Assembly (NCBI GenBank): GCA_031396695.1
Contig: JANNLG010000016.1
Location: 54,494-118,493 of the forward strand
Direction: 5' to 3'
Source: Deltaproteobacteria bacterium
Lineage (GTDB): Bacteria > Myxococcota_A > UBA9160 > SZUA-336
DNA length: 64,000 bases
Shown here: one piece after another, positions 1-64,000 of the stretch
Layout of the letters: every line of letters begins with the position of its first letter
How positions within the stretch are numbered: position 1 is the stretch's first letter
Program-made: the position numbers and the translations under genes
The notes under the pieces: model-generated
Databases searched by the model: none
Seen by the model: only the letters and a program-made list of their open reading frames with translations
What the model was told of the DNA's origin: nothing

Positions 1-328
1 CGATCGCGCGGCGGCGCGGTCGTCTGGAGCGACGCGAGCAGCGCGCGCGCCACGTCGGCGGTGCGCTCGACCGCGAGCTGGAACGCGGGCTCGTTCGCCT
101 TCGACGGCTTGCTGAAGCCCGAGAGCTTGCGCACGAACTGCAGCGACGCGGCGTGGATTTCGTCGTCCGTCACCGGCGGCTCGAAGTTGAAGAGCGTCTT
201 GATGCTTCGACACACCGTTCCGTCCTCCTCTAGCAAGCGCTCGCGCTCATGCGAGCGAATCTACCATGCGCGGCGGCCGCCACGGACCGGACGCCGAAAC
301 TCCAGCGAGCCTGAGATACTGCGCCGCC

Positions 329-1591
329 ATGTCGGACCCCGTCGCGCTCGAAGCTCCGCCCGCGCGCCCGCGCACGTTCGCGGCGCTGGGCGTGCCGAGC
401 TTCCGGGTGATGTGGGCGGGGACCTGGGCCTCGTACATCCCTTTCTTCATGGCGACCGTCGTGAACGGCGTGGTCGCGTTCCAGATCGCGCACGTGAACC
501 GCGCGGTCGGCACGGTGGTGTTCGCGCAGGGCGTGGCGATGGCCGCGCTCGCACCGCTCGGCGGCGCGGGTGCCGATCGCTGGCCCAAGCGGCGCGTGCT
601 GGTGGTGACGCAGCTCGCGGCAGCGGCGGTGTTCGGCGCGTTCGCGCTCCTGCTCGCGGCCGAGCGCCTCTCGATCGCCGCGCTCGCGGTGGGCTCGTTC
701 GTGCTCGGCGTCTCGATCTCCTTCCTCGGCCCGGCGCGCCAGGCGCTGGCCGCGGAGCTGGTCGGACCCGAGCTGCGCGGAAACGCGGTCGCGCTGAACC
801 AAGTTCCGCTCACGGGCTCTCAGGTGCTGGGTCCCGCGATCGCGGGGCTCCTGCTCACGTCTCCGTACGGTGCGACCGGCGCGTACGCGCTGATGAGCGC
901 GCTCTACGTCGCCGCGGCGATCTCGCTCGCGCCACTGCCGCCGTCGGTCGCGCGCACGAACGCCTCCGACACGCACGTGCTCGCGGATCTGCGCGACGGG
1001 CTCCGCTACGTCGCGACGCACCGGCGCCTGCGCCTGCTCGTGGGCTTCTTCGTGGGCGTGATCATGATGGGCTTCTCGTACATCACCGTGCTGCCGGGCC
1101 TGGTCGAGCACGCGCTCGAACGCTCGGCGGAAGCCGTGCCGACGCTGTTCTTCACGAGCGCCCTGGGCGGTCTTGCGGTCACGCTCGGCACCGCGCGGCT
1201 GGCGGACTCTCGCCGCGCGCTGCCGCTCTTCCTGGCCATGCCGTTCGTGTTCGCGGCGGGCCTCTTCGGCCTGTCCGCCGCGCCGTCGTACGCGCTCGCG
1301 GTCGCGAGCATGTTCGTGGTGGGCATGGGCTTCGGCGGCTTCCAGACCCTGAACGCGGCGGTGATCGTGCGCACGACCGAGCCAGCCTATCTCGGGCGCG
1401 TCTTCTCGCTCACCATGCTCGCGTTCGCGGGCGTCTCGCTGATGAGCCTGCCGGTCAGCGTGCTGGCCGACGCGATCGGCGAGCGCGTGACGCTGGCGAC
1501 GCTTTCCGGTGTGGTGGTAGGGATCGCGCTGTTCGTCGCGGTCGCGCTGCGTCGGATCGACCGTCCTCAGGCCAGCTCGACCGACACGTAG
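329..1591 (+). CDS. MFS transporter
   Basis: Twelve-helix-like hydrophobic profile and MFS-like loops in the 266..1591 ORF. Start is probably the second ATG at 329 (MSDPVALE...); 266 is an alternative. Confidence 0.6.
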   Translation: MSDPVALEAPPARPRTFAALGVPSFRVMWAGTWASYIPFFMATVVNGVVAFQIAHVNRAVGTVVFAQGVAMAALAPLGGAGADRWPKRRVLVVTQLAAAAVFGAFALLLAAERLSIAALAVGSFVLGVSISFLGPARQALAAELVGPELRGNAVALNQVPLTGSQVLGPAIAGLLLTSPYGATGAYALMSALYVAAAISLAPLPPSVARTNASDTHVLADLRDGLRYVATHRRLRLLVGFFVGVIMMGFSYITVLPGLVEHALERSAEAVPTLFFTSALGGLAVTLGTARLADSRRALPLFLAMPFVFAAGLFGLSAAPSYALAVASMFVVGMGFGGFQTLNAAVIVRTTEPAYLGRVFSLTMLAFAGVSLMSLPVSVLADAIGERVTLATLSGVVVGIALFVAVALRRIDRPQASSTDT

Positions 1592-1809
1592 CCGCGGTCG
1601 GGGATTTCGACGCGCAGATCGAAGCGGCCGGTGGCGCGGTCGTGCGCGAGCTCGGTCGGCTGCGCGGGATCGACGCTGCACGACGCGAGCGCGCGCGAGC
1701 AGAAGCCCGAGACCGCCCCACTCGACGCGCCACGAGCCATCCTCCGACGAGACGAGCGCGAGTCCGTCGGCCGAATCCAATCGCACGGTGTCTGCTAGCC
1801 TCGCACGCC

Positions 1810-2820
1810 GTGGAGCGTGTGCGCCGCGAAGCTTACGCAAGGGCGGGCTTGCTGGGAAATCCGTCCGACATCTACGGCGGCCGGGTGATCGCGCTTGCGC
1901 TCGCGAACTTCCGCGCGGAGGTCGCGATCGAGCCCGCCGGCGCGCTCGAGATCGTGCCCGGCGCGGACGATCGACTCAGCTATCCGAGCCTGCGCGAGGC
2001 CGCCGCCGCGCTCGACGCGTACGGCTGCGACGACGGCGTGCGACTGCTGCGCGCGAGCCTGCGCAAAGCGGTCGAGCTGCGCGGCGGGCTCGGCGACGTG
2101 GCGAGCGACGACCCGCGCCTGCGCTTCCGGATCTCGTACGCGACCGACATCCCGCGGCAGGTCGGCTTCTCGGGCTCGAGCGCGATCGTCACCGCGGCGC
2201 TGCGCGCGCTGTGCGACTGGTTCGGATTCCGGCTGGAAGGCGAAGCGCTCGCCGACGCTGCGCTCGCCTGCGAGACGGAGGAGCTCGGCATCACCGCCGG
2301 CCCGATGGACCGCGTGATCCAGGCGTTCGAGGGCCTCCTGTTCATGGATTTCTCCAAGCCGCGCACGGCCCGTTCCTTCCGCAGACTCGACCCCTCGAGC
2401 CTCCCGCCGCTGTTCGTGGCCTGGAATCCGCGCGGCGGCGCTCCGTCGCGCGCGGTTCATGGCGACATGCGCTCGCGCTATCTCGGTGGTGACACCGAGC
2501 TGCGACGCGTGATCGACGAGCTCGCGAGGCTCGCCGACGCGGGCCTGCGCTGTTTCGAGTCGGGCCACGCCGCGGAGCTGCTCCCGCTGATCGACCAGAG
2601 TTTTCAGGTCCGCGCGCGCGTGTTTCCGCTCGCCGAGTCCGACCGCGCGCTGGTGCGGATCGCGCGCGAGTCGGGCGCGGTCGCAAAGCTGTGCGGCTCC
2701 GGCGGCGCCGTGATCGGCGCGCTCCGCGACGGCGACGGCTGGTCGCGGCTCGAGACCGCGTTCGCCGCCTCCGGCTTCGCCGCGCAGCGCGTGCGGATCG
2801 CGGAGGCGAGCGCGCCATGA
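1810..2820 (+). CDS. GHMP-family sugar kinase
   Basis: C-terminal third of the 61..2820 ORF carries the GHMP motifs GNPSDIYGG (N-terminal) and GFSGSSAIVTAAL (ATP-binding), and ends CGSGGAVIG. Start (GTG 1810, GTG 1819 or TTG 1846) is uncertain. The stop overlaps the next gene's start (ATGA). Confidence 0.6.
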   Translation: MERVRREAYARAGLLGNPSDIYGGRVIALALANFRAEVAIEPAGALEIVPGADDRLSYPSLREAAAALDAYGCDDGVRLLRASLRKAVELRGGLGDVASDDPRLRFRISYATDIPRQVGFSGSSAIVTAALRALCDWFGFRLEGEALADAALACETEELGITAGPMDRVIQAFEGLLFMDFSKPRTARSFRRLDPSSLPPLFVAWNPRGGAPSRAVHGDMRSRYLGGDTELRRVIDELARLADAGLRCFESGHAAELLPLIDQSFQVRARVFPLAESDRALVRIARESGAVAKLCGSGGAVIGALRDGDGWSRLETAFAASGFAAQRVRIAEASAP

Positions 2821-3554
2821 AGGTGGTCCTGCTCTGCGCCGGCTACGCGACGCGGATGTATCCGCTGACGCGCGATCTGCCCAAGCCGCTGCTCGAGGTC
2901 GCGGGCGCGCCGATCCTCTCGCACCTGCTCGCGCGCACCGCGACGCTCCCCGGTGTCGACGAGGTCGTGGTGGTCGGCAACCACCGCTTCGCCGTGCCGC
3001 TGCGAGGCTGGGTCGAAAGTGCGCGAAGCCCCGTGCCGATCCGACTGCTCGACGACGGCTCGACCGACGAGTCGAATCGGCTCGGCGCGCTCGGCGACCT
3101 CGCCTTCGCCGCGCGCGAAGTGCCGCTCGCGGGCCACGACGCGCTGGTCGCCGCGGGCGACAACCTGGTGCTGTTCGACGTCGCGCCGCTCGCGCTCGCG
3201 TTCGCACGACGACGGGCGCCGCAACTTTCGACGCGCATCGCGCCCGCCGACTCGCGCAGCAGTCGTTATGGCGAGGTGACGGTCGACGCCAGTCGCCGCA
3301 TCACGCGCTTTCGCGAGAAGCCCGCGGACCCGCAGAGCGCGCTGGCCTCGATCGCGCTCTACTTCCTGCCCGCTCGCGCCTGGGAACTCCTCGACCGCTA
3401 TCTCGACGAGGGCGGGAATCGCGACGCACCCGGGTACTTCTTTGCCTGGCTGGTGAACCAGACGGAGGTCTACGCCGAGCCGATCGCCGGGCCGTGGTGG
3501 GACATCGGCGACCTCGACTCGCTCGCCGATGCGCGCGCGAACGCGACGCGCTAG
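2817..3554 (+). CDS. Sugar-1-phosphate nucleotidyltransferase (NTP-transferase family)
   Basis: N-terminus MKVVLLCAGYATRMYPLTRDLPKPLL is the classic G-x-G-T-R NTP-transferase signature. ATG 2817 overlaps the kinase's TGA. Confidence 0.65.
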   Translation: MKVVLLCAGYATRMYPLTRDLPKPLLEVAGAPILSHLLARTATLPGVDEVVVVGNHRFAVPLRGWVESARSPVPIRLLDDGSTDESNRLGALGDLAFAAREVPLAGHDALVAAGDNLVLFDVAPLALAFARRRAPQLSTRIAPADSRSSRYGEVTVDASRRITRFREKPADPQSALASIALYFLPARAWELLDRYLDEGGNRDAPGYFFAWLVNQTEVYAEPIAGPWWDIGDLDSLADARANATR

Positions 3555-3560
3555 CGCGTC

Positions 3561-4031
3561 TCAGCGCACGAGCGCCGCTCGCAGCGACTCGATCAGCGAA
3601 GCTCGATCGGCCGGCTCGAGCCGCGTCTCGAGCATCTCGCCGACGTTGCTGAGCCAGATCGGCGCGCCCCAGCGCGCGTCGCCGAGGTAGCGCGGCACGA
3701 CGTGGAAGTGCAGGTGCGGAACCACGTTCCCGAGCGACTCGAGGTTGATGTGATCGGGCCGAAGTGCGCGCATCAGCGCGCCCTGCGCAGCAAACAGGTC
3801 CGCGCAGAAACAAGCCCACTCCGTGGCCAAGAGCTGATCGGGACGCGCCGCGTGACGCGGATCGAAGATCAGCACGCACTGCCCGCGGTAGGTCTGGTTC
3901 TTCGCCAGGTAGAGCGAGGAGATCTCGAGCTGCGCGATCAGATCCCAAGCGTCGCTCACGTCCGGGCGAGGCGAGTCCAGCGCACACTCGACGCCGCGCA
4001 CGCTGCGCTCCCAGGCCTCTCGTTCCGACAC
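3561..4031 (-). CDS. HIT (histidine triad) family protein
   Basis: HLHFHVVPRY histidine-triad motif; 156 aa. Confidence 0.75.
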   Translation of the reverse strand: MSEREAWERSVRGVECALDSPRPDVSDAWDLIAQLEISSLYLAKNQTYRGQCVLIFDPRHAARPDQLLATEWACFCADLFAAQGALMRALRPDHINLESLGNVVPHLHFHVVPRYLGDARWGAPIWLSNVGEMLETRLEPADRASLIESLRAALVR

Positions 4032-4042
4032 GCGTTCCGCCG

Positions 4043-4909
4043 TCAGCTCGAGCCGGCTTCGATCAAGAGCGTCGGCACGCCGGGAATGCCCTTGTCGATG
4101 CTGAACACGCGGGTGCCGGCCTTGTGTCCGTCGCGCGTCGGTGTCGCCTCGAAGCCGGCCGCGACCAGGCGCGCGCGCGCCGCGTCGGCGTCAGGCACAC
4201 GCCACGCGAGGCCCCACAGGCGATCGCGCGCGGACGCATCGACCGGCGTCGAGAGCCGGCTGGCGACCTCGACCGTCACTCCGCCGACGCGGAAGAACAA
4301 CAGCCGCACGCCGCGCTGCTCGAAAGTGCGGTCGAGCGCGAGCCGCAAGCCGAGCTTCTCGCCGTAGAAGGCCCGAGTCGCCTCGACGTCCTGCGTGTTC
4401 ACCACGACGTGGTCGAGGCCGCTCGCGATCGAGTCCGTCGCTGCGAGCGGTTCGGCGACCGGCAGCGCGTCGGGTGGTGAGAGGTGTTCGATCGCGAAGA
4501 CGAGCGGTCCGCGCGACTCGTTCGGCGGCAGGATCACGTTTTTCCAGCTGCGCTCGTGCGGGCGCTCGGGGTCGCGTCCCGTGCCCGGCATCGGATCGGT
4601 CGGCGACAGGCCGCGGGCGCGCAGCTCGCGCGCGCATTCGTCGGCGTCGTCGGTGCCGAAGGCCAGGCCGATCAGGCCCTCGCCGTCGCTGTCGAGCCGC
4701 GCGCGCAGCATCGACGCGGTTCCGCCCTCGCCCGTCGGCCCGAGGAGCTCGAGGTAGGTGTTGTCGAGCCGGAACAGCGCGTTCGCGGTGCCCATGCCCG
4801 GGTGCGTGCCGCGCCACGAAGGCGCGCGGCCGAGCAGCGCGCTGAACGTCTTGGTCGAAGCGTCGAGATCGCGCACGCCGACGATCACGTGGTCGAGCGA
4901 GTGGAGCAT
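4043..4909 (-). CDS. VOC/glyoxalase family protein (two tandem domains)
   Basis: Two glyoxalase/bleomycin-resistance-like halves (HVIVGVRDLDAS..., LDHVVVNTQDVEATRAFY...). Confidence 0.65.
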   Translation of the reverse strand: MLHSLDHVIVGVRDLDASTKTFSALLGRAPSWRGTHPGMGTANALFRLDNTYLELLGPTGEGGTASMLRARLDSDGEGLIGLAFGTDDADECARELRARGLSPTDPMPGTGRDPERPHERSWKNVILPPNESRGPLVFAIEHLSPPDALPVAEPLAATDSIASGLDHVVVNTQDVEATRAFYGEKLGLRLALDRTFEQRGVRLLFFRVGGVTVEVASRLSTPVDASARDRLWGLAWRVPDADAARARLVAAGFEATPTRDGHKAGTRVFSIDKGIPGVPTLLIEAGSS

Positions 4910-4944
4910 GGTTCGAGGTTACCAGAATCGCCTCGGGCCTCGTG

Positions 4945-4963
4945 ATCCCAAGTTAATCCCAAG
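4945..4963. repeat. Direct repeat ATCCCAAG-tta-ATCCCAAG in divergent promoter region
   Basis: Seen directly, between the divergent VOC (4909, -) and S8 peptidase (5028, +) starts; 11-bp periodicity. Confidence 0.4.
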
Positions 4964-5027
4964 CTCGGGCCGTGGACCTTTGCCATGATCGTGTCGCGAT
5001 GTTCCATCGACCGCACGCTGCGCAGGC

Positions 5028-6713
5028 ATGACGACCGGCTACTACACCGCATCGCACGACTTCGTCCGGCTCGAGAAGCTGCCCTTCTCGCTGCGCGAGA
5101 TCGACGGCACGATCGTGGGCGAGCTCGGCGGGCGCGACTACGCGGCGATGTCGACCGCGCGCGTGATGCGCGCCGCGCAGACGTTCTTCGAGCTGCCCAC
5201 TCGGGGGATCGGCGGCGAGTCGCGTGTCGGACGCGCGCGCGTAGAGCCGGGCAATCTCGCCGCGCTGCTGGCGCGCAAGCCGATCGCGGTGTACGAGGAT
5301 TCCGACAGTGGCCTGCTGCGGATCCAGTATCGCGAGGTCGTGCTCCGCTTCAAGCCGGACACTTCCCTGAAGCGCAGGGTGGAGATCCTCGAAGCGTCCG
5401 GCCTGAGACTCCGCAGCCGGCATCCGCTGATTCCCGACCAGATCATCGCCTACGACGCCGAACGCCGTTTCTCAGGGGACGATCTCGTCAGCACGGCCGC
5501 GCGTCTGGCCGAGACCGACGGCGTCGTCTTCGCGACGCCGAACTTCGTGTCGCAGTACCGGCGCGACGCGCGACGAGGCGGCAGCCGGCCGCCACGCGGC
5601 CAATGGCACCTGCCGCTCGTGGGCGCGGCCGAAGCCTGGAAGACAACGCGCGGCAAGTCGGCGATCACGATCGCAATCGTCGACGACGGCGTCGACATCG
5701 CGCACCCGGACCTGCGCGCAAACATCCGCCGCCGGCCGGATCGGCACGAGCGGCGCGACCTGTACGGACGCGATTTCTTCCTGCGCGACACCGATCCGGG
5801 TCACTTCGATCCGCGCCCGAAGCGCTTCCGCGCGCCCTTCGGCCAGATGCGCGGCAACGACATCCACGGCACGTCCTGCGCGGGCGTCGCCGCGGCGCGG
5901 GGTCCGCACGTCTACGGCATCGCACCGAACTGCCGGATCCTGCCCGTGAAGGCCTTCCACGCCGACGACCTCGCCGCCGACGCGCAGGTTGCGGACGCGA
6001 TTCGCTACGCGGCGCTGCACGCCGACGTGCTGTCGTGCTCCTGGGACGGACCGCGCAGCCCCGATCTCGAGTTCGCGCTTCGCGACGCGATGGCGCTCGG
6101 TCGCAACGGCCGCGGCGCGATCGTGGTGGGCGCGAGCGGCAACGGGCGCGTCGCGCGCGTCGGCTACCCCGCATCCGATCCGAACGCGATCGCGGTCGGC
6201 GCGTCTACCGACAAGGACCTGCTGGCCTCGTACTCCAATCGCGGCGTGCAGGTCTGGGTCGTCGCGCCGTCGAACGGCGGAGAGCTCGGGGTCTTCACCA
6301 CCGACGTGAGCGCGGCGGGTCGCGGCTTCAACACGGGTACGCAGGTGGCGGGCGGCAGCGACGGGCTGTGCACGAACGACTTCGGCGGCACCTCGTCGGC
6401 CACGCCGCTGGTCGCCGGACTGTGCGCGCTCCTGCTGTCGATCGATGCGAAGCTCTCGCTCGCGCAGATTCGCGGCGTGCTCAAGTCGAGCTCGCGCAAG
6501 ATCGGCCCCGCTTCGGCGTACGACCCGAACGGTCATTCGACGAGCTACGGCTGGGGCCGACTCGACGCCGCGGCCGCGGTGGCGCTGGTCGCGGAAGCCG
6601 CCAAGGCGAAGCGCAAGCGCCCCGCCGCGAAGGCGAGAACGCAGCGCGCGACGGCTTCGCACGAGACTCGCGAGCTGCGCATTTCGGCGCGGCGCGCTGC
6701 GCCGAGGCGCTAA
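5028..6713 (+). CDS. S8 family serine peptidase (subtilase)
   Basis: Catalytic motifs IVDDGVDIAHPDL (Asp), HGTSCAGVAAA (His) and GTSSATPLVAG (Ser). No obvious signal peptide. Lys/Arg-rich C-terminal tail. Confidence 0.8.
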   Translation: MTTGYYTASHDFVRLEKLPFSLREIDGTIVGELGGRDYAAMSTARVMRAAQTFFELPTRGIGGESRVGRARVEPGNLAALLARKPIAVYEDSDSGLLRIQYREVVLRFKPDTSLKRRVEILEASGLRLRSRHPLIPDQIIAYDAERRFSGDDLVSTAARLAETDGVVFATPNFVSQYRRDARRGGSRPPRGQWHLPLVGAAEAWKTTRGKSAITIAIVDDGVDIAHPDLRANIRRRPDRHERRDLYGRDFFLRDTDPGHFDPRPKRFRAPFGQMRGNDIHGTSCAGVAAARGPHVYGIAPNCRILPVKAFHADDLAADAQVADAIRYAALHADVLSCSWDGPRSPDLEFALRDAMALGRNGRGAIVVGASGNGRVARVGYPASDPNAIAVGASTDKDLLASYSNRGVQVWVVAPSNGGELGVFTTDVSAAGRGFNTGTQVAGGSDGLCTNDFGGTSSATPLVAGLCALLLSIDAKLSLAQIRGVLKSSSRKIGPASAYDPNGHSTSYGWGRLDAAAAVALVAEAAKAKRKRPAAKARTQRATASHETRELRISARRAAPRR

Positions 6714-6794
6714 CCCGAGCGAGCGCCTTCGCGTCTTTGCGAGCTTGACCGGGGCCGCACATCCGCGGAACAAACCATATGGTCATATGACCGG

Positions 6795-7100
6795 ATGGTT
6801 CAGCCGATGCCCGGGGATGCCCTCAGCCAGACCTTTGCCGCCCTCGCCGATCCGACGCGGCGCGCGATCCTCGCCCAGCTCGCGGCGGGCGATGCGTCGG
6901 TCACGGAGCTCGCCGCGCCGTTCGCGATGAGCCGGCCGGCGGTCTCGAAGCACCTGAAGGTGCTCGAGCGCGCCGGACTGATCGCGCGCGCGCGCGACGC
7001 GCAGTGGCGCCCGAGCCGACTCGAGGCGTATCTGCGCGAGCTGCAGAAGCCGTCCAAGCCCGTCGTCAGCAACGGGAAGAAGAATGTCCGCAAGCGCTAG
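6795..7100 (+). CDS. ArsR/SmtB family transcriptional regulator
   Basis: ALADPTRRAILAQLAAGDASVTELAAPFAMSRPAVSKHLKVLERAGLI helix-turn-helix. Confidence 0.8.
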   Translation: MVQPMPGDALSQTFAALADPTRRAILAQLAAGDASVTELAAPFAMSRPAVSKHLKVLERAGLIARARDAQWRPSRLEAYLRELQKPSKPVVSNGKKNVRKR

Positions 7101-7569
7101 CACCGCAGCCGCCGCGTCCGACCTCGAACTCGCGCTGACGCGGGTCTTCGACGCGCCGCGCGAGCTCGTCTTCGCCGCGTGGACACGAGCCGAGCACGCC
7201 GTGCACTGGTTCGCGCCGCACGGCTGCACGGTCACATCGTGCACCATGGGCCTGCGCGTCGGCGGCCCGTGGCGCTCGTGCATGCGCTGGCCGGACGGCA
7301 GCGACCACTGGCAGGGCGGCGAGTTCCGCGAGATCGTCCCGCCCGAGCGGCTGGTCTTCACGTACGCGTGGGAGGACGAGAACGGCCGACCCAAGCACGA
7401 GACGCTCGTGACGGTGCGGCTCGAAGCACGCGGCGCGCAGACCGCGCTCACGTTCCACCAGGCGGTGTTCGAGTCGGAGTCGTCGCGCACCTCGCACGGC
7501 GGCGGCTGGAACGGCTCGCTCGACGTGCTCGCTGAGTACCTGGCGAAGCGAACGGGGACGCGCACATGA
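7084..7569 (+). CDS. SRPBCC (AhsA1/activator of Hsp90 ATPase-like) domain protein
   Basis: Typical ArsR partner; LTRVFDAPRELVFAAWTRAEHAVHWF; overlaps arsR by 17 nt. Confidence 0.65.
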   Translation: MSASASTAAAASDLELALTRVFDAPRELVFAAWTRAEHAVHWFAPHGCTVTSCTMGLRVGGPWRSCMRWPDGSDHWQGGEFREIVPPERLVFTYAWEDENGRPKHETLVTVRLEARGAQTALTFHQAVFESESSRTSHGGGWNGSLDVLAEYLAKRTGTRT

Positions 7570-8477
7570 CCGCGGCCGAGGCGGATGCGCTCGCCTATTA
7601 CGCGACACCAGCGCGGTTCACTGAGCTCGGCCCGCACGCGCCGCTCTCGCGTGATTTGCCCGACGACCTCGGCGCTCTGTGTCGGCTGGTGCAGGGGCTG
7701 ATCGTGCACCCGTTCCTGGGCCAGCTCTACGGCCTCTCGCCGAACCCGAAGCGCCAGGGCGAGCTCGAGCTTCGCTCGGTGCAGGACATGCTCGACCGGA
7801 TGCTCGCGCTCGAACCCGCTCCGCTTTCGGCACGCCGCGCGCCCGAGCAGCGGCTACTCGGCAACTGCCGTCACTTCTCGGTGTTGACGTGTTCTCTGCT
7901 GCGCGCGCGCGGCGTACCGTCGCGGCCGCGCTGCGGCTTCGCCAGCTGGTTCGAGCCGGGCAAGTTCACGGACCACTGGGTCTGCGAGGTCTGGGATCCG
8001 CAGCGCAGCGCGTGGCGCCTGGTGGACGCACAGCTCGACGCCGAGCAGCGCGAAGCCTGCAAGATCGACTTCGACCCGCTCGACGTACCGCGCGATCGCT
8101 TCCTGATCGCGGGTCGCGCCTGGCAGCGCTGCCGACACGAAGGTGCGAATCCGACGGACTTCGGAATCCTCGACCTGCGCGGTCTCTGGTTCGTGCGCGG
8201 CAACCTGGTGCGCGACCTGGCCGCGCTCGCCAAGCGCGAGCTCCTGCCCTGGGACGGCTGGGGCCTGATGGCGGATGCGCACGAGAGCGACGCGAGCGAG
8301 CTCGCGCTGCTCGATCGTGTCGCGGCGCTCACGCTGGCCGGCGACGAGCGGCACGCCGAGCGCCTCGCGCTGCAGTCGAGCGATCCGGGTCTGCGGGTGC
8401 CGCGCGCCGTCGTCAACTTCAACCTGGGCGGCGCCGCGGTCGAACTTCCGCCCGGAGTCGCGAACGAATCGAGCTAG
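7566..8477 (+). CDS. Transglutaminase-like domain protein
   Basis: GNCRHFSVLTCSLLRARGVPSRPRCGF transglutaminase-like Cys core; ATGA overlap with the upstream gene. Confidence 0.65.
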   Translation: MTAAEADALAYYATPARFTELGPHAPLSRDLPDDLGALCRLVQGLIVHPFLGQLYGLSPNPKRQGELELRSVQDMLDRMLALEPAPLSARRAPEQRLLGNCRHFSVLTCSLLRARGVPSRPRCGFASWFEPGKFTDHWVCEVWDPQRSAWRLVDAQLDAEQREACKIDFDPLDVPRDRFLIAGRAWQRCRHEGANPTDFGILDLRGLWFVRGNLVRDLAALAKRELLPWDGWGLMADAHESDASELALLDRVAALTLAGDERHAERLALQSSDPGLRVPRAVVNFNLGGAAVELPPGVANESS

Positions 8478-8496
8478 CGCGCGGCCGGCCGGCCGC

Positions 8497-10305
8497 TCAG
8501 GTCGGGCGCTTCCTCAGATTCGACGCCAGCAGGCGCTTGCGCAAGCGCAGGCTCGCGGGCGTGACCTCGAGCAGCTCGTCGCCCTCGATCCACTCCAGCG
8601 CCGACTCGATCGTGAAGCGGCGCGGCGGCGTCAGGACCTGCGCGTCGTCGTGGCCGGTGTTGCGCACGTTGGTGAGCTTCTTCGCGCGCGCGACGTTCAC
8701 GTTCATGTCGTTGTCGCGGCGGTTCTCGCCCACGACCTGGCCTTCGTACACGCTCTCGCCGTTGCCGATGAACATGGTCGCGCGGTCTTGAATGCTGAAC
8801 AGCGCGTGCGTGGTGGAGCGGCCGGTCTCGCTGGCGACGATCGCACCGACGCCCCTGCCCGTCAGGTTGCCTGCGAGCGGCTCGTAGCCGCGCACGCTGC
8901 GGTAGAGATTTCCCTCGCCGCGCGTGTCGGTGAGGAACTCCGTGCGGTAGCCGAACAGGCCGCGCGAAGGCACGATGAAGTTGAGCAGCGTGCGCGCGCC
9001 GCGGCTCTCCATCTGCACGAGTCGGCCGCGGCGTGAGCCGAGCTTCTCGAGCACCGCGCCGGTGGCTTCCTGGGGCACATCGGCGACGACGTCCTCGACC
9101 GGCTCGCAGCGCTTGCCGTCGACGACGCGCTCGATGATCTGCGGCTGAGAGACCGCAAACTCGAAGCCCTCGCGGCGCATGGTCTCGATCAACACCGCGA
9201 TCTGCAGCTCACCGCGGCCGGCAACCTCGAAGGTGTCGGTGGATTCGCCGCTGCCGATCCGGATCGACACGTTCGTGAGCGCTTCGCGTCGCAGACGGTC
9301 GCCGATCTGACGGCTCGTGACGTACTTGCCTTCCTGACCGGCGAACGGAGAGTTGTTCACCGAGAAGCGCACGCTCACGGTCGGTGGATCGATCGCGATG
9401 CGCGGCAGCGATTCTTGCGCGTCCGGCGGACAGACGGTGTCGCCGATCTCGATCGTGTCGACGCCGGCGATGATCGCGATCTCGCCCGCGGAGGCCGACT
9501 CGCGCTCGACGCGCTCGAGCCCCTGGGGCGCAAATAGTTTCGTGATGCGGAAGCTCTGCGCCGCACCCGACTCGGGGATACGCACGACGGTGACGCCGCG
9601 TCGGAGCGTCCCCCGCTCCACGCGCCCGATCACGAGCCGGCCGACGAACTCGTCCCAGCCCAGCGTCACGGCCTGAAACTGCAGCGGCCCTTCGGTGTCG
9701 ACCACGGGTGCGGGCGCGTGCTCGAGGATCAGATCGAGCAGCGGCCGCAGGTCCTTGCGCTCGGCTTCGGGCGTGAGCGCGGCGGTGCCCTGCTTCGCGG
9801 ACGTGTAGACGATCGGGAAATCGAGCTGGCGATCGTCGGCGCCGAGCTCGACGAGCAGGTCGAAGACCTCGTCGACGACTTCGTGCGCGCGTTGCTCCGG
9901 CCGATCGATCTTGTTGACCACGACGATCGGCTTCAAGCCGCGCGCGAGCGCCTTGCCGAGCACGAAGCGCGTCTGCGGCATCACGCCCTCGACCGCGTCC
10001 ACGAGCAAGAGCACCGCGTCGACCATGCCCAGCACGCGCTCGACCTCGCCGCCGAAATCCGCGTGACCAGGCGTGTCGACGAGCTGGATCTTCACGCCCT
10101 CGTACTCCACCGCCGTGTTCTTGGCGTGGATGGTGATGCCGCGCTCGCGCTCCAGGTCCTCGCTGTCCATCGCGCGCTCCTGCACTTCCTGGTTGACGCG
10201 GAAGGTGCCGGTCTGGCGCAGGAGTCCATCGAGCAGCGTCGTCTTGCCATGATCGACGTGCGCAATGATGGCTAGGTTGCGGATGTCTTTGCGGGGGCCA
10301 CGCAT
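8497..10305 (-). CDS. typA: Translational GTPase TypA/BipA
   Basis: [23 protein letters not shown]-domain, EF-G-like domains; 602 aa. Confidence 0.9.
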
Positions 10306-10337
10306 CGGGGCGCCGAGGCTAAGATCCCTTCCTTCAG

Positions 10338-11306
10338 ATGTCCACAGGCCGAATCGCCCGCATCCACATTTTCCACGGGATCTCGCGTGAGCTCTCCGAG
10401 GCGCTCGCGCGCCCGCTGCGCGCGCGGCTGCCCGACCGCGAGGTGCTGGTCTGGACGCACGAGGACGAACTGCGCGCGGGCATCGGCGAAATCGAGGCCT
10501 TGCTCGCGTTCCGGCCGCCGCGCGGGATCTGGGCCGGCGCGGCGCGCCTGCGGCTCTTCCAGATGATGGGCGCGGGTGTGGACGCCCTGTTGCCGGCTCC
10601 CGATCTCCCCGCAGCGGTGCGGATCGCGAACGCGCGCGGCATCCACGGCCCGCACATGAGCGAGTTCGCGCTCGCCATGGTGCTCGCGCTCGCCAAGCGC
10701 GTGCCGCGCGCGCTCGAGCAGAGCCGCGACCGGCTCTGGAAACCGTACGGGGTCGACACCATCGCGGGTCGGACGCTCGCGATCCTGGGCCTGGGCTCGA
10801 TCGGCGCAGCCGTCGCGGAGCTGGCGAGCCGGCTCGGCATGCACGTGGTCGGCACGCAGCGCGAGCCCAAGCCCATCCCGCACGTGGCCGAGATCGTGCG
10901 GCCCGAGAGCACCGAGCAGGTGCTGCGCGAGGCCGACTTCGTGGTCGTGCTGCTGCCGCTCACGCCCGAGACGCGCGGGGCGCTCGGCGCGCGCGAGCTC
11001 GCGTGGCTGAAGCCGACTGCGTACCTGATCAACCTGGCGCGCGGCGGAATCGTGGACGAGGACGCGCTCGCCGACGCGCTGCGTTCCGGACGCCTCGCCG
11101 GCGCCGCGCTCGACGTGTTCGCCGAGGAGCCGCTGCCCGCGTCGAGTCCGCTGTGGAGCGCCCCGAACACGATCCTGACGCCGCACGTCGCGGGGCTCGG
11201 GCCCGGCTACATGGAGCGGCTCACGGAGATCTTCGCCGAGAACCTGGACCGGATCGAGAACGACCTGCCGCTCCGCAACGAAGTCGATCGCGCGCGCGGC
11301 TACTGA
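10338..11306 (+). CDS. D-isomer-specific 2-hydroxyacid dehydrogenase family protein
   Basis: NAD-binding GLGSIGAAVAE, and LINLARGGIVDEDAL with the catalytic region. Confidence 0.75.
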   Translation: MSTGRIARIHIFHGISRELSEALARPLRARLPDREVLVWTHEDELRAGIGEIEALLAFRPPRGIWAGAARLRLFQMMGAGVDALLPAPDLPAAVRIANARGIHGPHMSEFALAMVLALAKRVPRALEQSRDRLWKPYGVDTIAGRTLAILGLGSIGAAVAELASRLGMHVVGTQREPKPIPHVAEIVRPESTEQVLREADFVVVLLPLTPETRGALGARELAWLKPTAYLINLARGGIVDEDALADALRSGRLAGAALDVFAEEPLPASSPLWSAPNTILTPHVAGLGPGYMERLTEIFAENLDRIENDLPLRNEVDRARGY

Positions 11307-11341
11307 TGTAGACGAGCACGGCTGCACACGAGGAGTGAACG

Positions 11342-12130
11342 ATGAGGCTGGCCGGAAAGCGCGCGCTGGTGACGGGAGCCGCCAGCGGAATCGGGCGCGC
11401 GAGCGCGATCTTGTTCGCGAGCGAGGGCGCGCGCGTGCTGGCCGTGGACATGGCCGAGGACGGTCTCGCGGGCACGCGCGAAGAGATCGAGAAGCAGGGC
11501 GGCACGTGTCTGACCCGACGCGCAGATGTGTCGGATGAAGACACCGTGCGCGAGCTGGTCGCGACCGCCCGGCGCGAGCTCGGCGGCCTCGAGGTCTGCT
11601 ACGCGAACGCGGGCGTTTCCGGCGGGCTGGTGCCGTTCTTCGAACTCTCCGCCAGCGAATGGGAGCGCGTGCTGCGCGTGAACCTGATCGGCCCGTTCCT
11701 CGCCATCAAGTACGCCGCGCCTGCCATGCGCGACGCGGGCGGCGGCTCGATCCTCTGCACCGCTTCGGTCGCGGGTCTGCGCTCGGGCGCGGGCGGCAGC
11801 GCGTACAGCGCGAGCAAGGCGGGCGTGATCTCGCTGGTGCAAACGGCCGCCAACCAGCTCGTCGGCACGAACGTGCGCGTGAACGCGATCTGCCCCGGAC
11901 TGATCGAGACCGGCATGACCCGTCCCATGTTCGAGCTGGCGCGCGAGCGCGGCAGCGAGAAGAAGATCGGTCAGCTCAACCCGCTGAAGCGCGCCGGACA
12001 GCCGATCGAGATCGCGCGCATGGCGCTGTTCCTCGCCAGCGACGACGCCAGCTACGTGAACGGCCAGGCGTTCGCGGTCGACGGCGGGCTCTCGTCGAGT
12101 CACCCGTTCGTGCCCGGGCGACTCGCCTGA
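11342..12130 (+). CDS. SDR family oxidoreductase
   Basis: [12 protein letters not shown] Rossmann motif, YSASKAG catalytic tetrad. Confidence 0.8.
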
Positions 12131-12142
12131 TCGAGCGCGCGC

Positions 12143-13780
12143 TCACTCGCCCTTGAACTCGACGCCCATGATCACCTTGCCCTTGCCCTTCCATTCCTTC
12201 TCGCGCAGCCGGAACTTCTGGATCTTGCCGGTCGCTGTCTTGGGCAGGTCGCCGAATTCGATCGCCTTCGGGCACTTGAACGCCGCGAGCAGCTCCTTCG
12301 TGAAGGCGATGATCTCGTCGGCGGTCGCCTTGGCGCCGGGCTTGAGCGTGACGAACGCCTTCGGAACCTCGCCCCACTTCTCGTGCGGCATCGACACGAC
12401 CGCGCACTCGAGCACCGCGGGGTGCTTCACGATCGTGTTCTCGACTTCGATCGTGGAGATGTTCTCGCCGCCCGAGATGATGATGTCCTTCGAGCGGTCG
12501 CGCAGCTCGATGTAGCCGTCCGGGTGCATCACGCCGACGTCGCCGGAATGGAACCAACCGCCGCTGAACGCCTTCGCGGTCGCCTCGGGGTCGTTGTAGT
12601 AGCCACGCATCAGGTTGTTTCCGCGCATCACCATCTCGCCCATGGTCTGCCCGTCGGCGGGAACGTCGGCCATCTGCTCGTCGACGACGCGCAGGTACAC
12701 GGCGTGCGGGTACGGCACGCCCTGGCGCGACATCATCTTCGCGCGGGCGGAGGTTTCGAGCTTCTCCCAACCGTCCTGGATCTCGCAGATCACGTGCGGA
12801 CCGTAGGTCTCGGTGAGCCCGTACAGGTGGGTGATCTTCACGCCGAGCTTCTCCATCTGCTCGAGTAGCGTCGGCGACGGCGGCGCGCCGCCCGTGCAGG
12901 TGTGGATCGGCGGATCGAAGTGCTTGCCCTGCGCGGCCGGGTCACTCGCCAGCATCAAGAGCACCGTCGGCGCGCCGTTCAGGTGCGTGATGCCTTCCTC
13001 GTCGATCAGGCGGAACAGCTCGGGCGGATCGACCTTGCGCAGGCAGATGTGCTTGCCCGACGCGCCGGTGAAGGCCCACGGCATGCACCAACCGTTGCAG
13101 TGGAACATGGGCACCGTCCAGACCAGCGTCGAGCTCTTGCCGAGACCGAGTACACCGATTTGGTTCACCGCGTTCAGGTACGCGCCGCGGTGCGTGAACA
13201 TCACGCCCTTGGGCATGCCGGTCGTGCCCGAGGTGTAGTTGATCGAGATCACGTCCTCTTCGTCCTGCACGGTGTTCTCGATCGGCAGCACCGGCGCGCC
13301 GGCGGCGAACGTGTGCCAGGCGAGCTTGCCGGGGCGTGCGGCGACGAAGCCGTCGGGAATCTCGATCACCTGCTGCAGCGCCCGGCGTTCGGGCAGGATC
13401 GCATCGAGCGGCGGCGCCAGCTCCGGATCGACCAAGAGCAGCTTCGCGCCGCAGTGATCGAGGATGTACGCGATCTCCGCCGCGGCCAGGCGCGTGTTGA
13501 TCGAGACCAGCGGCGCGCCGAGCAGCGGCATCGCGAAGTGCGCGACCAGATGTGCGGGCGTGTTCGGCGCGAGCACGGCCACGCGATCGCCGTGGCCTAC
13601 ACCGGCGCGGCGCAGCGCCCCCGCCATGCGTCCGACCTCTTCCGCGAACTGTGCGTAGCTCCAGCGCAGCTTGCCGTGCACCACCGCTTCTCGGTTCGGA
13701 AACACGCGCGCGGTGCGCATCAGCATGACCAACGGCGTGAGAGGATCCGTCCATACGTTCGCGTGTGGCTTGGCCGACAT
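12143..13780 (-). CDS. Acyl-CoA synthetase / AMP-binding enzyme
   Basis: YTSGTTGMPKGV AMP-binding motif; 545 aa; RBS AAGGGAGAAA upstream. Confidence 0.8.
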   Translation of the reverse strand: MSAKPHANVWTDPLTPLVMLMRTARVFPNREAVVHGKLRWSYAQFAEEVGRMAGALRRAGVGHGDRVAVLAPNTPAHLVAHFAMPLLGAPLVSINTRLAAAEIAYILDHCGAKLLLVDPELAPPLDAILPERRALQQVIEIPDGFVAARPGKLAWHTFAAGAPVLPIENTVQDEEDVISINYTSGTTGMPKGVMFTHRGAYLNAVNQIGVLGLGKSSTLVWTVPMFHCNGWCMPWAFTGASGKHICLRKVDPPELFRLIDEEGITHLNGAPTVLLMLASDPAAQGKHFDPPIHTCTGGAPPSPTLLEQMEKLGVKITHLYGLTETYGPHVICEIQDGWEKLETSARAKMMSRQGVPYPHAVYLRVVDEQMADVPADGQTMGEMVMRGNNLMRGYYNDPEATAKAFSGGWFHSGDVGVMHPDGYIELRDRSKDIIISGGENISTIEVENTIVKHPAVLECAVVSMPHEKWGEVPKAFVTLKPGAKATADEIIAFTKELLAAFKCPKAIEFGDLPKTATGKIQKFRLREKEWKGKGKVIMGVEFKGE

Positions 13781-13796
13781 CGTTTCTCCCTTCGCC

Positions 13797-14615
13797 TCAG
13801 GCTTTGAAGCGCTCGGCGGCTTCGTAGCGGGCTTCGAGCCCGACCAGTGCCGTGAATTCGTCGAAGCCCAGCTTGCTGCGCGTCTCGTCGGGCGCGACGC
13901 CCGTCTTCAAAAGCTCCGCGAACGCGCGCTCGAGCGCGCGCGACGCCGACAGCAGCCCGGTGAGCGGATAGACCACGTACTCGAAGCCGAGCTCGGCCAG
14001 CTCCGAGGCGCCGAGGATCGGCGTCTTGCCGCCCTCGACCATGTTCGCCATCAGCGGACCCGGAACCTCGCGACCGATGCGCACGAGCTCCTCGCGCGAC
14101 AGCGGCGCCTCGACGAAGATCCAATCCGCGCCCGCCTCGCGGTACAGGCGCCCGCGCCGGATCGCTTCGTCGAGTCCGAGCGGAGCGCGCGCGTCGGTGC
14201 GACCCAAGATCGTGAACGAGGCGCTGCCGCGCGCCTCGACCGCGGCGCGGATCTTCTGCACGTGCTCCTCGGCGGGAATCACTTCCTTGCCGCGCATGTG
14301 CCCGCAGCGCTTGGGCCAGACCTGGTCTTCGAGCAGCATCCCCGCGGCTCCGATCGCGATCAGCTCGCGCACCACGCGCTGCACGTTCAGCGGTCCGCCG
14401 TGGCCCGTGTCGCCGTCGACGATCACCGGAACGCGCACGGCGCGCACGATGTTTCGCGCGGTCGCGAGCATTTCCGTCTGCGTGAGCAGGCCGAAGTCCG
14501 GCTCGCCGAGCTGCGTGCCGGCGACGGCGAAGCCCGACACGAACAAGAGCTCGAAGCCGGCGCGCTCCGCGAGCTTCGCCGAGAGCGCGTCCCATACACC
14601 GACCGAGAGCGTCAC
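13797..14615 (-). CDS. Isocitrate lyase/PEP mutase family protein (PrpB/methylisocitrate-lyase-like)
   Basis: C-terminal ~270 aa of the 13797..15734 ORF: VPVIVDGDTGHGGPLNV, LEDQVWPKRCGHMRGK, ILGRTDA. Start taken as the GTG overlapping the upstream TGA (GTGA); it could lie a few codons upstream. Confidence 0.6.
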   Translation of the reverse strand: MTLSVGVWDALSAKLAERAGFELLFVSGFAVAGTQLGEPDFGLLTQTEMLATARNIVRAVRVPVIVDGDTGHGGPLNVQRVVRELIAIGAAGMLLEDQVWPKRCGHMRGKEVIPAEEHVQKIRAAVEARGSASFTILGRTDARAPLGLDEAIRRGRLYREAGADWIFVEAPLSREELVRIGREVPGPLMANMVEGGKTPILGASELAELGFEYVVYPLTGLLSASRALERAFAELLKTGVAPDETRSKLGFDEFTALVGLEARYEAAERFKA

Positions 14616-15940
14616 GAAAGCCCTCGGGCCAGCTCGCGCACGTCGGCGTGCTTCTCGAGCGAGTCGATCGCTTCGATGAGCGCACGCGCGCGCGCGGCGC
14701 CGAGCGCGGGCTCGAGACAGAGCTGCGCCTTCGCCACGCGCTGCTCGTGGCTGAGCGGGTTCTGCGGGTTGCCACGCGCGATGCGCACCGTCTCTCGCGC
14801 GCGCGTGCCGTCCGCGAACACGAGCTCGACCTGCTCGTCGGCCGAGCGCGATTCGCGCACCGCCACGCGCCGCAGCAGCGCCTGCACATCGTCCGAGCTC
14901 GCGCGCGCGTCGGCGAAGGCGCCGAGCCCGGGCCAGCCGTCGAGCCAGGCGATCGCGACACAATATTGGAGCGAGAACTTCCCCTCGAGGCCCGTGCTCG
15001 GCTCGTCGTAGATCAGGATCTTCAGCCCGAGCCGATCGCTCGCGCACTCGATCGCACGCAGCTCGCGGCCCGCGTGCTTCTCGCGCAAGCAGAGCACCGC
15101 GTCGATCGCGCGGTGCGTGAAACGGCACGACGGATAGGGCTTCAACTCCACGCCCGGCCGCTCGAGCGCGAAGCCGTCGTCGAGATCTGGCAGCGCGAAC
15201 GGCACCGCGCCGCCGTACAGATCCGCGAGACCCATCTTCATCTCGAGGCCGTCCTCGCGCGCGGTCAGGCCGCGCTTCGCCAGCTCGGCGGCTTCGAGCC
15301 CGGCGCGCGCGGCCAGTCCCGCGTGCAGCGGCTTGGCGTCGGTGCCGAAATTCGCGCGCGTGCCGGACGCACGCGAGACCGCGATCCCGAAGGCTCGGCG
15401 CAAGCCCGCTTCGTCGAGCCCGAGCAGCACGGCCGACGCCGCCGTGGCGCCGAACACGCCCATCGTCGAGGTCGCGTGCCAGCCGCGCTCGTAGTGCGGC
15501 GTGCCGAGCGCCTGACCGAGCCGCGCCTCGACCTCGAAGCCGACCACGTACGCGCGCAGGAGCTGCTCGCCCGTGGCGCCCACCGTCTCGGCGCACGCGA
15601 ACGCCGCGGGCAAGAGCGGCACGGTCGGGTGGCCGTTCATCGCCCACGACACGTCGTCGAAGTCGAGCGCGTGTGCGGCCGTGCCGTTCACGAGCGCGGC
15701 GAGCGCAGGCGACACGCGCTCGCCGGTCCCCCACAGCGTCGCGCGCGGGTGCGATCCCTGCTCGAGCGCGAAGCCACGCAGCTCTCGCGTCACGCGCTCG
15801 TCGCGGCCCGCCACCGCGCAGGCCAGACCGTCCAGGATCGCCGCGCGCGCACTCGCGCGCACCGTTTCGGGGACGCGATCGAGCGACAGCCCGAGCGCAA
15901 ATCGCGCCAGCCGCGCGGTCTCGCTCGTCGGCTCGCTCAT
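14612..15940 (-). CDS. MmgE/PrpD family protein (2-methylcitrate dehydratase-like)
   Basis: 442 aa; PrpD-like HALDFDD, PTVPLLPAAFA and other conserved segments. Confidence 0.75.
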   Translation of the reverse strand: MSEPTSETARLARFALGLSLDRVPETVRASARAAILDGLACAVAGRDERVTRELRGFALEQGSHPRATLWGTGERVSPALAALVNGTAAHALDFDDVSWAMNGHPTVPLLPAAFACAETVGATGEQLLRAYVVGFEVEARLGQALGTPHYERGWHATSTMGVFGATAASAVLLGLDEAGLRRAFGIAVSRASGTRANFGTDAKPLHAGLAARAGLEAAELAKRGLTAREDGLEMKMGLADLYGGAVPFALPDLDDGFALERPGVELKPYPSCRFTHRAIDAVLCLREKHAGRELRAIECASDRLGLKILIYDEPSTGLEGKFSLQYCVAIAWLDGWPGLGAFADARASSDDVQALLRRVAVRESRSADEQVELVFADGTRARETVRIARGNPQNPLSHEQRVAKAQLCLEPALGAARARALIEAIDSLEKHADVRELARGLS

Positions 15941-16012
15941 CGGGTCCCTTCCGTCGCCATGCCGCGCAGTTGACCGCGAGGCGACGCGGGGGTCAAGTAT
16001 GCGTTCCGACGC

Positions 16013-16678
16013 CTACTTGCGCAGGATCGTCGGCGCGATCTCGCGCGGGTGTTCGAGCAGGAATTCCGCGCCCGCCGCAATCAGCTCCTCGCGCCCGCGC
16101 AGCCCCCAGCCGCAGCCGATCGTGCGCGCGCCGGCCGCGAGGCCTGTTTCTACGTCGATCGCGCTGTCGCCGACCATCCAGACATCGGCATCTCGGCTGC
16201 CGAGCCGCTCGAGCACGTGCACGAGCACGGCCGGGTCGGGCTTGCGGATCGAGAGCGTGTCGCCGCCCAGCACCGCGCCGAACACCGACTTCAGCCCGAG
16301 GCCGTCGATGATCCGATGCAGGAAGCGCGCGGGCTTGTTCGAAAGCACAGCCAGCGTTTCGCCCGAAAGCGCTTCCAGGCATTGCCCCATGCCCGGGTAT
16401 AGATCGGTGGTGTCGAGACAGCAGCGGTCGTAGTGCGAGCGAAAACGCTCGTAGTGCGACTCGAGTCGCTCGGGCGCGCGCTCTTGCTCGGGCAGCGCGT
16501 TCGCGAGCAGCTTGAGCGCGCCGTCTCCGATCCAGGCTTTCACCTGGGGTCCCTCGACCGGCGCGAGACCCGCGTCTGCGAGCGTGCGATTGAGCGCCGC
16601 CGCAAGATCGCGCCAGGTGTCGGCGAGCGTGCCGTCGAAGTCGAAGATCACGACGCGGCCGGACCGGGAATGCCCCAT
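16013..16678 (-). CDS. HAD family hydrolase (phosphoglycolate phosphatase-like)
   Basis: VVIFDFDGTLADT motif I within the 16013..17113 ORF. Start ATG at 16678 (MGHSRSGRVVIFDFDG). Confidence 0.65.
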   Translation of the reverse strand: MGHSRSGRVVIFDFDGTLADTWRDLAAALNRTLADAGLAPVEGPQVKAWIGDGALKLLANALPEQERAPERLESHYERFRSHYDRCCLDTTDLYPGMGQCLEALSGETLAVLSNKPARFLHRIIDGLGLKSVFGAVLGGDTLSIRKPDPAVLVHVLERLGSRDADVWMVGDSAIDVETGLAAGARTIGCGWGLRGREELIAAGAEFLLEHPREIAPTILRK

Positions 16679-16787
16679 CGGGCACAGACTAGGGCTAGCC
16701 CGCTTTGCGCGCGAGATCCTCGGTGGTAGCCTCAGCAAACTCCGGGTTTGAGGCCAAGGCTTTGTACGGAAAGGGAATTTCCCGCCA

Positions 16788-18125
16788 GTGATCTTCCCGC
16801 TGCGATTCAAGCTCGCGATCCTGTCGAGCGTCCTCCTGGTCGGCGCGATCGGCACCATCTCGCTCGTGGTGCTGGAGCGCAGCGCGCAGGCGCTGGCCGA
16901 CGAGGCCGGCAAGCGCGCGATCGTCCTGGCCGAGCAGCTCGCCCGCAACGCGCGCGAGCCGCTCCTGCTCGAGGACGACCTGACGCTCTCGCAGCTGCTC
17001 GAGACGGTCTCGGAGGAGTCCGAGGTCACCGTCACGCGCGTGCTCGACAAGAGCGGGCGCGTGATCGCCTCGTCGCGTCCCGACGACGTGGCGCAGCGCG
17101 ACCGCCTGACCACCGATCAGGAGCTCGCCACGCGGCCGAGCGGAGGCGTGCTGGTGGTGGCCGCGCGCATGACGTACCGCGAGCTCGACATCGGCGAGGC
17201 GCAGGTCGCGCTCGACGTCGATGCCGTCACGGGCCGTGTGATCCGAGCAGCGCGCCGCCAGGTCCTGGTCGCGGCCGGCATCCTGCTCGCGATCGGTCTC
17301 GCGATCGCGTTCGTCGTGTCCGGAATCCTGTCCCGCCCGCTGCGCCAGCTGCGCCTGGCGGTGAACGCGCTCGCCGCGGGCGACTTGTCGGCGCGCGTGC
17401 AGCCCACCTCGCGCGACGAGATCGGCGTGCTCGCGCGCGCCTTCAACGAGATGAGCGAGAGCCTGGGCGAGAAGCGCCGCATCGAGACGGCGTTCCGCCG
17501 CTACGTCTCCGACCACGTGCTGCGCGAGGTGATCGACTCGCCCGAATCGATCCACCTGAAGGGCGAGCTGCGCGAGGTCTCGGTGATCTACCTCGACATC
17601 CGCAAGTTCACGCGGCTGACCGGCACGATCGGACCGGAACGGACGGTCGCGTTCCTGAACGAGTGCTTCGATCTGATCACGGGGCGGCTGCTCGAGCACG
17701 GCGCCACGGTCGACAAGTACATCGGCGACGCGATCCTCGCCTACCTCGGCGCGCCGATCGAGACCGATGATCACGCGCAGCGCGCGGTCGCCGCAGCGAT
17801 CGCGGTGCAACGCGCGATCCACGAGCGGAACCGCCGCTGCGAGGCCACCGGCCAGCCGTTCGTGCGGCTCGAAGTCGGCATCGGCATCGAGACCGGCCCC
17901 GTGGTCGTAGGCAACATCGGTTCGGAGCTGAAGATGGACTACACCGCGATCGGCGAGCCCGTGAACGTCGCGAACCGGCTGCAGTCGCTCGCGGGCCCTG
18001 GCCAGATCAAGATCACCGGCGAGGTGCGCGACCGCATTGGCGAGCTGGTCGACGTGAAGGCCGAAGGTACGCGCATGCTCGAGGGGGTCGATCACCCCAT
18101 CGAGGTCTACGAAGTCCTCTACTAG
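16788..18125 (+). CDS. Adenylate/guanylate cyclase with two TM helices, periplasmic sensor and HAMP domain
   Basis: GTG start; N-terminal TM helix; HAMP (IGVLARAFNEMSESL); class III cyclase domain (VSVIYLDIRKFT..., YIGDAILAYLGAP). Confidence 0.75.
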   Translation: MIFPLRFKLAILSSVLLVGAIGTISLVVLERSAQALADEAGKRAIVLAEQLARNAREPLLLEDDLTLSQLLETVSEESEVTVTRVLDKSGRVIASSRPDDVAQRDRLTTDQELATRPSGGVLVVAARMTYRELDIGEAQVALDVDAVTGRVIRAARRQVLVAAGILLAIGLAIAFVVSGILSRPLRQLRLAVNALAAGDLSARVQPTSRDEIGVLARAFNEMSESLGEKRRIETAFRRYVSDHVLREVIDSPESIHLKGELREVSVIYLDIRKFTRLTGTIGPERTVAFLNECFDLITGRLLEHGATVDKYIGDAILAYLGAPIETDDHAQRAVAAAIAVQRAIHERNRRCEATGQPFVRLEVGIGIETGPVVVGNIGSELKMDYTAIGEPVNVANRLQSLAGPGQIKITGEVRDRIGELVDVKAEGTRMLEGVDHPIEVYEVLY

Positions 18126-18140
18126 GAACGGCTCGAGCCC

Positions 18141-19289
18141 ATGGTCCCGCGCCGGCGAGTAGAGGGACGCGCGGCTTCGGGTAACATCCGCGCAGTGCGG
18201 CGGATTGGAATTGCGCTCGGTTGCGCGCTGCTTGCAACGCTTTCGGGCTGCGCGAGTCCGTACGAGCATGGCGATCGCTTGTACAGTCAGGGCGATGTAG
18301 CCGGCGCACTCGCGGCGTGGCGCGAGATCCCGCCGAAGAGTGGCGAGTACGCGCGCGCGCACGCGCGGCTCGAAACGGTGGAAGCCGAGCTCGCGAGCTC
18401 GCTCGCGCGCTACGAGAAGCGCGCGGAGTTCTTCGAGGACGAAGGACGCCTGTCCGAGGCGGTGCTGTACTACCGGCTCGCGCTGAAGCTCGATCCCGAC
18501 CGGCCGCAGACGCTCGCGCGCACGCAGTCGCTGTACCGCGAGCTGCGCGCGAAGGAAGCGGACGAGCGTGAGCGGCTCGCGGCGGCGCTCGCGGCGGGCA
18601 GCCTGCGCGAGGCGAACCAGAGCGCCGAGCACCTGCAGCGGCTCGACCCGTTCGATCCCGCGATCCAGATCGAGCTGCGTCAGGTGCGCGCGGAGACCGG
18701 CGCTCAGGTGCTGCGATTTCTCGAGGACGGCAAGCGCGCGTATGCACTCGGCGATCGCACGGGCGCGCGCACCGCGTTCGAGCACGTGCTCGAGCTCGAC
18801 GGCGAGAACGAGGCCGCGCTCGGCTACCTGTCGTACCTGAAGCGTTACGACGAGGGCGTCGCGGCGCAGACGCTGCAGCCGCAGCCGAGCGACCGCCGCC
18901 CCGCGCGCGTCGCCGCGGTGCTGCCGCCGCCTTCGGTGTCGTCGGAGGAGATCCTCGCCGAGGGACGCTACCGATCCGGCCGGTCCGCCGAAGCCGCGGG
19001 CGACCCGTACCGCGCGATCCGCGACTTCCAGGAGGCGCTGCGCATCGACCCGAAGCACGCGCCCGCGCGGCGCAGACTCACGGAGCTGCGCGCGGAGCTC
19101 GCACCGCGCGTGCCCGGGCTCTACGAACAGGGCAAGCGCTACTTCCAGGACGAGGATCTCGAGAAGGCGCTCGTGGTATGGCGCAACGCGCTCCTGATCG
19201 CGCCCGACGACCAGCGCACCAGGGAAAACGTCGATCGCGCGGAGCGCATCCTGTCGCGGCTCGAGGAGATCCAGACCCGTGGCCCGTGA
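18141..19289 (+). CDS. TPR repeat lipoprotein
   Basis: Lipobox LSGCAS; several TPR-like repeats (YYRLALKLDPDRPQ, ALRIDPKHAPARRRL). The true start may be an internal GTG near 18195. Confidence 0.55.
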   Translation: MVPRRRVEGRAASGNIRAVRRIGIALGCALLATLSGCASPYEHGDRLYSQGDVAGALAAWREIPPKSGEYARAHARLETVEAELASSLARYEKRAEFFEDEGRLSEAVLYYRLALKLDPDRPQTLARTQSLYRELRAKEADERERLAAALAAGSLREANQSAEHLQRLDPFDPAIQIELRQVRAETGAQVLRFLEDGKRAYALGDRTGARTAFEHVLELDGENEAALGYLSYLKRYDEGVAAQTLQPQPSDRRPARVAAVLPPPSVSSEEILAEGRYRSGRSAEAAGDPYRAIRDFQEALRIDPKHAPARRRLTELRAELAPRVPGLYEQGKRYFQDEDLEKALVVWRNALLIAPDDQRTRENVDRAERILSRLEEIQTRGP

Positions 19290-20559
19290 TCCCCGCGCGC
19301 TCGCGCTACTGCTCGTCGCCATCTGCGCGCTCGCCTGCGCGAGCACCACCGACCGGATCGCGGAGCGTCTCTTCGCGCGCGATCAGCCGCTGGTCTTCGA
19401 TCGCGGCTCGCGCCTGCTTCCGCCCGAGGGACTGCGCGTGACTTCGAACCAGGATCGACAGGTCGCGCTCGCCTGGGATCCCGTGCTGGTCGGCGATGTC
19501 GCGGGCTACACGATCCTGCGCGCGAAGGGCAGCGGCGAGGAGCCGTACGCGCGCGTCGGCATCACCAAGTCGCGCTTCGGCACCGTCTTCACCGACACGG
19601 GCGCAAGCGCGGGGGCGCTGGGCGACGGCCAGACCTACACGTACCGCGTGCACCCGTACGACACCAAAGGGCGTATCTCGCGCAGCCACGCCGCGCTGCT
19701 CGCGACCACGGAGCCCAAGCCGGACGTGCCGGACGGACTGCAGGTGTACTCGAACCTGCCGCGCAGCGCCGTGCTCTCATGGAGGCCGAGCGACGCGACG
19801 GCGGTCTCGGGCTACGCGATCTACCGGAGCCCCACGATGGCCGGCCCCTGGGAGCGCGTGACCTTCGTCGACGGACGACTCAATACGGTGTACGAGGACA
19901 CGGTACCCGGCGACCTGCGCGTGATGTACTACCGGATCGCCGCGGTGAATCGCTTCGGCGGCGAGAGCGAGCCGACCGAGCAACCGATCCGCGCGGTGAC
20001 GAAGGCCGAGCCGCTGCCGCCGATCGGTCTCGAGGCGAGCGCGGCGAGCCTGGGCCGCGCGGATCTGCGCTGGGCGCCGAACGTGGAGCCGGACTTGGCG
20101 AGCTACGAGGTCTGGCGCGCGCTGGCCAACGGCGCGGGCTACGGCGAAGAGCTGCAGATCGCGGAGGTTCCGGCCGGAACCACGGAGCTCGTCGACGACG
20201 CGCTCGGCTGCGGCGAGAGCGCGCGCTATCGCCTGCGCGCGACCGACGCCGACGCGCTCGTGAGCCTGCCGTCCGAGCCGCTCGAGGTGCAGGGTGCCAA
20301 CGCCGGGCTCTCGATCGAGCGCCGGGACGGCGCGCTGGTCGTGTCCTGGGATCCGGCGCGCGCCGGCGACTGGACGGGCGCGCGCGTGGCCGAGGTACGC
20401 AGCGCGCTGCCGGATCGGGAGCTCGCGATCGTGTCAGCGGGGAACGAAGTGGTGCTCCCCGATCTCGGCGCGGGGACGGAGATTCGGGTCACGTTCTTGC
20501 GCACCGAGGCCGGTACCGCGCTGTCCGAGGCCGCTCCCTGTCGGCTTGTCGTCCCCTGA
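19279..20559 (+). CDS. Fibronectin type III repeat lipoprotein
   Basis: Signal/lipobox LLVAICALACAS; four FN3-like repeats (ALAWDPV...GYTILRA, LSWRPSD...GYAIYRS, LRWAPNVEPDLASYEVWRA, VSWDPARAGDWTGARV). Confidence 0.55.
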   Translation: MARDPRALALLLVAICALACASTTDRIAERLFARDQPLVFDRGSRLLPPEGLRVTSNQDRQVALAWDPVLVGDVAGYTILRAKGSGEEPYARVGITKSRFGTVFTDTGASAGALGDGQTYTYRVHPYDTKGRISRSHAALLATTEPKPDVPDGLQVYSNLPRSAVLSWRPSDATAVSGYAIYRSPTMAGPWERVTFVDGRLNTVYEDTVPGDLRVMYYRIAAVNRFGGESEPTEQPIRAVTKAEPLPPIGLEASAASLGRADLRWAPNVEPDLASYEVWRALANGAGYGEELQIAEVPAGTTELVDDALGCGESARYRLRATDADALVSLPSEPLEVQGANAGLSIERRDGALVVSWDPARAGDWTGARVAEVRSALPDRELAIVSAGNEVVLPDLGAGTEIRVTFLRTEAGTALSEAAPCRLVVP

Positions 20560-20584
20560 TTTATCCGTAGACTGAGCCACCCAT

Positions 20585-20660
20585 TCCCCGATAGCTCAGT
20601 TGGTAGAGCGGGTGGCTGTTAACCACTAGGTCGGCGGTTCAAGTCCGTCTCGGGGAGCCA
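20585..20660 (+). tRNA. tRNA-Asn (anticodon GTT)
   Basis: 76 nt with CCA: 7-bp acceptor stem TCCCCGA/TCGGGGA, D-arm GCTCAGTTGGTAGAGC, anticodon loop CTGTTAA (GTT), T-arm GGTTCAAGTCC. Closely resembles canonical bacterial tRNA-Asn. Confidence 0.85.
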
Positions 20661-20688
20661 TTTCCGAACCCGTCGCCGCTCGAGCAGG

Positions 20689-21963
20689 ATGATGAGCCCC
20701 GTCGACGTCGGCCTCGGCATTCCGGAGATCCTGCTGCCCGCGCCGGGCATCGACCTGGCGCGCTGGGCGGTGGTCGCATGCGACCAGTACACGTCGCAGC
20801 CCGAGTATTGGAAGGCCGTCGCGGAGCGGGTCGGCGACGCGCCCTCTGCGCTGCACCTGGTCCTGCCCGAAGTGTGGCTCGGCGCTCCGGACGAGGACGC
20901 GCGGATCGAAGCGATCCAGGCCCGCATGCGCGAGTACCTGGCGACGGGCGTGTTCGCGAAGCCGCTGCGCGGCTTCATCGCCGTCGAGCGCGCTACGCCG
21001 CACGTCGCCGCGCGGCGCGGCCTGATGGTCGCGCTCGATCTCGACCGCTACGACTGGCGCCCGGCCGCGCGCGCGCTCGTGCGCGCCACCGAAGCCACGG
21101 TCGAGGAGCGGCTGCCGCCGCGCCTGCGCGTGCGCGAGGGCGCGGCGCTCGAGCTTCCGCACGTGCTGGTTCTGGTCGACGATCCCGAGCGCAGCGTGAT
21201 CGAGCCGGTCGGCGAGAACGCCTCGCGCGGTGCGCCGCTCTACGACGTCGAGCTGATGGACGGCGCCGGACGCGTGCGCGGCTGGGCGGTGGCGGAGCCG
21301 GCCGAGATCGCGCGCGTCGAGCACGCGCTCGCGGCGCTCGCGCAGCCCGAAGTGCAGCGCGCGAAGTACGGCGCGAGCGACGGCGACCCGTTCCTGTACG
21401 CCTCGGGCGACGGCAACCACTCGCTCGCCGCTGCCAAGCTCTTCTGGGAGCGGCGCAAGCTCGCGCTCTCCGCCGCCGAACGCGAGCAAGACCCGGCGCG
21501 CTTCGCGCTGGTCGAGCTCGTGAACGTGCACGACCCGGGACTGCGCTTCGAGCCGATCCACCGCGTGCTGTTCGGCGTCGATCCGGACGCGCTGCTCGCC
21601 GAGCTCGCGCGCACGCGCGGCGCGGGTCCGGCCCACGCGCTGCGCTGGGTCGCAGCGACACGATCCGGTGTCGCGACGCTTCGCTCGACCGACGAGCCGC
21701 TCGCCGTGGCGGCGCTGCAGACGTTCCTCGACGAGTTCCTGGTCACGCAGCCGGACGCGCGCATCGACTACATCCACGGCGACGACGCGCTCGCGCAGCT
21801 TGCGGCCGAGCCGGGCCGGATCGGCTTCTTCCTGCCCGCCTTCGAGAAGTCCGCGCTGTTCCCGACCGTCGCTCGACGCGGTGTCTTGCCGCGCAAGGCG
21901 TTCTCGCTCGGCGAGGCCGAAGAGAAGCGCTTCTACCTGGAGGCCCGCCGGATCCGCGCCTGA
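20689..21963 (+). CDS. Conserved hypothetical protein (DUF1015-like)
   Basis: 424-aa ORF; N-terminal ILLPAPGIDLARWAVVACDQYTSQPEYW resembles the DUF1015 N-terminal signature as I remember it. Family assignment is tentative. Confidence 0.45.
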   Translation: MMSPVDVGLGIPEILLPAPGIDLARWAVVACDQYTSQPEYWKAVAERVGDAPSALHLVLPEVWLGAPDEDARIEAIQARMREYLATGVFAKPLRGFIAVERATPHVAARRGLMVALDLDRYDWRPAARALVRATEATVEERLPPRLRVREGAALELPHVLVLVDDPERSVIEPVGENASRGAPLYDVELMDGAGRVRGWAVAEPAEIARVEHALAALAQPEVQRAKYGASDGDPFLYASGDGNHSLAAAKLFWERRKLALSAAEREQDPARFALVELVNVHDPGLRFEPIHRVLFGVDPDALLAELARTRGAGPAHALRWVAATRSGVATLRSTDEPLAVAALQTFLDEFLVTQPDARIDYIHGDDALAQLAAEPGRIGFFLPAFEKSALFPTVARRGVLPRKAFSLGEAEEKRFYLEARRIRA

Positions 21964-22015
21964 CGCCGCTCGCGCGCGGTATGATCGTCGCGCGGGCCAG
22001 ACGAGGAGCGGCGAG

Positions 22016-22864
22016 ATGAGCGAGAGCGAGTTCCAGGCGATCCGCTACGAGCAGCCCGCGGCCGGCGTCGCGCGCATCGTGCTCGCGCGTCCCGAGGCGC
22101 GCAACGCGCAGGACAAGCGCATGCTCTACGAGCTGAACGCCGCCTTCGACCGCGCCGCGCGCGACAACGCGGTGAAGGTGATCGTGCTCTCGGCCGACGG
22201 GCCGCACTTTTCGTCGGGGCACGACCTGCGCGATCGCTCGAACGTCGCCGACTTCGAGCCGGTCGGAACCTGGGGCGGCTTCGATCTGCCCGGCGCCGAG
22301 GGCACCATGGCCGTCGAGCACGAGATCTACCTCGGTCTGTGCTGGCGCTGGCGGAACCTGCCCAAGCCGACCATCGCGCAGGTGCACGGCAAGACGATCG
22401 CCGGCGGGCTGATGCTGATGTGGGTCTGCGATCTGGTGATCGCGAGCGAGGACGCCACGTTCTCCGATCCGGTCGTCGCCTTCGGCGTGAACGGGGTCGA
22501 GTACTTCGCGCATCCGTGGGAAGTCGGTGTGCGCAAGGCCAAGGAGATGCTCTTCACCGGCGCGGCGATCGGCGCCGCCGAGGCGCGAACGCTCGGTATG
22601 GTGAACCAAGTGGTGCCGCTCGCTGAGCTCGAGAAGTTCACGCTCGAGCTCGCGCTTCGCATCGCGTCGCGGCCGAGCATGGGGCTCAAGCTCGCCAAGC
22701 AGTCGGTCAACCAGGCGCAGGACGCGCAGGGTTTCTGGACCGCGCTGCAGGCGGCGATGTCATTGCAGCAGCTCGGTCACTCGAACAACGCGCAGGTGCA
22801 CGGAATGCTCGTCGACCCCAGCGGCGCCGAGGTCATCCGGCGCGAAGCCAAGTCGGGCACGTGA
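22016..22864 (+). CDS. Enoyl-CoA hydratase/isomerase family protein
   Basis: Crotonase fold: VIVLSADGPHFSSGHDL and GGGLMLMWVCDLVIASEDATF. ATG 22016 preceded by AGGAG; the upstream part of the 21668 ORF is shadow. Confidence 0.75.
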   Translation: MSESEFQAIRYEQPAAGVARIVLARPEARNAQDKRMLYELNAAFDRAARDNAVKVIVLSADGPHFSSGHDLRDRSNVADFEPVGTWGGFDLPGAEGTMAVEHEIYLGLCWRWRNLPKPTIAQVHGKTIAGGLMLMWVCDLVIASEDATFSDPVVAFGVNGVEYFAHPWEVGVRKAKEMLFTGAAIGAAEARTLGMVNQVVPLAELEKFTLELALRIASRPSMGLKLAKQSVNQAQDAQGFWTALQAAMSLQQLGHSNNAQVHGMLVDPSGAEVIRREAKSGT

Positions 22865-22871
22865 GCGCGAA

Positions 22872-23957
22872 ATGAAACTCGGCGCGTTCATGATGCCCTC
22901 GCACCCGCCCGAACGAAGCATCTACGACGGCTACCAGTGGGACCTGTCGCAGCTCGAGCTGTTCGACCGGCTCGGCTTCGACGAGGCCTGGATCGGGGAG
23001 CACTTCACCGCGCCTTGGGAGCCGAATCCGGCGCCCGACCTTCTGATCGCGCAGGCGCTCATGCGCACCAAGCGCATCAAGCTGGCGCCCGGCGCGCACC
23101 TGCTGCCCTACCACCACCCGGTCGAGCTCGCACACCGCGTGGCCTTCCTCGACCACATCTCGCAGGGTCGGACCATGCTCGGAGTCGGGATCAGCGCGCT
23201 GCCGAGCGATCTCGCGCTGTTCAACGTCGACGCAGCCACCGGACAGAACCGGCGCATGACGCTCGAGTCGCTCGACATCATGCTGCGGCTCTGGACCGAG
23301 GGGCCGATCAAGTTCGACGGCGAGTTCTGGTCGGTGCGCCCGCCCGAGACGCAGTTCGACTTCCTGTCCTTGCACCTGCGCCCGTTCCAGAAGCCGCATC
23401 CGCCGATCGGGATCGCCGGCCTGTCACCTGGGTCGGAGACGCTGAAGATCGCGGGCGAGCGCGGCTTCATGCCGCTGTCGATCTCCCTCAACCTCGCGCA
23501 CACCGCGTCGCACTGGGCCTCGATCGAGGCCGGCGCCGCGCGCGGCGGCCGCACACCGGACCGCCGCGATTGGCGACTCGTGAAGGAAGTCTACGTCGCG
23601 CGTACGGACGACCAGGCGCGCCGCTTCGCGCGCGAGGGCGCGATGGGCCGCTGCTGGCGCGAGTACCTGCTGCCGTTCTACCTGGGCAGTGGCATGCACT
23701 CGAGCTTCAAGGCCGATCCGAGCCACGCGGATTCGAGCCTGGACGTCGACTACCTGATCGAGCACAGCTGGTTCGTCGGCTCGGTGCAGACGGTCATCGA
23801 CAAGATCGGCGCGCACCAGCAGCGCACGGGTGGCTTCGGCGGACTGCTCGCGATGGTCTACGACATGAGCGGAGAAGCCGAGCGCTGGTCGGAGTCGCTC
23901 GAACTGCTCACGCGCGAAGTCATGCCGCACTTCCCCGAGGAGCGGAAGATCGGCTGA
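22872..23957 (+). CDS. LLM-class flavin-dependent oxidoreductase (luciferase-like monooxygenase)
   Basis: MKLGAFMMPSHPPERS... and GEHFTAPWE, typical of the LLM family. Confidence 0.75.
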   Translation: MKLGAFMMPSHPPERSIYDGYQWDLSQLELFDRLGFDEAWIGEHFTAPWEPNPAPDLLIAQALMRTKRIKLAPGAHLLPYHHPVELAHRVAFLDHISQGRTMLGVGISALPSDLALFNVDAATGQNRRMTLESLDIMLRLWTEGPIKFDGEFWSVRPPETQFDFLSLHLRPFQKPHPPIGIAGLSPGSETLKIAGERGFMPLSISLNLAHTASHWASIEAGAARGGRTPDRRDWRLVKEVYVARTDDQARRFAREGAMGRCWREYLLPFYLGSGMHSSFKADPSHADSSLDVDYLIEHSWFVGSVQTVIDKIGAHQQRTGGFGGLLAMVYDMSGEAERWSESLELLTREVMPHFPEERKIG

Positions 23958-23960
23958 CGC

Positions 23961-24635
23961 TCAGATGTGCTTGCGCACCTGAGTCGCGACGATGCCCGCG
24001 CCGACGATCATCAGCAGCACCGAGCTCGGCTCCGGGATCGGGTTGTTCGGGCCGGGGCCGGGCGTCGGGATGCGGTTCTCGTCGATGCGCAGCCCGGCGA
24101 GCGCGAAGTCGTTGTGCTCGCCCGAATCCGGCACGAGTCGGATCGAGGTGACCCAGCGGTTCACGCGCACGCTGAGCTCGCCGTCGCTGTTCGCGTAGTC
24201 GGAGTCGAAGTTGATGTCGAAGCCGTTGCCCATGATCGAGCCGGTCTCGTCGACGCGCAGGTAGTAGCGGCCCGAAGTGCTGAGCAGCGCGATGTCCACC
24301 GAGGTCAGGAACACGGCCTGCTCGAAGCGCACCGTGAGAACCTCCGGCGAGTCGATCTGGTACGTCGAGTCAGCGCTGCAGCCGCTCACCGAGCTCGGGC
24401 AGTTGATGCCCAGGCCGTTGCCGGAGCTCCAGGTCAGGTCGCTGCCGTTCGGGCTGGCGATGAACGTGACGTCGCCGAAGGCGGAGTTCCCGCTGTAGGT
24501 GACGGTCCCGTCGTAGCCGCTCGCGATGGTCGATCCGACGGAGCGCGTCAGATTGAGGCGCGCGGCACTCGCGGTGGAACCCAACAGGGTGGCAGAGGCA
24601 GCAAGGACGACAGCAGCGGACACCAGGAAGCGCAT
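23961..24635 (-). CDS. PEP-CTERM sorting-domain protein (secreted, exosortase substrate)
   Basis: N-terminal signal peptide MRFLVSAAVVLAASATLLGSTASA. C-terminus NNPIPEPSSVLLMIVGAGIVATQVRKHI is a PEP motif + TM helix + basic tail. Confidence 0.75.
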   Translation of the reverse strand: MRFLVSAAVVLAASATLLGSTASAARLNLTRSVGSTIASGYDGTVTYSGNSAFGDVTFIASPNGSDLTWSSGNGLGINCPSSVSGCSADSTYQIDSPEVLTVRFEQAVFLTSVDIALLSTSGRYYLRVDETGSIMGNGFDINFDSDYANSDGELSVRVNRWVTSIRLVPDSGEHNDFALAGLRIDENRIPTPGPGPNNPIPEPSSVLLMIVGAGIVATQVRKHI

Positions 24636-24681
24636 AGCGAAAGTACCCTCAGAGCTGGAAGTTTGGAGACCGATCCTCGAT

Positions 24682-24697
24682 GGTGATTTGTATCACC
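24682..24697. repeat. Inverted repeat GGTGA-N6-TCACC in AT-richer promoter region upstream of the PEP-CTERM gene
   Basis: Seen directly, in the 165-bp spacer between the selenoprotein stop and the PEP-CTERM gene start. Confidence 0.4.
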
Positions 24698-24800
24698 TTC
24701 CTAACTACCCGGTCAAGCTCACCTTTTTCGAACATTCAACGTTCGGAGTGGTATGCCAGCCACACACCGGAGGCAGCGAAGCGAAGCTTCGCGAGCTCCG

Positions 24801-25325
24801 CTACTTGGCGTCGGAAATTGCCTGTAGGACCGAGTCCACGATCGCCTCCGCCTTGGCGCGCATCTCGGCGTCGGTGGCGTCCTGGATCGGGTGAGGTACG
24901 AAGACGCAGCGAACGTCGGGCAGGCCGAGTGCGCGCGCCTGACCCGCGGCGGCGTCCTCGAAGACGCTCGAGGCCACGAAAACCGACGGCCGACCCTGGA
25001 GCTCGAACCAAACTGTGTCGTGCACACTGCACGTCGTACAGGAGCCTCAATCGGCCAGGGCTTCGATCACGAAGCCGCACTCCTCTGCGATCCGGCGCCG
25101 CAGTTCGAGCGGCGCGGGCTTGGTGAACGTGGGTTTGCGGTAGCGCCGGAACGCGACGTCGGGCAATCGCTCGCGCAGTAGCTGCTCGAGCCGGTCGAGC
25201 AGCACATCGCCGCGCGGCTTGATGATGTCGAGCAACGCGACCGTGCCCGTCACGGTGCCGTGTCGAGCCGCGAGCGCGCGGCGGATCGGCACGCGCTCAT
25301 CGGTGGGATCGAGAATCGTCGTCAC
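24801..25325 (-). CDS. UGSC-motif selenoprotein (in-frame TGA at 25049..25047 read as Sec)
   Basis: ORFs 25047..26003 (C-terminal ~92 codons) and 24801..25025 are in the same frame, separated only by TGA. Read-through gives ...IAEECGFVIEALAD-U-GSCTTCSVHDTVWFEL... (Sec-Gly-Ser-Cys then CxxC). Start GTG 25325 overlaps the upstream TGA (GTGA). A hairpin lies 7 nt downstream of the UGA. Confidence 0.6.
25013..25041 (-). promoter_or_regulatory. SECIS-like hairpin downstream of in-frame UGA
   Basis: mRNA sequence CUGU-ACGA-CGUG-CAGUGUG-CACG-AC-ACAG: 4+4 bp stem with internal loop and 7-nt apical loop, starting 7 nt 3' of UGA. Position is consistent with bacterial SECIS elements. Not energy-computed. 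Confidence 0.4.
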
Positions 25326-27949
25326 CCGGAGCTTCCCTCGTCTGTTTCGATCGCGCGGGTCGTCATTACAGAGCCGAGCGGTCCCGACACCCAGCCCTGG
25401 AAGTATGCGCCGAACTTCCCCGCCTCGCCGCCCGCGACGACCAGGGTGATGTCCCCGGGCGTGCGGAACTTCGGCACGCGCGCCTCGGCGCCGAGCTTCG
25501 CGAGCAGCTCGTCGGGCAGGCCCTCGGCGCAAACGTCGTCGCGCAGCAGCTCGCGCAGCGGACGCGACGTGACCTCCTGAATGCGCGCGCGGAGCTGATC
25601 CTTCGTGAAAGCGTCGCGTTTGAAGGTGTCGACGTGCTCGGGCGGCACGACCACCACGATCTCGCCGTGCAGGTAGTGCTTGGGGTGGTTCGCCGCCTGC
25701 AGCACGAGTCCGTAGCTGGTGGCGAGCCCGCGCGCATCGCGGGACAGCTGGTCGATGAAGCCGTTCGGCGCGCCGCCGGCGAAGGCGGTGACGGTGCTCT
25801 GCTCGCGCGCGAAGCCGCGCTCGACGTGCAGCGGCGCCCAGTCGCTGCGCTCTTCGTTCTCCGCGAAGCACATCGTGAACTTGCCCGGCTGACCGAGCGC
25901 CGCGCGGTCGACCTCGCCGGGTCGACCGCCACCCAGGTTCCGCACCACGAGCTGCACCGCCCGGCCGATCGTCGCGTTGGCGCGGTTGCCCTGCCCCAGG
26001 CAATTGATTCCGGAGTTCATGCCGATGCGCGCGCGGATCGGGCCGTTCACGATCAGCACCGGCGTGGGAAAGAACGTGGTCGCCAACACGCCGTGCAGGT
26101 TGAACTCGGGCGTGCAGATCGCCTCGACCGCTGCGATCACGACTGGAAGGTAGGCGGGCTTGCAGCCCGCCATGACCGCGTTGATCGCGATCTTCTCGAC
26201 CGTCGCGGGCGCGTAGTTCGGCGCGACCTCGGCCACCACGTCCTGCGCCGCGCGGCGTGTGCCCTCGAGCATGCGCATGACACGCTCGGGTGTCGGCGGA
26301 ACGACGGGTAGCCCGTCCGTCAGGCCCTGGTCGAACAGGAACTCGAACGGATCGTCGGCGTCGCCGAGCTCGATCCGGCGCGCGCGCATCGGGCTGCTCG
26401 AGGCACGCGCCTCGAACCGCGCGGCCACTTCGGGATCGTTCGTGCGCGAGCCGCAGCCGGGGCGAAGCTCAGGTAGACGCGACCAATCGCGCGCCGGAGC
26501 GGGCGTTCCGGCGAGCTGCGCCATGCGTTCGAATAGCGCGCGCCAATCCTCGCGCGCGAAGCCGACGTAGCGAGCGAGCTCCTCGCCCCCTGCGTCGAGC
26601 AGCACTGTGGTCGGAACTGCATCGATCTCCGCGCCGAACGAGACCGTGAGCGCGGAGTCGTCGAGAAACGGCGTGCGCAGGCCGTGCTTCTCGCGCAGCG
26701 CGCGCCCGCCGTCGTCATCCTGCGAGACGATCGCCACGTCGAGCACCGTGCCGAACGCTTCGTGCGCCGCCTCGACGATCGGAAGCGTGAGCTCGCAGGT
26801 GGGACAGCCCGCGTGGGCGAACACGAGCAGCCTCGCTCGGCCCGACGGCCACACGTGCGCGCGCGCATCGGTGTCGAGCAAGCGAAACGCGGGAACCGCC
26901 GCCACGCGCGCAGTATAGCCGGAGCGCCAGCGAGCCTGCGGGGCAGGCTTCGGAGCGCGCATCTTCTCGAGCTCGTGCTTGAAGCGCTCGCACGGGTCCT
27001 CGTCGTCGACGCGCGGCGTGAACCAGATCAGATCGAACTCCGTGCCGAACTCGGCCGCGCGTAGCGACGGGTCCTGCTTCGATTCGACGGAACCGGCGGG
27101 CACCTCGCTGAAGGCGAGCGTGAGCACTCGGCGCTGCGGCTCCCGCCGAGCCAAGTAGAGCGGCACGCCGCGGTCGCGCCGGACGTGCCCCGTGCCCGCG
27201 ATCAACACGCCACCGTCGGACTCGCCCGACCCGAGTAGCGCGTCGGCGAGCGTCGCGTCGCGCGCGCGTTGCACGGCGATCATCGCGTCGACCATCGCCT
27301 CGGGCGCCATCCCGCAGTGCGCCTCGCGCACTTCGTCCGCGAACGCCCGCCGCGCCTCGTCCGACGGGGGAGGCTCGAGCGCGAGCCGCGCGCGCTCGGC
27401 GGGCGGAAGCGCGTCGAGTGAGCGAAGCCGCATCTGCGCGAGCTGCGCGCGAGCGAGATCTCCGGGCACGATCGCCAACCGCGCTGCGAGCGCCGCCGCG
27501 AAGATCGGCCGGTACAGCGCGAAGTCGGGCCAGCCGCCGTGCGCCCAGTCGAGCGCCACGGCGAGCGCGTCGGGGTCGTCGGGATGCGCCGCGATCGCGG
27601 CCTCCAACACCGCTGCGCGATCGCGGGGAATCATCTCGAACACCACGGCCGGCCGCCGTCCCGCGCCCGCGAGCGATTCGACCAGCCACGCCTGCAGCCG
27701 GTGATGGTCCGGGTTGTCGTGCTTCTCGCCCAGCAGCACGAACGCGGAGCCGCGCGCGCGCGAGAGAACGTCGGCGGGCGTGACGAAGCGACGCTGTTCG
27801 GTGTCGAGGATGCGCCCGACCAACGCGTCCTCGCGACCCAGCGGTGCCTGCCAGGCGAGCCACGGCTCTGGCACCGCTCGCGGCGCGATCGCGGAATTCG
27901 CGCAGCCAACGACGAGGCTCGCGAAGAGCAGCGCGGTGGCGAGCCGCAT
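25322..27949 (-). CDS. 876-aa lipoprotein: ChaN-family domain + TlpA-like thioredoxin (CPTC) domain + C-terminal domain of unknown function
   Basis: Single stop-free frame from ATG 27949. Lipobox LVVGCANS. ChaN motifs VLLGEKHDNPDHH and VVFEMIPRD. Redoxin segment LLVFAHAGCPTCELTLPIVEA ... VPTTVLLDAGG. Then ~430 aa with Cys-containing conserved-looking blocks (AINAVMAGCKPAYLPVVIAAV, GINCLGQGNRANATIGRA). The upstream part of the 25322..28480 ORF is shadow. Confidence 0.6.
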   Translation of the reverse strand: MRLATALLFASLVVGCANSAIAPRAVPEPWLAWQAPLGREDALVGRILDTEQRRFVTPADVLSRARGSAFVLLGEKHDNPDHHRLQAWLVESLAGAGRRPAVVFEMIPRDRAAVLEAAIAAHPDDPDALAVALDWAHGGWPDFALYRPIFAAALAARLAIVPGDLARAQLAQMRLRSLDALPPAERARLALEPPPSDEARRAFADEVREAHCGMAPEAMVDAMIAVQRARDATLADALLGSGESDGGVLIAGTGHVRRDRGVPLYLARREPQRRVLTLAFSEVPAGSVESKQDPSLRAAEFGTEFDLIWFTPRVDDEDPCERFKHELEKMRAPKPAPQARWRSGYTARVAAVPAFRLLDTDARAHVWPSGRARLLVFAHAGCPTCELTLPIVEAAHEAFGTVLDVAIVSQDDDGGRALREKHGLRTPFLDDSALTVSFGAEIDAVPTTVLLDAGGEELARYVGFAREDWRALFERMAQLAGTPAPARDWSRLPELRPGCGSRTNDPEVAARFEARASSSPMRARRIELGDADDPFEFLFDQGLTDGLPVVPPTPERVMRMLEGTRRAAQDVVAEVAPNYAPATVEKIAINAVMAGCKPAYLPVVIAAVEAICTPEFNLHGVLATTFFPTPVLIVNGPIRARIGMNSGINCLGQGNRANATIGRAVQLVVRNLGGGRPGEVDRAALGQPGKFTMCFAENEERSDWAPLHVERGFAREQSTVTAFAGGAPNGFIDQLSRDARGLATSYGLVLQAANHPKHYLHGEIVVVVPPEHVDTFKRDAFTKDQLRARIQEVTSRPLRELLRDDVCAEGLPDELLAKLGAEARVPKFRTPGDITLVVAGGEAGKFGAYFQGWVSGPLGSVMTTRAIETDEGSSG

Positions 27950-28590
27950 CAGCCCGATTCCAGGTCGACGCCCGCGAGCGCGAGTCCGATCCAGACGATC
28001 CCGAGCAGCAGCGACGCGAGCGATGCCGCCACGAACACGCGCCGATAGGCGCGGCTCGCCTCCTGTTGCGGCGCGAGCACCCCGAGCAGCCAGGCGATCC
28101 CCATCATCGAGACGACGGTGCCTGCGCCGAAGCCGGCCAGATAGAGCGACGACTCCAGCCAGGAATGCATGCCGGCGGCGGGCAGCACCGCCAGCGTGGC
28201 GCCCGTTCCGACGAGCCCGTGCAGCGTGCCGATCGAGAGCGCGGCGGTCGCGTGAATGTGAACGTGCCCCCGGCCGGCCGCGTGGGAGAAGTGGTCCACT
28301 GCGCGGCGCTGGTGCCGCAACCCCCACAGTCCGACGGCCACGAGCACGAACCCGACCAGGTAGTCGCCCGCGTCCCCGAGCAGGTCCAGGTCGAGCCAAT
28401 CTGTCGCCGAGACGACCAGCAGAGCCACCGTGATGATGCCGAGCGCATGACCGATGCCCCAGCGCAGGCCGACGACCCACGCTTTCTCGCGCGCCTCGAC
28501 CGAGAACGGCGCGAGCGCGGCGACGTGATCGGGCCCGAGCACCACGTGCCCGAAGCCGGCTGCGAGACCGGTGAAGAAGACGAGGATCAC
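27949..28590 (-). CDS. HupE/UreJ-like (or NicO-like) metal transporter membrane protein
   Basis: Polytopic membrane protein with GFGHVVLGPDHVAALAP (H-x4-G-x-DH type motif) and HVHIH. GTG start overlaps the gamma-CA stop (GTGA); stop overlaps the downstream ATG. Confidence 0.5.
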   Translation of the reverse strand: MILVFFTGLAAGFGHVVLGPDHVAALAPFSVEAREKAWVVGLRWGIGHALGIITVALLVVSATDWLDLDLLGDAGDYLVGFVLVAVGLWGLRHQRRAVDHFSHAAGRGHVHIHATAALSIGTLHGLVGTGATLAVLPAAGMHSWLESSLYLAGFGAGTVVSMMGIAWLLGVLAPQQEASRAYRRVFVAASLASLLLGIVWIGLALAGVDLESG

Positions 28591-29123
28591 GGGGTCGGAC
28601 GCGCCAGCGCGGCCCGGTACTCGGCCGCGAGCTCCACGTAGTGGCGGTTCTGCTCGTCGAGCACCGCGCGTTCCTCGTCGGACACGGGCCGGACGAAGCG
28701 GGCGGGCCGGCCGAGCCAGAGCTCGCGCGAGCCGACGCGCTTTCCGGGCGAGAGCAGCGAGCCTGCGCCCAGCATGCCCTCGCTCGCGACCACCGCGCCG
28801 TCCAGGATCACCGAGCCCATACCCACGAAGGCGCGATCCTCGAGCGTGCAGGCGTGCACGATGCAGCCGTGGCCGATCGTGACCTCTACACCGATCAGCG
28901 TCGGCAGCCCCTCGCGCGAGACGTGGATGATCGAGCCGTCCTGGAAGTTCGTGCGCGCGCCGATCCGCACCTGCTGCACGTCCCCGCGCACCACGCAGCC
29001 GAACCACACGCTCGCCTGTGCGCCGAGCTCGACGTCACCGATCAGCGTCGCCCCCGGAGCCACGAACGCATCGGGCGCGAGACGCGGCAGGCATCCGCGG
29101 TAGGGCAGCAACCGGGCTTCCAA
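28587..29123 (-). CDS. Gamma carbonic anhydrase family protein (hexapeptide-repeat, YrdA/PaaY-like)
   Basis: Left-handed beta-helix hexapeptide repeats (IGDVELGAQASVWFGCVVRGDVQQVRIGARTNFQDGSIIH) with the His ligand pattern. Confidence 0.8.
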   Translation of the reverse strand: MEARLLPYRGCLPRLAPDAFVAPGATLIGDVELGAQASVWFGCVVRGDVQQVRIGARTNFQDGSIIHVSREGLPTLIGVEVTIGHGCIVHACTLEDRAFVGMGSVILDGAVVASEGMLGAGSLLSPGKRVGSRELWLGRPARFVRPVSDEERAVLDEQNRHYVELAAEYRAALARPTP

Positions 29124-29235
29124 AGTGCGCGGATTCTACCGCCCGCGCGCAGGCTTAGAAGCTCGGGGGCGGCGCCGCGAACGGTCCCGGGATGAATCTT
29201 GACTTGTTTGTACAGTTTATTAGGCTGCGGGCTCG
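29124..29235. promoter_or_regulatory. Divergent promoter region between the gamma-CA/selenoprotein operon and rrf2-suf operon
   Basis: 112-bp spacer with the only AT-rich tract locally (CTTGACTTGTTTGTACAGTTTATTAGGCT), containing a TTGACT -35-like hexamer and partial dyad symmetry. Likely the Rrf2 operator and promoters. Confidence 0.4.
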
Positions 29236-29709
29236 ATGCAGCTTCTCGCGCAAGAAGAGTATGGGTTGCGCTGCCTGATCCAGGTGGCCCGGCAGCGAGG
29301 CCCTGACCCGCTCACGATCCCCGAGATCGCCGAGCGCGAGGGGATTTCGCCCGAATACGCCGCCAAGCTGATGCGCGCGCTGCGTCAGACCGAGTTCGTG
29401 CTCAGCACGCGCGGCGCCGGGGGTGGCTATCGGCTCGCGCGCCCGGCCGGCGAGATCACCGCCTGGCAGGTGATCCAGGCGCTGGGCGGCTCGCTCTTTC
29501 CGGCCGAGTTCTGCGAGACGCATCCCGGCCAGCTGCGCGACTGCGTCCACTCGACCGGCTGCTCGCTGCGCGGACTCTGGAGCTCGGTCGAGAGCGCGAT
29601 CCGCAACGTGCTCGAGGGCGTGACGCTCGCCGACCTCGCACGCGACGACCGGATCCTGTTCGGGATCGACGGGCCGCCGCTCGAGCCCAAAGCGCAGGCG
29701 CCGCGATGA
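29236..29709 (+). CDS. Rrf2 family transcriptional regulator (IscR/SufR-like)
   Basis: N-terminal wHTH ([24 protein letters not shown]) and C-terminal Cys cluster (C..C..C: [18 protein letters not shown]) for Fe-S sensing. Confidence 0.8.
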
Positions 29710-31154
29710 GCAGCAATCCCGAGATCGCCGCGCTCACCAATCGCGAGTACGAGGCGGGCTTCACCACCGACGTCGAGTCCGAGACCGTCGCGCCCGGGCT
29801 CGACGAGAACGTGATCCGGCGCATCTCCGAGAAGAAGGGCGAGCCGCAGTGGCTGCTCGACTGGCGCTTGCGCGCGTACGCGCGCTGGCTCGAGATGCGC
29901 GAAGAAGACGCGCGCTGGGCGAAGGTCACGTTCCCGAAGATCGACTACCAGGCGATCAGCTACTACTCCGCGCCCAAACCGCGTAAGAAGCTCGGCAGCA
30001 TGGACGAGGTCGACCCGGAGATCCGGGCGACGTTCGAGAAGCTCGGCATCCCGCTCAGCGAGCAGAAGATGCTCTCGGGCGTCGCGGTCGACGCGGTCTT
30101 CGACTCGGTCTCGGTCGCCACCACGTTCCGCGCCAAGCTCGCCGAGCTCGGCATCATCTTCTGCTCGTTTTCGGACGCAGTGAAGAGTCACCCGGAGCTG
30201 GTGCGGAAATATCTCGGATCGGTCGTGCCCTACTCCGACAACTACTTCGCGACGCTGAACTCGGCCGTGTTCACCGATGGCTCCTTCGTGTACATCCCGC
30301 CGGGCGTGCGCTGCCCGATGGAGCTCTCGACCTATTTCAGAATCAACGAAGCGAAGACCGGCCAGTTCGAGCGCACGCTGATCGTCGCCGACGAGGGCGC
30401 GTACGTGTCGTATCTCGAGGGTTGCACCGCGCCGATGCGCGACGAGAACCAGCTGCACGCCGCGGTGGTCGAACTGGTCGCGCTCGAGCGCGCGACCATC
30501 AAGTACTCGACCGTGCAGAATTGGTACCCGGGCGACAAGGAAGGCCGCGGCGGCATCTTCAACTTCGTGACCAAGCGCGGCGCGTGCCGCGGGAAGCGTT
30601 CGAAGATCAGCTGGACGCAGGTGGAGACCGGCTCTGCGATCACCTGGAAGTACCCGAGCTGCATCCTGCAGGGCGACGAATCGGTGGGCGAGTTCTACTC
30701 GGTCGCGGTGACCAATCACTATCAGCAGGCCGACACCGGCACGAAGATGCTGCACATCGGCAAGAACACGCGCAGCACGATCGTCTCGAAGGGCATCTCG
30801 TGCGGACACGGCCAGCAGACCTACCGCGGCCTGGTCGAGATCCACCAGAAGGCGACCGGCGCGCGCAATCACTCGCAGTGCGACTCGCTCTTGATCGGCG
30901 ACAAGTGCGGCGCGCACACCTTTCCCTATCTGGATGTTCGCAACGCGAGCGCGCAGGTGGAGCACGAGGCCACCACCAGCAAGATCAGCGACGACCAGCT
31001 GTTCTACTGCCAGCAGCGAGGGCTCGGCACCGAGGACGCCGTTTCGATGATCGTGAACGGCTTCTGCAAGGAGGTCTTCCGCGAGCTGCCGATGGAGTTC
31101 GCGGTCGAGGCCTCCAAACTTCTGTCCGTGACGCTCGAAGGCGCGGTCGGTTAG
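29706..31154 (+). CDS. sufB: Fe-S cluster assembly protein SufB
   Basis: 482 aa, strong SufB conservation throughout (e.g. ...[18 protein letters not shown]...); ATGA overlap with rrf2. Confidence 0.9.
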
Positions 31155-31166
31155 CACGGAGGCGTG

Positions 31167-31927
<761 letters not shown>

Positions 31928-31931
<4 letters not shown>

Positions 31932-33256
31932 GAGGCACGCCGGCCGAGCTCGCCTTCGCGCGGCACTTCGCGGCCGCGCGGGTAGCGCAGGCGTCGCGCG
32001 AGCCGGCCTGGCTCGCCCGACACCGTGCGGAGTCGTTCGCCGCGTTCGAGGCGCAGGGTCTGCCGACCGCCAAGCACGAGGACTGGCGCTTCACGTCGCT
32101 CGCGAAGCTCGAGCAGATCGAGTTCACGGCGGGCGGAGTGGACGCGAGCGCGCCGACCGCGGAGCTCATCGCCGCTTCGCGAATCGCGCTGGGACCGGCA
32201 CACCGACTGGTGTTCGTGAACGGATGCTACGCGGCGCAGCTCTCCAGCGTCGGCGCGCTGCCTCCAGGCTGTCGCGTCGCCCCGCTCTCCGCGCTGCTCG
32301 GCTCGGACGGCGAAGCGGTCGAGCGCGTGCTCGCGAGCGCCGCCGAGCCCAAGCGGCGCGCGCTGGTCGACCTGAACTCCGCGCTGTGGAGCGACGGCGT
32401 GTTGATCGAGCTCGAGCCCGGTGCGGTGCTCGATCGTCCCGTGCACCTGCTCTTCCACCAGTCCGGAGCCGACGCCCCGGTCGGCGCCCACGTGCGCACG
32501 CTGATCGCGGCCGGCGCAGGTAGCCGCGGCACGATCGTGGAGCAACACAGCGGCGAGACGCGCCATCCCGACCTGACGAACGCCGTGACGGAGATCCGCG
32601 CCGATCGCGGCGCGCAGCTCGACCACGTGCTGGTCCAGGACCTTCCCGAGCAGAGCACCGCGTTCAGCGCGCTGCTGTCGCGCCAGGAAGCGCAGAGCCG
32701 GCTCGGCTTGCACGCGTTCACGCTCGGCGCCGCGCTCGCGCGCGCCGAGGTCGAGAGCCGGCTCGAGGGCGAAGGCGCGGAGCTCGCGCTCTACGGCCTG
32801 TACCTCGGACGCGGCACGCAGCACCCCGACCAGCACACCACGATCGACCACGCCGCGCCGCGCACGAACAGCCGCGAGCTGTTCAAGGGCATCCTCGACG
32901 AGCGCGCGCATGGCGTCTTCCACGGCCGCATCCACGTGCGGCCCGACGCGCAGAAGATCAGCGCGGACCAGACCAATCGCGCGCTCCTGCTCTCGGACCG
33001 CGCGACGATCAACAGCAAGCCGCAGCTCGAGATCTACGCCGACGACGTGAAGTGCAGCCACGGCGCGTCGATCGGCCAGCTCGACGACGAGCAGCTCTTC
33101 TACCTGCGCGCGCGCGGACTCGATCTCGCGACGGCGCGCGCGCTGTTGACCGTCGCGTTCGCCAGCGAAGTGCTCGAGAAGCTGCCGCACGATGGCTTGC
33201 GCGCGTCGCTCGAGCGCGCGCTGCTCGGCTGGCTGCCGAGCGGAGGCGGAGCATGA
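31928..33256 (+). CDS. sufD: Fe-S cluster assembly protein SufD
   Basis: Position after sufC with ATGA overlap. C-terminal SufB/D-family conservation (DQTNRALLLSDRATINSKPQLEIYADDVKCSHGASIGQLD). Confidence 0.8.
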
Positions 33257-34476
33257 GCGCGCTCGACGTCGAAGCGCTGCGCAAACAGTTCCCGATCCTC
33301 GCGCGCCGAATCCACGGCAAGCCGCTCGTCTATCTGGACAGCGCGGCGTCGAGTCAGAAGCCGGCCTGCGTGATCGAGGCGATCGCCGACTACTACGGCC
33401 GCTACCACTCGAACGTCCACCGCGGCGTGCACACGCTCTCCGAGGAAGCCACCGCGGCTTACGAGCACGCGCGCGCGAAGGTGCGCGACTTCGTGCGCGC
33501 GCAGTCTTCGCGCGAGATCGTGTTCGTGCGCGGCACGACCGAGGCCATCAACCTGGTCTCGCAGGCGTGGGCGCGACCGCGGCTCCGCCCGGGCGACGAG
33601 GTGCTCGTGACCGAGCTCGAGCACCACTCGAACATCGTGCCTTGGCAGATCGTGTGCGAGCAGACCGGCGCCAAGCTCGTGGTCGCGCCGATCGACGAGC
33701 GCGGCGACGTGATCCCCCAGGAGTACGCGCGGCGGCTCGGCGAGCGCACGCGCGTGGTCGCGCTCGCGCACGTCTCGAACGCGCTCGGCAGCGTGCTGCC
33801 GGTGGCGGAGTTCGCGCGCCAGGCGAAGTCCGTCGGCGCGCTGGTGGTCGTCGACGGCGCGCAGGGCGTTCCGCACATGCCCGTCGACGTTGGCGCGTTG
33901 GGCTGCGACTTCTACGCGTTCTCGGGTCACAAGATGTACGCACCGACGGGCATCGGTGCGCTGTTTGGACGGCTCGAGCTGCTCGATGCGATGGAGCCGT
34001 GGCAGGGCGGCGGCTCGATGATCCGCAGCGTCTCGTTCGCGAAGACCACCTTCGCGAGCTCACCCGAGCGCTTCGAAGCCGGCACGCCCAACATCGAAGG
34101 CGCGATCGGCCTGGGCGTCGCGATCGAGTGGCTCGAGCGGCTCGACTTGTCAGCCGTTCACGCGCACGAGGCGGATCTGATCGCGTACGCGACCGCGTCG
34201 CTCTCGGCGATCCCGGGCGTGCGCTTGATCGGGGATCCACGCGAGCGCGCGGGCGCGGTGTCGTTCGTGGTCGGCGACGTACACGCACACGACGTCGGCA
34301 CGATCCTCGACGGTGAAGGCATCGCGATCCGCGCGGGACACCACTGCGCGCAGCCGGTGATGGACCACTTCGACGTGCCCGCCACCGCGCGCGCGTCGTT
34401 CGCGGTGCACAACGGCCGCGACGACGTCGATCTTCTGGTCGCCGGCGTTCGCCGCGTGCAGGAGATCTTCGCCTGA
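33253..34476 (+). CDS. sufS: Cysteine desulfurase SufS
   Basis: Class II aminotransferase/desulfurase: PLVYLDSAASSQKP, SGHKMY (PLP Lys), HHCAQP active-site Cys region; ATGA overlap. Confidence 0.85.
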   Translation: MSALDVEALRKQFPILARRIHGKPLVYLDSAASSQKPACVIEAIADYYGRYHSNVHRGVHTLSEEATAAYEHARAKVRDFVRAQSSREIVFVRGTTEAINLVSQAWARPRLRPGDEVLVTELEHHSNIVPWQIVCEQTGAKLVVAPIDERGDVIPQEYARRLGERTRVVALAHVSNALGSVLPVAEFARQAKSVGALVVVDGAQGVPHMPVDVGALGCDFYAFSGHKMYAPTGIGALFGRLELLDAMEPWQGGGSMIRSVSFAKTTFASSPERFEAGTPNIEGAIGLGVAIEWLERLDLSAVHAHEADLIAYATASLSAIPGVRLIGDPRERAGAVSFVVGDVHAHDVGTILDGEGIAIRAGHHCAQPVMDHFDVPATARASFAVHNGRDDVDLLVAGVRRVQEIFA

Positions 34477-34928
34477 TGTCCGATCTGCGCGAGCTGTACC
34501 AGGAGGTCATCCTCGACCACACCAAGCGCCCGCGGAACTTCGGGACGCTCGAGCACGCGACCCATCGCGCGCAGGGACACAACCCGCTGTGCGGCGATCA
34601 GCTCGCGCTGTTCGTCGAAGTCGAAGGCGACCGCCTGCGCGACGTGAGCTTCGCGGGCCGCGGCTGCGCGATCTCGACCGCGTCCGCATCGCTTCTGACC
34701 GAAGCGTTGAAGGGCAAGACCACCGCCGAGGCGCACGCGCTGTTCGAGCGCTTCCACGCGGCCGTGACGTCGTCGTCCGACCAGCCGATCGACGTGGCGG
34801 GTCTCGGCAAGCTCGCGGTGCTCGCGGGCGTTCGCGAATTCCCCATGCGCGTGAAGTGCGCGAGCCTGGCCTGGCACACGCTCGAGGCCGCGCTCGCCCG
34901 ACGCGCCGAGCCCGTGTCGACGGAGTAG
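34476..34928 (+). CDS. sufU: SUF system NifU-family Fe-S assembly protein SufU
   Basis: HNPLCGDQL..., GRGCAIS and the third Cys (KCASLA), typical of SufU; TGATG overlap with sufS. Confidence 0.8.
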   Translation: MSDLRELYQEVILDHTKRPRNFGTLEHATHRAQGHNPLCGDQLALFVEVEGDRLRDVSFAGRGCAISTASASLLTEALKGKTTAEAHALFERFHAAVTSSSDQPIDVAGLGKLAVLAGVREFPMRVKCASLAWHTLEAALARRAEPVSTE

Positions 34929-34931
34929 ACC

Positions 34932-35270
34932 ATGAGCATGGATTCGATCGAGACCCGAGACCCCGCGACCGAGGCCCTGCGCGAGAGCGTGATCGAGGTG
35001 CTGCGCAGCATCTTCGATCCCGAGATCCCGGTGAACATCTACGAGCTCGGGCTGGTGTACGGCATCGAGATCGGCGAGGAGAACCACGTGAAGGTGCGCA
35101 TGACGCTCACCTCGCCCATGTGCCCCGTCGCCGAAAGCCTTCCCCCCGAAGTCGAGCAAAAGGTCCGCCAGATCCCCGGCGTCGCCCACGCCGAAGTCGA
35201 CCTCACCTGGGAACCCACCTGGAACCCTTCCATGATGTCCGAAGCCGCGAAGCTCCAACTCGGCTTCTAG
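34932..35270 (+). CDS. sufT: SufT/DUF59 (MIP18-family) Fe-S assembly protein
   Basis: DPEIPVNIYELGLVY...VKVRMTLTSPMCPVAE motif of DUF59. Confidence 0.75.
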   Translation: MSMDSIETRDPATEALRESVIEVLRSIFDPEIPVNIYELGLVYGIEIGEENHVKVRMTLTSPMCPVAESLPPEVEQKVRQIPGVAHAEVDLTWEPTWNPSMMSEAAKLQLGF

Positions 35271-35340
35271 GCAGCGTCTCGAACGCATCGAAATCGAAGT
35301 ATCGATTCCGCGAGCGTTGTCGGACCCGCGCGGAGGGCGA

Positions 35341-36504
35341 CTACGCGCGAGTCTTGACCTTGTAGAGCTCCCGCACGTTGTCGCCCAGGAAGCGCACGCG
35401 ACTCTGCTCGTCGAGCAAGCCCGCGAGCTCCTCCACTTCCCGCATGTAGCTCGCGGTGTGATCCGCGTGCGGGTAGTCGGACGCCCAGAAGAAGCGGTCG
35501 GCGCCGAGCAGATCAATCAGCGCCGGGATCGTGCGTTCGTCGGGATCGGACGAGATCCAGCAGCGCGTCTTGAAGTAGTGACTCGGCTTCTCGCGAAGCG
35601 GCACGCGCTCGCCGATGAAGGTCGAGCCGTACACCGCATCGAGTCGGTCGAGCCAGTAGCCGATCCAGCCCGCGCCAGATTCGAGCACCACGATCTTCAG
35701 GCGCGGGAAGCGGTCGAAGACGCCGAAGTCGAACAGCGTCGTGAACGCGTGGCGCACGCCGTCGGCGGCGGTCACGCTCGAGAGCAGGCGCGACTTGCGC
35801 ATCTGCGTGAAGCGCGTCGACGCGATCGCCGGCGGCTCGAACGCGGGGTGCAGCGCGAGCGGCACGTCGAGCGCCTGCGCCGCTGCGAATAGCGGATCGT
35901 GGTCCGAGTGGCCGTGCGGCAGGTGCGACCAGGTGAACGGCACCACGAACGCGCCGCGACAGCCGTCGCGCACCGCGCGCTCGAGCTCGCGCGCGGCGGC
36001 CGCCGGATCGGAGAGCGAGACGTGCGCGATCGGGATCAACCGACCACCGGAGTCGAAACAGAACTCCGCGATCCAGCGGTTGTAGGCGCGACAGTACGCG
36101 TCGGTCAGCTCGGCGTCCTCGAGCTCCGCTTCCCAGAGTATCCCGATCGTCGGATACAGCACCGCCGCCTCGAGGTTCTCCGCGTCGAGCCGCTCGAGCC
36201 GCTCCTTCATGTCCATCGAGCCGTGCGGCGCGCCCGCCAGGTACGTGCGCTCGGGGTTCGGCCGCACGTCCTCGACGTGCATCTTGCCCATCGCGCCGAG
36301 CGTCCCGGGAAATCCCTTGCGCGACATCAGCGACGGCACGCCTCCGATCTCGATGTACTCGAGACCCTCCTCGTCGGTGCGGATCCGCAGCGCGCGGTCG
36401 CGGTAGCGCGGCTCGAGGTAGCGCTCCCACAGATCCGGCGGCTCGAGGATGTGACCGTCCGCGTCGATCACGCCGTTGTACTTGATCCGATAGACGTCGC
36501 GCAT
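35341..36504 (-). CDS. Amidohydrolase family protein (amidohydrolase-2/ACMSD-like)
   Basis: N-terminal VIDADGHILEPPDLWERYL, and later metal-binding His/Asp, typical of PF04909-type TIM-barrel hydrolases. Confidence 0.7.
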   Translation of the reverse strand: MRDVYRIKYNGVIDADGHILEPPDLWERYLEPRYRDRALRIRTDEEGLEYIEIGGVPSLMSRKGFPGTLGAMGKMHVEDVRPNPERTYLAGAPHGSMDMKERLERLDAENLEAAVLYPTIGILWEAELEDAELTDAYCRAYNRWIAEFCFDSGGRLIPIAHVSLSDPAAAARELERAVRDGCRGAFVVPFTWSHLPHGHSDHDPLFAAAQALDVPLALHPAFEPPAIASTRFTQMRKSRLLSSVTAADGVRHAFTTLFDFGVFDRFPRLKIVVLESGAGWIGYWLDRLDAVYGSTFIGERVPLREKPSHYFKTRCWISSDPDERTIPALIDLLGADRFFWASDYPHADHTASYMREVEELAGLLDEQSRVRFLGDNVRELYKVKTRA

Positions 36505-36579
36505 CGGTGTCTCCCGCCTTTGTCCCGTGCGATTCTACTTCGTGGCCGGAGCTCGATGCGAGCGGTACGATCGCCGCGC

Positions 36580-37068
36580 ATGAATGCCTGGCTCGCCAGC
36601 CGCGCCGCCGCGATTTTCGTGAGCGCGTGCGCGTGCGCCTGTCTCGGCTCGTACTCGCGCGCGCTCGAAGAGACGCGCGCGGGCCTGCTCGGACTCGACG
36701 GCCGCGCGCTGCGCGCGTGTCTCGGCGTGCCGACCGACTTCACCGTCGACGGGGACTTCGAGCAGCAGACCTACCGCTTCGAGCGCGACGACGACTTCGG
36801 CGGACTGGAACCGCCCGGCGGAATCGGCGGCGTCGTGCTCGGCGGGCGCGGACCGACCGATCGTGGCTACGAGCCCGGCGGGTTTCCGAGCGACGAGCCC
36901 GACCAGTCGTTCTGCCAGCTCGACTTCGAGCTCACCCAGGGCCGCGTGTCGCGCGTCTCCGCGCAGGGACGCACGCGCGAGGGCATGAACGCGGACGGAA
37001 GCTGCTTGCTGCGCGCGGAGCCGTGCCTCGACTACGTCGACGGCGAGCCCGAGTCCGACCTGGAGTAG
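36580..37068 (+). CDS. Hypothetical lipoprotein
   Basis: Second half of the 35899..37068 ORF. ATG 36580; signal/lipobox MNAWLASRAAAIFVSACAC; Gly/Asp-rich mature part. No family recognised. Confidence 0.45.
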   Translation: MNAWLASRAAAIFVSACACACLGSYSRALEETRAGLLGLDGRALRACLGVPTDFTVDGDFEQQTYRFERDDDFGGLEPPGGIGGVVLGGRGPTDRGYEPGGFPSDEPDQSFCQLDFELTQGRVSRVSAQGRTREGMNADGSCLLRAEPCLDYVDGEPESDLE

Positions 37069-38087
37069 GCGCGCGCGCTGCGCGCGATCGCGTCGGCGAG
37101 CGCGGAAGCGCCGATCAGACCCACGACCAGCGAAGCCGGGTTCGCGAGCCAGGCCGTGCACAGCTCGCGTACGCGCACGCTGCCGGGCCGCTCGCCGACG
37201 AGTGTGGTCTCGAGCTCCACGAGCTCCGCTTGCGCGGCGATCCAGTCGCCGCGCAGCCGAACGCGCGCGAGACGACCGCCCGCGTCGAGCGCCACGTGCG
37301 CTTCGAGAGCGCCGATCGGCGTAGCGAGCGCGCCGGCGCAGCTGAGCTCGGCGAGCTCGGCCTCGACCAGCGGCGGGCGCGCGTCCGCTTCGAAGAGCCG
37401 CGCTTCGTCGCTGGTGAGCGGCGTGTCGTCGAGTGTCAGCTCGAACTTGGCAGCGAATCCGGCGCAGAGCGCGCTCGCGAGCGGCTCGAACTCCGGCGTC
37501 GGCACGCGCTCGCGCGCGAGCGAGCTCGCGGCCGGAGCCAACGGCAGCCCCGGCCAGCTCGGCTCGCGTTCCTCCGTGGTGTAGGGTGCGCCGACGCCGA
37601 GCACGGCCTGGAACAGCAGCACGCCGCTCGGTTCGCGCGAGAGCGACACGTACGCGAGTCGCCGGCCGTTCGCCGACACGAAGTCCCGCCCCGGGTAGCT
37701 CGCAGGTAGACCGAGCCGCGAGAGGCCCGCGAGCAGGCCGCGCACCAGCCGGTTCAAGAGCCTCGGGCCCGTCAGCGAGCCGGCTTCCGGGAACCACGCC
37801 CGCGGCGAGGGCAGAAGCGCGCACAGCGAGACGACTCCGTCACCGTAGCGTGTAGAGCGGCCGCCGCTCAGCCTGCGCACTTCGTGCTTCGCGAGCGAGC
37901 TTCCCGCTCGCTGAAGGCGCCCGAGCGAGGCCGCCTCGCCGGTGAGCTCCGCGACCACCAGCGCGGCGCTGCCAGGCCGTCGCGCCAGGCCCGCCACCAG
38001 CTCGAGCTCGCGCTCGGGCGACACACGCGCCAGACGGATCACGCGTACGCAGCTTCGCGCTGCGGATTCCGCCCCGTGATCGCTCAT
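37032..38087 (-). CDS. Lipoate-protein ligase / BPL-LPL family protein
   Basis: RRLSGGRSTRYGDGVVSLCALLP and GRDFVSANGRRLAYVSLSREPSGVLLFQAVLGV match the LplA/LipB catalytic-domain pattern (R.SGGG.V.HD.G...GRND...G.KI.G.A...LHHG.LL). Confidence 0.55.
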   Translation of the reverse strand: MSDHGAESAARSCVRVIRLARVSPERELELVAGLARRPGSAALVVAELTGEAASLGRLQRAGSSLAKHEVRRLSGGRSTRYGDGVVSLCALLPSPRAWFPEAGSLTGPRLLNRLVRGLLAGLSRLGLPASYPGRDFVSANGRRLAYVSLSREPSGVLLFQAVLGVGAPYTTEEREPSWPGLPLAPAASSLARERVPTPEFEPLASALCAGFAAKFELTLDDTPLTSDEARLFEADARPPLVEAELAELSCAGALATPIGALEAHVALDAGGRLARVRLRGDWIAAQAELVELETTLVGERPGSVRVRELCTAWLANPASLVVGLIGASALADAIARSARAYSRSDSGSPST

Positions 38088-38258
38088 GCTCGAATGAATC
38101 CTTTCCCGGCCGTCTCACCAACCGGCAACTCCACTAGTTGCACACGGCAAACGTTTCCACCCGACCGAGCGCCCCCCTAAACAGTCTTTGCTTCAACCCC
38201 GTCGTCCCCGACGCCGAAGCAGTGATGTCGGGGGGTTACCCCCCGGGGGAGAGCCGTT

Positions 38259-39248
38259 TTGGGGATCCGCGTCACTGCGCGGAACTGGATCGCGCGCTGC
38301 GCGCTGGCCGCTCTCTGCTTGCTCGCCGCCTCCGACGCGTTCGCGCTCGGCACGCCCGCGGGTACGGTCGTCACCAACACGGCGACCGTCACGTACGTGG
38401 TCGGCGCGAGCGCGTACACGCAGAGCGCGAACTCGGCTTTCACGGTCGACGAGCGCGTCGACGTCGTCGTCACCTGGCAGGACGCGGCGCCGGTAGCGGT
38501 CGCACCCGCGGACGTCGATCGGCTGCTCACGTTCCTGCTCACGAACGCGGGCAACGGCAACGAGGCGTTCGCGCTGGTGGTCGACGCGCTCGTGCTCGGC
38601 GACCAGTTCGATCCGACCAACGCGCGAGTCTACATCGACAGCAACGCTTCGGGCGTCTACGAGCCCGGCGTCGATCCGCTCTACGTGGCCGGCGTGAACG
38701 ATCCGCTGCTCGCCGCGGACGCCTCGCGGCTCGTGTTCGTGCTCGCCGACATCCCCCCGGCGACCCTGAACGGCGAGCGCGGCGACGCGGAGCTCGAGGC
38801 GACCTCGCTCAGCGGCGGCGTCACGGGCACGATCGTCGCGGGCGCCGGCGACGGCGGCACCGATGCGGTGATCGGCGGCGGCACTAGCGCCGTGATCGGC
38901 AGCTACCTCGTCTCGGATCTGTTCGTCTCGATCGCGAAGACCGCGGTCGTGACGGATCTCGGCGGCGGCGCCACGCCCGCGCCTGGCTCGACCATCACCT
39001 ACACGCTGGTCGTCACCCCGAACGGCACCGGCACGCTCGCGAACGTGGTGATCACGGACGCCTTGCCACCGTTCACCAGCTACGTCGCGGGCTCGCTGAC
39101 GCTCGACGCCGTCTCGCTCACCGACGCCGTCGACGGCGACGCGGGCGACTTCGGCGGCACCACCGCGAATCAAGTCACCGTCGCGCTAGGGAACGTGGCC
39201 GGCGGATCTCTCCCCCAGACAATCACGTTCGCAGTCACGATCGACTAG
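38259..39248 (+). CDS. Secreted DUF11 ('conserved repeat domain') protein
   Basis: TTG start (ORF track); signal peptide ARCALAALCLLAASDAFA; GTVVTNTATVTYVV motif; Thr/Val/Gly/Asp-rich beta-repeat composition. Confidence 0.55.
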   Translation: MGIRVTARNWIARCALAALCLLAASDAFALGTPAGTVVTNTATVTYVVGASAYTQSANSAFTVDERVDVVVTWQDAAPVAVAPADVDRLLTFLLTNAGNGNEAFALVVDALVLGDQFDPTNARVYIDSNASGVYEPGVDPLYVAGVNDPLLAADASRLVFVLADIPPATLNGERGDAELEATSLSGGVTGTIVAGAGDGGTDAVIGGGTSAVIGSYLVSDLFVSIAKTAVVTDLGGGATPAPGSTITYTLVVTPNGTGTLANVVITDALPPFTSYVAGSLTLDAVSLTDAVDGDAGDFGGTTANQVTVALGNVAGGSLPQTITFAVTID

Positions 39249-39259
39249 GAGGGAATGCC

Positions 39260-39754
39260 TTGAAACATGTAGTTGCTTTGGGTCTTTCGATTCTGCTCTT
39301 CGCTGAGAGCGCGCACGCGGTCGAAACCGCGGGAGACACCGCAGTCGAGATCAAGATCACGGCCGAGATAGAGGTCACGGTGAAGACCGCGGACGGGCGC
39401 GAGGAAGTGAAGCGCATGCCCGCGGCCAAGGTTCCGCCCGGCACGGCGGTGATCTACACGCTCAATGCGAAGAACACCAGTGCGGCGCCCGTGGCCGACG
39501 TGGTGATGACGGACCCGATCCCGGCCGAGATGGAGTACGTCGACGGCTCGGTCAGCGCCGCGGATGCGCGCGTCACGTTTTCCGTCGACGGCGGCAAGAG
39601 CTTCGCGACCAAGGAGTCCCTGAAGGTGAAGGGCGAGGACGGCGCGATGCGCGCGGCGCTCCCCGCCGACTTCACGCACATCCGTTGGCAGCTCGAGAAG
39701 CCGCTCGCGCCGGGCGAAGTCCGCGCGGTCAGCTTCCGTGCGCGCGTGGAGTGA
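39260..39754 (+). CDS. Small secreted DUF11-like protein
   Basis: Signal peptide MKHVVALGLSILLFAESAHA; PGTAVIYTLNAKNTS... single repeat domain. Confidence 0.55.
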   Translation: MKHVVALGLSILLFAESAHAVETAGDTAVEIKITAEIEVTVKTADGREEVKRMPAAKVPPGTAVIYTLNAKNTSAAPVADVVMTDPIPAEMEYVDGSVSAADARVTFSVDGGKSFATKESLKVKGEDGAMRAALPADFTHIRWQLEKPLAPGEVRAVSFRARVE

Positions 39755-39852
39755 TTGAGTGAGTTCCCCCCCCTGAAAAGGCGGAAGCGTCGGCACACGC
39801 TGCAGTGCCCGGTCGAGTTGAGTTGAGTTGGAAATACTGCAAGGAGAAGGCA

Positions 39853-40920
39853 ATGTTGAGGCATGACTTGAAACGATTGGCGAGTTCGCTCGCCGCCGCT
39901 GCGCTCTTGTGGAGCGCGGCGGACACCGCATCGGCCGTGGGCGCCGACGCGGGCATCACCGTCTCGAACACGGCATCGGTGGTCTACACCGTGAACGCCG
40001 TGCTTCAGCCGGCAGTGGCGAGCAACGCGGCCGACTTCGTCGTCGACCGCCTGGTCGATCTGACGGTGACGGCGATCGGGGTGACCTACACCTCCGTGAC
40101 GCCGGCGACGAACGGGGCGTTCCTGTTCTCGGTCGCAAACATCAGCAACGCCACCCTCGGGTTCAACCTGAGCGCGGCCAACAACGCGACGGATCCGTTC
40201 GGCGGCACCGACAACTTCGACCCGACTACGCTCACGGCGGTCGTCGATACGGGTGTCATCGGAACCTACGAGCCGGGCACCGACGTGGCGACCACGATGG
40301 ACACGGTCGCCGAGGACGGAACCTTCGGCGTGTGGATCGTCGCGGCGATCCCGGGCGGTCAGGGCAACCTCGACATCGCGGCGGTCACGCTGACCGCGAC
40401 GGCGCGCGAGCCGGGTATCGGCGGCGCGGCGCTCACCGAGGAAGTCAACCCGGAGAACCCGCTGGTCATGGAGACCGTGTTCGGCGACGGCGCGGGTGAC
40501 ACCGACGCGGTGCAGGACGCGGCCTTCTCGGACAGCGGCGCCTATCAGGTGGCTTCTGCGGACGTCACGATCACCAAGACCGAGACGCTGCTCAGCGACC
40601 CGATCAACGGTGCCGCGCCGAACGCACGCCACATTCCGGGTGCACTCGTCGAGTACGTGGTGACGGTCACCAACGACGCGGGCTCCGCGTTCCCCGCGAC
40701 CACGCTCACCATCAGCGACGTGCTGCCGGGTGACGTCACGTTCGCGCCGGATACGTACGGGATTGGCTCGGGCATCGACCTCGACGGCGCGCCGCAGACC
40801 AACGCGGCGGACTCGCCGACCGACGAGAGCTCGTTCGCAGCCGGAACGGTGACCGTGACCGTGCCGTCACTCGCAGCGGGCGCCTCTGCGGTCATCACCT
40901 TCCAGGTGACGGTGAACTAG
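39853..40920 (+). CDS. Secreted DUF11 repeat protein
   Basis: ATG 39853 preceded by AAGGAGAAGG; signal peptide LAAAALLWSAADTASA; GITVSNTASVVYTV motif; paralogous to 38259..39248. Confidence 0.55.
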   Translation: MLRHDLKRLASSLAAAALLWSAADTASAVGADAGITVSNTASVVYTVNAVLQPAVASNAADFVVDRLVDLTVTAIGVTYTSVTPATNGAFLFSVANISNATLGFNLSAANNATDPFGGTDNFDPTTLTAVVDTGVIGTYEPGTDVATTMDTVAEDGTFGVWIVAAIPGGQGNLDIAAVTLTATAREPGIGGAALTEEVNPENPLVMETVFGDGAGDTDAVQDAAFSDSGAYQVASADVTITKTETLLSDPINGAAPNARHIPGALVEYVVTVTNDAGSAFPATTLTISDVLPGDVTFAPDTYGIGSGIDLDGAPQTNAADSPTDESSFAAGTVTVTVPSLAAGASAVITFQVTVN

Positions 40921-41138
40921 CCACCGGCTAGCTCTCGATGGTGAGCCCCCTCCCCCCAGTGCCGCGGCACGTCGAGTGCCCGCGCGCCGGCCTACATGGC
41001 GGCGCGACGGGAGACTTGCGTTCGCGCACCGGGAACGGGCGCTCACCGGACCGCGACCATGCGGTTCGCACGTTGTGCCTCAACGAACCGGCTGCGACGG
41101 GAAAGCCCCGCCGCAGCCGGTTCCGCGAGGCGCTGGTG

Positions 41139-44100
41139 ATGCTCGCGCTCACCGTGCTTCTGTTTCCGTTCAGCGCACGCGCGCAGACACCCGCGGGCAC
41201 GCCGATCCCGAACACGGGCTACGCGACCTACGACATCGGCGCCACCACCGGAATCGTCCGGCCGTCGAACACGCTGGTCATCACGACCGCCGCGTTCGGA
41301 ACCAGTTCGAGCCTGGAGTTCATGCGCTATGCGCCCGGCGCTCCCGGCTCGATCACCTACGCCGTCTCGCCCACGCAGTGCTTCACGGGCGGATCGTTCA
41401 GCGCCCTGCCCGCGCCCACCGCGTACGGCGGCGGCGTGATCAACCTGGCCAACGTCGAGCTCGAGCTCACGTCGAGCTACCACCCGGGTGAGCCGGTCTT
41501 CGTGCGGCTGGTCGACGCGGATCAGAACCTGAATCCCGCGCTCGCCGAATCGATCCTGGTCACGCTCGCGACACCGAGCGTCGCGGACGTCGAGCAGCTG
41601 CAGCTCTTCGAGACTGGCGTGAACACGGGCATCTTCGTCGGCTACGTGCCCACGGCGGCGCCACCGGCGCCGGCGAACGACTGCGTGCTCGCCGCTCCGT
41701 CGGGTCAGACCGTCACCGGCAGCTACACCGATGCGAGTAACGCCGCGGACACCGATACCGACAGCGCGCTGATCGACCCCGAGAGCCGGGTCTTCGACAG
41801 CACGAACGGCTCGCCGGTCGACGGCGCGACCGTGACCCTGATCGACGACGCCACCGGACTGCCCGCTGCGGGCATCCTCGGCGACGACGGTCTCTCCGCC
41901 TTCCCCGCCACGCTCACCAGCGGCGGCTCGGTCACCGATGGCGGCGGGCAGATCTACAACTTCGGCCCGGGCGGCTACCGCTACCCGGTCGTTCCCGCGG
42001 GCAGCTATCGACTGCAGGTGACGCCGCCCGCCGCGTACACGTTCCCGAGCGGTGTGGCCGACGCCACGCTGCAGACCTTGCCCGGCGCACCGTTCGCGCT
42101 CGCGCTCGGCTCGCGCGGCGAAGTCTTCGCCGTGCCGGTCGGTCCGACCTTCCAGCTCGATCTGCCGGTCGACACCGCGTCGGGCTTCGGCTTCATCTCG
42201 ATCGACGCCAGCCGCGACGTGGTCTCGCTCGGCGAGCACTTCCAGTTCGACGTGCGCGTCGAAAACCCGGGCGTGCTCGGAGCGCCGCTCGGCGTCGACG
42301 TGACCGTCGTATTGCCGCTCGGCATCCGCTTCCTGCCCGGCAGCGTGCGCATCGACGACGGCAAGCAGCCCGATCCGGTGATCTCGCCGGACGGCCGCAC
42401 CCTGACCTGGACGCTACCCGCGAGCGCGCTCCCCGTCGTGACACACATCCGGTTCACCGTGAAGGTCGGGCCGAGCGCCGAGATCGGCCTCACGCGCACC
42501 ACCGCGCGCGCGCAGGCGCTGGGCGGAACGAGCACCGAGGACGCCGTCGCCACGGTGCGGGTCGTCGAGGACCTGGGCGCGAACAACTCCTACATCCTCG
42601 GCCGCGTTTCCGAGGGCGCCTGCGACACCGACGACTTCGGCGGCAAGGGCGTTTCGGGCGTGCGGGTGTACCTCGAGGACGGCTCGTTCTCGATCAGCGA
42701 CTCGAACGGCTACTACCACTTCGCCGGCGTCGTTCCCGGCGCGCACGTGGTGCAGATGGACGTGCAGAGCCTGCCCGGCTTCTACGAGCCGCTGCCGTGC
42801 GCGAAGGACGAAGGCCAGGCCTTCGCCGGCCGGCCGTTCTCGCAGTTCGTCGAGATGCAGGGCGGAACGATGTGGCGCAGCGACTTCCGTGTGCAGATGC
42901 GCGCGCGCGCGCAGGGCGGCATCAGCCAGCGGCTCGAGAGCCAGCTCGTCGGCGACACCATCCACTATCAGCTCGCGCTGCGCGGCAACGGCGTGGCCGT
43001 GCGCAATGCGCGTGCGATGGTGATGCTGCCCGAGGGCGTCCAGTTCGTGCCCGGCAGCACGCGCGACGCGGGCGCGCCGATGGCGGATCCCGAGTTCAAG
43101 GACGGCGTGCTCGTCTACCGGCTCGGCGAACACACCGAAGACAACTGGACGCTGGATCTCACGTTCGATGCGAAGCCCACGGGCCCGAGCGAGCGCCAGC
43201 TCGAGACGTCGTCCGTGGTGATGTTCGAGACGCCGGTCGAGAAGATCGGCAGGACGCCCGTCGCGAAGACGTTCCTTTCCGGCGAGTCGAGCTCGGGCAG
43301 CGGCATCCAGGTGGTCGAGACGCTCGGCCTGCGGCCGGGTGAGGATTGGAACTCGGTCACGACGCCCGCACCCGACGTCACGCCCGTGAAGCCCAGGGTG
43401 TTCAACAAGGCCTGGCTCGAGCAGGCGCAGCCGGGCTTTGCGTGGCTGTCGCCCGAGCCGGGCTTCGCCGCCGCGATCGCGAGCGTGAACATCGCCATTC
43501 AGCACGCGCCCGGCACCACACTCGAGCTGACGCAAAACGGCGTCGCGGTGCCCAAGTTCAACTTCGAGGGCGAGTTCTCCAACAACGCCAAGACCGTCTC
43601 GCTGTCGCGCTGGCGCGGCGTGGATCTGGTCGACGGCGAGAACGCCTTCGTGGTGCGCGCGCTCGACGCGCAGGGCAACGAAGTCGAGCGCTTCGAGCGC
43701 GGGCTTCACTTCGCCGGTCCGCCGTTCCGTGCCGAGCTCGTGCCCGAGCTCTCCAAGCTGGTGGCCGATGGCACCACGCCGCCGGTGATCGCCGTGCGCT
43801 TCACCGACGAGGACGACAAGCCCGCGCGCGAAGGACAGGTCGGCACGTTCCAGGTCGAGGCACCGTACCGCCCGAACCTCGAGCCCGCGCTGCGCGAGCT
43901 GAAGCGTCAGGCGGGCCAGCCGCCCGAGTTGCCGAGCTACGCGATCGGTCAGGACGGCATCGCGCTGATCGAGCTCGCGCCCACCACCACTTCCGGACGC
44001 GTGAACCTCCGCTTCGCGCTGGCCGGCAACCACGAGAAGAAGCTCCACCCCTGGCTCGAGGCGACCGCGCGCGAGTGGGTGCTGGTCGGCCTGACCGGTG

Positions 44101-46640
44101 GCACGCTCATGTACGACTCGGTCTCGGAGCACAGCGAGAGTCTCGTGCCGGGCGGCGTCGAGGACGGCTACGACCTCGACCGCGGCACCACCGTGTTCGC
44201 CAAGGGCCGCGTGAAGGGCTCGTGGCTGCTCACCGCCGCCTACGATTCGCGCCGCGAGTCGTACGAGTCGTCGAACGACATCGACCGCGCCGCGCTCGAA
44301 GGCGGTCTCGATCCGAACCAGTACTACACACTGTACGGTGACGAGACCACGCAGGGTTTCGAAGCGCCGAGCCAGCGCAAGCTGTACGTGAAGCTCGAGC
44401 GCAAGCAGTTCTACGCGCTGTTCGGCGACTTCCAGACCGGCCTCACGGTCACCGAACTGTCGCGCTACAACCGCAGCCTGAACGGTTTCCACACCGAGTA
44501 CGACGGCGACTACGTGAGCTTGAACGCGTTCGGCACCGACACCAGCCAGGCCTTCGTGCAGGACGAGATCCGCGGCGACGGCACGTCGGGCCTGTACCGG
44601 CTCTCGCGCCGCGAGATCGTGCTTAACAGCGAGACGGTATCGATCGAGATCCGCAATCGCTTCCACGGCGAGCAGGTGATCTCGACCGAGAACCAGGTGC
44701 GCTGGGTCGACTACAACATCGACTACAGCTCGGGCACGATCTTCTTCAAGCGGCCGATCCCGAGTACGGGCGAGGGCTTCAACCCCGTCTTCATCGTGGT
44801 GGAGTACGAGGCCGACGACGACTCGGACGAGGAGATCAACGGCGGCGGACGCGCGGCCGTGAAGCTGTTCGACGACAACGTCGAGCTCGGCACCTCGCTG
44901 ATCCACGAGGGCACGGTCGGGCAGACCTCGAGCCTGTACGGCAGCGATCTGCGCATCGACCTCGACGCCTCCACCAGCCTGCGCGGCGAGTACGCGATGA
45001 CGCGCTCGGCGCTGCTCGACTCGGACCTGGATCCAAACGGTGGCGCGTGGCTCGCGGAGCTTTCGCGCCGCGATCGCGATCTCGACTCGCGCGTGTACTG
45101 GCGCGAGCAGCGGCCGGGCTTCGGGCTCGGCCAGCAGAGCGCGAGCGAAACGAACATGCAGCAACTCGGCCTGGACGCGCGCTATCGCCTCTCCGACTCG
45201 CTCTCGCTCTCGGGCGAGGCGTTCCGCCAGGTCGACAGCGCCTCCGACGCGCGCCGCGATCTGTTCCAGGGCCGCGTCGATCACCACGAGGGACCGGTCA
45301 GCGCCTACGGCGGCCTGCGCTTCGCGCACGACGTGTTCTCGGACGGTGAGGACGCGTCGTCGCCGCAGGCGCTCGGCGGGGGCAGCTACACCCTGTACCA
45401 GAACCGACTGAAGCTGCGCGCCGACACGGAAGTGACGCTCTCGGGCGACGAGAGCCTCGACTTCCCGACGCGCTTCCTGGTCGGCGCGGACTTCGAGCTG
45501 CTGCCCGAGCTGACCGTGTTCGGCGAGGAGGAGTTCACGCTCGCCAGCGAGCGCAGCACCGCTTCCACGCGCGTGGGCTTGCGCACGAGCCCGTGGTCCG
45601 GCGGCCAGGCCACCGCGGCGATCGGCCAGCGCAGTCAGCAAGACAGCGCGCGCCTGTTCGGCACGCTCGGCCTGTTGCAGACCTATCAGCTCAGCGACGC
45701 GCTTTCGTTCGACTTCGCGGTCGACAACTCCGTGACACTCTCCGGTGACGACACGGCCGCGACCTCGATCTCGCCGTTCGCGCCCAACCAGCCGGTGAAC
45801 TTCGGCCTGGCCGGCAACGCGCAGGGCGACGACTTCACCTCGGTCTCCGTGGGCACCACCTACGCACAGGAGCTGTGGGCCGCGAACCTGCGCCTGGAGA
45901 CGCGGATCGGCAACGTGCAGGACAAGTGGAGCATCACCGCGGGCGCCTACCGCGAGCTCGCCGAGGGCATCGGCGTGGCCGTGCGCGCCGAATTCTTCGA
46001 CGCCAGCGGCTCGAGCTCCTCGCTCACCACCGGACCGGACGCGACCTCCGGCCCGGTCTACAGCTCCGACGGCAGCTTGCGCCCGAACACCGCCTACGAC
46101 GGCATCGAGTCGCTCGGCAAGCTGCGCGTGTCGGCGGTGTACCGTCCGATCGGCGGCCGCTACACGCTGCTCGAGTCACTCGAGCTGCGCAACGAGCGCC
46201 TGGACGACGCCGTCTTCCAGAGCAGCGCCACGCGCATCGTCAACAACATGAACCTGAACATCAAGCTCGATCGCAAGACGCAGGCTTCGCTGCAGTACGG
46301 CGCGAAGTACCTGCTCGAAGAGATCGACGGCGAGAACCTGCGCGGCTACACCGACGTGACGGGCCTCGAGCTGCGCCGCGCTCTGTGGGGGAGCTGGGAC
46401 GTCGGCGGCCGCGTGGGCATGCGCCACTCCTGGAGCGACGCCAACATCCAGGAGCTGTACGGCGTGTCGCTCGGATACATCCTGATGAAGAACATGTGGG
46501 TGAGCGCGGGCTACAACTGGGAAGGCTACCGAGACTCGGACTTCTCGGAAGGCGAGTGGACGAGCCGCGGGCCGTACATCTCGTTCCGGTACAAGTTCGA
46601 TCAGGAGACGGTGAAGGAGCTGCTCGACTGGGCGGAATAG
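41139..46640 (+). CDS. Giant (1834 aa) surface protein: signal peptide, DUF11-like repeats, carboxypeptidase-regulatory/SdrD-B-like segment, large C-terminal beta-rich domain
   Basis: Start taken at the ATG giving MLALTVLLFPFSARAQTP; upstream in-frame codons from 40938 lack signal character. Contains GTPIPNTGYATYDIGA DUF11 motif and SDSNGYYHFAGVVPG (CarboxypepD_reg-like). The C-terminal ~900 aa is Tyr/Gly/Ser/Asp-rich with alternating hydrophobics, consistent with a beta-barrel or beta-sandwich. Confidence 0.6.
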   Translation: MLALTVLLFPFSARAQTPAGTPIPNTGYATYDIGATTGIVRPSNTLVITTAAFGTSSSLEFMRYAPGAPGSITYAVSPTQCFTGGSFSALPAPTAYGGGVINLANVELELTSSYHPGEPVFVRLVDADQNLNPALAESILVTLATPSVADVEQLQLFETGVNTGIFVGYVPTAAPPAPANDCVLAAPSGQTVTGSYTDASNAADTDTDSALIDPESRVFDSTNGSPVDGATVTLIDDATGLPAAGILGDDGLSAFPATLTSGGSVTDGGGQIYNFGPGGYRYPVVPAGSYRLQVTPPAAYTFPSGVADATLQTLPGAPFALALGSRGEVFAVPVGPTFQLDLPVDTASGFGFISIDASRDVVSLGEHFQFDVRVENPGVLGAPLGVDVTVVLPLGIRFLPGSVRIDDGKQPDPVISPDGRTLTWTLPASALPVVTHIRFTVKVGPSAEIGLTRTTARAQALGGTSTEDAVATVRVVEDLGANNSYILGRVSEGACDTDDFGGKGVSGVRVYLEDGSFSISDSNGYYHFAGVVPGAHVVQMDVQSLPGFYEPLPCAKDEGQAFAGRPFSQFVEMQGGTMWRSDFRVQMRARAQGGISQRLESQLVGDTIHYQLALRGNGVAVRNARAMVMLPEGVQFVPGSTRDAGAPMADPEFKDGVLVYRLGEHTEDNWTLDLTFDAKPTGPSERQLETSSVVMFETPVEKIGRTPVAKTFLSGESSSGSGIQVVETLGLRPGEDWNSVTTPAPDVTPVKPRVFNKAWLEQAQPGFAWLSPEPGFAAAIASVNIAIQHAPGTTLELTQNGVAVPKFNFEGEFSNNAKTVSLSRWRGVDLVDGENAFVVRALDAQGNEVERFERGLHFAGPPFRAELVPELSKLVADGTTPPVIAVRFTDEDDKPAREGQVGTFQVEAPYRPNLEPALRELKRQAGQPPELPSYAIGQDGIALIELAPTTTSGRVNLRFALAGNHEKKLHPWLEATAREWVLVGLTGGTLMYDSVSEHSESLVPGGVEDGYDLDRGTTVFAKGRVKGSWLLTAAYDSRRESYESSNDIDRAALEGGLDPNQYYTLYGDETTQGFEAPSQRKLYVKLERKQFYALFGDFQTGLTVTELSRYNRSLNGFHTEYDGDYVSLNAFGTDTSQAFVQDEIRGDGTSGLYRLSRREIVLNSETVSIEIRNRFHGEQVISTENQVRWVDYNIDYSSGTIFFKRPIPSTGEGFNPVFIVVEYEADDDSDEEINGGGRAAVKLFDDNVELGTSLIHEGTVGQTSSLYGSDLRIDLDASTSLRGEYAMTRSALLDSDLDPNGGAWLAELSRRDRDLDSRVYWREQRPGFGLGQQSASETNMQQLGLDARYRLSDSLSLSGEAFRQVDSASDARRDLFQGRVDHHEGPVSAYGGLRFAHDVFSDGEDASSPQALGGGSYTLYQNRLKLRADTEVTLSGDESLDFPTRFLVGADFELLPELTVFGEEEFTLASERSTASTRVGLRTSPWSGGQATAAIGQRSQQDSARLFGTLGLLQTYQLSDALSFDFAVDNSVTLSGDDTAATSISPFAPNQPVNFGLAGNAQGDDFTSVSVGTTYAQELWAANLRLETRIGNVQDKWSITAGAYRELAEGIGVAVRAEFFDASGSSSSLTTGPDATSGPVYSSDGSLRPNTAYDGIESLGKLRVSAVYRPIGGRYTLLESLELRNERLDDAVFQSSATRIVNNMNLNIKLDRKTQASLQYGAKYLLEEIDGENLRGYTDVTGLELRRALWGSWDVGGRVGMRHSWSDANIQELYGVSLGYILMKNMWVSAGYNWEGYRDSDFSEGEWTSRGPYISFRYKFDQETVKELLDWAE

Positions 46641-46665
46641 CTCGCGTTCGCGAAGCGAACGCGAG

Positions 46666-48018
46666 CTAGTGGCCTCGCAGGCTGGATTGGGAGATCTGGC
46701 GCGCGAGCTTCTTCTCGTCGGTCGGGATGGATACCGCGTTCCACTGCTCGCTGCGTACGGAGTCCTGGTTGCTCCAGTCGATCAGTGCGCTGCCGACGCC
46801 GTCGATCACGCGGACCGGGCGCGTCGGGTCGTCGGCCCAACGGGGATAGTCCTCGCGGTCTTCGCTCCAGCGTCCGACGAAGTAGCCGAGTCCGCCTTGC
46901 GTCGAGCCGTCGCGGTAGGCGGCGTAGTAGAGCGGGAAGAGCGTCTGCAGGTCCAGGTACCAGACGTAGCGGCGTACGCCGTCGCCGAACGAGCCTTGCT
47001 TCAGGCGTCCTTCGATCACGAGCGCACGGCGTAGCTCCCAGCGGTCGTTCGCGAACGACACGCCCGCGGGACCGAAGCCGCGCGACTTGTCCTCGGGGTA
47101 GATCGGCGCGCGCGCGTTGATCGGCGCGAGCACGTCGCGCACGCCGACGAGCCTCCAGTCATGGAGCTGCGGTGACTCGCCGTGCAAGAACAGGCCGTCG
47201 CCGATGCTCGCGTCCACGAGACAGCCGGTGAGCGGCGACTCGGAGTCGGGAGCGGTCGCCCGACTCACCTTGCGCGCGGCTCCGTTCCAGACGAAGAAAT
47301 CCGGCAGCCGGTTGCCACTGTCGTACTGCCGGAAGGCGCACTCTCCGCCGGTGTCCAGGTTGCGCGACGCGCCGCCCGCCGCCCACAGCGCGCGGGTCGA
47401 GGACGGAAAGCGGAAGTCCTCGCTCTCGCGATCCGCGCGCCCAACGAGCGGCACGAAGAAGTAGTCGCCGGTGAATCGCTGCTGCAGATCCTTCGCGAGC
47501 AGGCTGATCCGATACTCGCCGAAGCTGCCGCCCGCCTGGTAGCGCGAGACCCAGTTCCACGCCCAGCGCAGCGCAGCCTGTGGATCGTTCGGATCGATCG
47601 AGTCGGGCGCGAACGGCAGACCCGCGCGGTGGTTCTCGAGCTCGCCCTCGGGCGTGAGCCGCGCCTCGCCGCGGAAACGCTCCGTCACCTTCGCGAAGAA
47701 CTCCGGCGGCGCGTAGTCGCGATAGCACGGGCCGATCTCCAGATGCATCCCGTCGTAGAAGAAGCGCTCGCGGTTGGCCCACAGCTCCTCGGGCACGTAG
47801 CCCTGCAGCGCTTCGGTCTTCTTCTCGTCGAGCACCTCGCCCACGCGAAACGGCGGCGGCACCGCGTCCGCGCCGGGACGCACGAGCGCGCCGGTGGTCT
47901 CACACGACCCCTCCGCGGGAATCGCCCATGGATCGGCCGGCTCGGCCGCGATCGACCCGGCCGAAGAGACGAGCGCGATCCAACACACGAGCGTCGCTCC
48001 GCGCCTGCATTCGAGCAT
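46666..48018 (-). CDS. Secreted hypothetical protein (possibly DUF1329/LolA-like)
   Basis: ATG 48018 with GGAGG RBS; signal peptide TLVCWIALVSSAGSIAA; 450 aa. Family assignment is uncertain. The rest of the 46666..48582 ORF is shadow. Confidence 0.5.
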   Translation of the reverse strand: MLECRRGATLVCWIALVSSAGSIAAEPADPWAIPAEGSCETTGALVRPGADAVPPPFRVGEVLDEKKTEALQGYVPEELWANRERFFYDGMHLEIGPCYRDYAPPEFFAKVTERFRGEARLTPEGELENHRAGLPFAPDSIDPNDPQAALRWAWNWVSRYQAGGSFGEYRISLLAKDLQQRFTGDYFFVPLVGRADRESEDFRFPSSTRALWAAGGASRNLDTGGECAFRQYDSGNRLPDFFVWNGAARKVSRATAPDSESPLTGCLVDASIGDGLFLHGESPQLHDWRLVGVRDVLAPINARAPIYPEDKSRGFGPAGVSFANDRWELRRALVIEGRLKQGSFGDGVRRYVWYLDLQTLFPLYYAAYRDGSTQGGLGYFVGRWSEDREDYPRWADDPTRPVRVIDGVGSALIDWSNQDSVRSEQWNAVSIPTDEKKLARQISQSSLRGH

Positions 48019-48066
48019 CGAGCCCTCCTCGTGCGGGGACGATAGCGGGCGGGATACGATGCGGTC

Positions 48067-49281
48067 ATGACGACACCCTCCGATCCGTTTCTCGGCGCGA
48101 ACCCGCTCGATCCCGCGTTCCGCGCCGATCCGCACCCGGCGCTGAAGCGCCTGCGCGAGACCCACCCCGTACACGAGACGGTGATCGGGCTGTGGCGGCT
48201 CTCGCGCTACGCGGACTGCGTTCGGCTGCTGCGCGACGCGCCGACGGGCGTGCGCCTCTCCGACGGCACGCGGCCGGGGCAGGACCGCATCCCCGCCGCG
48301 CTCGGCTCGTTCGGGCAATTCATGCTGCAGCAGGATCCGCCCGCGCACACGCGCCTGCGGCGGCTGGTGTCGAAGGCGTTCACGCCGCGCGCGATCGAGC
48401 GCCTGCGCGCGCACGTGCAGAAGCTCGCCGACTCGCTCGTCGAGCGCGCGCTCGAGCGCGGCGAACTCGACGCGATCGCCGATCTCGCGCTGCCCGTTCC
48501 GTCGACCGTGATCTGCGAGATGATGGGCGTCCCGCTCGCCGACCGCGAGCGCTTCACGCAGTGGACCGCGCACTCGACCCACCTGCTGGCCGCGTTCGCC
48601 GCGCCACCCGACGTGCTCGAGCGCGGCGTCGCCGCCTCGCAGGCGCTCGCGAGCTACTTCGAGGCGCTGATCGCGGAGCGCCGCAAGTCACTCGGCGACG
48701 ATCTGCTCTCGAACTTGATCCGCGCCGAGGAGGCCGGGGATCGGCTGTCGCCGCAAGAGCTGCTCTCGCAGTCGATCGGCCTGTTGATCGCGGGCTTCGA
48801 GACCACGATCGGCCTGATCGGGAACGGCCTGCTCCAGCTCCTGCGCCACCCCGCCGAGCTCGCCAAGCTGCGCGCGAACCCGGGCCTGATCGGATCCACC
48901 GTCGAGGAATGCCTGCGCTTCGACGGCCCGATCCTGCTCACCGTGCGCATCACCCAAGACGAAGTTCGCTTCGGCGAGCAGGTGATCCCGAAGGACCGCA
49001 TGGTGATGGCGCTGCTCGCCGCAGCGAATCGCGATCCCGAGGTGTTCCCCGACCCCGAGCGCTTCGACATCGAGCGCACGCCCAACGAGCACATGGCCTT
49101 CGGCGGCGGCACTCACTTCTGCCTGGGCGCGCACCTGGCGCGCATGGAGGCGCAGGCCGCGATTGGCGCGCTGGTGCGCCGCTCGTCGAAGCTCGAGCTC
49201 GTGTCGGACCAGCTCGAGTGGGGTCAGTCGCTGTTCCGCGTGCTCGGCAAGCTGCCGCTGCGGGTCACGCCGGCGCGCTGA
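48067..49281 (+). CDS. Cytochrome P450
   Basis: Heme-binding loop FGGGTHFCLGAHLAR, EXXR (ECLRFDGP), I-helix AGFETT. Confidence 0.85.
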   Translation: MTTPSDPFLGANPLDPAFRADPHPALKRLRETHPVHETVIGLWRLSRYADCVRLLRDAPTGVRLSDGTRPGQDRIPAALGSFGQFMLQQDPPAHTRLRRLVSKAFTPRAIERLRAHVQKLADSLVERALERGELDAIADLALPVPSTVICEMMGVPLADRERFTQWTAHSTHLLAAFAAPPDVLERGVAASQALASYFEALIAERRKSLGDDLLSNLIRAEEAGDRLSPQELLSQSIGLLIAGFETTIGLIGNGLLQLLRHPAELAKLRANPGLIGSTVEECLRFDGPILLTVRITQDEVRFGEQVIPKDRMVMALLAAANRDPEVFPDPERFDIERTPNEHMAFGGGTHFCLGAHLARMEAQAAIGALVRRSSKLELVSDQLEWGQSLFRVLGKLPLRVTPAR

Positions 49282-51166
49282 CGAAGCCGGCGGACGCGAG
49301 CTCCGTGCGCAGCGCGGAGCCGGGGGCGAGCAGGCGGATCAGCGCCTGCACGGCGGGGCGCTCGAGCCGCCGCTTCGGCACCACGAAATCGTAGTGCTCG
49401 AAGCGCAGCGGGCGAAAGCGCAGTCCCGACTCGCGCGCGACGCTCTCGATCGTCACACCCCAGTCGGCCCGGCCTTGCGCGACCGCCGCCGCGACCGCGT
49501 TGTGCGAACGCGGCTCGTAAGCGAAGCCGTCGGGACGCCGACCGCCGAGCAGACCGTCGATCAGCACGCGCGTGCCGCTGCCGCGATTGCGGTTCACCAT
49601 ACGCAAGCTCGTGTCGGCGACGAGCGCCTCCGTGGGCCTGCGCTCGTCCTCGCGCGTCACCACGCCCTGCATGCGCAGGTAGCCGGGCACCAGGGCGAGA
49701 GACTCGTCGAGGAACGGCGTGTTGTAGGTGTCGGTGGACGGATCGAGCAGGTGCGCGGGCGCGACGTCGCACTCGCCGCGGCGCGCGGCCTCGATCCCGC
49801 CCTGCGAGCCGACCGCGAGCAGCTTCACCGAGAAGCCCTCCGCGTGCAGCGCGCGCGCGATCCGATCCAGGCCCGTGCAGTGGCTGCCGATCACGACCAG
49901 GTCCGCCGGCTCGAGCGAGGGGCCGAGCAGAATCACCTCGACTTCCGTGTCCGCCTCGACGATCTCGAGGTTGCGACCCAGCCGCACGAAGCCGTCGGCG
50001 CGGCTCCAGGTCGTGACGCTGCCGCTGCCCTTTCCCATCGGGTACGCGCCGAGCTCGCCGCCTTCGCCCCGCACCAGCCCGACCAGCAGATACTCGAGCC
50101 GCCCGCGCTCGGTGTGGGTGCGCAGCGCGAGCTTCGCGCGCACCGCCTCGGAGCGCAGCGGCGGCGCGCCCGCCAGCCGGCGCAGCACCGGCGCGACGAA
50201 TTCGTGGAACGTGAACACCGCCGAGGTCGGGAAGCCGGGCAGGATCACGACGGGCTTTCCGTGGTGCGCGGCCAGGCAGATCGGCTTGCCGGGCTTGAGC
50301 GCCACGCCGTGCACGAGGATGCCCGGCTCGAGCTCCGCGACCACGCGGTACGAGAGGTCACCCTCGCCTTTCGACGTGCCGCCCGACAGAACCACCGCGT
50401 CGCACGCGGCGAGGCCCCGCTCGAGCGCGCGCCGCAGCGCGGATTCCTCGTCGCGGAACGCGCCGAAGAAGACCGGCTCGCCGCCGAGCTCGCGCACGGC
50501 GTCGGTGATCATGCGCCCGTTCGAATCGAACACGAGCCCCGGGCGCATCGCGTCGCCCGGGTCGATGATCTCGTCGCCGGTCGAGATCACCGCGACGCGC
50601 GGCTTGCGCACCACCGGAATGCGCGCGGCGCCGATCGCCGCCAGCACGCCGGTCTCGCGAGAGGAGAGGCGCTGGCCCGCGAACAGCACGGTCTCGCCCA
50701 GGCCGATATCGGTGCCCGCGAACGAGACCGCCGCGCCGGGCACGCGCGCCGCGCGCACCACCACGATCCGGTCGCCGTCTTCGACGTCGGTCATCTCCAC
50801 GGGCACGACCGCGTCGGCGCCGCGCGGCAGCATGCCGCCGGTCGCGATCGGCGTCGCCGTGCCGGGCTCCACACTGAGTCGCGGGTGGACACCGGTGGGG
50901 ATCGACTCGTCGTTTCGGCGCAGGCGCACCGGCTCGAGCTCGCTCGCGCCGTAGGTGTCCTGCGCGCGCACCGCGAAGCCGTCCATGTTCGAGCGGTCGA
51001 AGCTCGGCACGTCGACGGGCGCGCGCACTTCGCCGGCGAGCACGCGGTCGAGCGCGATCTCGAGCGGGATCTCCTCGCTGTCGAGCCGCGCGAGCGCGAG
51101 CGCGGCGTGCCAGCGCTGCTCGGCGACGTCGCGGTCGAGCACCTCGAGAAACTGCTCCTGCTTCAC
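49265..51166 (-). CDS. moeA: Molybdopterin molybdo/tungsto-transferase MoeA fused to C-terminal PBP-like domain
   Basis: MoeA N-terminal and MoCF-binding domains (VLSGGTSKGEGD) followed by a ~230-aa periplasmic-binding-protein-like domain. GTG start overlaps the upstream moeA stop (GTGA). Confidence 0.7.
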   Translation of the reverse strand: MKQEQFLEVLDRDVAEQRWHAALALARLDSEEIPLEIALDRVLAGEVRAPVDVPSFDRSNMDGFAVRAQDTYGASELEPVRLRRNDESIPTGVHPRLSVEPGTATPIATGGMLPRGADAVVPVEMTDVEDGDRIVVVRAARVPGAAVSFAGTDIGLGETVLFAGQRLSSRETGVLAAIGAARIPVVRKPRVAVISTGDEIIDPGDAMRPGLVFDSNGRMITDAVRELGGEPVFFGAFRDEESALRRALERGLAACDAVVLSGGTSKGEGDLSYRVVAELEPGILVHGVALKPGKPICLAAHHGKPVVILPGFPTSAVFTFHEFVAPVLRRLAGAPPLRSEAVRAKLALRTHTERGRLEYLLVGLVRGEGGELGAYPMGKGSGSVTTWSRADGFVRLGRNLEIVEADTEVEVILLGPSLEPADLVVIGSHCTGLDRIARALHAEGFSVKLLAVGSQGGIEAARRGECDVAPAHLLDPSTDTYNTPFLDESLALVPGYLRMQGVVTREDERRPTEALVADTSLRMVNRNRGSGTRVLIDGLLGGRRPDGFAYEPRSHNAVAAAVAQGRADWGVTIESVARESGLRFRPLRFEHYDFVVPKRRLERPAVQALIRLLAPGSALRTELASAGFVSAPA

Positions 51167-52434
51167 GGCCGCACCGCGCTGCGCAGCGCCGCGCCCTCGC
51201 GCGAATCTTCGTCGTAGAGCAGAACCTCGACCTCGGCGCCCTCGGGCATGCCCTCGAGCTCCCGCGGCACGATCACGGCGCCGTCGGCGCGCACCGTCGA
51301 CGACAGGATCGACGCGCCCGCGGTGGCGAGCGGCGCCACGCGCTCGCCTTCGAAGGCGACGCGCACGTAGTCCGTGCGGCCCACCTCGGAGCTGAGCTTG
51401 CGCGCAAGCACCGCCCGCACGCGCCTGTGCGGCCAGGCACGCGTGCGGCCGCCGAGCGCGCGAATCGAGGGCCCGGCGAAGAACTCGTACGCGCACAGGC
51501 AGCTGACGGGATTGCCCGGCAAGAGGAATACCAGCGCGGCGCCGATCCGGCCGCCGCCCGCCGGGCTCGAGGGGCGCATCGAGACGCCGTGGAAGAGCAG
51601 CTCACCGTGTTCTGCGAGCAGCCGCGGCGCGTGGTCTTCGGCGCCGACGCTCGAACCGCCGGAGACCAGCACGACGTCGGCGTCGCCGGCCGTCAGCGCG
51701 GCGGCGATCAGCTCAGGACGGTCCGGGATCAGCTCGAACGGCAACAGCGCCCCGCCGTCGCGCGCGACCAGCGCGCGCAGCACCACCGAGTTCGAGTCGA
51801 CGATCTTGACGCCGTTCGGTGTAGAGCCGGGCGGAAGCAGCTCGTCGCCGGTGACGACGAGCTTCACGCGCGGCCGGCGCACGCAGGCGACGGAGCCCTG
51901 GCCGATCGACGCGATCAAGCCTGCGTCCTGCGGCCGGAGCCGGCGGCCCGCCCGGAGCACGAGCTCGCCGGCGCGGATGTCCTCGCCGATGGCGCCGATG
52001 TTCTTGCGCGGCGCGACCGGCTCGTGCAGGACGACGCGCCCGCCGCGCTCCTCGCAGACCTCCGCCTTGACGACCGCGTCGGCGCCGGCGGGGACCGGCG
52101 CGCCCGTCATGATGCGCACCGCCTCGTCCTTGCCCACGCGCCCGGCGAACGCGCGGCCGGGAAGGGTCTCGCCGATCAGCGCGAACTCGAGCCCCGCGTA
52201 GTCGGAGGCGCCGAACGTGTCCTCGCCGCGGAGCGCGTAGCCGTCCATGGCCGAGCGCGCGAAGCTCGGCACGTCCACGCGCGAGACGACACCCTCAGCG
52301 AGCACGCGACCGACGCAGTCGAGCACGCCGACGGGCTCCGCGGCAAGACTCGCGCACAGCCCCGCGAGCAGGCGATCGACCTCCTCGACGTCCTTCCGCT
52401 CCGCGAATCCCCGCATCCGCACGTCGCGAGTCAT
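51163..52434 (-). CDS. moeA: Molybdopterin molybdotransferase MoeA
   Basis: SAMDGYAL, VLVSGGSSVGAEDH, LPGNPVS motifs; 423 aa. Confidence 0.8.
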   Translation of the reverse strand: MTRDVRMRGFAERKDVEEVDRLLAGLCASLAAEPVGVLDCVGRVLAEGVVSRVDVPSFARSAMDGYALRGEDTFGASDYAGLEFALIGETLPGRAFAGRVGKDEAVRIMTGAPVPAGADAVVKAEVCEERGGRVVLHEPVAPRKNIGAIGEDIRAGELVLRAGRRLRPQDAGLIASIGQGSVACVRRPRVKLVVTGDELLPPGSTPNGVKIVDSNSVVLRALVARDGGALLPFELIPDRPELIAAALTAGDADVVLVSGGSSVGAEDHAPRLLAEHGELLFHGVSMRPSSPAGGGRIGAALVFLLPGNPVSCLCAYEFFAGPSIRALGGRTRAWPHRRVRAVLARKLSSEVGRTDYVRVAFEGERVAPLATAGASILSSTVRADGAVIVPRELEGMPEGAEVEVLLYDEDSREGAALRSAVRP

Positions 52435-52468
52435 CGCGGAACCCGAGCCGCCTTCGGTGCTGTCCCTT

Positions 52469-54190
52469 TCAGCCGGCCGCTTTGGTCGTGTAGAGCTTGT
52501 CGCGTCCCGGCTTGCGCACCTTGGCGTCGGCGATGATCTCGGCGGGCACGTCGAAGACGACCTTGGCCGGACCGATCGCGTCCTCCTTCATGCACGCCGG
52601 GAGCACGTCGTCGGCGTCGGTGAAGCCGGCGCGGCGGTTGAACTCCCACTCGTCCAGCAGCACCTGCCAGCCCTGGTCGGCGATCTCTTCGCGCGAGATC
52701 TCGCGCCCGACCATGAAGCCGTAGAACTGGCGGATGTCGTCGAGCGTCGGCTGCACGAACTGGCAGAAGCCCGACGAGTCGCAGACCGCGTTCACCAGCT
52801 GCACTTCCTGGGAGGCCTGCGCGAACTGGTCGGCGGGGAGACCCGGGTTCACGACCAGCCCCGCGGTGTGATCCGCCCCCTGCGCGCTGGTCGCGTAGGT
52901 CACGCCCGTGGCCTTGAGCGGCCGCGGATCCCAAGCCGGGATCGCCTGACCGCGCACGACCGGCACGCGGTGGTGCTTGGTGTGCTTCCCGGTCGCGGCG
53001 CAGCCGTTGCCGATCACCTTGCCGAGCTCGGTGCCCTTGCCCACGTCGGCGACCAGCTTCTTCATCGCCGCCGCGTCACCCCAGCTCATCTTGCCCGCGT
53101 CCATCAGCACGCCGATCGCGGCGCCGGTCTCGATCGTGTCGAGACCCACCTCGTCGCACAGCCGGTCGAGGTCGGCGACATCCTCCCAGCTCGCGACCGC
53201 GCAGTTCGAGCCGAGCAGCGTCAGCGTCTCGAACTCGAGCGCGCTCGTCACGTAGTTGCCCTTGCCGTCGTGCACGACGTTCGAGCACTTCACGATGCAG
53301 CCAGTCAGGCAGTTGTGCATGCCACCGCCGCGCTTGTCGAAGCTCTCCACGATGCGCGCGCCGTCGAGCGTCGCCGCGTCGGGCGACTGGCCCGAGGTGC
53401 GATTCTTGTACGGGAAGGTGTGGAGCATGTTCGCGACGGGCACGACCGACGAGGTGCCGGTCTTGAACATCTGCGGTCCGTCCAGGTACCCGCGCGTGTA
53501 CTTCTTGGAGAGCTCGTTGAAGCCGGCCTTGTCCTTCGGCTCGCGCACGCGCGCCTTGCCGCGCTCGACCGCGACGAACTTCAGGCGCTTGGAGCCCATC
53601 ACCGCGCCCACGCCGCCGCGCGCCGCGTGGCGCGCCGGGTGGCGGCTGTCCTGGTCGGTGCAGGCGACCGACGAGCCCTTCAGCATCTGCTCGCCCGCCG
53701 GGCCGATCGTGATGAACGAGGCGTTCTTCGTGTACTTGTGGGTGAGCTCTTCGCAGGTCGCGTAGTTCCACTTCAGCGCCAGGTCGTCGGCGGGCACGAT
53801 GCGCACGCCCTTGTCGTCGCACTCCAGACCGTAGAGCCGCTTCATGTCCTTCGGCTGACCCTTCACGACGATCGCGCGGATGCCGAGCTTGTTCAGGTCC
53901 TGGCCGGGATTGCCGCCGACGTTGGCTTCCTTGATGCCGTTGGTCAGCGGGCTCTTGCAGCCCACGCTGAGCCGGCCCGAGGTCGGCGCCGAAGTTCCGG
54001 CCAGCACGCCGGGCGCGAGCACAAGCACGTTCTCGGCGCCGAGCGGATCGCACTTGGCGTTCTTCAGGTCGCGCAGCAGGATCTTGGCCGACAGCCCGCG
54101 CCCGCCCAGCAGCTCCCATTCCGCCGGCAGATTCTCATTCGAGACGGTCAGGTTGGTCATGTCGACGTGAACGAGCTTGTCGCCTTGCAT
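52469..54190 (-). CDS. aor: Aldehyde:ferredoxin oxidoreductase (tungsten/molybdopterin-containing AOR family)
   Basis: 573 aa; AOR N-terminal domain (GGRGLSAKILL...) and pterin-binding domains. GGAGGA RBS before ATG 54190. Confidence 0.85.
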   Translation of the reverse strand: MQGDKLVHVDMTNLTVSNENLPAEWELLGGRGLSAKILLRDLKNAKCDPLGAENVLVLAPGVLAGTSAPTSGRLSVGCKSPLTNGIKEANVGGNPGQDLNKLGIRAIVVKGQPKDMKRLYGLECDDKGVRIVPADDLALKWNYATCEELTHKYTKNASFITIGPAGEQMLKGSSVACTDQDSRHPARHAARGGVGAVMGSKRLKFVAVERGKARVREPKDKAGFNELSKKYTRGYLDGPQMFKTGTSSVVPVANMLHTFPYKNRTSGQSPDAATLDGARIVESFDKRGGGMHNCLTGCIVKCSNVVHDGKGNYVTSALEFETLTLLGSNCAVASWEDVADLDRLCDEVGLDTIETGAAIGVLMDAGKMSWGDAAAMKKLVADVGKGTELGKVIGNGCAATGKHTKHHRVPVVRGQAIPAWDPRPLKATGVTYATSAQGADHTAGLVVNPGLPADQFAQASQEVQLVNAVCDSSGFCQFVQPTLDDIRQFYGFMVGREISREEIADQGWQVLLDEWEFNRRAGFTDADDVLPACMKEDAIGPAKVVFDVPAEIIADAKVRKPGRDKLYTTKAAG

Positions 54191-54238
54191 CGCAATCCTC
54201 CTCGAAAGTATGGGCAGCGTACCACCGGACTCCGGCCT

Positions 54239-54498
54239 TCAGCCACCCGCGATCGCGGCCACGATCTCGAGCTCGTCGCTGGCCGCGAGCGGCTGGTCGA
54301 GGCGCTTGGCATCGACCGGCTCGCCGTTCACGAACAGCTTCACGAAGCGGTGCAGGTTTCCGCGCGCGTCGAACACCTGCGGGGCGAAGCCGGGGAACTT
54401 CTTCTCGACCGCCTCGATCGCGGCGCGCACGGTCGCGGCGTCGACGGCCAGCTCCTCCTGGCCGTGGGTCGGCCCGCGGTAGGGCGAGGGGATCAGGA
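54239..54498 (-). CDS. moaD: MoaD/ThiS-family sulfur-carrier protein
   Basis: 86 aa from GTG 54498 (RBS GGAGGTG 8 nt upstream); ends ...EIVAAIAGG (C-terminal Gly-Gly). Confidence 0.65.
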
Positions 54499-54524
54499 TT
54501 CTGGGCACTTTTTCACCTCCACGA

Positions 54525-55292
54525 TCAGAACGCGAACACCCGGAACTCGTGGGTGCCACGGAAGCCGAGCGACGCGAACAGCGCGCGCGCCGCTTGCTCT
54601 CCGTCCTTCAGCTGGATCACCACGCGGCGCTCCGGGCTTTCCAGCGCGCGCACCGCCGCGCTGGCGAGCGCGCGCGCGTAGCCCTGACGGCGGCAGTCCT
54701 CGCGCGTCTCGAGGTGCGCGAGCAGCGCCACGCGCTCGCTCGTGAAGCGCGCCCCCGCGACGGCGGCGAGCTCGCCGTTCGCGTCGCGAATGCCGAAGAA
54801 CGGCCCCAGCTCGAGCTCGAGTCGCGCGAAGCTCGTGCCACAGTAGTGTGTCAGCTCGTCCGCGTCCGTGATCGCCTCCACGCGCGGGTCGCGCGCGGGC
54901 AGCGGCACGCCCGAGTCGAGCCGCGCCATCTGCAGCTCGGTGCGAATCTCGCGCCCGCCCGCGCGCGCGACCTGCGCCCCCAGACGCGCCGGCACCGGGC
55001 ACACGAACGGCCTCGGCATGCGCGGCAAGAGCGCCGCCGCGACCCCGGGCAGCGCGCCGTCGACCGCCACGACGCGGAACGGAAACAGCCCGTCGATGGC
55101 GGCCGCGAGCCCGACCACGCGCTCGCCGTGCAGCGATTCGACCACCTCGACGCGCGCGAGCAGGCCCGGCACCTCGAGCGCCGCGTGCAGCCACAGCCGC
55201 TCGAGCAACGCCGCGCGCGCAAATGCACGCGCCGCCGCGAGCGCGGCCGAGTCCCCTTCCTTCAGGGGCCGATACACGTAGCGACTTGCCAT
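54525..55292 (-). CDS. GNAT family N-acetyltransferase
   Basis: C-terminal acetyl-CoA-binding-like segment (RRQGYARALASAAV...). Weak call. Confidence 0.5.
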   Translation of the reverse strand: MASRYVYRPLKEGDSAALAAARAFARAALLERLWLHAALEVPGLLARVEVVESLHGERVVGLAAAIDGLFPFRVVAVDGALPGVAAALLPRMPRPFVCPVPARLGAQVARAGGREIRTELQMARLDSGVPLPARDPRVEAITDADELTHYCGTSFARLELELGPFFGIRDANGELAAVAGARFTSERVALLAHLETREDCRRQGYARALASAAVRALESPERRVVIQLKDGEQAARALFASLGFRGTHEFRVFAF

Positions 55293-55369
55293 CCGGCGCC
55301 GATCCTAGCCCATCCTGTCTGCAGGACGGTCTTACGAATTGTGATCAACGACCCCCTAGACAACCCGCT

Positions 55370-55690
55370 TCAGGCGGCACCCTTCTGGATCGCGGCCATG
55401 TACGCGCGCAACACCGCATTGATCCTCGACTGGTAGCGGGGACCCTGCGCCTTGAACCAGTTCAGAACGTCCTCGTCGACCCGAAGCGAGATCGGCTGCT
55501 TCGGAGTCGGGTGAACGACCGAGGCGGTCTCGAAGAAGTCAGCCGGAAGATCCGCGAGCTCCGGCGGCGAAGTGCCGCGAATCGTCCGCTCCGTCGACTT
55601 TCGAAGGCGAGCGAGATTCGCTCGTCCGCGGCGCGGCTTTTCACTCTTGCGAGAGGGCTTGGTAGTACGCTTGACGTTCACGACGATCAC
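55370..55690 (-). CDS. brnA: BrnA antitoxin (CopG-like)
   Basis: C-terminal ISLRVDEDVLNWFKAQGPRYQSRINAVLRAYM matches the BrnA family signature. The start may be an internal codon, since this ORF overlaps brnT by ~50 nt. Confidence 0.6.
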   Translation of the reverse strand: MIVVNVKRTTKPSRKSEKPRRGRANLARLRKSTERTIRGTSPPELADLPADFFETASVVHPTPKQPISLRVDEDVLNWFKAQGPRYQSRINAVLRAYMAAIQKGAA

Positions 55691-55946
55691 TCATGCGAGC
55701 CGAGATGATTCTGCGGATCACGACGCCGGCCTCGGCCCGGTCGGTGTAGACGACGGTGAGCGCATTCCCCTGAGCCAGTCCGATCGTAACCACACGCTGC
55801 TCCCCGTAGTCCCGGCGCTGATCCTGGCGCTCGAGCGTGGGGCCCTCGAATACGAGGGTTGCGAACTCGAAGTCGAATCCGCGTGCACGAAGGTTTTCTT
55901 CACTCCTGCGAAGATCCCACGCGAAGCGCACTCGTCCAAAATACAT
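55641..55946 (-). CDS. brnT: BrnT toxin (DUF497 ribonuclease)
   Basis: FAWDLRRSEENLRARGFDFEFATLVFEGP...VVTIGL...ISARMSDRRERQAY matches the BrnT/DUF497 pattern. Start is ATG 55946 or the GTG 5 codons downstream. Confidence 0.6.
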   Translation of the reverse strand: MYFGRVRFAWDLRRSEENLRARGFDFEFATLVFEGPTLERQDQRRDYGEQRVVTIGLAQGNALTVVYTDRAEAGVVIRRIISARMSDRRERQAYYQALSQE

Positions 55947-55961
55947 CTGTATATACAGATG
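55944..55961. repeat. Perfect 18-bp palindrome CATCTGTATATACAGATG overlapping brnT start codon
   Basis: Seen directly. Contains TATATA; candidate TA operator and/or -10 element. Confidence 0.5.
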
Positions 55962-56315
55962 CGCAATCGACGAGTTCGCGGAAGCGGCCACGGGCGGACG
56001 TGCTCCCGCCCCCTCGGCTTCTTGAAGGAAAGAGGCATCCAATTCGCGAATCCGACGGCTTCCTCTGTGGACGGTTCATCGCTCCTGGCTACGCCACGGC
56101 CTCACGATGGCGTCCACGTCGAGATCCGATGGATGCCACCTTCTAGGAATCGGTGGTAGAAAGAACCCCTACAGATCATTGCCTTCATGACATAGGCCAC
56201 TTGCGTTCGACCACGACGTGATCGACTACGACCGGCATCACTACACGTTGACGCGCGCGAGTGGACGGTCATCGAGGCCCGCGGACTCGCGCCGAGACGA
56301 ACGCAGGGGCGGGCC

Positions 56316-56373
56316 GGATGGGGGTCGACGAAGCGGTCGGCTGTGCCGGGCACCGCTGAGGAGACCCCCATCC
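56316..56373. repeat. Nested GC-rich inverted repeat (11-bp perfect arms GGATGGGGGTC/GACCCCCATCC with inner 6-bp IR AGCGGT/ACCGCT)
   Basis: Seen directly in the 470-bp non-coding, lower-GC spacer between the SDR stop (56417) and brnT. Confidence 0.5.
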
Positions 56374-56416
56374 GGCGCGCCCCGGCACTCGCACTCACGA
56401 ACGAATACGCGGTGCG

Positions 56417-57187
56417 TCAGCCCTTCGGCGGCATCCGGATCGCGCCGTCGAGCCGGATCACTTCCCCGTTCAGCATGCCGTTCTCGATGATCGAACGGGC
56501 GAGGTGCGCGTACTCGACCGGGCGGCCGAGGCGGCGCGGGAACGGGATGTTGGCGGCGAGCGCCTGGCGTGCGGGCTCGGGCAGGCCGGCGAGCAGCGGC
56601 GTGTCGAACAGGCCCGGCGCGATCGTCACCACGCGGATGCCGAGCGAGGACAGGTCGCGCGCGACCGGCAGGGTCATGCCGATCACCGCCGCCTTCGAGG
56701 CTGCGTAGGCGATCTGCCCGATCTGTCCGTCGTAGCCGGCGACCGAGGCGGTGTTCACGATCACGCCGCGCTCACCCTCGCTGTCTGCGTCGTTTTTGCT
56801 CATGCGGTGGGCTTCGAAGCGGATCGCGTTGAAGGTGCCGACCACGTTCACCTCGAGCACCTTCATGAACGGCTCGAGCGGGTGTGGTCCTTCCTTCGTC
56901 ACGGTGCGCTGTGCCCAGCCGATGCCCGCGCAGTTCACCGCGATGCGGATTCCGCCGAATTCGGCGACGGCGCGGTCGACCGCGGCCTCGACCTGGTCGG
57001 CCTTGGTCACGTCGCAGGGGCAGAAGATCGTGCCGCGGCCGAGCTCGGCGGCGACTTTCTCGCCGGGCGAGCGCGGCAGGTCGAGGATCGCGACGCGCGC
57101 GCCGGCGGCGATCAGCTCAGCGACCGTCGCGCCTCCGAGTCCGGACGCTCCACCCGTGACGACGGCGCCAGCGCCCTGGATCTGCAT
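56417..57187 (-). CDS. SDR family oxidoreductase (3-hydroxyacyl-CoA dehydrogenase type-2/HSD10-like)
   Basis: ATG 57187 ([20 protein letters not shown]), YAASKAAV catalytic motif. The rest of the 56417..58474 ORF is shadow over speA. Confidence 0.8.
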
Positions 57188-57192
57188 GTTGG

Positions 57193-59136
57193 CTAGGACT
57201 CCTGCTCGAGGTAGGTGTAGCCGCTCATGCCCTGCTCGAAGCGGCGGCGCAGCAGCGCGGATTCTTCCAGCGTGAGCCGGCCCTCGCGCATCGCCGTCTC
57301 GGCGGCCATGCGCACGGACTCGGTCAGCGCGCGGCGGTCGTAGCCCAGGTACTGCACCACCTGCTCGACCGAATCGCCCTGCACCACCTGCTCGACGCTG
57401 TAGCCGCCGTCCTCGTACACCTTCACGTGTACGGCGTCGGTGTCGCCGAACAGGTTGTGCATCTCGCCCAGCGTCTCTTGATAGGCGCCGACCAGGAACA
57501 CGCCCAGGTAGTAGGGGCGGCCGTTCGGCGCGTGCAGCTCGAGCACGTTCTTCACGTCGCGCAGATCGATGAACTCGCTGACCTTGCCGTCGGAGTCGCA
57601 AGTCAGGTCCGCGAAGGTGCCGCGGCGCAGCGGCGCCTCGTCGAGCCGGTGGATCGGGACCACCGGGAAGAGCTGCTTCATGGCCCACGAATCGGGCAGC
57701 GACTGGAACACCGAGAAGTTTCCGTAGTACTTGTCCGCGAGCTGGCGCTCCAAGCGCTGCAGGTCGTCGGGCACGTAGGTCATCTCGCGCACGATGCGCA
57801 GGATCTTCTCGCAGCAGGCCCAGAACAGCTCTTCCATCTTCGCGCGCGTCTGCAGGTCGAGGTAGCCGAGCGCGAACGCGGTGGTCGCCTCTTCCTTCAG
57901 CTGCAGCACGTCGTTGTACGACTCCTGTACGTTGCGGGTCGTGATCGAGCCCCAGACCTCGAACAGCTGCTGGATGACCTTCTGGTCGTCCTCGCCAGGT
58001 TGGGTCGGCGTCGCAGTCGAGCGCACGCCGTCCACGGAGAGCACGTCGAAGATCAGCACCGACGCGTGCGAGACCAGCGCGCGGCCGGCTTCCGTGACGA
58101 TGTCGGGGTGCGGCACGCCCTTCTCGTCGCAGATGTCGCGGATCGCGCTCACCACGTCGTAGGCGTACTCCTGCGTGGTGTAGTTCATCGACGAGTGGAA
58201 GTTGGTTTGCGAGCCGTCGTAGTCGACGCCGAGCCCGCCGCCCACGTCCATGAACTTCACCGGCGCGCCCAGCGTGTGCAGCTCCGTGAAGATGTGCGAC
58301 GCCTCGCGGAACGCGTCCTTGTGCGCGCGGATGGCGGTGACCTGCGAGCCGCTGTGGAAGTGCAGCATCTCGAGGCAGTCGAGCATGTCGTCGTGCCGCA
58401 GCCGGTTCACTACGCCCATCAGCTCTTCGGCCGAGAGTCCGAACTTCGAGCGGTCGCCGGACGACTCCGCCCACTTGCCCGCGCCCTTGCTGGCGAGCCG
58501 CGCGCGCACGCCGATGTGCGGGCGGATGCCGAGCTCGCGGCTGACCTTGATCAGCGTGTCGAGCTCGTTCGGGCGGTCGATCACGATCACGACGTAGCGG
58601 CCGAGCCGCTGAGCCAGCAGCGCCAGCTCCATGTACGCCCTGTCCTTGTAGCCGTTGCAGATGATCAGGGCTTCCGGCGTGTCGAGCGTCGCGAGCCCGA
58701 CCAGGAGCTCCGGCTTGGAGCCGACCTCGAGCCCGAGGTGGTGCGGGCGGCCGAAGTTGACCAACTCCTCCACGACCTGGCGCTGCTGGTTGACCTTGAT
58801 CGGGTACACGCCGCGGTAGCGGCCCTTGTACTCGTACTCAGCTATCGCGCGCGTGAAGCAGCCCGAGATGTGGCGCACGCGACTCGCGAGGATGTCGGAG
58901 AAGCGGATCACGAGCGGCGTGCGCAGGCCTCGCCCGCGCAGCTCTTCGACCAGCGCCGGCAGGTTCACCTGCGCGGTGCCCGGGCCCGCGGGATGGACGA
59001 GCATGTCGCCCGTCGCACTCACCGAAAAATACTCACCACCCCAATAGGGGATGCCGTACAGCTCAGCGGCCTCTCGAACGGTCCAAGCGCGCATCGACCA
59101 CTCCTTGGCAGACAACAGGCGCGGCGCTCGCGCCAA
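57193..59136 (-). CDS. speA: Biosynthetic arginine decarboxylase
   Basis: Conserved along its length against SpeA ([54 protein letters not shown]-terminus). Start may be the downstream ATG at 59094. Confidence 0.85.
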
Positions 59137-59231
59137 AAAAGGCGCGAGTCGCGGCGCATGTTAACGCCACTGGAACTACAGGTCGAGCGATTCGCCCAAA
59201 AACTTTGGGACTTATGGGTCCCGGCGCGCGG

Positions 59232-60026
59232 CTAGAACAGCGCCAGCGGGAGCACTTCGGCGAGTCGCGTGATGTGGTGGTGGGGCTCGGCGCTGGCTCC
59301 GACACCGCTGCCGGGCGGCGGCGCGCCCTCTTCGCGGATCAGCGCGGTGGTCATGCCGAGCGCGCGCGCGCCGGTGATGTCCTGCTCGGGTGAGTCACCC
59401 ACGAAAAGCACCTGCTCCGGGCGGCAGCCCGCCTTCGCGCAGGCGTAGCGGTAGATGCCCGCGTCCGGCTTGCACGAGCGCGCCTCTTCGGAGCTGGTCC
59501 AGTGGTGGAGCAGCTTGGTCAGCCCGGCGCGCTCGAGCATCGGCTGCAGGTAGTCATCGTCGATGTTCGACACCACCGCGATGCGCAGCCCCGACGCGCG
59601 CAGCTCCTCGAGCGTCTCCACGCAATCGTCACGCAGGCTGAACTGCTCGGTGACGACCTTGCGCTGGCCGTCGATCAGGTTGCGCACCCACGCCTCGGTC
59701 GGCTCGGCGCCGAGCACGCGCGCGAAGCGCCGCCAGCTGTCCTCGAACAGCTCGCGGTGCAGGTAGTAGGGCCGCTCCTGCAGCGCACGGTAGGCGTCGC
59801 GCATGGCGTCGTTGTACGCGGCGCCGATCCGGCCGGGCTCGATCGGGATCTGGAGCGCCATGACCGCGTCGCGGATCACCGTGCCGGTGCCACCGCCGAC
59901 CTGGCGGTAGCTGAACAGCGTGCCGCCGAAGTCGAAGAACACGGCGGCGACGCGGGCTCTGCGGGCGGGGCGGCTTCCGTCGGTCGTCACGGGCGCGAGT
60001 CTCCACAGCGGCAGCCGCCGTGTCAA
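59232..60026 (-). CDS. HAD-IA family hydrolase
   Basis: FFDFGGTL motif I, SN motif II, KPD/GD motifs III/IV. The true start is probably an internal GTG (VAAVFFDFGG). Confidence 0.55.
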   Translation of the reverse strand: MTRRLPLWRLAPVTTDGSRPARRARVAAVFFDFGGTLFSYRQVGGGTGTVIRDAVMALQIPIEPGRIGAAYNDAMRDAYRALQERPYYLHRELFEDSWRRFARVLGAEPTEAWVRNLIDGQRKVVTEQFSLRDDCVETLEELRASGLRIAVVSNIDDDYLQPMLERAGLTKLLHHWTSSEEARSCKPDAGIYRYACAKAGCRPEQVLFVGDSPEQDITGARALGMTTALIREEGAPPPGSGVGASAEPHHHITRLAEVLPLALF

Positions 60027-60052
60027 AACCGCGTGCGGTAGAATCGCCGACC

Positions 60053-61327
60053 ATGAGTGAGGGCGAATCTTTTGCGGTCGCGGTGATCGGGGGCGCCACT
60101 GCCGGTGCCGAGGCGGCGGACATTTTCGCCAAGCAGGGCTTCCTCACGGTCGTGTTCGAGCAGAACGCGCGGCCCTACGGGAAGGTCGAAGACGGGCTGC
60201 CGCGCTGGCACATCGGCCTGCGCGCGAAGGAGTACGCGACCATCGACGCGAAGCTCTCGCAGCCGCACGTGCACTTCATCCCCAAGACGCGCATCGGAAA
60301 GGACGTCGACCTGCGGGAGCTGGCCGAGCGCTGGGGCTTCCACTGCGTGGTGCTCGCGAACGGCGCCTGGCGCGACCGCGCGCTGTCGGTGCCCGACGCG
60401 GAGAAGTGGGTCGGCAAGGGCCTCGTGTACCAGAACCCGTTCATCTACTGGTTCAACCACCGCCACGAGGCCGGCTTCGCGGGCGCGGCGTTCGAGGCGC
60501 TCGACGACACGATCGTGGTCGGCGGCGGGCTGGCCTCGATCGACGTCGTGAAGGCGATCAACCTGGAGCTCGCGCGCGGCGCGCTGGAAGAGCGCGGCAT
60601 CCACGCCGACCTCGAAGAGCTCGAGGTGAAGGGGATTCCGAAGGAGCTCGAGAAGCACGGGCTCACATGGGAGCAGCTCGGCTTCAAGGGCGCGACGCTC
60701 TTCTACCGTCGGCGCCCGGAGGACATGCCGCTCGTCACGATGCCCGACAATGCCGACGAGAAAGTGCGCACGAAGATCGAGAAGACGCGCGCCAACATGC
60801 TCGAGAAGGCGACCTCGAAGTTCCTGTTCAAGGTGCGGGCGCTGCGCGCGCCGCACTCGCTGATCATCGAAAACGAGCGCGTGGCCGGCATGCGCTTCGC
60901 GAGAACTAGAATGGACGGCGGCAAGCTCGTGCAGACCGACGAGCTCGAGGAAGTGCGCGGCTCGCAGGTGATCAGCTCGATCGGCAGCATCCCCGAGCCG
61001 ATCGAGGGCGTGCCGATGAAGGGCGAGCTGTACGGCTACAGCGATTGGGATCTCGGCCGGCTGCCCGAATTCCCCACCTTGTTCGCGGCGGGGAACGTCG
61101 TGACCGGCAAGGGCAACATCGTCGACTCGCGCAAGCACGCGAAGCACGTCGGCCAGCACGTGCGCGACCACTACTTCGCGGTCGCCGAGGGCGTGCGCGC
61201 GCTCGAGCCGATCGCGCCCGCTGCGCGCGACGCGCTGCTCGCGCGCGTGAAGTCGCGCCAGGACGAGGTCGGCTACGGCGAGTATTCGAGCTGGATCAAG
61301 GCCGCGCGCCCGCCCGAGTTCGTCTGA
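60053..61327 (+). CDS. FAD/NAD(P)-binding oxidoreductase
   Basis: ATG 60053 ([18 protein letters not shown] dinucleotide-binding GxGxxG); second nucleotide-binding region [11 protein letters not shown]. Confidence 0.6.
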
Positions 61328-61355
61328 TGGCGCGTCCGATGGCGCAGGGCGCGCG

Positions 61356-63365
61356 ATGACCAATCGGCTCGCGCAGGAAAGCAGCGCGTACCTGCGCCAG
61401 CACGCGCACAACCCGGTCGACTGGTACCCGTGGGGCGACGAAGCCTGGGCGCGCGCGCGCGCCGAGGACAAGCCGGTGCTGGTCTCGATCGGCTACTCGT
61501 CGTGTCACTGGTGTCACGTGATGGAGCGCGAGTCGTTCGAGGATCCGAACGTCGGCCGGCTCATGAACGAGCACGTGATCGCGATCAAGGTCGACCGCGA
61601 GGAGCGCCCCGACGTCGACCAGATCTACATGGAAGCGGTGCAGCGCATGACGGGCTCGGGCGGCTGGCCGCTCAACATGTTCTGCATGCCGGACGGCCGG
61701 CCGTTCATGGGCGGCACGTACTTTCCGCCGCGCCGCATGCACAACCGGCCGAGCTTCGCGGAAGTCGTGCTGGCCGTCTCGCGCGCCTGGACGACGCAGC
61801 GCGACGACGTGCTGAAGGCCGCCGACGAGGTGCTCGCGTCGCTCTCCGCGCGGCCCGAGGTCACCGCGCCCGATCCGCTCGGGCGCGAGTCGCTGTCGGT
61901 GCTGGTGCGCCAGATGATGGCGCGCGCGGATCGCCGCCACGGCGGCTTCGGCGCGGCGCCGAAGTTCCCCACGCCGACCAACCTCGAGGCGGTGCTGGCG
62001 GCCGTGCGGCTCGGCATCGCGCGCGGCGACGCGCTCGAGCACGTGGTGTTCACGCTCGAGAAGATGGCGCGCGGGGGAATCTTCGATCAGCTCGGCGGCG
62101 GCTTCCACCGCTACTCGACCGACGAGCGCTGGCTGGTGCCGCACTTCGAGAAGATGCTCTACGACAACGGCCAGCTCCTGCAGCTGTACGCCGAGGCGTA
62201 CCGGCAGACGGGCAACGAGAACCTGCGCTGGCCGGTCGAGGAGACCGTCACCTGGCTCGAGCGCGAGATGCGCGATCCCGCGGGCGGCTTCTACGCCAGT
62301 CAGGACGCGGACAGCGAGGGCGAGGAGGGACGCTTCTTCGTGTTCGGCCCCGACGAGGTCGCGGCGGTGCTCGGGCCCGAGCTCGGGCGCGAGTTCTGCG
62401 ACGCGTACGGCGTCGAGCCGCAGGGCACCTTCGAGCATTCGGGCAAGAGCGTGCTCACGCACGGGCTGGCGGGCGAGCGACCGCGTTTCGCCGAAGCGAG
62501 AGCGCGGCTCTTCGAAGCGCGCAGCGCGCGCGTCGCGCCCGCCACCGACCGCAAGAACGTGTGCGCGTGGATCGGCTACGCGATCTCCGGACTCGCGTCC
62601 GCGGGCACGGCCTTCGCGCGGCCCGATTGGATCGCGGCCGGCGCGCGCGCGGCCGAGTTCGTGCTGACGCGCATGTCCGACGGCGGTCGCAACCTGCTGC
62701 GCGTGTACGAGAACGGCGAGGCCAAGATACCCGCGTTCCTCGACGACCACGCAGCGATGATCCTGGCGCTGCTCGACCTGCAGCGCGCCGACGCGGATCC
62801 GCGCTGGGTCGCTTCGGCGCTGGTCGTCGCGGACGAGCTGCGCACGCGCTTCTACGACGCCGCCAAGCGCGAGCTCTACTTCACGTCGACGAGCGACGCG
62901 ACGCTGGTTCTGCGCCCCTCGAGCGACGGCGACGGCGCCACGCCCGCCGGCGCGGGGCTCGCGGTGCTGGCGTTGCTGCGGCTCGGCGAGCTCACCGCGC
63001 GCGCCGAGCTACGCGAGGTGGTCGAAGCGGTGTTCGAACGCGAAGGCCCGGTCGCGTCGCGCGCACCGCTCTATCTGCCCACGCTCACGCGTGCGGCGGC
63101 GCTGCACGAGACCGGCCTCGGACTCGCGCTCGTGCTCGGCGCACGCGACGACGCGCGCACGCAGGCGCTGGCCGCGCGGTCGCGAACGCTGCTCGGCCCC
63201 GAGGACGCGGTCGTGATCGTGCCGCCCGGCGAGACGCCCGCGTGGCTCGCGCCCGAGCTGCTCGAAGGCCGCACGCTGCGCGGCGGCGCGCCCACCGCAT
63301 ATCTGTGTCGGGGGCAGGTGTGCGGCCTGCCTGCGATCGATCCGGACGCGCTGCGGGTGCCCTGA
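61356..63365 (+). CDS. Thioredoxin-domain protein (DUF255/YyaL-like, N-acyl-glucosamine-2-epimerase-like fold)
   Basis: [13 protein letters not shown]...[25 protein letters not shown] is the DUF255 thioredoxin-like signature; 669 aa. Confidence 0.8.
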
Positions 63366-63399
63366 CCGTGGCACTCGAGGCCGCGATGCGGAGGAAGCC

Positions 63400-64000
63400 G
63401 TGAAGATCCAACATTTCTTCGACGCCCCGTCCTCGACGCTGACCTATGTCGTGCACGACGGCCGCACGGGCATCGTGATCGACCCGGTGCGCGACTTCGA
63501 CCCGAAGAGCGGGCGTACGTCGTGGTCCTCTTCCGAGCAGGTCGCGGCCTACATCGCGCGCGAGAAGCTCCAGATTCCCTACGTGGTCGACTCGCACGCG
63601 CACGCGGATCACCTGACGGGTCTCCCGTTCTTCAAAGAACGCTACGGCGCGCGGTCGGTGACGGGCGCGCGGGTCGGCGAGGTGCAGCGCGCGTTTCGCG
63701 ACATCTACAACTTGGACCGCGCCTTCCCGGTCGACGGCCGTCAGTTCGACGTGCTGGTCGACGAGGGCAAACGGCTCGGCTTCGGCTCGCTCGAGATCGA
63801 GGCGCTCGACACTCCCGGGCACACGCCGGCGCACATGTCGTGGAAGGTCGGCGACGCGGTGTTCGTGGGCGACACGCTGTTCATGCCCGACTACGGCTCG
63901 GCGCGCTGCGACTTCCCCGGCGGGTCGGCCGCGACTCTCTACGACTCGATCCAGCGCCTGTACGCGATGCCGGAGGAGACACGGCTGTTCATGTGTCACG
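63400..64000 (+). CDS. MBL-fold metallo-hydrolase (partial, runs off window end)
   Basis: GTG 63400 with GGAGGA RBS; HAHADH zinc-binding motif; truncated at window end. Confidence 0.65.
   Translation, partial: MKIQHFFDAPSSTLTYVVHDGRTGIVIDPVRDFDPKSGRTSWSSSEQVAAYIAREKLQIPYVVDSHAHADHLTGLPFFKERYGARSVTGARVGEVQRAFRDIYNLDRAFPVDGRQFDVLVDEGKRLGFGSLEIEALDTPGHTPAHMSWKVGDAVFVGDTLFMPDYGSARCDFPGGSAATLYDSIQRLYAMPEETRLFMCH

Follow-up and report, generated by a model that had tools for sequence, protein, structure and literature searches.

This locus raises the question of what a secreted protein that joins N-terminal beta-sandwich modules to a long C-terminal region does in the cell envelope. The protein is encoded by gene D, located in the window, the whole stretch of 64,000 nucleotides that was analysed (Table 1). 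Measured from stop to stop, the ORF of gene D covers 40932 to 46640 (+ strand); its GC3 of 0.92 in a window of ~70% GC indicates that it is coding. The preliminary description was thus right to take it as a real ORF, and the three peptides cited there were all found in the translation. The N-terminus, MLALTVLLFPFSARA followed by QTPAG, was signal-peptide-like, as had also been claimed. Translation from an alternative in-frame TTG at 41073 would add KPRRSRFR as a basic n-region, and the ATG at 40938 (1900 aa) is the annotated start in several homologues. The start codon of gene D is therefore uncertain; this uncertainty does not extend to the predicted mature N-terminus. A 1075-aa antisense ORF within gene D failed on GC3 and was rejected as coding. 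A scan for promoters and terminators gave no signal above shuffled expectation.

Table 1 Features of gene D and its neighbours, with positions in the window and residues numbered from the ATG at 41139.
Feature	Positions	Strand	Remarks
Gene A	38259..39248	+	329 aa, signal peptide; TIGR01451 44.6 bits
Gene B	39260..39754	+	164 aa, secreted, single CLIPPER-like domain; DUF11 27.9 bits, TIGR01451 43.7 bits
Gene C	39853..40920	+	355 aa from ATG; 371 aa from GTG at 39805
Gene D	41139..46640	+	1833 aa and stop from ATG 41139; alternative starts TTG 41073, ATG 40938
D, signal peptide (residues 1-15)	41139..41183	+	Predicted cleavage between ARA and QTP; read from sequence, start codon ambiguous; same position across homologues
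D, N-terminal hairpin QTPAGTPIPNTGYATYDIGATTGIVRPSNTLVITTA (residues 16-50)	41184..41288	+	Proposed donor strands (last two CLIPPER strands)
D, stalk, ~five beta-sandwich modules (residues 51-720)	41289..43298	+	AF2, Foldseek, Pfam
D, Pro-rich disordered linker (residues 721-767)	43299..43439	+	pLDDT <50
D, two Ig-like beta-sandwich domains (residues 768-975)	43440..44063	+	AF2 pLDDT ~88-91; weak profile matches
D, eight shorter, less amphipathic strands (residues 978-1145)	44070..44573	+	Motifs YYTLYGD, FYALFGDF
D, small inserted beta domain (residues 1146-1215)	44574..44783	+	Invariant columns; DSSP
D, predicted barrel core (residues 1216-1820)	44784..46598	+	32 antiparallel amphipathic strands, 10-17 residues each
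D, conserved C-terminal helix DQETVKELLDWAE	46599..46637	+	AF2 H1103-1113
DUF1329 protein	46666..48018	-	450 aa; PF07044 E = 8e-19

The C-terminal region of D gave no Pfam, NCBIfam or PDB sequence or profile match, which bears out its earlier description as unassigned, and a PDB profile search of D gave no barrel match at E <= 1. An AF2 model of the region from a 42-sequence alignment had a pLDDT of 75.1 and a pTM of 0.68. The barrel strands are two-faced, hydrophobic on one side and polar on the other, and in the core the even-numbered turns are short (2-6 residues) and the odd-numbered loops longer (up to 32). The last barrel strand, GPYISFRYKF, is conserved and beta-signal-like. A conserved helical segment of 13 residues (family consensus FRxKFDQxTxxExL) separates it from the C-terminus, so that the aromatic strand end is not the very C-terminus; by strand parity, this helix would lie in the periplasm. 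Foldseek ranked SlpA (30 strands) and SprA (36 strands) first for the model, with TM-scores of 0.16-0.23 only. Across two methods almost all of the top structural matches were membrane beta-barrels, at TM-scores of 0.1-0.27 and high rmsd. From the model, the strand pattern and the structural matches, the C-terminal ~850 residues are predicted to form a very large outer-membrane beta-barrel, in agreement with the earlier reading of a large barrel. The composition on which that reading had been based held in part: hydrophobic and polar residues alternate in most predicted strands, whereas the richness in Tyr, Gly, Ser, Asp and Asn is hardly distinctive compared with the N-terminal half.

The eight short strands ahead of the core either enlarge the barrel or belong to a plug in its lumen, and depending on them the predicted total is 32-40 strands. 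The beta domain inserted between them and the core is plug-like. It starts inside the most conserved motif of the D family, IRGDGTSGLYRL, with the first residue of the motif, I1145, still ahead of the domain; DYNIDYSSGTIFF and then NPVFIVVEYE follow. The family of the C-terminal domain comprised 3109 clusters (50% identity) at E <= 1e-3, and in the best 150 of these the domain was located at or near the C-terminus. When IRGDGTSGLYRL, DYNIDYSSGTIFF and NPVFIVVEYE were used as search patterns, 589 D-type loci were found in GTDB species genomes. The D barrel is a previously undescribed, widespread family, with thousands of clusters from soil, sediment and marine Proteobacteria, Myxococcota, Desulfobacterota, Nitrospirota and Lentisphaerota. 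Structure-based surveys have probably missed it because its members are longer than the 1280 residues up to which the AlphaFold DB makes bulk predictions, a limit noted for SprA in a strand-counting preprint from 2026 (10.64898/2026.03.07.710327).

Gene D is the fourth gene of a strongly conserved operon with three genes for secreted DUF11/CLIPPER proteins, A, B and C (38259..40920). The order A-B-C-D was observed in 51 of the 59 loci with enough upstream DNA, and four more of the 59 had CBC or ACBC. The loci were distributed among Myxococcota, Desulfuromonadales, Desulfobacterales, Nitrospirota, Lentisphaeria and Gamma-, Beta- and Zetaproteobacteria. In the examined loci the operon contained A, B, C and D only, with no PapD-like chaperone gene. 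No description of it was found in the literature on DUF11/CLIPPER, ushers, isopeptides or giant barrels. The convergent gene downstream of D had been suggested to encode a DUF1329-like partner. The PF07044 match supports the family assignment, whereas the partnership was rejected for lack of conserved adjacency: outside the window, the gene was next to D in two close relatives from the Myxococcota (L006 and L008), and the remaining ~57 loci lacked this adjacency. The arrangement is similar to DUF1329/DUF1302 outer-membrane pairs in this adjacency, but differs from them in its limitation to close relatives and in the lack of a DUF1302 match in D (Pfam).

The sequences of A, B and C were compared. 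All three finish with ...[TV][IV]xFx[VA]x[IVL]x immediately before the stop codon. In the product of gene A, an N-terminal hairpin (GTPAGTVVTNTATVTY...SAN), proposed as the donor, precedes a middle domain, and the CLIPPER/DUF11 domain at the C-terminus stops after the F strand (...QTITFAVTID). The product of gene C starts with a signal peptide and the proposed donor hairpin (GADAGITVSNTASVVYTV...ASN); a middle domain follows, and the CLIPPER domain at the C-terminus is truncated (...AVITFQVTVN). A and C are homologues of one another. The product of gene B likewise stops after the F strand (...AVSFRARVE) and has neither the N-terminal donor motif nor the conserved Lys. The DUF11 alignment of C halts at profile position 84 of 114, which is exactly the end of the protein; intact CLIPPER domains of D homologues reach positions 94-98, with the Asn at ~92. 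CLIPPER domains with an intramolecular isopeptide have the Lys in the first strand and the Asn in the last, together with an Asp. The acceptor domains of A and C have the Lys and the Asp, but the strand with the Asn is missing from the domain. In the window, the acceptor Lys is that of SIAKT in A and of TITKT in C, and the donor Asn of C is that of VSNTA.

In the gene A family, the acceptor Lys was present in 55/55 and the Asp in 54/55 sequences, and the donor Asn in 40/55, with Ser, Gly or Thr in 13 and two unaligned. In the gene C family (n = 69), all had the acceptor Lys, 65 had Asp and 4 Glu at the acidic position, and 66 had the donor Asn. The mature N-termini of A, C and D have GTxAGTxIxNTAxVxY...SN in common, and this hairpin motif was found in A, C and D at every locus examined. 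In the D hairpin, N25 was invariant (38/38), and T21, I23 and S43 were conserved in at least 90% of the 38 homologues. There are thus two Lys-bearing acceptors and two Asn-invariant donors, together with one Lys-less acceptor (B) and one Asn-variable donor (A). This tally fits a pairing in trans in which B would be completed by A, A by C and C by D, and it speaks against self-complementation of A. Completion of A by its own N-terminus in cis was disfavoured, as the donor Asn varies in 13 loci and the Lys/Asp of A are invariant.

The effect of adding donor strands to the acceptors was also examined by profile scoring. The DUF11 gain was -0.1 to +8.2 bits with the real donors versus -1.5 to +4.6 bits with shuffled donors at similar profile coverage; the real donors carried the coverage to ~98, and the shuffled donors nearly equalled this for the C acceptors. 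With a custom HMM of the internal CLIPPER domain of D (37 loci), the gain was -0.5 to +2.5 bits for donors and -0.8 to +0.6 bits for shuffles. Score gains were not specific to the real donors, and they are not taken as support for the split domains. A phmmer search of an acceptor-donor chimera against the PDB did not reach 9IFR.

The AF2 model of residues 1-770 of D (pLDDT 84.6) resembled Gram-positive (sortase) pilins and MSCRAMM stalks in Foldseek, the best matches of the stalk being BcpA, EbpB, LrpA, SpaD, RrgB, UafA and SdrD. The stalk modules comprise a sandwich with the motif DADQN/ETGxNTG, CnaB/prealbumin-like modules, one of which accounts for the CarboxypepD_reg match, and a pair of CLIPPER-like modules. 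In this copy, the repeats named in the preliminary description, DUF11 and carboxypeptidase-regulatory, are weak: DUF11 (PF01345) scored 16.8 bits against a cut-off of 24.6 and CarboxypepD_reg 28.1 against 32.3. They stand insofar as TIGR01451 reached 27.1 bits against 24 and both kinds of module score above the cut-offs in D homologues. CLIPPER domains of the D family match 9IFR by profile (E = 2.7e-5), and the internal CLIPPER of the window copy reads ISIDASRD / VTVVLP / RTTA, with the Lys/Asp/Asn triad lost. In some relatives the stalk is lengthened by cadherin repeats.

These observations can be combined in a model in which D would be the outer-membrane component of a four-protein A-B-C-D system. 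D would consist of a pilin-like CnaA/CnaB stalk (720 residues) headed by the hairpin, two periplasmic Ig-like domains and the barrel. Each of the CLIPPER domains of A, B and C would lack its last two strands, and the hairpins of A, C and D match the pattern of those two strands, including the Asn responsible for the Lys-Asn isopeptide of intact CLIPPER domains. We infer that the hairpin of one protein may complete the truncated CLIPPER domain of another by donor-strand complementation, and that at the Lys/Asp acceptors, in A and C, an intermolecular isopeptide bond that forms spontaneously would lock the joint. As an acceptor only, B would be the distal tip or cap; A and C, as donors and acceptors, would form the shaft; and D, as a donor only, would form the proximal end and attach the fibre to the outer membrane, with its wide barrel serving as the passage across it. 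As a whole, a locked A-B-C-D fibre anchored by the D barrel is the best explanation, and we consider it somewhat probable. The broader proposal of a new class of Gram-negative fibre, with CLIPPER hairpin complementation, Lys-Asn locks, export through a 32-40-strand barrel and a covalent tie to that barrel, is more tentative and falls a little short of an even chance.

Two points bear on the role of the hairpin. In the AF2 monomer of D it was folded as four strands (pLDDT ~82), so it may merely belong to the first domain of D. Furthermore, the common hairpin motif is equally compatible with homology of the N-terminal domains of A, C and D. As a separate observation that argues against the fibre, the system is without a chaperone-like gene to prevent premature polymerisation. 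The loss of the triad from the internal CLIPPER of D in the window likewise counts against it.

The proposed joint has precedents. Donor-strand "exchange and lock" with an N-E-K triad was shown for BsaA of C. perfringens, in which the N-terminal strand completes the sheet of the next subunit and an isopeptide forms between the donor Asn and the acceptor Lys, catalysed by an acidic acceptor residue (10.1101/2024.11.04.621531). For the archaeal thread filaments of S. acidocaldarius, donor-strand complementation together with isopeptide bonds has likewise been described (PMC9715654). The present system resembles these in its candidate donor Asn, acceptor Lys and acidic residue, from which the bond is presumed. 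It differs in having CLIPPER domains rather than the TasA/camelysin fold, and BsaA/TasA fibres and archaeal threads belong to monoderms or archaea, without an outer membrane or a barrel component. The fibrillar adhesin B9T28_05395 of Acinetobacter silvestris (PDB 9IFR) consists of CLIPPER (DUF11, PF01345) domains with an OmpA-like domain in the same polypeptide (PMC12617251). It represents the same domain family, with the Lys-Asp-Asn chemistry that the conserved residues here would provide; however, in CLIPPER adhesins the domains are complete and the isopeptide intramolecular, and no barrel or split domains have been described.

Several other readings of D have to be weighed, and the first concerns the side of the membrane. 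OmpA-like domains are of a peptidoglycan-binding type. Most relatives of D have such a domain (PF00691) immediately before the Pro-rich linker; it was found in 45 of the 68 D ORFs from fetched genome loci and in 127 of the 237 database homologues longer than 1500 aa, and a Pfam search did not find it in the D of the window. Its median distance from the C-terminus is 1092 aa, and it lies ~10 residues past the last N-terminal module and directly ahead of the conserved C-terminal block; this position implies that at least the proximal stalk would be periplasmic. The N-terminal repeats, which the preliminary description took as extracellular, may therefore lie on either side of the membrane. The two Ig-like domains, which had weak profile matches to Ig-like domains of glycosidases and of which the second is invasin/Big_1-like (LVADGTTPPVIAVRFTDEDDKPA), are probably periplasmic as well, since strand parity puts the start of the barrel there. 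D could hence be an envelope connector or a large gated pore of the SlpA, OmpM or OmpA kind, with its stalk and the A/B/C chain in the periplasm or associated with the cell wall. SlpA, the best Foldseek match, is a cell-wall-tethered barrel of 30 strands in Deinococcus, and it resembles D relatives in joining a domain that binds the cell wall, specifically peptidoglycan, to a giant barrel. SprA is the T9SS translocon, a protein-conducting pore of 36 strands with plug partners. D differs from both in that it has no sequence similarity to them, occurs in other phyla and has no T9SS or SLH context. Moreover, pilin or cadherin stalks of 700-2000 residues are hard to fit into the periplasm, a tether does not need 32-40 strands, and the window copy is without the OmpA-like domain. 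Surface proteins are known to contain CLIPPER, CnaB and cadherin modules (PMC12617251). We therefore regard this reading as unlikely. For the locked fibre, a periplasmic proximal stalk would mean that the fibre could be located outside, be threaded through the barrel or be periplasmic.

Alternatively, D may be a self-sufficient adhesin of the autotransporter kind, whose barrel anchors or exports its own stalk, with A, B and C as co-expressed, independent DUF11 adhesins. This comes close to the reading in the preliminary description. Barrels of classical (type Va) and inverse (type Ve) autotransporters have 12 strands. D is similar to these proteins in carrying an Ig-like stalk and a barrel anchor in one polypeptide, and to intimin and invasin in the Big_1-like domain beside the barrel; the LysM domain of intimin is comparable to the periplasmic OmpA-like domain of D relatives. 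The order of N-terminal stalk and C-terminal barrel, the cadherin extensions of some stalks, as in adhesins, and the folding of the hairpin inside the monomer are also consistent with this idea. However, no PF03797 or intimin-barrel match was found in D (Pfam), the predicted strand number is 32-40 without a linker helix, the order of stalk, Ig-like domains and barrel is the reverse of that in intimin, and D is conserved with three partner subunits. An independent adhesin would leave unexplained why A, B and C stop short of the last CLIPPER strands, why A, C and D have an N-terminal Asn hairpin in common, why the acceptor Lys/Asp are invariant without an Asn strand in cis, and why the four-gene order is retained across phyla; in addition, two thirds of the members have the OmpA-like domain right after the stalk. 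Taken together, these findings make this explanation quite improbable.

The C-terminal region may also have diverged past sequence recognition from TonB-dependent transporters or ushers. In the 24-strand barrel of ushers, the plug domain sits between strands 6 and 7; in D, the small beta domain comes roughly after strand eight. The region gave no Plug (PF07715), TonB_dep_Rec or Usher (PF00577) match in Pfam at E <= 0.1 and, as stated above, no barrel in the PDB profile search; the low TM-scores reflect generic barrel-fold likeness only, the predicted strand count is far above 22 or 24, no TonB box was seen by eye and the operon has no PapD-like chaperone gene. We consider such an origin very unlikely. 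The system as a whole also differs from the chaperone-usher pili (FimD/PapC, FimA/PapA): D itself bears a stalk of the pilin kind as well as the proposed donor hairpin, the subunits are of the CLIPPER/CnaA type, the donor appears to be a hairpin of two strands, and the Lys/Asp/Asn triad suggests covalent locking. Finally, a soluble beta-solenoid or sandwich array is extremely improbable in spite of the pTM of only 0.68, because structure prediction gave not a solenoid but a hairpin meander of barrel-type, two-faced strands of 10-17 residues with short and long loops and a beta-signal-like last strand, and nearly all top matches of both methods were membrane beta-barrels.

Pili with covalent links, formed by sortases, are regarded as a hallmark of Gram-positive bacteria, and a few monoderm and archaeal fibres reach covalent linkage by self-locking. 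Gram-negative pili are non-covalent and need a chaperone and an usher. If the locked fibre exists, it would be a sortase- and chaperone-independent diderm counterpart of the Gram-positive covalent pili that is widespread in environmental bacteria, and its confirmation would establish a new assembly route for surface fibres. The split domains would then be natural ligation pairs comparable to SpyTag/SpyCatcher. A single-chain barrel of 32-40 strands would equal or exceed the largest known, SprA (36); if confirmed, it would represent a new family of giant barrels and raise the question of how BAM folds so many strands. The proposal is testable, since the system is carried by two organisms in culture, Povalibacter uvarum DSM 26723 and Desulfatibacillum alkenivorans DSM 16219.

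The reading frame of D, which the preliminary description had presented as a large surface protein, was found to be genuine: it is open from position 40932, translation from the ATG at 41139 gives 1833 residues with a GC3 of 0.92, and the peptides cited in that description were found in the product. The start codon is ambiguous (ATG 41139, TTG 41073, or ATG 40938), and the predicted signal-peptide cleavage between ARA and QTP is identical from all three. At the ~70% GC of the window, long antisense ORFs within D were rejected as artefacts of high GC, including a 1075-aa ORF that failed on GC3. Upstream of D on the same strand lie the genes for three secreted DUF11/CLIPPER proteins, A, B, and C. 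The four genes keep this order, with similar sizes, in another Myxococcota genome and in genomes of a Porticoccaceae, a Pseudomonadaceae, and a Desulfatibacillum. When HMMs of the four proteins were run on 80 further loci and the order was scored where at least 4.5 kb lay upstream (n = 59), A-B-C-D was found in 51 of the 59 and CBC-D or ACBC-D in four more. Conservation of the operon is well supported by computation.

Positions of features in the window (residue numbers are those of D)
Feature	Position (strand)	Size or residues	Remark
tRNA-Asn (GTT)	20585..20660 (+)		sole RNA gene found in the window (ARAGORN and Rfam)
ORF divergent from A	37032..38087 (-)	351 aa	GC3 coding-like
A	38259..39248 (+)	329 aa	secreted DUF11/CLIPPER protein
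Terminal residue of A	39246..39248
B	39260..39754 (+)	164 aa	secreted DUF11/CLIPPER protein
C	39853..40920 (+)	355 aa	secreted DUF11/CLIPPER protein
Terminal residue of C	40915..40917
D	41139..46640 (+)	1833 aa
Internal CLIPPER of D	42195..42560	353-474
Pro-rich linker of D		721-767	disordered in AF2 model
Two Ig-like sandwiches of D		768-975	confident in AF2 model; sequence pattern of the second is like that of invasin Big_1 domains
Eight shorter strands of D		981-1145	AF2 model
Motif most conserved in the family	44571..44606	1145-1156
Small beta domain of D		1146-1215	AF2 model
32 long strands of D		1216-1820	AF2 model; strict hairpin succession
Terminal helix of D		after last strand	AF2 model; DQETVKELLDWAE
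Antisense ORF (rejected)	42414..45641 (-)	1075 aa
DUF1329 protein	46666..48018 (-)
Cytochrome P450	48067..49281 (+)
MoeA/AFOR cluster	49265..54190 (-)	743, 423, and 573 aa	MoeA-PBP fusion, second MoeA, aldehyde:ferredoxin oxidoreductase

In an intact CLIPPER domain, a last-strand Asn and a first-strand Lys form an intramolecular isopeptide bond with an Asp as the catalyst (Lys715/Asp748/Asn806 in PDB structure 9IFR; PMC12617251). The mature N-termini of A, C, and D, not of B, carry the motif G-T-x-A-G-T-x-[VI]-x-N-T-A-x-[VA]-x-[YF] ... S-N-x-x-x-x-V, which is the sequence pattern of the final two strands of a DUF11/CLIPPER domain. The C-termini of A, B, and C are CLIPPER-like domains ending right after the strand that precedes the Asn-hairpin strands (...QTITFAVTID, ...AVSFRARVE, and ...AVITFQVTVN before the respective stop codons). 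In C, the Pfam DUF11 alignment ends with the last residue of the protein, at position 84 of the 114 in the profile; complete DUF11 domains in D homologues extend to positions 94-98, with the Asn near 92. We refer to A, C, and D as donors and to A, B, and C as acceptors.

The acceptor Lys was present in all 55 A and all 69 C proteins, the acceptor Asp in 54 and 65 (the remaining four C having Glu), and the donor Asn in 40 (Ser, Gly, or Thr in 13; two unaligned) and 66, respectively. B, which is without the donor hairpin, has Glu in place of a conserved acceptor Lys, and its Asp site is Asn in 51 and Asp in 10 of 63. D, which has no acceptor, has the donor Asn (N25) in 38 of 38. Two acceptors with Lys thus face two donors with an essentially invariant Asn, and one Lys-less acceptor faces one donor with a relaxed Asn; these counts fit a putative pairing of acceptor B with donor A, A with C, and C with D. 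Lys and Asp of A stay invariant where its Asn is lost, which argues against the N-terminus of A serving its own acceptor. Homopolymerisation of A or C may also occur. In Steroidobacteraceae-type loci (L042, L045, L048, L053, L058, L059, L064, L074, L075, and L078), A has Ser or Gly in place of the donor Asn and keeps the acceptor Lys and Asp, suggesting that the joint made by the donor of A is perhaps non-covalent. Across L001-L085, the terminal residue of A and C is almost always Asn, Asp, or Gln (A: Asn 27 and Asp 19 of 55; C: Asn 29, Gln 20, and Asp 6 of 69) and that of B is Lys, Glu, or Gln; this conserved residue could take part in the joint. When the donor was scored against profiles as the missing strand, shuffled donors scored almost as high as real ones. 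The D hairpin was folded within the monomer in the AF2 model (pLDDT ~82), and no chaperone gene is present.

As for the N-terminal repeats of D, described earlier as DUF11 and carboxypeptidase-regulatory-like, TIGR01451 was just above its cut-off, and CarboxypepD_reg, SdrD_B, and DUF11 fell below those of Pfam. The AF2 model of residues 1-770 (pLDDT 84.6) was an all-beta chain of sandwiches, and its best Foldseek matches were Gram-positive sortase pilins and MSCRAMM stalks (BcpA, EbpB, LrpA, SpaD, RrgB, GBS80, UafA, and SdrD); on this model, the N-terminal half of D is pilin- or stalk-like. The Lys/Asp/Asn triad of its internal CLIPPER is lost in the Myxococcota clade of the window (ISIDASRD, VTVVLP, and RTTA) and retained in the family consensus. 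In some relatives, cadherin repeats are inserted behind the N-terminal hairpin.

The last ~1100 residues of D gave no match in Pfam, NCBIfam, or PDB by sequence and profile searches, and the Pfam search detected no Usher, PapD, autotransporter, intimin, TBDT, or DUF1302 signature. Residues 720-1833 were modelled by AF2 with 41 homologues (pLDDT 75.1, pTM 0.68). Most of the 32 long strands are hydrophobic on one face and polar on the other; even-numbered connections span 2-6 residues and odd-numbered ones up to 10, 15, 27, and 32. Such alternation of short turns and long loops is characteristic of outer-membrane proteins, which argues against the soluble solenoid that the preliminary description had considered as an alternative and would place both ends of the array in the periplasm. 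The barrel prediction is well supported by computation. GPYISFRYKF, the last strand, is beta-signal-like, but the helix comes after it. The barrel may be widened to 40 strands by the eight short ones together with the inserted domain, or these may instead plug a barrel of 32 strands; the region that they form holds the most conserved motifs of the family (YYTLYGD, FYALFGDF, IRGDGTSGLY, DYxIDYxxGTxFF, and NPVFIVVEYE). The top motif of the whole family, IRGDGTSGLYRL, stands at the start of the inserted domain and has several invariant Gly/Tyr/Leu positions and an internal RGD.

D was assigned to a Myxococcota MAG; one database entry is 100% identical and another, 89% identical, is labelled "Myxococcota bacterium". 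Steroidobacteraceae, Porticoccaceae, Pseudomonadaceae, and Desulfatibacillum are among the many taxa with relatives at 35-45% identity. Residues 978-1833, used as the query of an exhaustive HMMER search, gave 3109 clusters (50% identity) at E <= 1e-3 and 1122 at E <= 1e-30, the match lying at or near the C-terminus in the best 150 of the 3109. In the GTDB species genomes, 589 loci encoding the family were detected. By BLASTP, the conserved block is the final ~1110 residues, including the tail KFDQxxxxE. Directly ahead of it, an OmpA-like domain, absent from D of the window, was found in 45 of 68 D ORFs of the fetched loci (about two thirds) and in 127 of the 237 homologues above 1500 aa taken from databases, at a median of 1092 residues to the C-terminus.

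Beyond the motifs and their conservation, we infer a covalent-fibre mechanism, a well-motivated hypothesis. The fibre would be assembled by donor-strand (hairpin) complementation between subunits and its joints locked by spontaneous Lys-Asn isopeptide bonds, with B as the distal cap, A and C as the shaft, and D as the proximal terminator held in the outer membrane by its giant barrel. The OmpA-like domain of relatives lies only ~10 residues past the last stalk module, and strand parity in the model would make the Ig-like domains of D periplasmic, so that the proximal stalk is probably periplasmic. The barrel may then hold the base of the fibre at its periplasmic mouth and let the fibre thread through in an usher-like manner; alternatively, the stalk of D may pass through its own barrel as folded domains, or the whole assembly may be periplasmic.

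Both a tip that is only an acceptor and a plugged barrel have a precedent in chaperone-usher pili. As proposed, the A-B-C-D system would work most like such a pilus combined with BsaA-type locking, but it belongs to neither family, and we found no description of the operon or the D barrel family in the literature. "Exchange and lock" is known from Clostridium perfringens BsaA, whose N35-E56-K74 triad was confirmed by mutagenesis (10.1101/2024.11.04.621531), and archaeal thread filaments provide a further precedent (PMC9715654). A 2026 preprint still names SprA (36 strands) as the largest barrel known and gives 1280 residues as the end of AFDB bulk predictions (10.64898/2026.03.07.710327); the D family would therefore be left out of such barrel surveys.

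The 351-aa ORF divergent from A had no Pfam or NCBIfam match and no signal peptide by eye. Just upstream of A, seven loci (L010, L013, L017, L029, L034, L052, and L056), not the window, have an extra CLIPPER-containing ORF of 860-1570 aa, perhaps a further large subunit or an adhesin; two of these weakly match the D profile. The convergent neighbour of D was indeed a DUF1329 protein (Pfam, E = 8e-19), as had been guessed; its proposed role as a partner of D was not borne out. Only in the window and its close relatives L006 and L008 is D separated from the MoeA/AFOR cluster by this gene and the P450 gene, and in L001 the cluster directly follows D; hence, the two genes look like a lineage-specific insertion rather than partners. 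The composition of the cluster suggests a tungsten/molybdenum cofactor enzyme module.

Follow-up and report, generated by a model that had tools for sequence, protein, structure and literature searches.

A compact aldehyde:ferredoxin oxidoreductase operon with a MoaD-like gene and two moeA paralogues, one fused to a PBP-like domain

What do two moeA genes, one of them extended by a periplasmic-binding-protein (PBP)-like domain, contribute behind a single gene for an aldehyde:ferredoxin oxidoreductase (AOR)? The question arises at a minus-strand operon spanning positions 49265–55292 of the window, the whole 64-kb stretch of DNA that was analysed. Using Pfam, NCBIfam, and sequence reading, we identified genes for a GNAT protein, a MoaD-like protein, an AOR, a MoeA, and a MoeA-PBP fusion, in that order; their identities and boundaries were read directly. 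A previous sequence-only reading had placed the same five minus-strand genes at coordinates that the domain matches and our reading support, and the domain content agrees with its description of the locus, in which an AOR is accompanied by a MoaD-like carrier and by two MoeAs, one of them PBP-fused. The operon is ordinary yet compact, consisting of an AOR and three helpers for the assembly of the metal-pterin cofactor of this enzyme. Every notable element of it has already been published, namely AOR-linked MoaD, MoeA/MoeA-PBP pairs, and the Desulfovibrio genetics.

The arrangement was compared across 12 related loci (L001–L012) from uncultured Myxococcota/'Deltaproteobacteria' genomes. The order moaD-like, aor, moeA, moeA-PBP was kept wherever the contig reached far enough, with a moaD-like orthologue immediately 5' of aor in all 12. 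The AORs of these loci share 64–97% identity and the cassette flanks vary; since the order recurs despite differing flanks, the arrangement is non-random, and the conserved unit comprises these four genes. A 4-nt NTGA overlap (GTGA, ATGA, or TTGA) joins moeA to moeA-PBP in each of the ten complete loci. In the present operon it is the GTGA start/stop overlap at 51163..51166 (minus strand), as the sequence-only reading had proposed for the last two genes, and a 4-nt overlap was also found on an unrelated moaC-moaB-moeA-moeA/PBP-MOSC contig.

The GNAT-family acetyltransferase (54525..55292, minus strand; 255 aa) carries its GNAT domains at residues 162–249 (Acetyltransf_1, 34.7 bits, cutoff 20.7; FR47, 36.3 bits). 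Of the 12 loci, only those of the two nearest relatives, L001 and L002, have an orthologue, and in L002 a 1.8-kb opposite-strand (minus-strand) gene stands between it and moaD. No GNAT gene lies upstream of moaD in the ten loci L003–L012. The gene is probably co-transcribed with the cassette at the present locus. Because its co-location is limited to L001 and L002, it is a lineage-specific neighbour outside the conserved module, not a component; its proposed position at the operon head was thus confirmed, and its membership of the module was not.

The AOR-family enzyme (52469..54190, minus strand; 573 aa) matched AFOR_N (PF02730, 192.9 bits, cutoff 29.8, E = 6.6e-57) and AFOR_C (PF01314, 193.2 bits, cutoff 27, E = 1e-56). 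Its best solved relatives were 9mqx, 1aor, 1b25, 9g7j, 9q1t, and 8c0z (E from 1e-44 to 1e-52). Metagenomic relatives number in the thousands, the best 120 sharing 68–98% identity, and the clade is uncharacterised. The scores against NF007354 (AOR PRK09849; 96.9, cutoff 868) and NF040818 (GAPOR; 17.9, cutoff 1300) fell below the cutoffs, and the enzyme therefore belongs to neither named subtype. The reference positions in the Pyrococcus furiosus enzyme (PfAOR) are D338 and D489, in the pterin DxxGL(C/D)x motifs, and E313 and H448 near the metal, as reportedly described by Chan et al. 1995. The pterin motifs D346-E-V-G-L-D-T and D471-S-S-G-F-C-Q, together with E319/E321 and H441, align to PfAOR positions and are invariant in 15 clade members (alignment A1); R73 is also retained. 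The loss of pterin-binding residues, which had been named as an outcome that would refute the earlier proposal, was not observed, as both motifs are retained.

Canonical AORs ligate their [4Fe-4S] cluster with four cysteines, arranged as CxxCxxxC plus a distal Cys. The present enzyme has a shifted motif, M291-H-N-C294-x3-C298-x3-C302 (53285..53320, minus strand). In HMMER alignments to 1aor and 9mqx, Met291 aligned with the first cluster cysteine (PfAOR Cys288), C294 and C298 with the second and third, and C476 with the fourth. Cys302 lies inside a four-residue insertion, four residues past the third cysteine. All five residues (M291, C294, C298, C302, and C476) are invariant in the 15 clade members. 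Other genes of the host specify a P450 and a luciferase-like monooxygenase, O2-dependent enzymes that are unusual company for classical oxygen-sensitive AORs.

The MoaD/ThiS-like small beta-grasp protein (54239..54508, minus strand; 89 aa) matched ThiS/PF02597 (41.5 bits, cutoff 22.5) and remained under the curated cutoffs of SAMP1 (NF041918, 44.8 against 60) and moaD_arch (TIGR01687, 33.9 against 49.5). Its GTG start codon is located 4 nt downstream of the Shine-Dalgarno-like GGAGGTGA (54513..54520, minus strand), and the protein ends in Gly-Gly; both the strong ribosome-binding site and the GG tail described earlier could thus be read in the sequence. The AGG terminus is found in all 12 orthologues, as in the present protein. 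Neither MoaE nor an E1-like MoeB is encoded within the 64-kb window, and both may be elsewhere in the genome. Judging from sequence and gene position, the protein most likely carries sulfur specifically for the cofactor of the AOR.

The MoeA-PBP fusion (49265..51166, minus strand; 633 aa) combines three MoeA domains, forming the insertase part (approximately residues 23–414), with a cytoplasmic PBP-like domain (PF12727, approximately residues 441–613; 49328..49846, minus strand). It matched NF011068 (PRK14498) with 726.9 bits (cutoff 534), residues 1–617 covering profile positions 1–624 of 647, and its best solved relative was P. horikoshii 1uz5 (E = 7.8e-85). The fusion keeps all Cnx1E oxyanion residues (K294, G296, K297, S328, R369, and S400) in the elements KPGKP, LPGFPTS, GR, and GSG, as well as the Arg350 equivalent and Ser371. 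The PBP-like domain predicted earlier at its C-terminus was recovered by the profile search as PF12727 (E = 4.7e-49), and a confident structural model of it shows the fold of type-II periplasmic binding proteins. Prominent among the neighbours of the model are binders of phosphate, molybdate, tungstate, and sulfate, including PstS, ModA, TupA, and WtpA, so that a domain unrelated to oxyanion binders, the outcome that would have refuted the earlier proposal, was not what we found. The model is equally close to LysR effector domains, so that the fold does not single out one ligand, and amino-acid binders are also among its neighbours. Selectivity for W over Mo by this domain is a published hypothesis (PMC11733289).

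The unfused MoeA (51163..52434, minus strand; 423 aa) has MoeA_N, MoCF_biosynth, and MoeA_C domains, all above the gathering cutoff, as are the three in the fusion protein. Its best solved relatives were Pyrococcus 1xi8 and 1wu2, and it scored 345.5 bits against NF011068, under the cutoff of 534. The catalytic residues D59, T100, D142, E188, D228, and D259 (E. coli numbering) were seen directly in the two paralogues and in every orthologue of the ten loci. In the oxyanion loop, the unfused protein has RPSSP against the canonical KPGKP, and Ser371 is replaced by Ala, both features being conserved in ten of ten loci. Relative to the Cnx1E oxyanion site, RPSSP and GAS correspond to G→S, K→S, and S400→A exchanges, with the R369 and S328 equivalents retained. 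Eukaryotic insertases conserve G296 and S400 of Cnx1E to nearly 100%, and a G296A exchange is predicted to hamper the binding of molybdate; the Lys297 position is Leu in gephyrin (PMC13262936). The closest relatives outside the cassette, which are stand-alone moeA genes in Planctomycetes-like contexts, carry RPGGP, KPARP, and RPSSP loops. The two MoeAs are 33–38% identical to each other. They grouped with archaeal paralogues at neighbour-joining bootstraps of 0.55 and 0.61, which hints weakly that both may be archaeal-type.

Published genetics bears on how such a pair might act. In D. vulgaris Hildenborough, which has a tungsten Aor (DVU1179), a MoeA (DVU2990), and a MoeA-PBP (DVU0951), W-Aor activity depends on moeA and on moeA-PBP individually (cofitness 0.85), and a specialisation of the pair by metal is explicitly rejected by the authors (PMC10102598, 2023). 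Both MoeA1 and MoeA2 of P. furiosus co-migrate with W-AOR enzymes (PMC10221389). On the domain assignments, the kept gene order and overlap, the GG termini, the retained AOR and MoeA residues, the neighbours of the PBP model, and the published work, we favour, with a probability of roughly 60%, a four-gene cassette that would provide an AOR and also the late steps, reserved for this enzyme, in making its metal-bis-pyranopterin cofactor, the two MoeAs cooperating and tungstate being the likely metal source. The MoaD-like Gly-Gly protein would, as a thiocarboxylate, carry the sulfur for the pterin dithiolene that goes to the cassette AOR. The start/stop overlap would lead to the two paralogues being made in fixed proportion, and together, most likely as cooperating proteins and not as Mo/W alternatives, they would load the oxyanion onto the pterin. 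The PBP-like domain would probably capture this oxyanion, which on comparative grounds is most likely tungstate rather than molybdate, and pass it on to the site of insertion. Once mature, the AOR would convert aldehydes to acids, or the reverse, via a ferredoxin-type partner encoded elsewhere. We counted against this explanation the Met at the first Fe-S cysteine position, the two bootstrap values, the O2-dependent enzymes of the host, the lack of tup, wtp, and mod genes around the locus, the closeness of the PBP fold to LysR effector domains, and the absent Methylorubrum extorquens signature described below.

An alternative that we consider unlikely assigns the unfused MoeA, with its clade-wide RPxxP loop and Ser371→Ala exchange, a role as the obligatory, specialised partner of MoeA-PBP. 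It would be either a subunit of a heteromer in which tungstate is bound only by the PBP subunit, or a catalyst or scaffold of another late step, such as two-pterin assembly or delivery to apo-AOR. The variant oxyanion site in all ten loci, at positions near-invariant in eukaryotes, the strict coupling to moeA-PBP, and the non-redundancy of the D. vulgaris paralogues are consistent with such a role. However, none of the catalytic Asp, Glu, and Thr residues has been lost, and the similar loops in stand-alone moeA genes argue that the variant is probably compatible with ordinary insertase activity; the Lys297 side chain is dispensable, since gephyrin carries Leu there. If the obligatory-partner explanation were true, the four-gene cassette would be a minimal self-contained AOR maturation unit.

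The sequence-only reading had suggested that one MoeA copy is dedicated to tungstate. In its full form, this would be a metal division of labour, with the PBP-fused MoeA inserting tungstate for the AOR and the other inserting molybdate for molybdoenzymes. A division of this kind has been proposed for archaeal MoeA1-PBP versus MoeA2 (PMC11733289), a real W-specific/Mo-specific MoeA pair exists in M. extorquens (PMC13197769), and the oxyanion loops of the present paralogues do differ (KPGKP versus RPSSP). However, the W-selective MoeA1 signature of M. extorquens (KPGR plus Ala for Ser303) is in neither present protein, and both moeA genes lie 3' of the same aor, translationally coupled in ten of ten loci, which is not where one would expect the gene for a general Mo insertase. 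Together with this conserved coupling, the requirement of the D. vulgaris W-Aor for both paralogues argues against one MoeA for W and one for Mo, and we regard such a division as improbable.

The metal itself was approached through the gene neighbourhood. Neither the 64-kb window nor the 8 kb on either side of the related loci contains tupABC, wtpABC, modABC, another Moco gene, a Moco riboswitch, or any tungsten-specific marker. To our knowledge, E. coli YdhV is the one Mo-containing member of the AOR family. A similarly molybdenum-dependent AOR, served by a cassette that makes a Mo-bis-pyranopterin cofactor, would fit the missing tungstate transporter, the full set of Cnx1E Mo-insertase residues in MoeA-PBP, an aerobic or facultative host (P450, luciferase-like monooxygenase), and the identity of only ~30% to any characterised tungstoenzyme, but it seems rather doubtful, as the matched solved AOR-family relatives are described as tungsten enzymes, MoeA-PBP fusions occur with TupA in 86% of bacterial cases (at the same locus in 28%; PMC11733289), and the Aor that depends on the homologous MoeAs of Desulfovibrio is a tungsten enzyme (PMC10102598).

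The favoured reading, an AOR with two cooperating MoeAs, can be set beside several known systems. With PfAOR (1AOR) and the other solved tungsten enzymes (9mqx, 9g7j, 8c0z, 9q1t, and the FOR 1b25), the present AOR has in common the two Pfam domains, both DxxGL(C/D) motifs, the Glu313, His448, Arg76, and Asn93 equivalents, and the fourth cluster cysteine. It differs in being only ~30% identical and roughly 30 residues shorter, in its CxxxCxxxC triad with Met at the first canonical position, and in having Ala at the Lys450 equivalent. The PF12727 domain is reportedly also found in TunR, a tungstate-responsive HTH repressor of Desulfovibrio said to have been described by Kazakov et al. in 2013. 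The likeness, drawn from the shared domain and not from sequence comparison, is to a cytoplasmic tungstate/molybdate sensor; TunR has it joined to a DNA-binding domain, whereas the present protein has it joined to a metal insertase.

AOR-linked MoaD genes have been proposed to act in tungsten cofactor synthesis, in neighbourhoods where MoeA is listed as an occasional neighbour (Iyer, Burroughs & Aravind 2006, PMC1779556), and aorD and aorE of Aromatoleum aromaticum encode MoaD-like putative W-cofactor maturation factors (PMC6365974). As in both systems, the MoaD-like gene here directly adjoins the AOR gene. In contrast to them, the present cassette lacks MoeB, MoaE, ferredoxin, and a pyridine-nucleotide disulfide oxidoreductase. 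It also lacks the electron-transfer subunits AorA and AorC, and the enzyme is therefore of the single-subunit type.

Archaeal MoeA1-PBP and MoeA2 genes are contiguous, as they also are in some bacteria, of which a few anaerobes were named, and a model of the archaeal-type protein in which the PBP domain forms a groove to the active site led to a proposal of tungstate channelling (PMC11733289, 2025). The present genes resemble that pair as contiguous paralogues with one PBP-fused, the fused protein being nearest to 1uz5 and the unfused to 1xi8/1wu2. They differ in their host, an uncultured Myxococcota lineage, in having no tup genes nearby, and in standing behind an aor gene. The D. vulgaris system likewise has, beside its AOR-family enzyme, one plain MoeA and one with C-terminal PF12727, its MoeAs being ~33% identical mutually. 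Compared by description and not by sequence, its three genes have widely separated locus tags, whereas the present genes form one coupled operon with a moaD-like gene.

Five consecutive minus-strand ORFs lie within 49265-55292 of the window (G+C ~70%), and their third-position G+C is high, as is typical of real genes in this DNA. Using Pfam and NCBIfam, we identified them as a GNAT acetyltransferase (54525-55292, −; GNAT Pfam domains), an 89-aa MoaD/ThiS-like protein (54239-54508, −; GTG start with GGAGGTGA 4 nt before it, Gly-Gly end), a 573-aa aldehyde:ferredoxin oxidoreductase (AOR) family protein (52469-54190, −; AFOR_N and AFOR_C), MoeA (51163-52434, −; three MoeA domains), and a MoeA-PBP fusion (49265-51166, −; three MoeA domains plus the PBP-like domain PF12727, E=4.7e-49). 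The moeA and moeA-PBP genes overlap at a GTGA (51163-51166). The fusion protein scored 726.9 bits against NCBIfam NF011068, exceeding the cutoff of 534; its architecture thus corresponds to a named family under curation by NCBIfam. These matches, the coordinates, and the GTGA overlap agree in every detail with the genes and the PBP-like domain called in the sequence-only reading. A convergent cytochrome P450 gene (48067-49281, +) overlaps the 3' end of moeA-PBP by 17 bp (49265-49281), where no terminator-like site was found. Our search for sigma-70 promoters revealed no promoter-like sites, and terminator-like sites occurred at chance level only. The locus belongs to a known kind of self-contained cassette, combining an AOR with the maturation of its cofactor, and occurs in a new lineage.

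A scan with one genome per species detected 12 loci encoding a close AOR relative (64-97% identity), all from uncultured Myxococcota/'Deltaproteobacteria' MAGs, some of which are labelled Spirochaetaceae; the nearest, at 97%, is in the Myxococcota MAG LejiaD_71_22, JBBDXF01. The order moaD-like, aor, moeA, moeA-PBP was retained in every locus with a long enough contig, and the genes flanking the cassette varied between sub-lineages. The MoaD-like orthologues all end in AGG (12/12), and the 4-nt NTGA overlap between moeA and moeA-PBP was present in all ten complete loci. A 4-nt overlap of these two genes was also observed on an unrelated contig with the order moaC-moaB-moeA-moeA/PBP-MOSC.

The GNAT gene, which had been left as an unexplained head of the operon, ceases to be a puzzle in this comparison. 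Among the related loci, it was limited to the two closest relatives, L001 and L002. In L002, it adjoins an upstream SDR gene and is parted from moaD by an opposite-strand 1.8-kb gene (L002 5719-7563, −), predicted to encode a 614-aa membrane protein with TPR-like C-terminal repeats, so the GNAT-moaD junction is not conserved. The conserved unit therefore consists of four genes, and GNAT is a neighbour outside it. Upstream of the operon, between the SDR gene and GNAT, Pfam identified overlapping ORFs for a BrnT toxin (55641-56042) and a BrnA antitoxin (55370-55690), together spanning 55370-56042 (−). Since the SDR gene directly neighbours GNAT in L002, and neither L001 nor L002 gave a BrnT/BrnA match, this toxin-antitoxin module looks like a recent insertion.

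The AOR shares roughly 30% identity with all solved family members (E 1e-44 to 1e-52) and reached no NCBIfam equivalog cutoff. Its 120 best database matches are 68-98% identical and bear generic names only; the protein belongs to a large, tightly conserved environmental clade that is apparently uncharacterised. A search for a closer annotated relative on plasmids gave a best match of only ~36% identity, on Thermus megaplasmids. We examined the residues by alignment to the Pyrococcus furiosus enzyme (PfAOR) and in a 15-member clade alignment. The sequence-only reading had named a lack of pterin-binding residues as one observation that would refute it; both DxxGL(C/D) pterin motifs are invariant in the clade. 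So are the metal-adjacent Glu and His, the residues equivalent to Arg76 and Asn93, and the fourth cysteine of the cluster. In the canonical CxxCxxxC triad, the first cysteine is replaced by an invariant Met, and a further invariant Cys is found four residues past the third canonical cysteine, giving the pattern CxxxCxxxC. The segment at 53285-53320 (−) thus encodes an invariant Met-His-Asn-Cys-x3-Cys-x3-Cys, as opposed to the canonical Fe-S motif Cys-x2-Cys-x3-Cys. The equivalent of PfAOR Lys450 is Ala. Because the AOR gene has no neighbours for AorA- or AorC-like electron-transfer subunits, the enzyme is of the single-subunit type. Classical members of the AOR family are oxygen-sensitive. Genes for O2-dependent enzymes share the window with this one, namely the P450 and a luciferase-like monooxygenase (22872-23957, +), which suggests that the host is facultative or that the AOR is oxygen-tolerant.

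The two MoeAs are 33-38% identical to each other. The closest solved relative of the fused copy is P. horikoshii 1uz5 (E=7.8e-85), and those of the unfused copy are Pyrococcus 1xi8/1wu2 (E about 1e-70). A small NJ tree gave the same grouping of both copies with the Pyrococcus proteins; given the low bootstraps (0.55 and 0.61), this weakly suggests orthology with archaeal MoeA2 and MoeA1. Both copies contain D59, T100, D142, E188, D228, and D259 (E. coli numbering). The fused MoeA retains the canonical oxyanion-site residues (KPGKP, the Ser of LPGxPxS, Arg350, and Ser371); the unfused MoeA has an RPSSP loop and Ala for Ser371 in 10/10 loci. Eukaryotic insertases show hardly any variation at the equivalent Cnx1E positions, G296 and S400, and a G296A exchange is predicted to impair molybdate binding (PMC13262936). 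We do not interpret RPSSP as a loss of function. That reading is weakened by the dispensability of the Lys297 side chain in gephyrin (PMC13262936) and by the nearest relatives outside the cassette, which have similar loops and are encoded by stand-alone moeA genes in Planctomycetes-like surroundings. RPxxP/GA(S/G)-like variants predominate among the nearest 50%-identity representatives of the unfused copy. Its nearest relatives at 45-50% identity (L013 6001-7266, L015 3315-4517, and L017 6001-7227) adjoin neither moeA-PBP nor aor and carry the non-canonical oxyanion loops KPARP, RPGGP, and RPGAP. One of these relatives resides in the 7.6-Mb genome CP036279, and another adjoins Planctomycetes-type PSCyt2/PSD1/DUF1501 genes.

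The PBP domain gave no sequence match to solved structures in the PDB, even at E≤10. With 40 homologues as its basis, the AlphaFold2 model was confident (pLDDT 91.5), and its fold neighbours are oxyanion binders mixed with LysR and amino-acid binders. We therefore rejected an assignment of the ligand from the fold as non-discriminating, and the modelled fold is compatible with oxyanion binding. A study of TunR is said to have treated PF12727 as a tungstate sensor. In the best-supported mechanism, the MoaD-like protein would serve as a dedicated sulfur carrier, and the two coupled MoeAs would jointly load an oxyanion onto the pterin; this oxyanion is most likely tungstate and is probably captured by the PBP-like domain.

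Our Pfam scan of about 48 ORFs in the window revealed no tup/wtp/mod transporters, MoaE or MoeB, and no further Moco biosynthesis genes. At the 12 related loci, the gene clusters that recur in the flanks, judged from sequence alone, likewise contained no tup/mod/wtp or other Moco genes. No Moco/Wco riboswitch was detected by Rfam across the whole window at gathering thresholds, or upstream of the operon (54100-56500) at E≤1; the sole family match at the gathering threshold was a tRNA gene (20585-20657, +). An iron-sulfur cluster assembly operon (29236-35270, +) encodes an Rrf2-family regulator, SufB/D, a SufC-like ABC ATPase, a SufS-like class-V aminotransferase, a NifU-like scaffold, and an FeS_assembly_P protein; the Pfam scan covered this operon apart from 31931-33052, between the ATPase and the aminotransferase. 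The region 38259-48000 encodes three DUF11-repeat proteins, then a 1900-aa protein (40938-46640) whose only match, a weak one, is to CarboxypepD_reg, and then, on the opposite strand, a DUF1329 protein; together, these may constitute a cell-surface or outer-membrane system. In a 1052-aa ORF (25322-28480, −), a haem-binding ChaN/Tiki domain is accompanied by a weak match to Redoxin; the third-position G+C of this ORF is below that of its neighbours, and the call may therefore merge more than one gene.

The enzyme, the MoaD-like carrier, and both MoeAs are united in one translationally coupled operon conserved across an uncultured Myxococcota lineage. Being compact and conserved, this arrangement is a natural cassette for heterologous tests of possible complex formation by the MoeA pair and of the PBP-domain ligand, and a convenient object for probing the need for two MoeAs. 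Recombinant tungsten AORs in active form are sought for acid-to-aldehyde biocatalysis, where a self-contained maturation cassette could be of practical use. Beyond these uses, the result is the correct annotation of a known gene-cluster type, and no new kind of system.

Why many tungsten users hold two non-redundant MoeA paralogues is unexplained according to two recent papers (PMC10102598, PMC11733289). M. extorquens has a genuine split into W-specific and Mo-specific MoeAs, but those proteins are of a different type from the MoeAs here (PMC13197769), and the signature reported for its tungsten-selective MoeA1 (KPGR, Ala for Ser303) is absent from both paralogues here. The earlier proposal that one copy is dedicated to tungsten is not supported: transposon fitness data from D. 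vulgaris indicate that the plain and the PF12727-fused MoeA are both required for tungsten Aor (cofitness 0.85), and, according to the authors, the two copies there show no specialisation by metal (PMC10102598). The two P. furiosus paralogues both co-migrate with tungsten AOR enzymes (PMC10221389). A 2006 study described MoaD genes next to AOR genes as a cluster of sporadic distribution that is possibly mobile, with MoeA among its occasional neighbours and a proposed role in tungsten cofactor synthesis (PMC1779556), and Aromatoleum aorD and aorE encode MoaD-like putative maturation factors (PMC6365974). A contiguous archaeal-type MoeA pair with a PBP fusion, present in some bacteria, was described in 2025; in that study, a groove connecting the PBP with the active site was modelled, and TupA co-occurrence was put at 86% (PMC11733289).

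Follow-up and report, generated by a model that had tools for sequence, protein, structure and literature searches.

An acquired brnTA toxin-antitoxin operon with a predicted leaderless promoter and a conserved candidate operator in a Myxococcota chromosome

A block of about 1.05 kb carrying the toxin-antitoxin operon brnTA has been inserted between an SDR gene and a GNAT acetyltransferase gene of a Myxococcota chromosome, and we analyzed it within the 64-kb stretch of DNA that surrounds it (the window). In the explanation that we consider probable, judging from the sequence and its homologues, the acquired operon would bring its own promoter with a leaderless GTG start and a BrnA operator, would be at most a former integron cassette, and would lie behind a hairpin that serves the upstream gene as terminator or insulator.

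Insertion of the brnTA block between SDR and GNAT genes

54525..55353, minus strand: GNAT acetyltransferase gene (54525..55292) with its leader of about 60 nt, the downstream native flank
55354..56407, no strand: inserted block relative to the empty SDR|GNAT site, edges approximate to about 10-20 nt
55370..55690, minus strand: brnA antitoxin gene, encoding a C-terminal ribbon-helix-helix (RHH); overlaps brnT by 41-50 nt
55641..55931, minus strand: brnT toxin gene, 96 codons from the conserved GTG
56417..57187, minus strand: SDR gene, the upstream native flank

The identification of the pair as BrnT and BrnA, made earlier from the sequence alone, is confirmed by Pfam scores far over threshold for both genes. 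BrnT matched PF04365 (DUF497) with an E value of 2e-20 and 73.2 bits (cut-off 34.5) over positions 1-77 of the 77-position profile, and BrnA matched PF14384 with an E value of 9e-17 and 61.7 bits (cut-off 26.1), its residues 57-98 covering positions 26-68 of 68. The only start codons in the brnA frame are GTG 55690 and GTG 55681. BrnT has 553 homologues, up to 94% identical and mostly 96 aa long, and the window protein has all the residues that are invariant in a 13-sequence alignment. It is also homologous to the solved toxin PDB 7vd7 (E value of 7e-16), and its N-terminus aligns from residue 3 of that protein. The functional residues of Brucella BrnT are Asp6, Glu7, Lys9, Arg41, and Glu78 (PMC5086665); matched by position number and counted from the GTG, the window BrnT has W5-D6, Leu at position 7, and Arg at position 9, which is Lys in most homologues. 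In BrnA, conservation of the RHH segment ISLRVDEDVLNWFKAQGPRYQSRINAVLRAY reaches at least 80-95% among 50 distinct homologues. Two small, co-oriented, overlapping genes with a conserved promoter footprint make up a type II operon, and brnTA here is an ordinary, intact type II toxin-antitoxin pair of a known kind.

The comparison with related genomes allowed us to observe the insertion itself. The SDR gene (PF00106, E value of 7e-46) is 91-95% identical in L087 and L088, and the GNAT gene, which matches Pfam GNAT families, has a leader that aligns with those of L087, L082, and L088. The site is empty in L088, where the order is SpeA-SDR-58 nt-GNAT and the sequence aligns to window positions 56460..56408 and 55332..55252, while L087, the closest genome, carries other genes, a 1.7-kb filling, at the same SDR|GNAT spot and shares its flank with the window as far as 55353. 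Because one related genome has the empty site and another holds different genes there, the insertion is demonstrated directly. The composition agrees: the GC content of the block is 62.4% against 69.9% for the window, making it the lowest 1,075-bp stretch there (z = -3.15), and GC3 is 0.70 in brnT and 0.78 in brnA against 0.85-0.94 in the adjoining genes, which places both 2-3 sd under the genes of the window. The block is an outlier in GC and GC3 alike, and the horizontal acquisition that the sequence-only reading had suggested is upheld by the empty SDR-GNAT site together with the composition. The block does have the lowest GC, but calling it the only clearly AT-richer stretch was slightly overstated, with the native sufB gene next at 63.4%.

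The brnTA module is found at 81-87% DNA identity in unrelated contexts and in integron arrays, and homology with all the other brnTA loci ends at the brnA stop on one side and mostly exactly at the 5' edge of GTATATAC on the other. Since the close relative L082 also has brnTA adjoining GNAT, the insertion is not very recent. The same observation could be taken to mean that brnTA is ancestral and was lost from the relatives, the low GC being merely that of an intergenic and promoter region with small genes. This is hardly credible, given the GC3 of the two coding genes, the 81-87% identical modules elsewhere, the homology that stops at the module edges, the other genes in L087, and the clean 58-nt spacer in L088. 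No recombinase or transposase gene adjoins the insert. An 11-nt direct repeat, CCATCCGGCGC (55289..55299 and 56368..56378), was rejected as a target-site duplication: chance alone would give one repeat of this kind in 1.4 kb of such composition, and the right copy lies within the native GNAT leader, common to the empty-site genome. Nor do the copies fall on the insertion boundaries.

Predicted promoter, probable start codon, and candidate operator

55929..55931, minus strand: probable brnT start GTG and predicted transcription start (leaderless), 6 nt past the -10
55938..55943, minus strand: predicted -10 hexamer TATTTT
55941..55944, minus strand: second GTAT half-site, operator site 2, overlapping the -10
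55944..55961, no strand: 18-bp perfect palindrome CATCTGTATATACAGATG, made up of the core and 5-bp arms specific to this copy
55949..55956, no strand: core GTATATAC, probable BrnA/BrnTA operator site 1, in the promoter spacer
55961..55966, minus strand: predicted -35 hexamer TTGCGC, 17 nt from the -10

A position matrix was built from 63 distinct homologous promoters, and start codons were counted in 62 loci. The conserved order over the 63 loci is TTGC, the invariant GTATATAC, G followed by TATnnT, six variable nucleotides, and GTG. At the predicted -35, the leading T is kept in 58, the next T in 46, G in 46, and C in 51 of the 63. TATnnT stands at the predicted -10 in all 62 of 62 homologous promoters, with TATACT the commonest form; T1, A2, and T6 are kept and positions 4-5 vary, which is the sigma-70 pattern. 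A simple sigma-70 consensus scan left the promoter uncalled, with TTGCGC matching at 3/6 and TATTTT at 4/6 positions and a spacing of 17 nt. Within the family, no variants are weaker than the -10 (TATTTT) and the second half-site (GTATTT instead of GTATAC) of the window, and expression of this copy could be low or its regulation different.

The sequence-only reading had started brnT at an in-frame ATG (55946..55944), five codons upstream of the GTG, had taken the TATATA of the palindrome as the -10 of a leaderless promoter, and had proposed the whole 18-bp palindrome as operator. In its favor, the ATG gives a 101-aa product, an equivalent start is chosen by some gene callers in homologues, giving 101-aa entries that begin with MY, and the palindrome is perfect across 18 bp. 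However, ATG is present at that position in only 5/62 loci, an in-frame stop lies between the ATG position and the gene in 17/62, and homologues show no constraint on the three residues that separate "MY" from "VRF", while the GTG, 15 nt downstream of the ATG, is conserved in 53/62. TATATA has no conserved -35 lying 17 nt upstream; the conserved TTGC is just 5 nt off and pairs at 17 nt with the downstream TATnnT, and the A of the ATG, 4 nt past TATATA, is too close for a transcription start. Moreover, the outer arms of the palindrome are unconserved, with complementarity no higher than base frequencies predict. Taken as a whole, we regard that version as very unlikely. Because ATG is so rarely present at that position and a stop so often intervenes, the likely brnT start is GTG 55931, and the palindrome no longer overlaps it. 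With the -35, the 17-bp spacer, the -10, and then only 6 nt before the GTG, the brnT mRNA is therefore probably leaderless, a prediction that agrees with the scarcity of Shine-Dalgarno-like motifs (1/62 loci). Thus the idea of a leaderless promoter survives, but at another site, with TATTTT at 55943..55938 and the GTG at 55931. The ATG could still act as an additional start here if some transcript begins further upstream. Exact-sequence look-ups of the SDR protein, the GNAT protein, and the 101-aa form of BrnT yielded no further contigs; for brnT, the sole model on record is a gene caller's 133-aa version starting at TTG, whose contig (L001) shares 99.92% identity with the window.

The palindrome itself was reported correctly, since CATCTGTATATACAGATG matches exactly at 55944..55961 and is unique in the window even with 3 mismatches allowed. 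Its length was rejected as evidence, for 18-bp perfect palindromes are common in simulated 70% GC sequence: one of at least 18 bp appeared in 93/100 Markov simulations, and the window holds a second at 13923..13940. It stands out for being AT-rich and, even more, for its conserved core, in which each of the 8 positions is kept in 62-63 of 63 promoters. Sorted by the length of their perfect palindrome, 30 homologues have 8 bp, 22 have 10 bp, 6 have 12 bp, 3 have 16 bp, and a single one reaches 18 bp. The 18-bp palindrome is hence a local extension of an 8-bp core, and its ATG is not a conserved start; as a candidate operator, the invariant core stands, but the outer 5-bp arms are peculiar to this copy.

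GTATATAC occurs once in the window, and the motif GTATATACNNNNGTAT has a single occurrence, on the brnT strand, in 73/86 brnT loci. The second half-site is also kept (G in 61, T in 60, A in 60, and T in 59 of 63), with the centers of the two sites 11 bp apart. From this conservation we propose that GTATATAC-N4-GTAT is the probable operator of the RHH protein BrnA.

Possible cassette ancestry, spacer, and hairpin

55984..55991, minus strand: GTGGCCGC, possible degenerate cassette-boundary remnant (compare the attC R' core GTTRRRY, then CCGC)
55992..56286, no strand: orphan non-coding spacer, GC about 0.60
56287..56405, minus strand: long hairpin with 40-nt arms, 80% complementary, starting 12 nt past the SDR stop and without a U-tract

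The brnTA lineage circulates largely as integron gene cassettes, and BrnT/A gene cassettes have already been reported (PMC7370490, PMC7923331). The brnA stop lies within TAAC in 33/57 loci, usually as GCCTAAC or GGCTAAC, which is the position of the attC R'' core, and about half of these 33 pair strongly with a downstream GTTRRRY. Co-oriented attC arrays were found in L004 (five sites) and in L008, L015, L060, and L081 (three each). On the upstream side, GTTRRVY, followed by (CCGC), stands 52-67 nt upstream of the GTG in 31/62 homologous loci. In the window copy, brnA ends in GCCTGAA, with no GTTRRRY partner and a best duplex of -13.7 kcal/mol that lies inside the control range; no CTAAC...GTTRRRY pair or attC site occurs anywhere in the 64-kb window, no integrase gene came to light beside the insert, and the flanks are the SDR and GNAT housekeeping genes, syntenic in relatives, rather than an array or attC cluster. 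L082, the closest relative, keeps GTTGGGT where the window has GTGGCCGC, and its homology with the window ends there. The window copy would thus be at most a decayed ex-cassette, which we infer from this 8-nt degenerate remnant and one close relative.

Between the promoter and the SDR gene, the absence of a supportable ORF over about 470 bp, as first reported, proved correct: the region measures 470-485 nt, and neither its mechanical ORFs nor the upstream ORF of L082 has a Pfam match. The spacer gave no match to plasmids by blastn and no credible match to the 92 related loci by blastn or tblastx; the sole tblastx match (L033, 38 aa, 45% identity, E value of 4e-4) lies far upstream of its brnT and was put down to GC-rich composition. 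No significant fold was found in the spacer (z = -0.9 and -2.05). The Rfam scan over 55950..56420 that had been suggested was empty with Rfam 15 at both permissive (E up to 10) and gathering thresholds, the best scores being 15-21 bits against thresholds of 48-100, and the only match at gathering score in the whole window is tRNA-Asn.

The nested inverted repeat, which had earlier been described but not interpreted, is real, with 11-bp perfect arms GGATGGGGGTC and GACCCCCATCC at 56316..56326 and 56363..56373 enclosing an inner 6-bp stem, and the true structure is larger, extending over about 56287..56405. It folds with -82.8 kcal/mol (z = -6.2) and is both the longest inverted repeat of the window and its most stable 120-nt fold. 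No other copy of the hairpin or its arms was found in the window or the 92 related loci. It was rejected as a REP/MITE repeat, the arms occurring only here and the single outside match (L091) being a chance one within a coding region, and as an attC site, for it has no R''/R' cores. Although the hairpin is GC-rich, it has no T-run as an intrinsic terminator would, and a consensus scan found 0 terminators. Behind the SDR gene, the hairpin probably acts as a terminator or insulator, which is the least certain part of our explanation; because it has neither U-tract nor homologue, this role is a guess.

The hairpin could instead belong to the element that brought in the block, as its structured end or its recombination site (attC-like, of IS200/IS605 type, of MITE type, or the target of an unknown recombinase), which would explain why SDR|GNAT was hit repeatedly. 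In support, the hairpin occupies the extreme left end of the block and is missing from the empty site, no other fold in the 64 kb comes near its stability, the SDR|GNAT spacer has three different fillings in related genomes, and the family otherwise owes its movement to a recombinase whose substrates are hairpins of folded DNA. These points are met by the lack of R''/R' cores (RYYYAAC ... GTTRRRY) in or near the hairpin, of a second copy or partner repeat at the right edge, of any copy elsewhere in the window or the 92 loci, and of an adjoining recombinase or transposase gene; in addition, the DNA inserted at this site in L087 lacks a hairpin of the kind, and the 11-nt direct repeat does not match the insertion boundaries. 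We consider such a site unlikely. Somewhat more doubtful still is the broader notion that the SDR|GNAT spacer serves repeatedly as a landing pad for site-specific insertion, with three cargoes and an empty state in a fourth genome, the hairpin being the footprint of an uncharacterised mechanism that fixes attC-stripped cassettes outside integrons. That the roughly 300-nt spacer, the hairpin, or both might be an unannotated small RNA or a decayed gene of the module, for example an antisense or type III-like regulator, seems highly improbable. About 485 geneless nucleotides are long for a compact genome, and shuffled sequences fold slightly less well than the spacer does on its plus strand (z = -2.05), but the empty Rfam and Pfam searches, the single weak match in L033, and the lack of a consensus promoter speak against it, and the spacer is absent from all other family members, including the closest, L082 and L084, where homology ends at the promoter.

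Proposed regulation and its place among known systems

On the reading we prefer, that of an acquired operon under its own control, the minus-strand unit is toxin first, brnT then brnA, and would bring its own promoter (-35 TTGCGC at 55966..55961, a 17-bp spacer, -10 TATTTT at 55943..55938, and GTG 55931). The second GTAT half-site lies one helical turn from GTATATAC, over the -10, and the BrnA RHH would most likely bind both sites as adjacent dimers, alone or in a BrnT2-BrnA2 complex. Such binding would block RNA polymerase and produce the negative autoregulation known for BrnTA. Directly past the SDR stop, the hairpin most likely ends or stabilizes the speA-SDR transcript, and would in that way keep read-through from reaching the toxin operon.

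The operators of RHH antitoxins (RelB/relO, ParD, CopG-type) consist of short sites, palindromic or repeated and spaced by about one helical turn, which overlap the promoter and are read by the beta-ribbon of the RHH dimer (PMC11980606). The candidate here is alike in having sites one turn apart over core promoter elements; it differs in its position, between the -35 and the -10 and across the -10 of a promoter that is probably leaderless. With Brucella BrnT/BrnA, the window pair shares the PF04365 and PF14384 families, the toxin-first order, the C-terminal RHH of the antitoxin, and a short toxin N-terminus with a W-D motif. According to PMC5086665 and PMC11980606, both citing Heaton 2012, a BrnAT tetramer binds and represses its own promoter, with the RHH in the C-terminal part of BrnA, and the same autorepression is expected here. 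However, the window copy belongs to a distant lineage of Myxococcota and environmental DNA, whose only solved relative by sequence is 7vd7, and the GTATATAC-N4-GTAT operator, the leaderless GTG, and the 41-50-nt overlap are predicted for this lineage.

The homologues resemble the toxin-antitoxin cassettes of integrons and CALINs (PMC7370490; PMC7923331) in being flanked by attC, with the stop in R'' (GCCTAAC) and the boundary at GTTRRRY, and in standing in co-oriented arrays with their own promoter, whereas the window copy is alone between housekeeping genes, without attC or neighboring cassettes. Toxin-antitoxin operons of M. tuberculosis are predominantly leaderless, are over-represented among the leaderless transcripts of that species, and use GTG starts (Cortes et al. 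2013, PMC3898074); the -10 located 6-7 nt before the start, the lack of a Shine-Dalgarno motif, and the GTG start are common to both, but the window lineage is of another phylum, Myxococcota, with mixed environmental hosts, and its leaderless mRNA is a prediction. The hairpin shares with intrinsic terminators a GC-rich stem-loop directly past a stop codon on the strand of the gene, but it has no U-tract, and its stem of about 35-40 bp with an internal branch is much longer than is typical.

Nothing here is unexpected for a type II toxin-antitoxin system. For annotation, the brnT start would be corrected to GTG 55931, replacing both the 133-aa TTG model and the upstream ATG, and the block would be marked as foreign DNA. 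Across the family, some 60 independent copies outline a compact expression unit of about 600 bp that does not depend on the host context. It consists of a promoter with GTATATAC-N4-GTAT, a predicted leaderless GTG, and two overlapping genes, and the conserved site offers a precise, testable candidate for the BrnA operator. Such a compact unit may explain how toxin-antitoxin cassettes are expressed wherever they land, in or out of an integron.

Insertion of the brnTA block at a variable spot

The locus is a type II toxin-antitoxin module, BrnT/BrnA, that is intact, of a known kind and horizontally acquired. Profile matches confirmed the gene pair named in the sequence-only reading.

Genes of the brnTA locus and its flanks (window coordinates)
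54525..55292, GNAT acetyltransferase, flanking gene
55370..55690, minus strand, brnA antitoxin (PF14384 match, E 9e-17)
55641..55946, minus strand, brnT toxin (PF04365 full-length profile match, E 2e-20)
56417..57187, short-chain dehydrogenase (SDR), flanking gene

A search with the GNAT protein yielded relatives in seven Myxococcota metagenome-assembled genomes. The gene order at L088 is SpeA-SDR-GNAT, and its 58-nt spacer between SDR and GNAT (L088:3943-4000), which aligns on both sides to the window (56460..56408 and 55332..55252), is the empty site. In the closest genome, L087, the flank proteins are 89-97% identical, and the spacer holds a different 1.7-kb filling that encodes an SRPBCC-type protein and a luciferase-like monooxygenase (L087:2259-4000). 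Two short contigs (88% DNA identity), L083 and the closest relative, L082, again carry brnTA ahead of GNAT, and their SDR gene is broken at DLSSxGIRVV and followed by other sequence (L082:34-1271). The SDR-GNAT spacer (window 55293..56416) is a variable spot, and its contents are none in L088, SRPBCC and monooxygenase genes in L087, brnTA in the window, and other sequence plus brnTA in L082.

Alignments to the relatives' spacers show that the window insert spans about 56407 to about 55354. DNA homology with about 80 other brnTA loci never reached beyond the brnA stop codon, and upstream it ended most often exactly at the 5' edge of the 8-bp element GTATATAC, 25 nt before the conserved GTG; these limits at both edges indicate a transferable unit of about 600 bp, comprising the promoter and two genes. 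Horizontal acquisition, previously only suggested from composition, is therefore shown by the empty site, the alternative filling and the homology limits.

The block has a GC content of 62.4% versus 69.9% for the window, where no other 1,075-bp stretch is lower (z = -3.15); GC at third codon positions (0.70 in brnT, 0.78 in brnA) likewise falls below that of the neighbours (0.85-0.94). It had been described as the only clearly AT-richer stretch, and it is indeed the lowest, but sufB (29706..31154) comes next at 63.4%. We rejected sufB as an island because it is a native, highly conserved gene, so the islet is the sole low-GC stretch with a foreign look. An exact 11-nt direct repeat, CCATCCGGCGC, lies on either side of the islet, at 55289..55299 overlapping the GNAT start codon and at 56368..56378 inside a hairpin arm. 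It was rejected as an insertion-boundary repeat, being off the boundaries and about as frequent as expected by chance.

The hairpin behind the SDR gene

Between the SDR stop codon and brnT there are only mechanical ORFs without a family match, in agreement with the earlier statement that no ORF is supportable here. The nested hairpin also described there was found, with 11-bp arms GGATGGGGGTC and GACCCCCATCC (56316..56326 and 56363..56373) that have no other occurrence, and the full stem-loop is larger than described, with 40-nt arms of 80% complementarity (about 56287..56405). It has a folding energy of -82.8 kcal/mol (z = -6.2) and is both the longest inverted repeat and the most stable 120-nt fold of the window, the latter also after GC correction. 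The 295 nt from hairpin to promoter (55992..56286, 60% GC) gave no homologue, family match or significant fold and are treated as orphan filler. The next most stable 120-nt folds (GC-corrected z = -3.7 to -4.1) lie at 46606..46725, 16411..16530, 41026..41145 and 59086..59205, none with an Rfam match; the last reaches from just upstream of the speA ORF (57193..59136) into its 5' end. The window has a single tRNA gene, for tRNA-Asn (GTT), at 20585..20660.

Our best guess, a tentative one, is that the hairpin terminates transcription or stabilises a 3' end. It belongs to the insert and starts 12 nt past the SDR stop codon on the same strand. In that position it would stop the speA-SDR transcript and prevent read-through into the toxin operon; SDR and GNAT lie near enough to each other in the empty-site genome for co-transcription. 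A terminator scan found no U-tract at the hairpin. The more interesting alternative is that the hairpin is a recombination footprint, which we consider very improbable. The hairpin has no attC cores, searches of the window and related loci revealed no second copy of it, and the Rfam scan proposed in the sequence-only reading returned no match for the hairpin/spacer region.

Predicted promoter, candidate operator core and probable start codon of brnT

The 18-bp palindrome CATCTGTATATACAGATG is present as reported, exactly at 55944..55961 and once in the window. Its length alone is no evidence, since 93 of 100 Markov simulations of such GC-rich DNA contained a perfect 18-bp palindrome and the window has a second, CGCGCGCTCGAGCGCGCG (13923..13940), at chance level for its composition. 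Upstream regions of 80 fetched metagenomic loci (62-63 distinct sequences) were lined up. Thirty loci had a perfect palindrome of 8 bp, 22 one of 10 bp, 6 one of 12 bp and 3 one of 16 bp; a single locus, the window, reached 18 bp. Thus the proposed operator is supported as to its core GTATATAC (62-63/63 at each of eight positions) but not its outer five base pairs per side, which are not conserved and show no complementarity above that expected from base frequencies. Read in order, the conserved pattern runs TTGC (T in 58, T in 46, G in 46 and C in 51 of 63), then six variable positions, GTATATAC, four variable, G TAT n n T (59-61/63), six variable, and GTG (53/62).

Elements upstream of brnT in the window
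55966..55961, predicted -35, TTGCGC
55949..55956, palindrome core GTATATAC
55944..55941, second GTAT
55943..55938, predicted -10, TATTTT
55931..55929, conserved GTG, probable start

This pattern is predicted to be a sigma-70-type promoter whose spacer measures 17 bp; its -10 is constant at T1, A2 and T6 and varies at the fourth and fifth positions (TATACT, TATGCT, TATAGT and TATTCT, among others), which appears to match the profile expected of such promoters. Because GTATATAC lies in the spacer, upstream of the predicted transcript start, it would act as DNA, not RNA. The second GTAT, in many loci GTATAC, shares bases with the -10, and its centre is 11 bp, one helical turn, from that of GTATATAC, the geometry expected of two putative ribbon-helix-helix (RHH) dimers on one helix face. 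A putative DNA-reading BrnA segment (ISLRVDEDV...) shows almost no variation across these loci, and two reports describe the BrnAT tetramer as binding and repressing its own promoter via the BrnA C-terminal RHH (PMC5086665, PMC11980606). The 101-aa BrnT versions all start with 'MY', three unconstrained residues, then 'VRF.WD', which suggests constraint on DNA, not protein. The -10 (TATTTT) and second half-site (GTATTT) of the window are the weakest variants seen among the loci, and a simple consensus promoter scan made no call at this promoter.

With the start codon 6 nt after the -10 and a Shine-Dalgarno-like motif in 1/62 loci, transcription is predicted to start at the GTG or right beside it, which would make the mRNA leaderless; M. 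tuberculosis toxin-antitoxin operons are predominantly leaderless, with GTG starts accepted (PMC3898074). The proposal of a leaderless promoter can thus be kept, though both its -10 and its start codon change. The ATG within the palindrome, found in 5/62 loci, is probably not the start codon of the brnT family, as 17/62 have an in-frame stop between its position and the GTG; the earlier description as a start-codon palindrome found no support. TATATA was rejected as the -10, since the sole conserved upstream element, TTGC, is only 5 nt away, with no conserved sequence at a distance of 17 nt. The GTG start gives the N-terminus M-R-F-A-W-D, in agreement with the solved homologue 7vd7, whose N-terminus is likewise short, and most of the 553 BrnT homologues (E <= 1e-5), many 70-94% identical, are called as 96 aa. 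The public call P0001 (133 aa, TTG start at 56042, window 55641..56042) is almost certainly too long, because residues 1-37 would be encoded upstream of both the predicted promoter and the conserved GTG. For brnA, only GTG 55690 or GTG 55681 could serve as start, without an obvious Shine-Dalgarno; the resulting 41-50-nt overlap with the brnT 3' end, in a different frame and of unusual length, suggests translational coupling.

Integron cassettes and the history of the window copy

The brnTA lineage of the window is common among integron cassettes, and earlier papers already describe BrnT/A cassettes from integrons and CALINs (PMC7370490, PMC7923331). Of the 57 loci whose downstream sequence was long enough, 33 have the brnA stop codon within TAAC (mostly GCCTAAC or GGCTAAC), and about half of these 33 show strong pairing with GTTRRRY 60-170 nt downstream; the folded DNA has the R''/R' and L''/L' stems that characterise integron attC sites. 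GTTRRVY, the cassette boundary, occurs 52-67 nt upstream of the GTG in 31/62 loci. Longer loci contain co-oriented attC-like arrays, with three sites each in L008, L015, L060 and L081. L004, a freshwater-sediment-type metagenome contig, is either an integron cassette array or a CALIN, with five such sites (GCAGCTSA...GTTRRVY) 0.7-1.1 kb apart around its brnTA cassette (L004:351-3940). L052, a 2.2-kb metagenomic contig, bears two brnTA copies in tandem cassettes (L052:59-639 and L052:1466-2025), which fits reports of several BrnT/A cassettes per array.

Unlike many homologues, the window copy lacks the attC site that defines a gene cassette: brnA ends in GCCTGAA, and attC is absent 3' of brnA and from all 64 kb. 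GTGGCCGC occupies the boundary position in the window, where L082 keeps GTTGGGT, and their homology stops there. It seems plausible, though not quite probable, that the window copy is a decayed ex-cassette; the opposite direction, in which a cassette arose later by capture of a chromosomal module, could also hold.

No part of the brnTA locus would surprise a specialist. The present analysis adds a corrected brnT start, a sharply defined candidate operator/promoter common to dozens of independent copies, and direct evidence for insertion at a variable spot.
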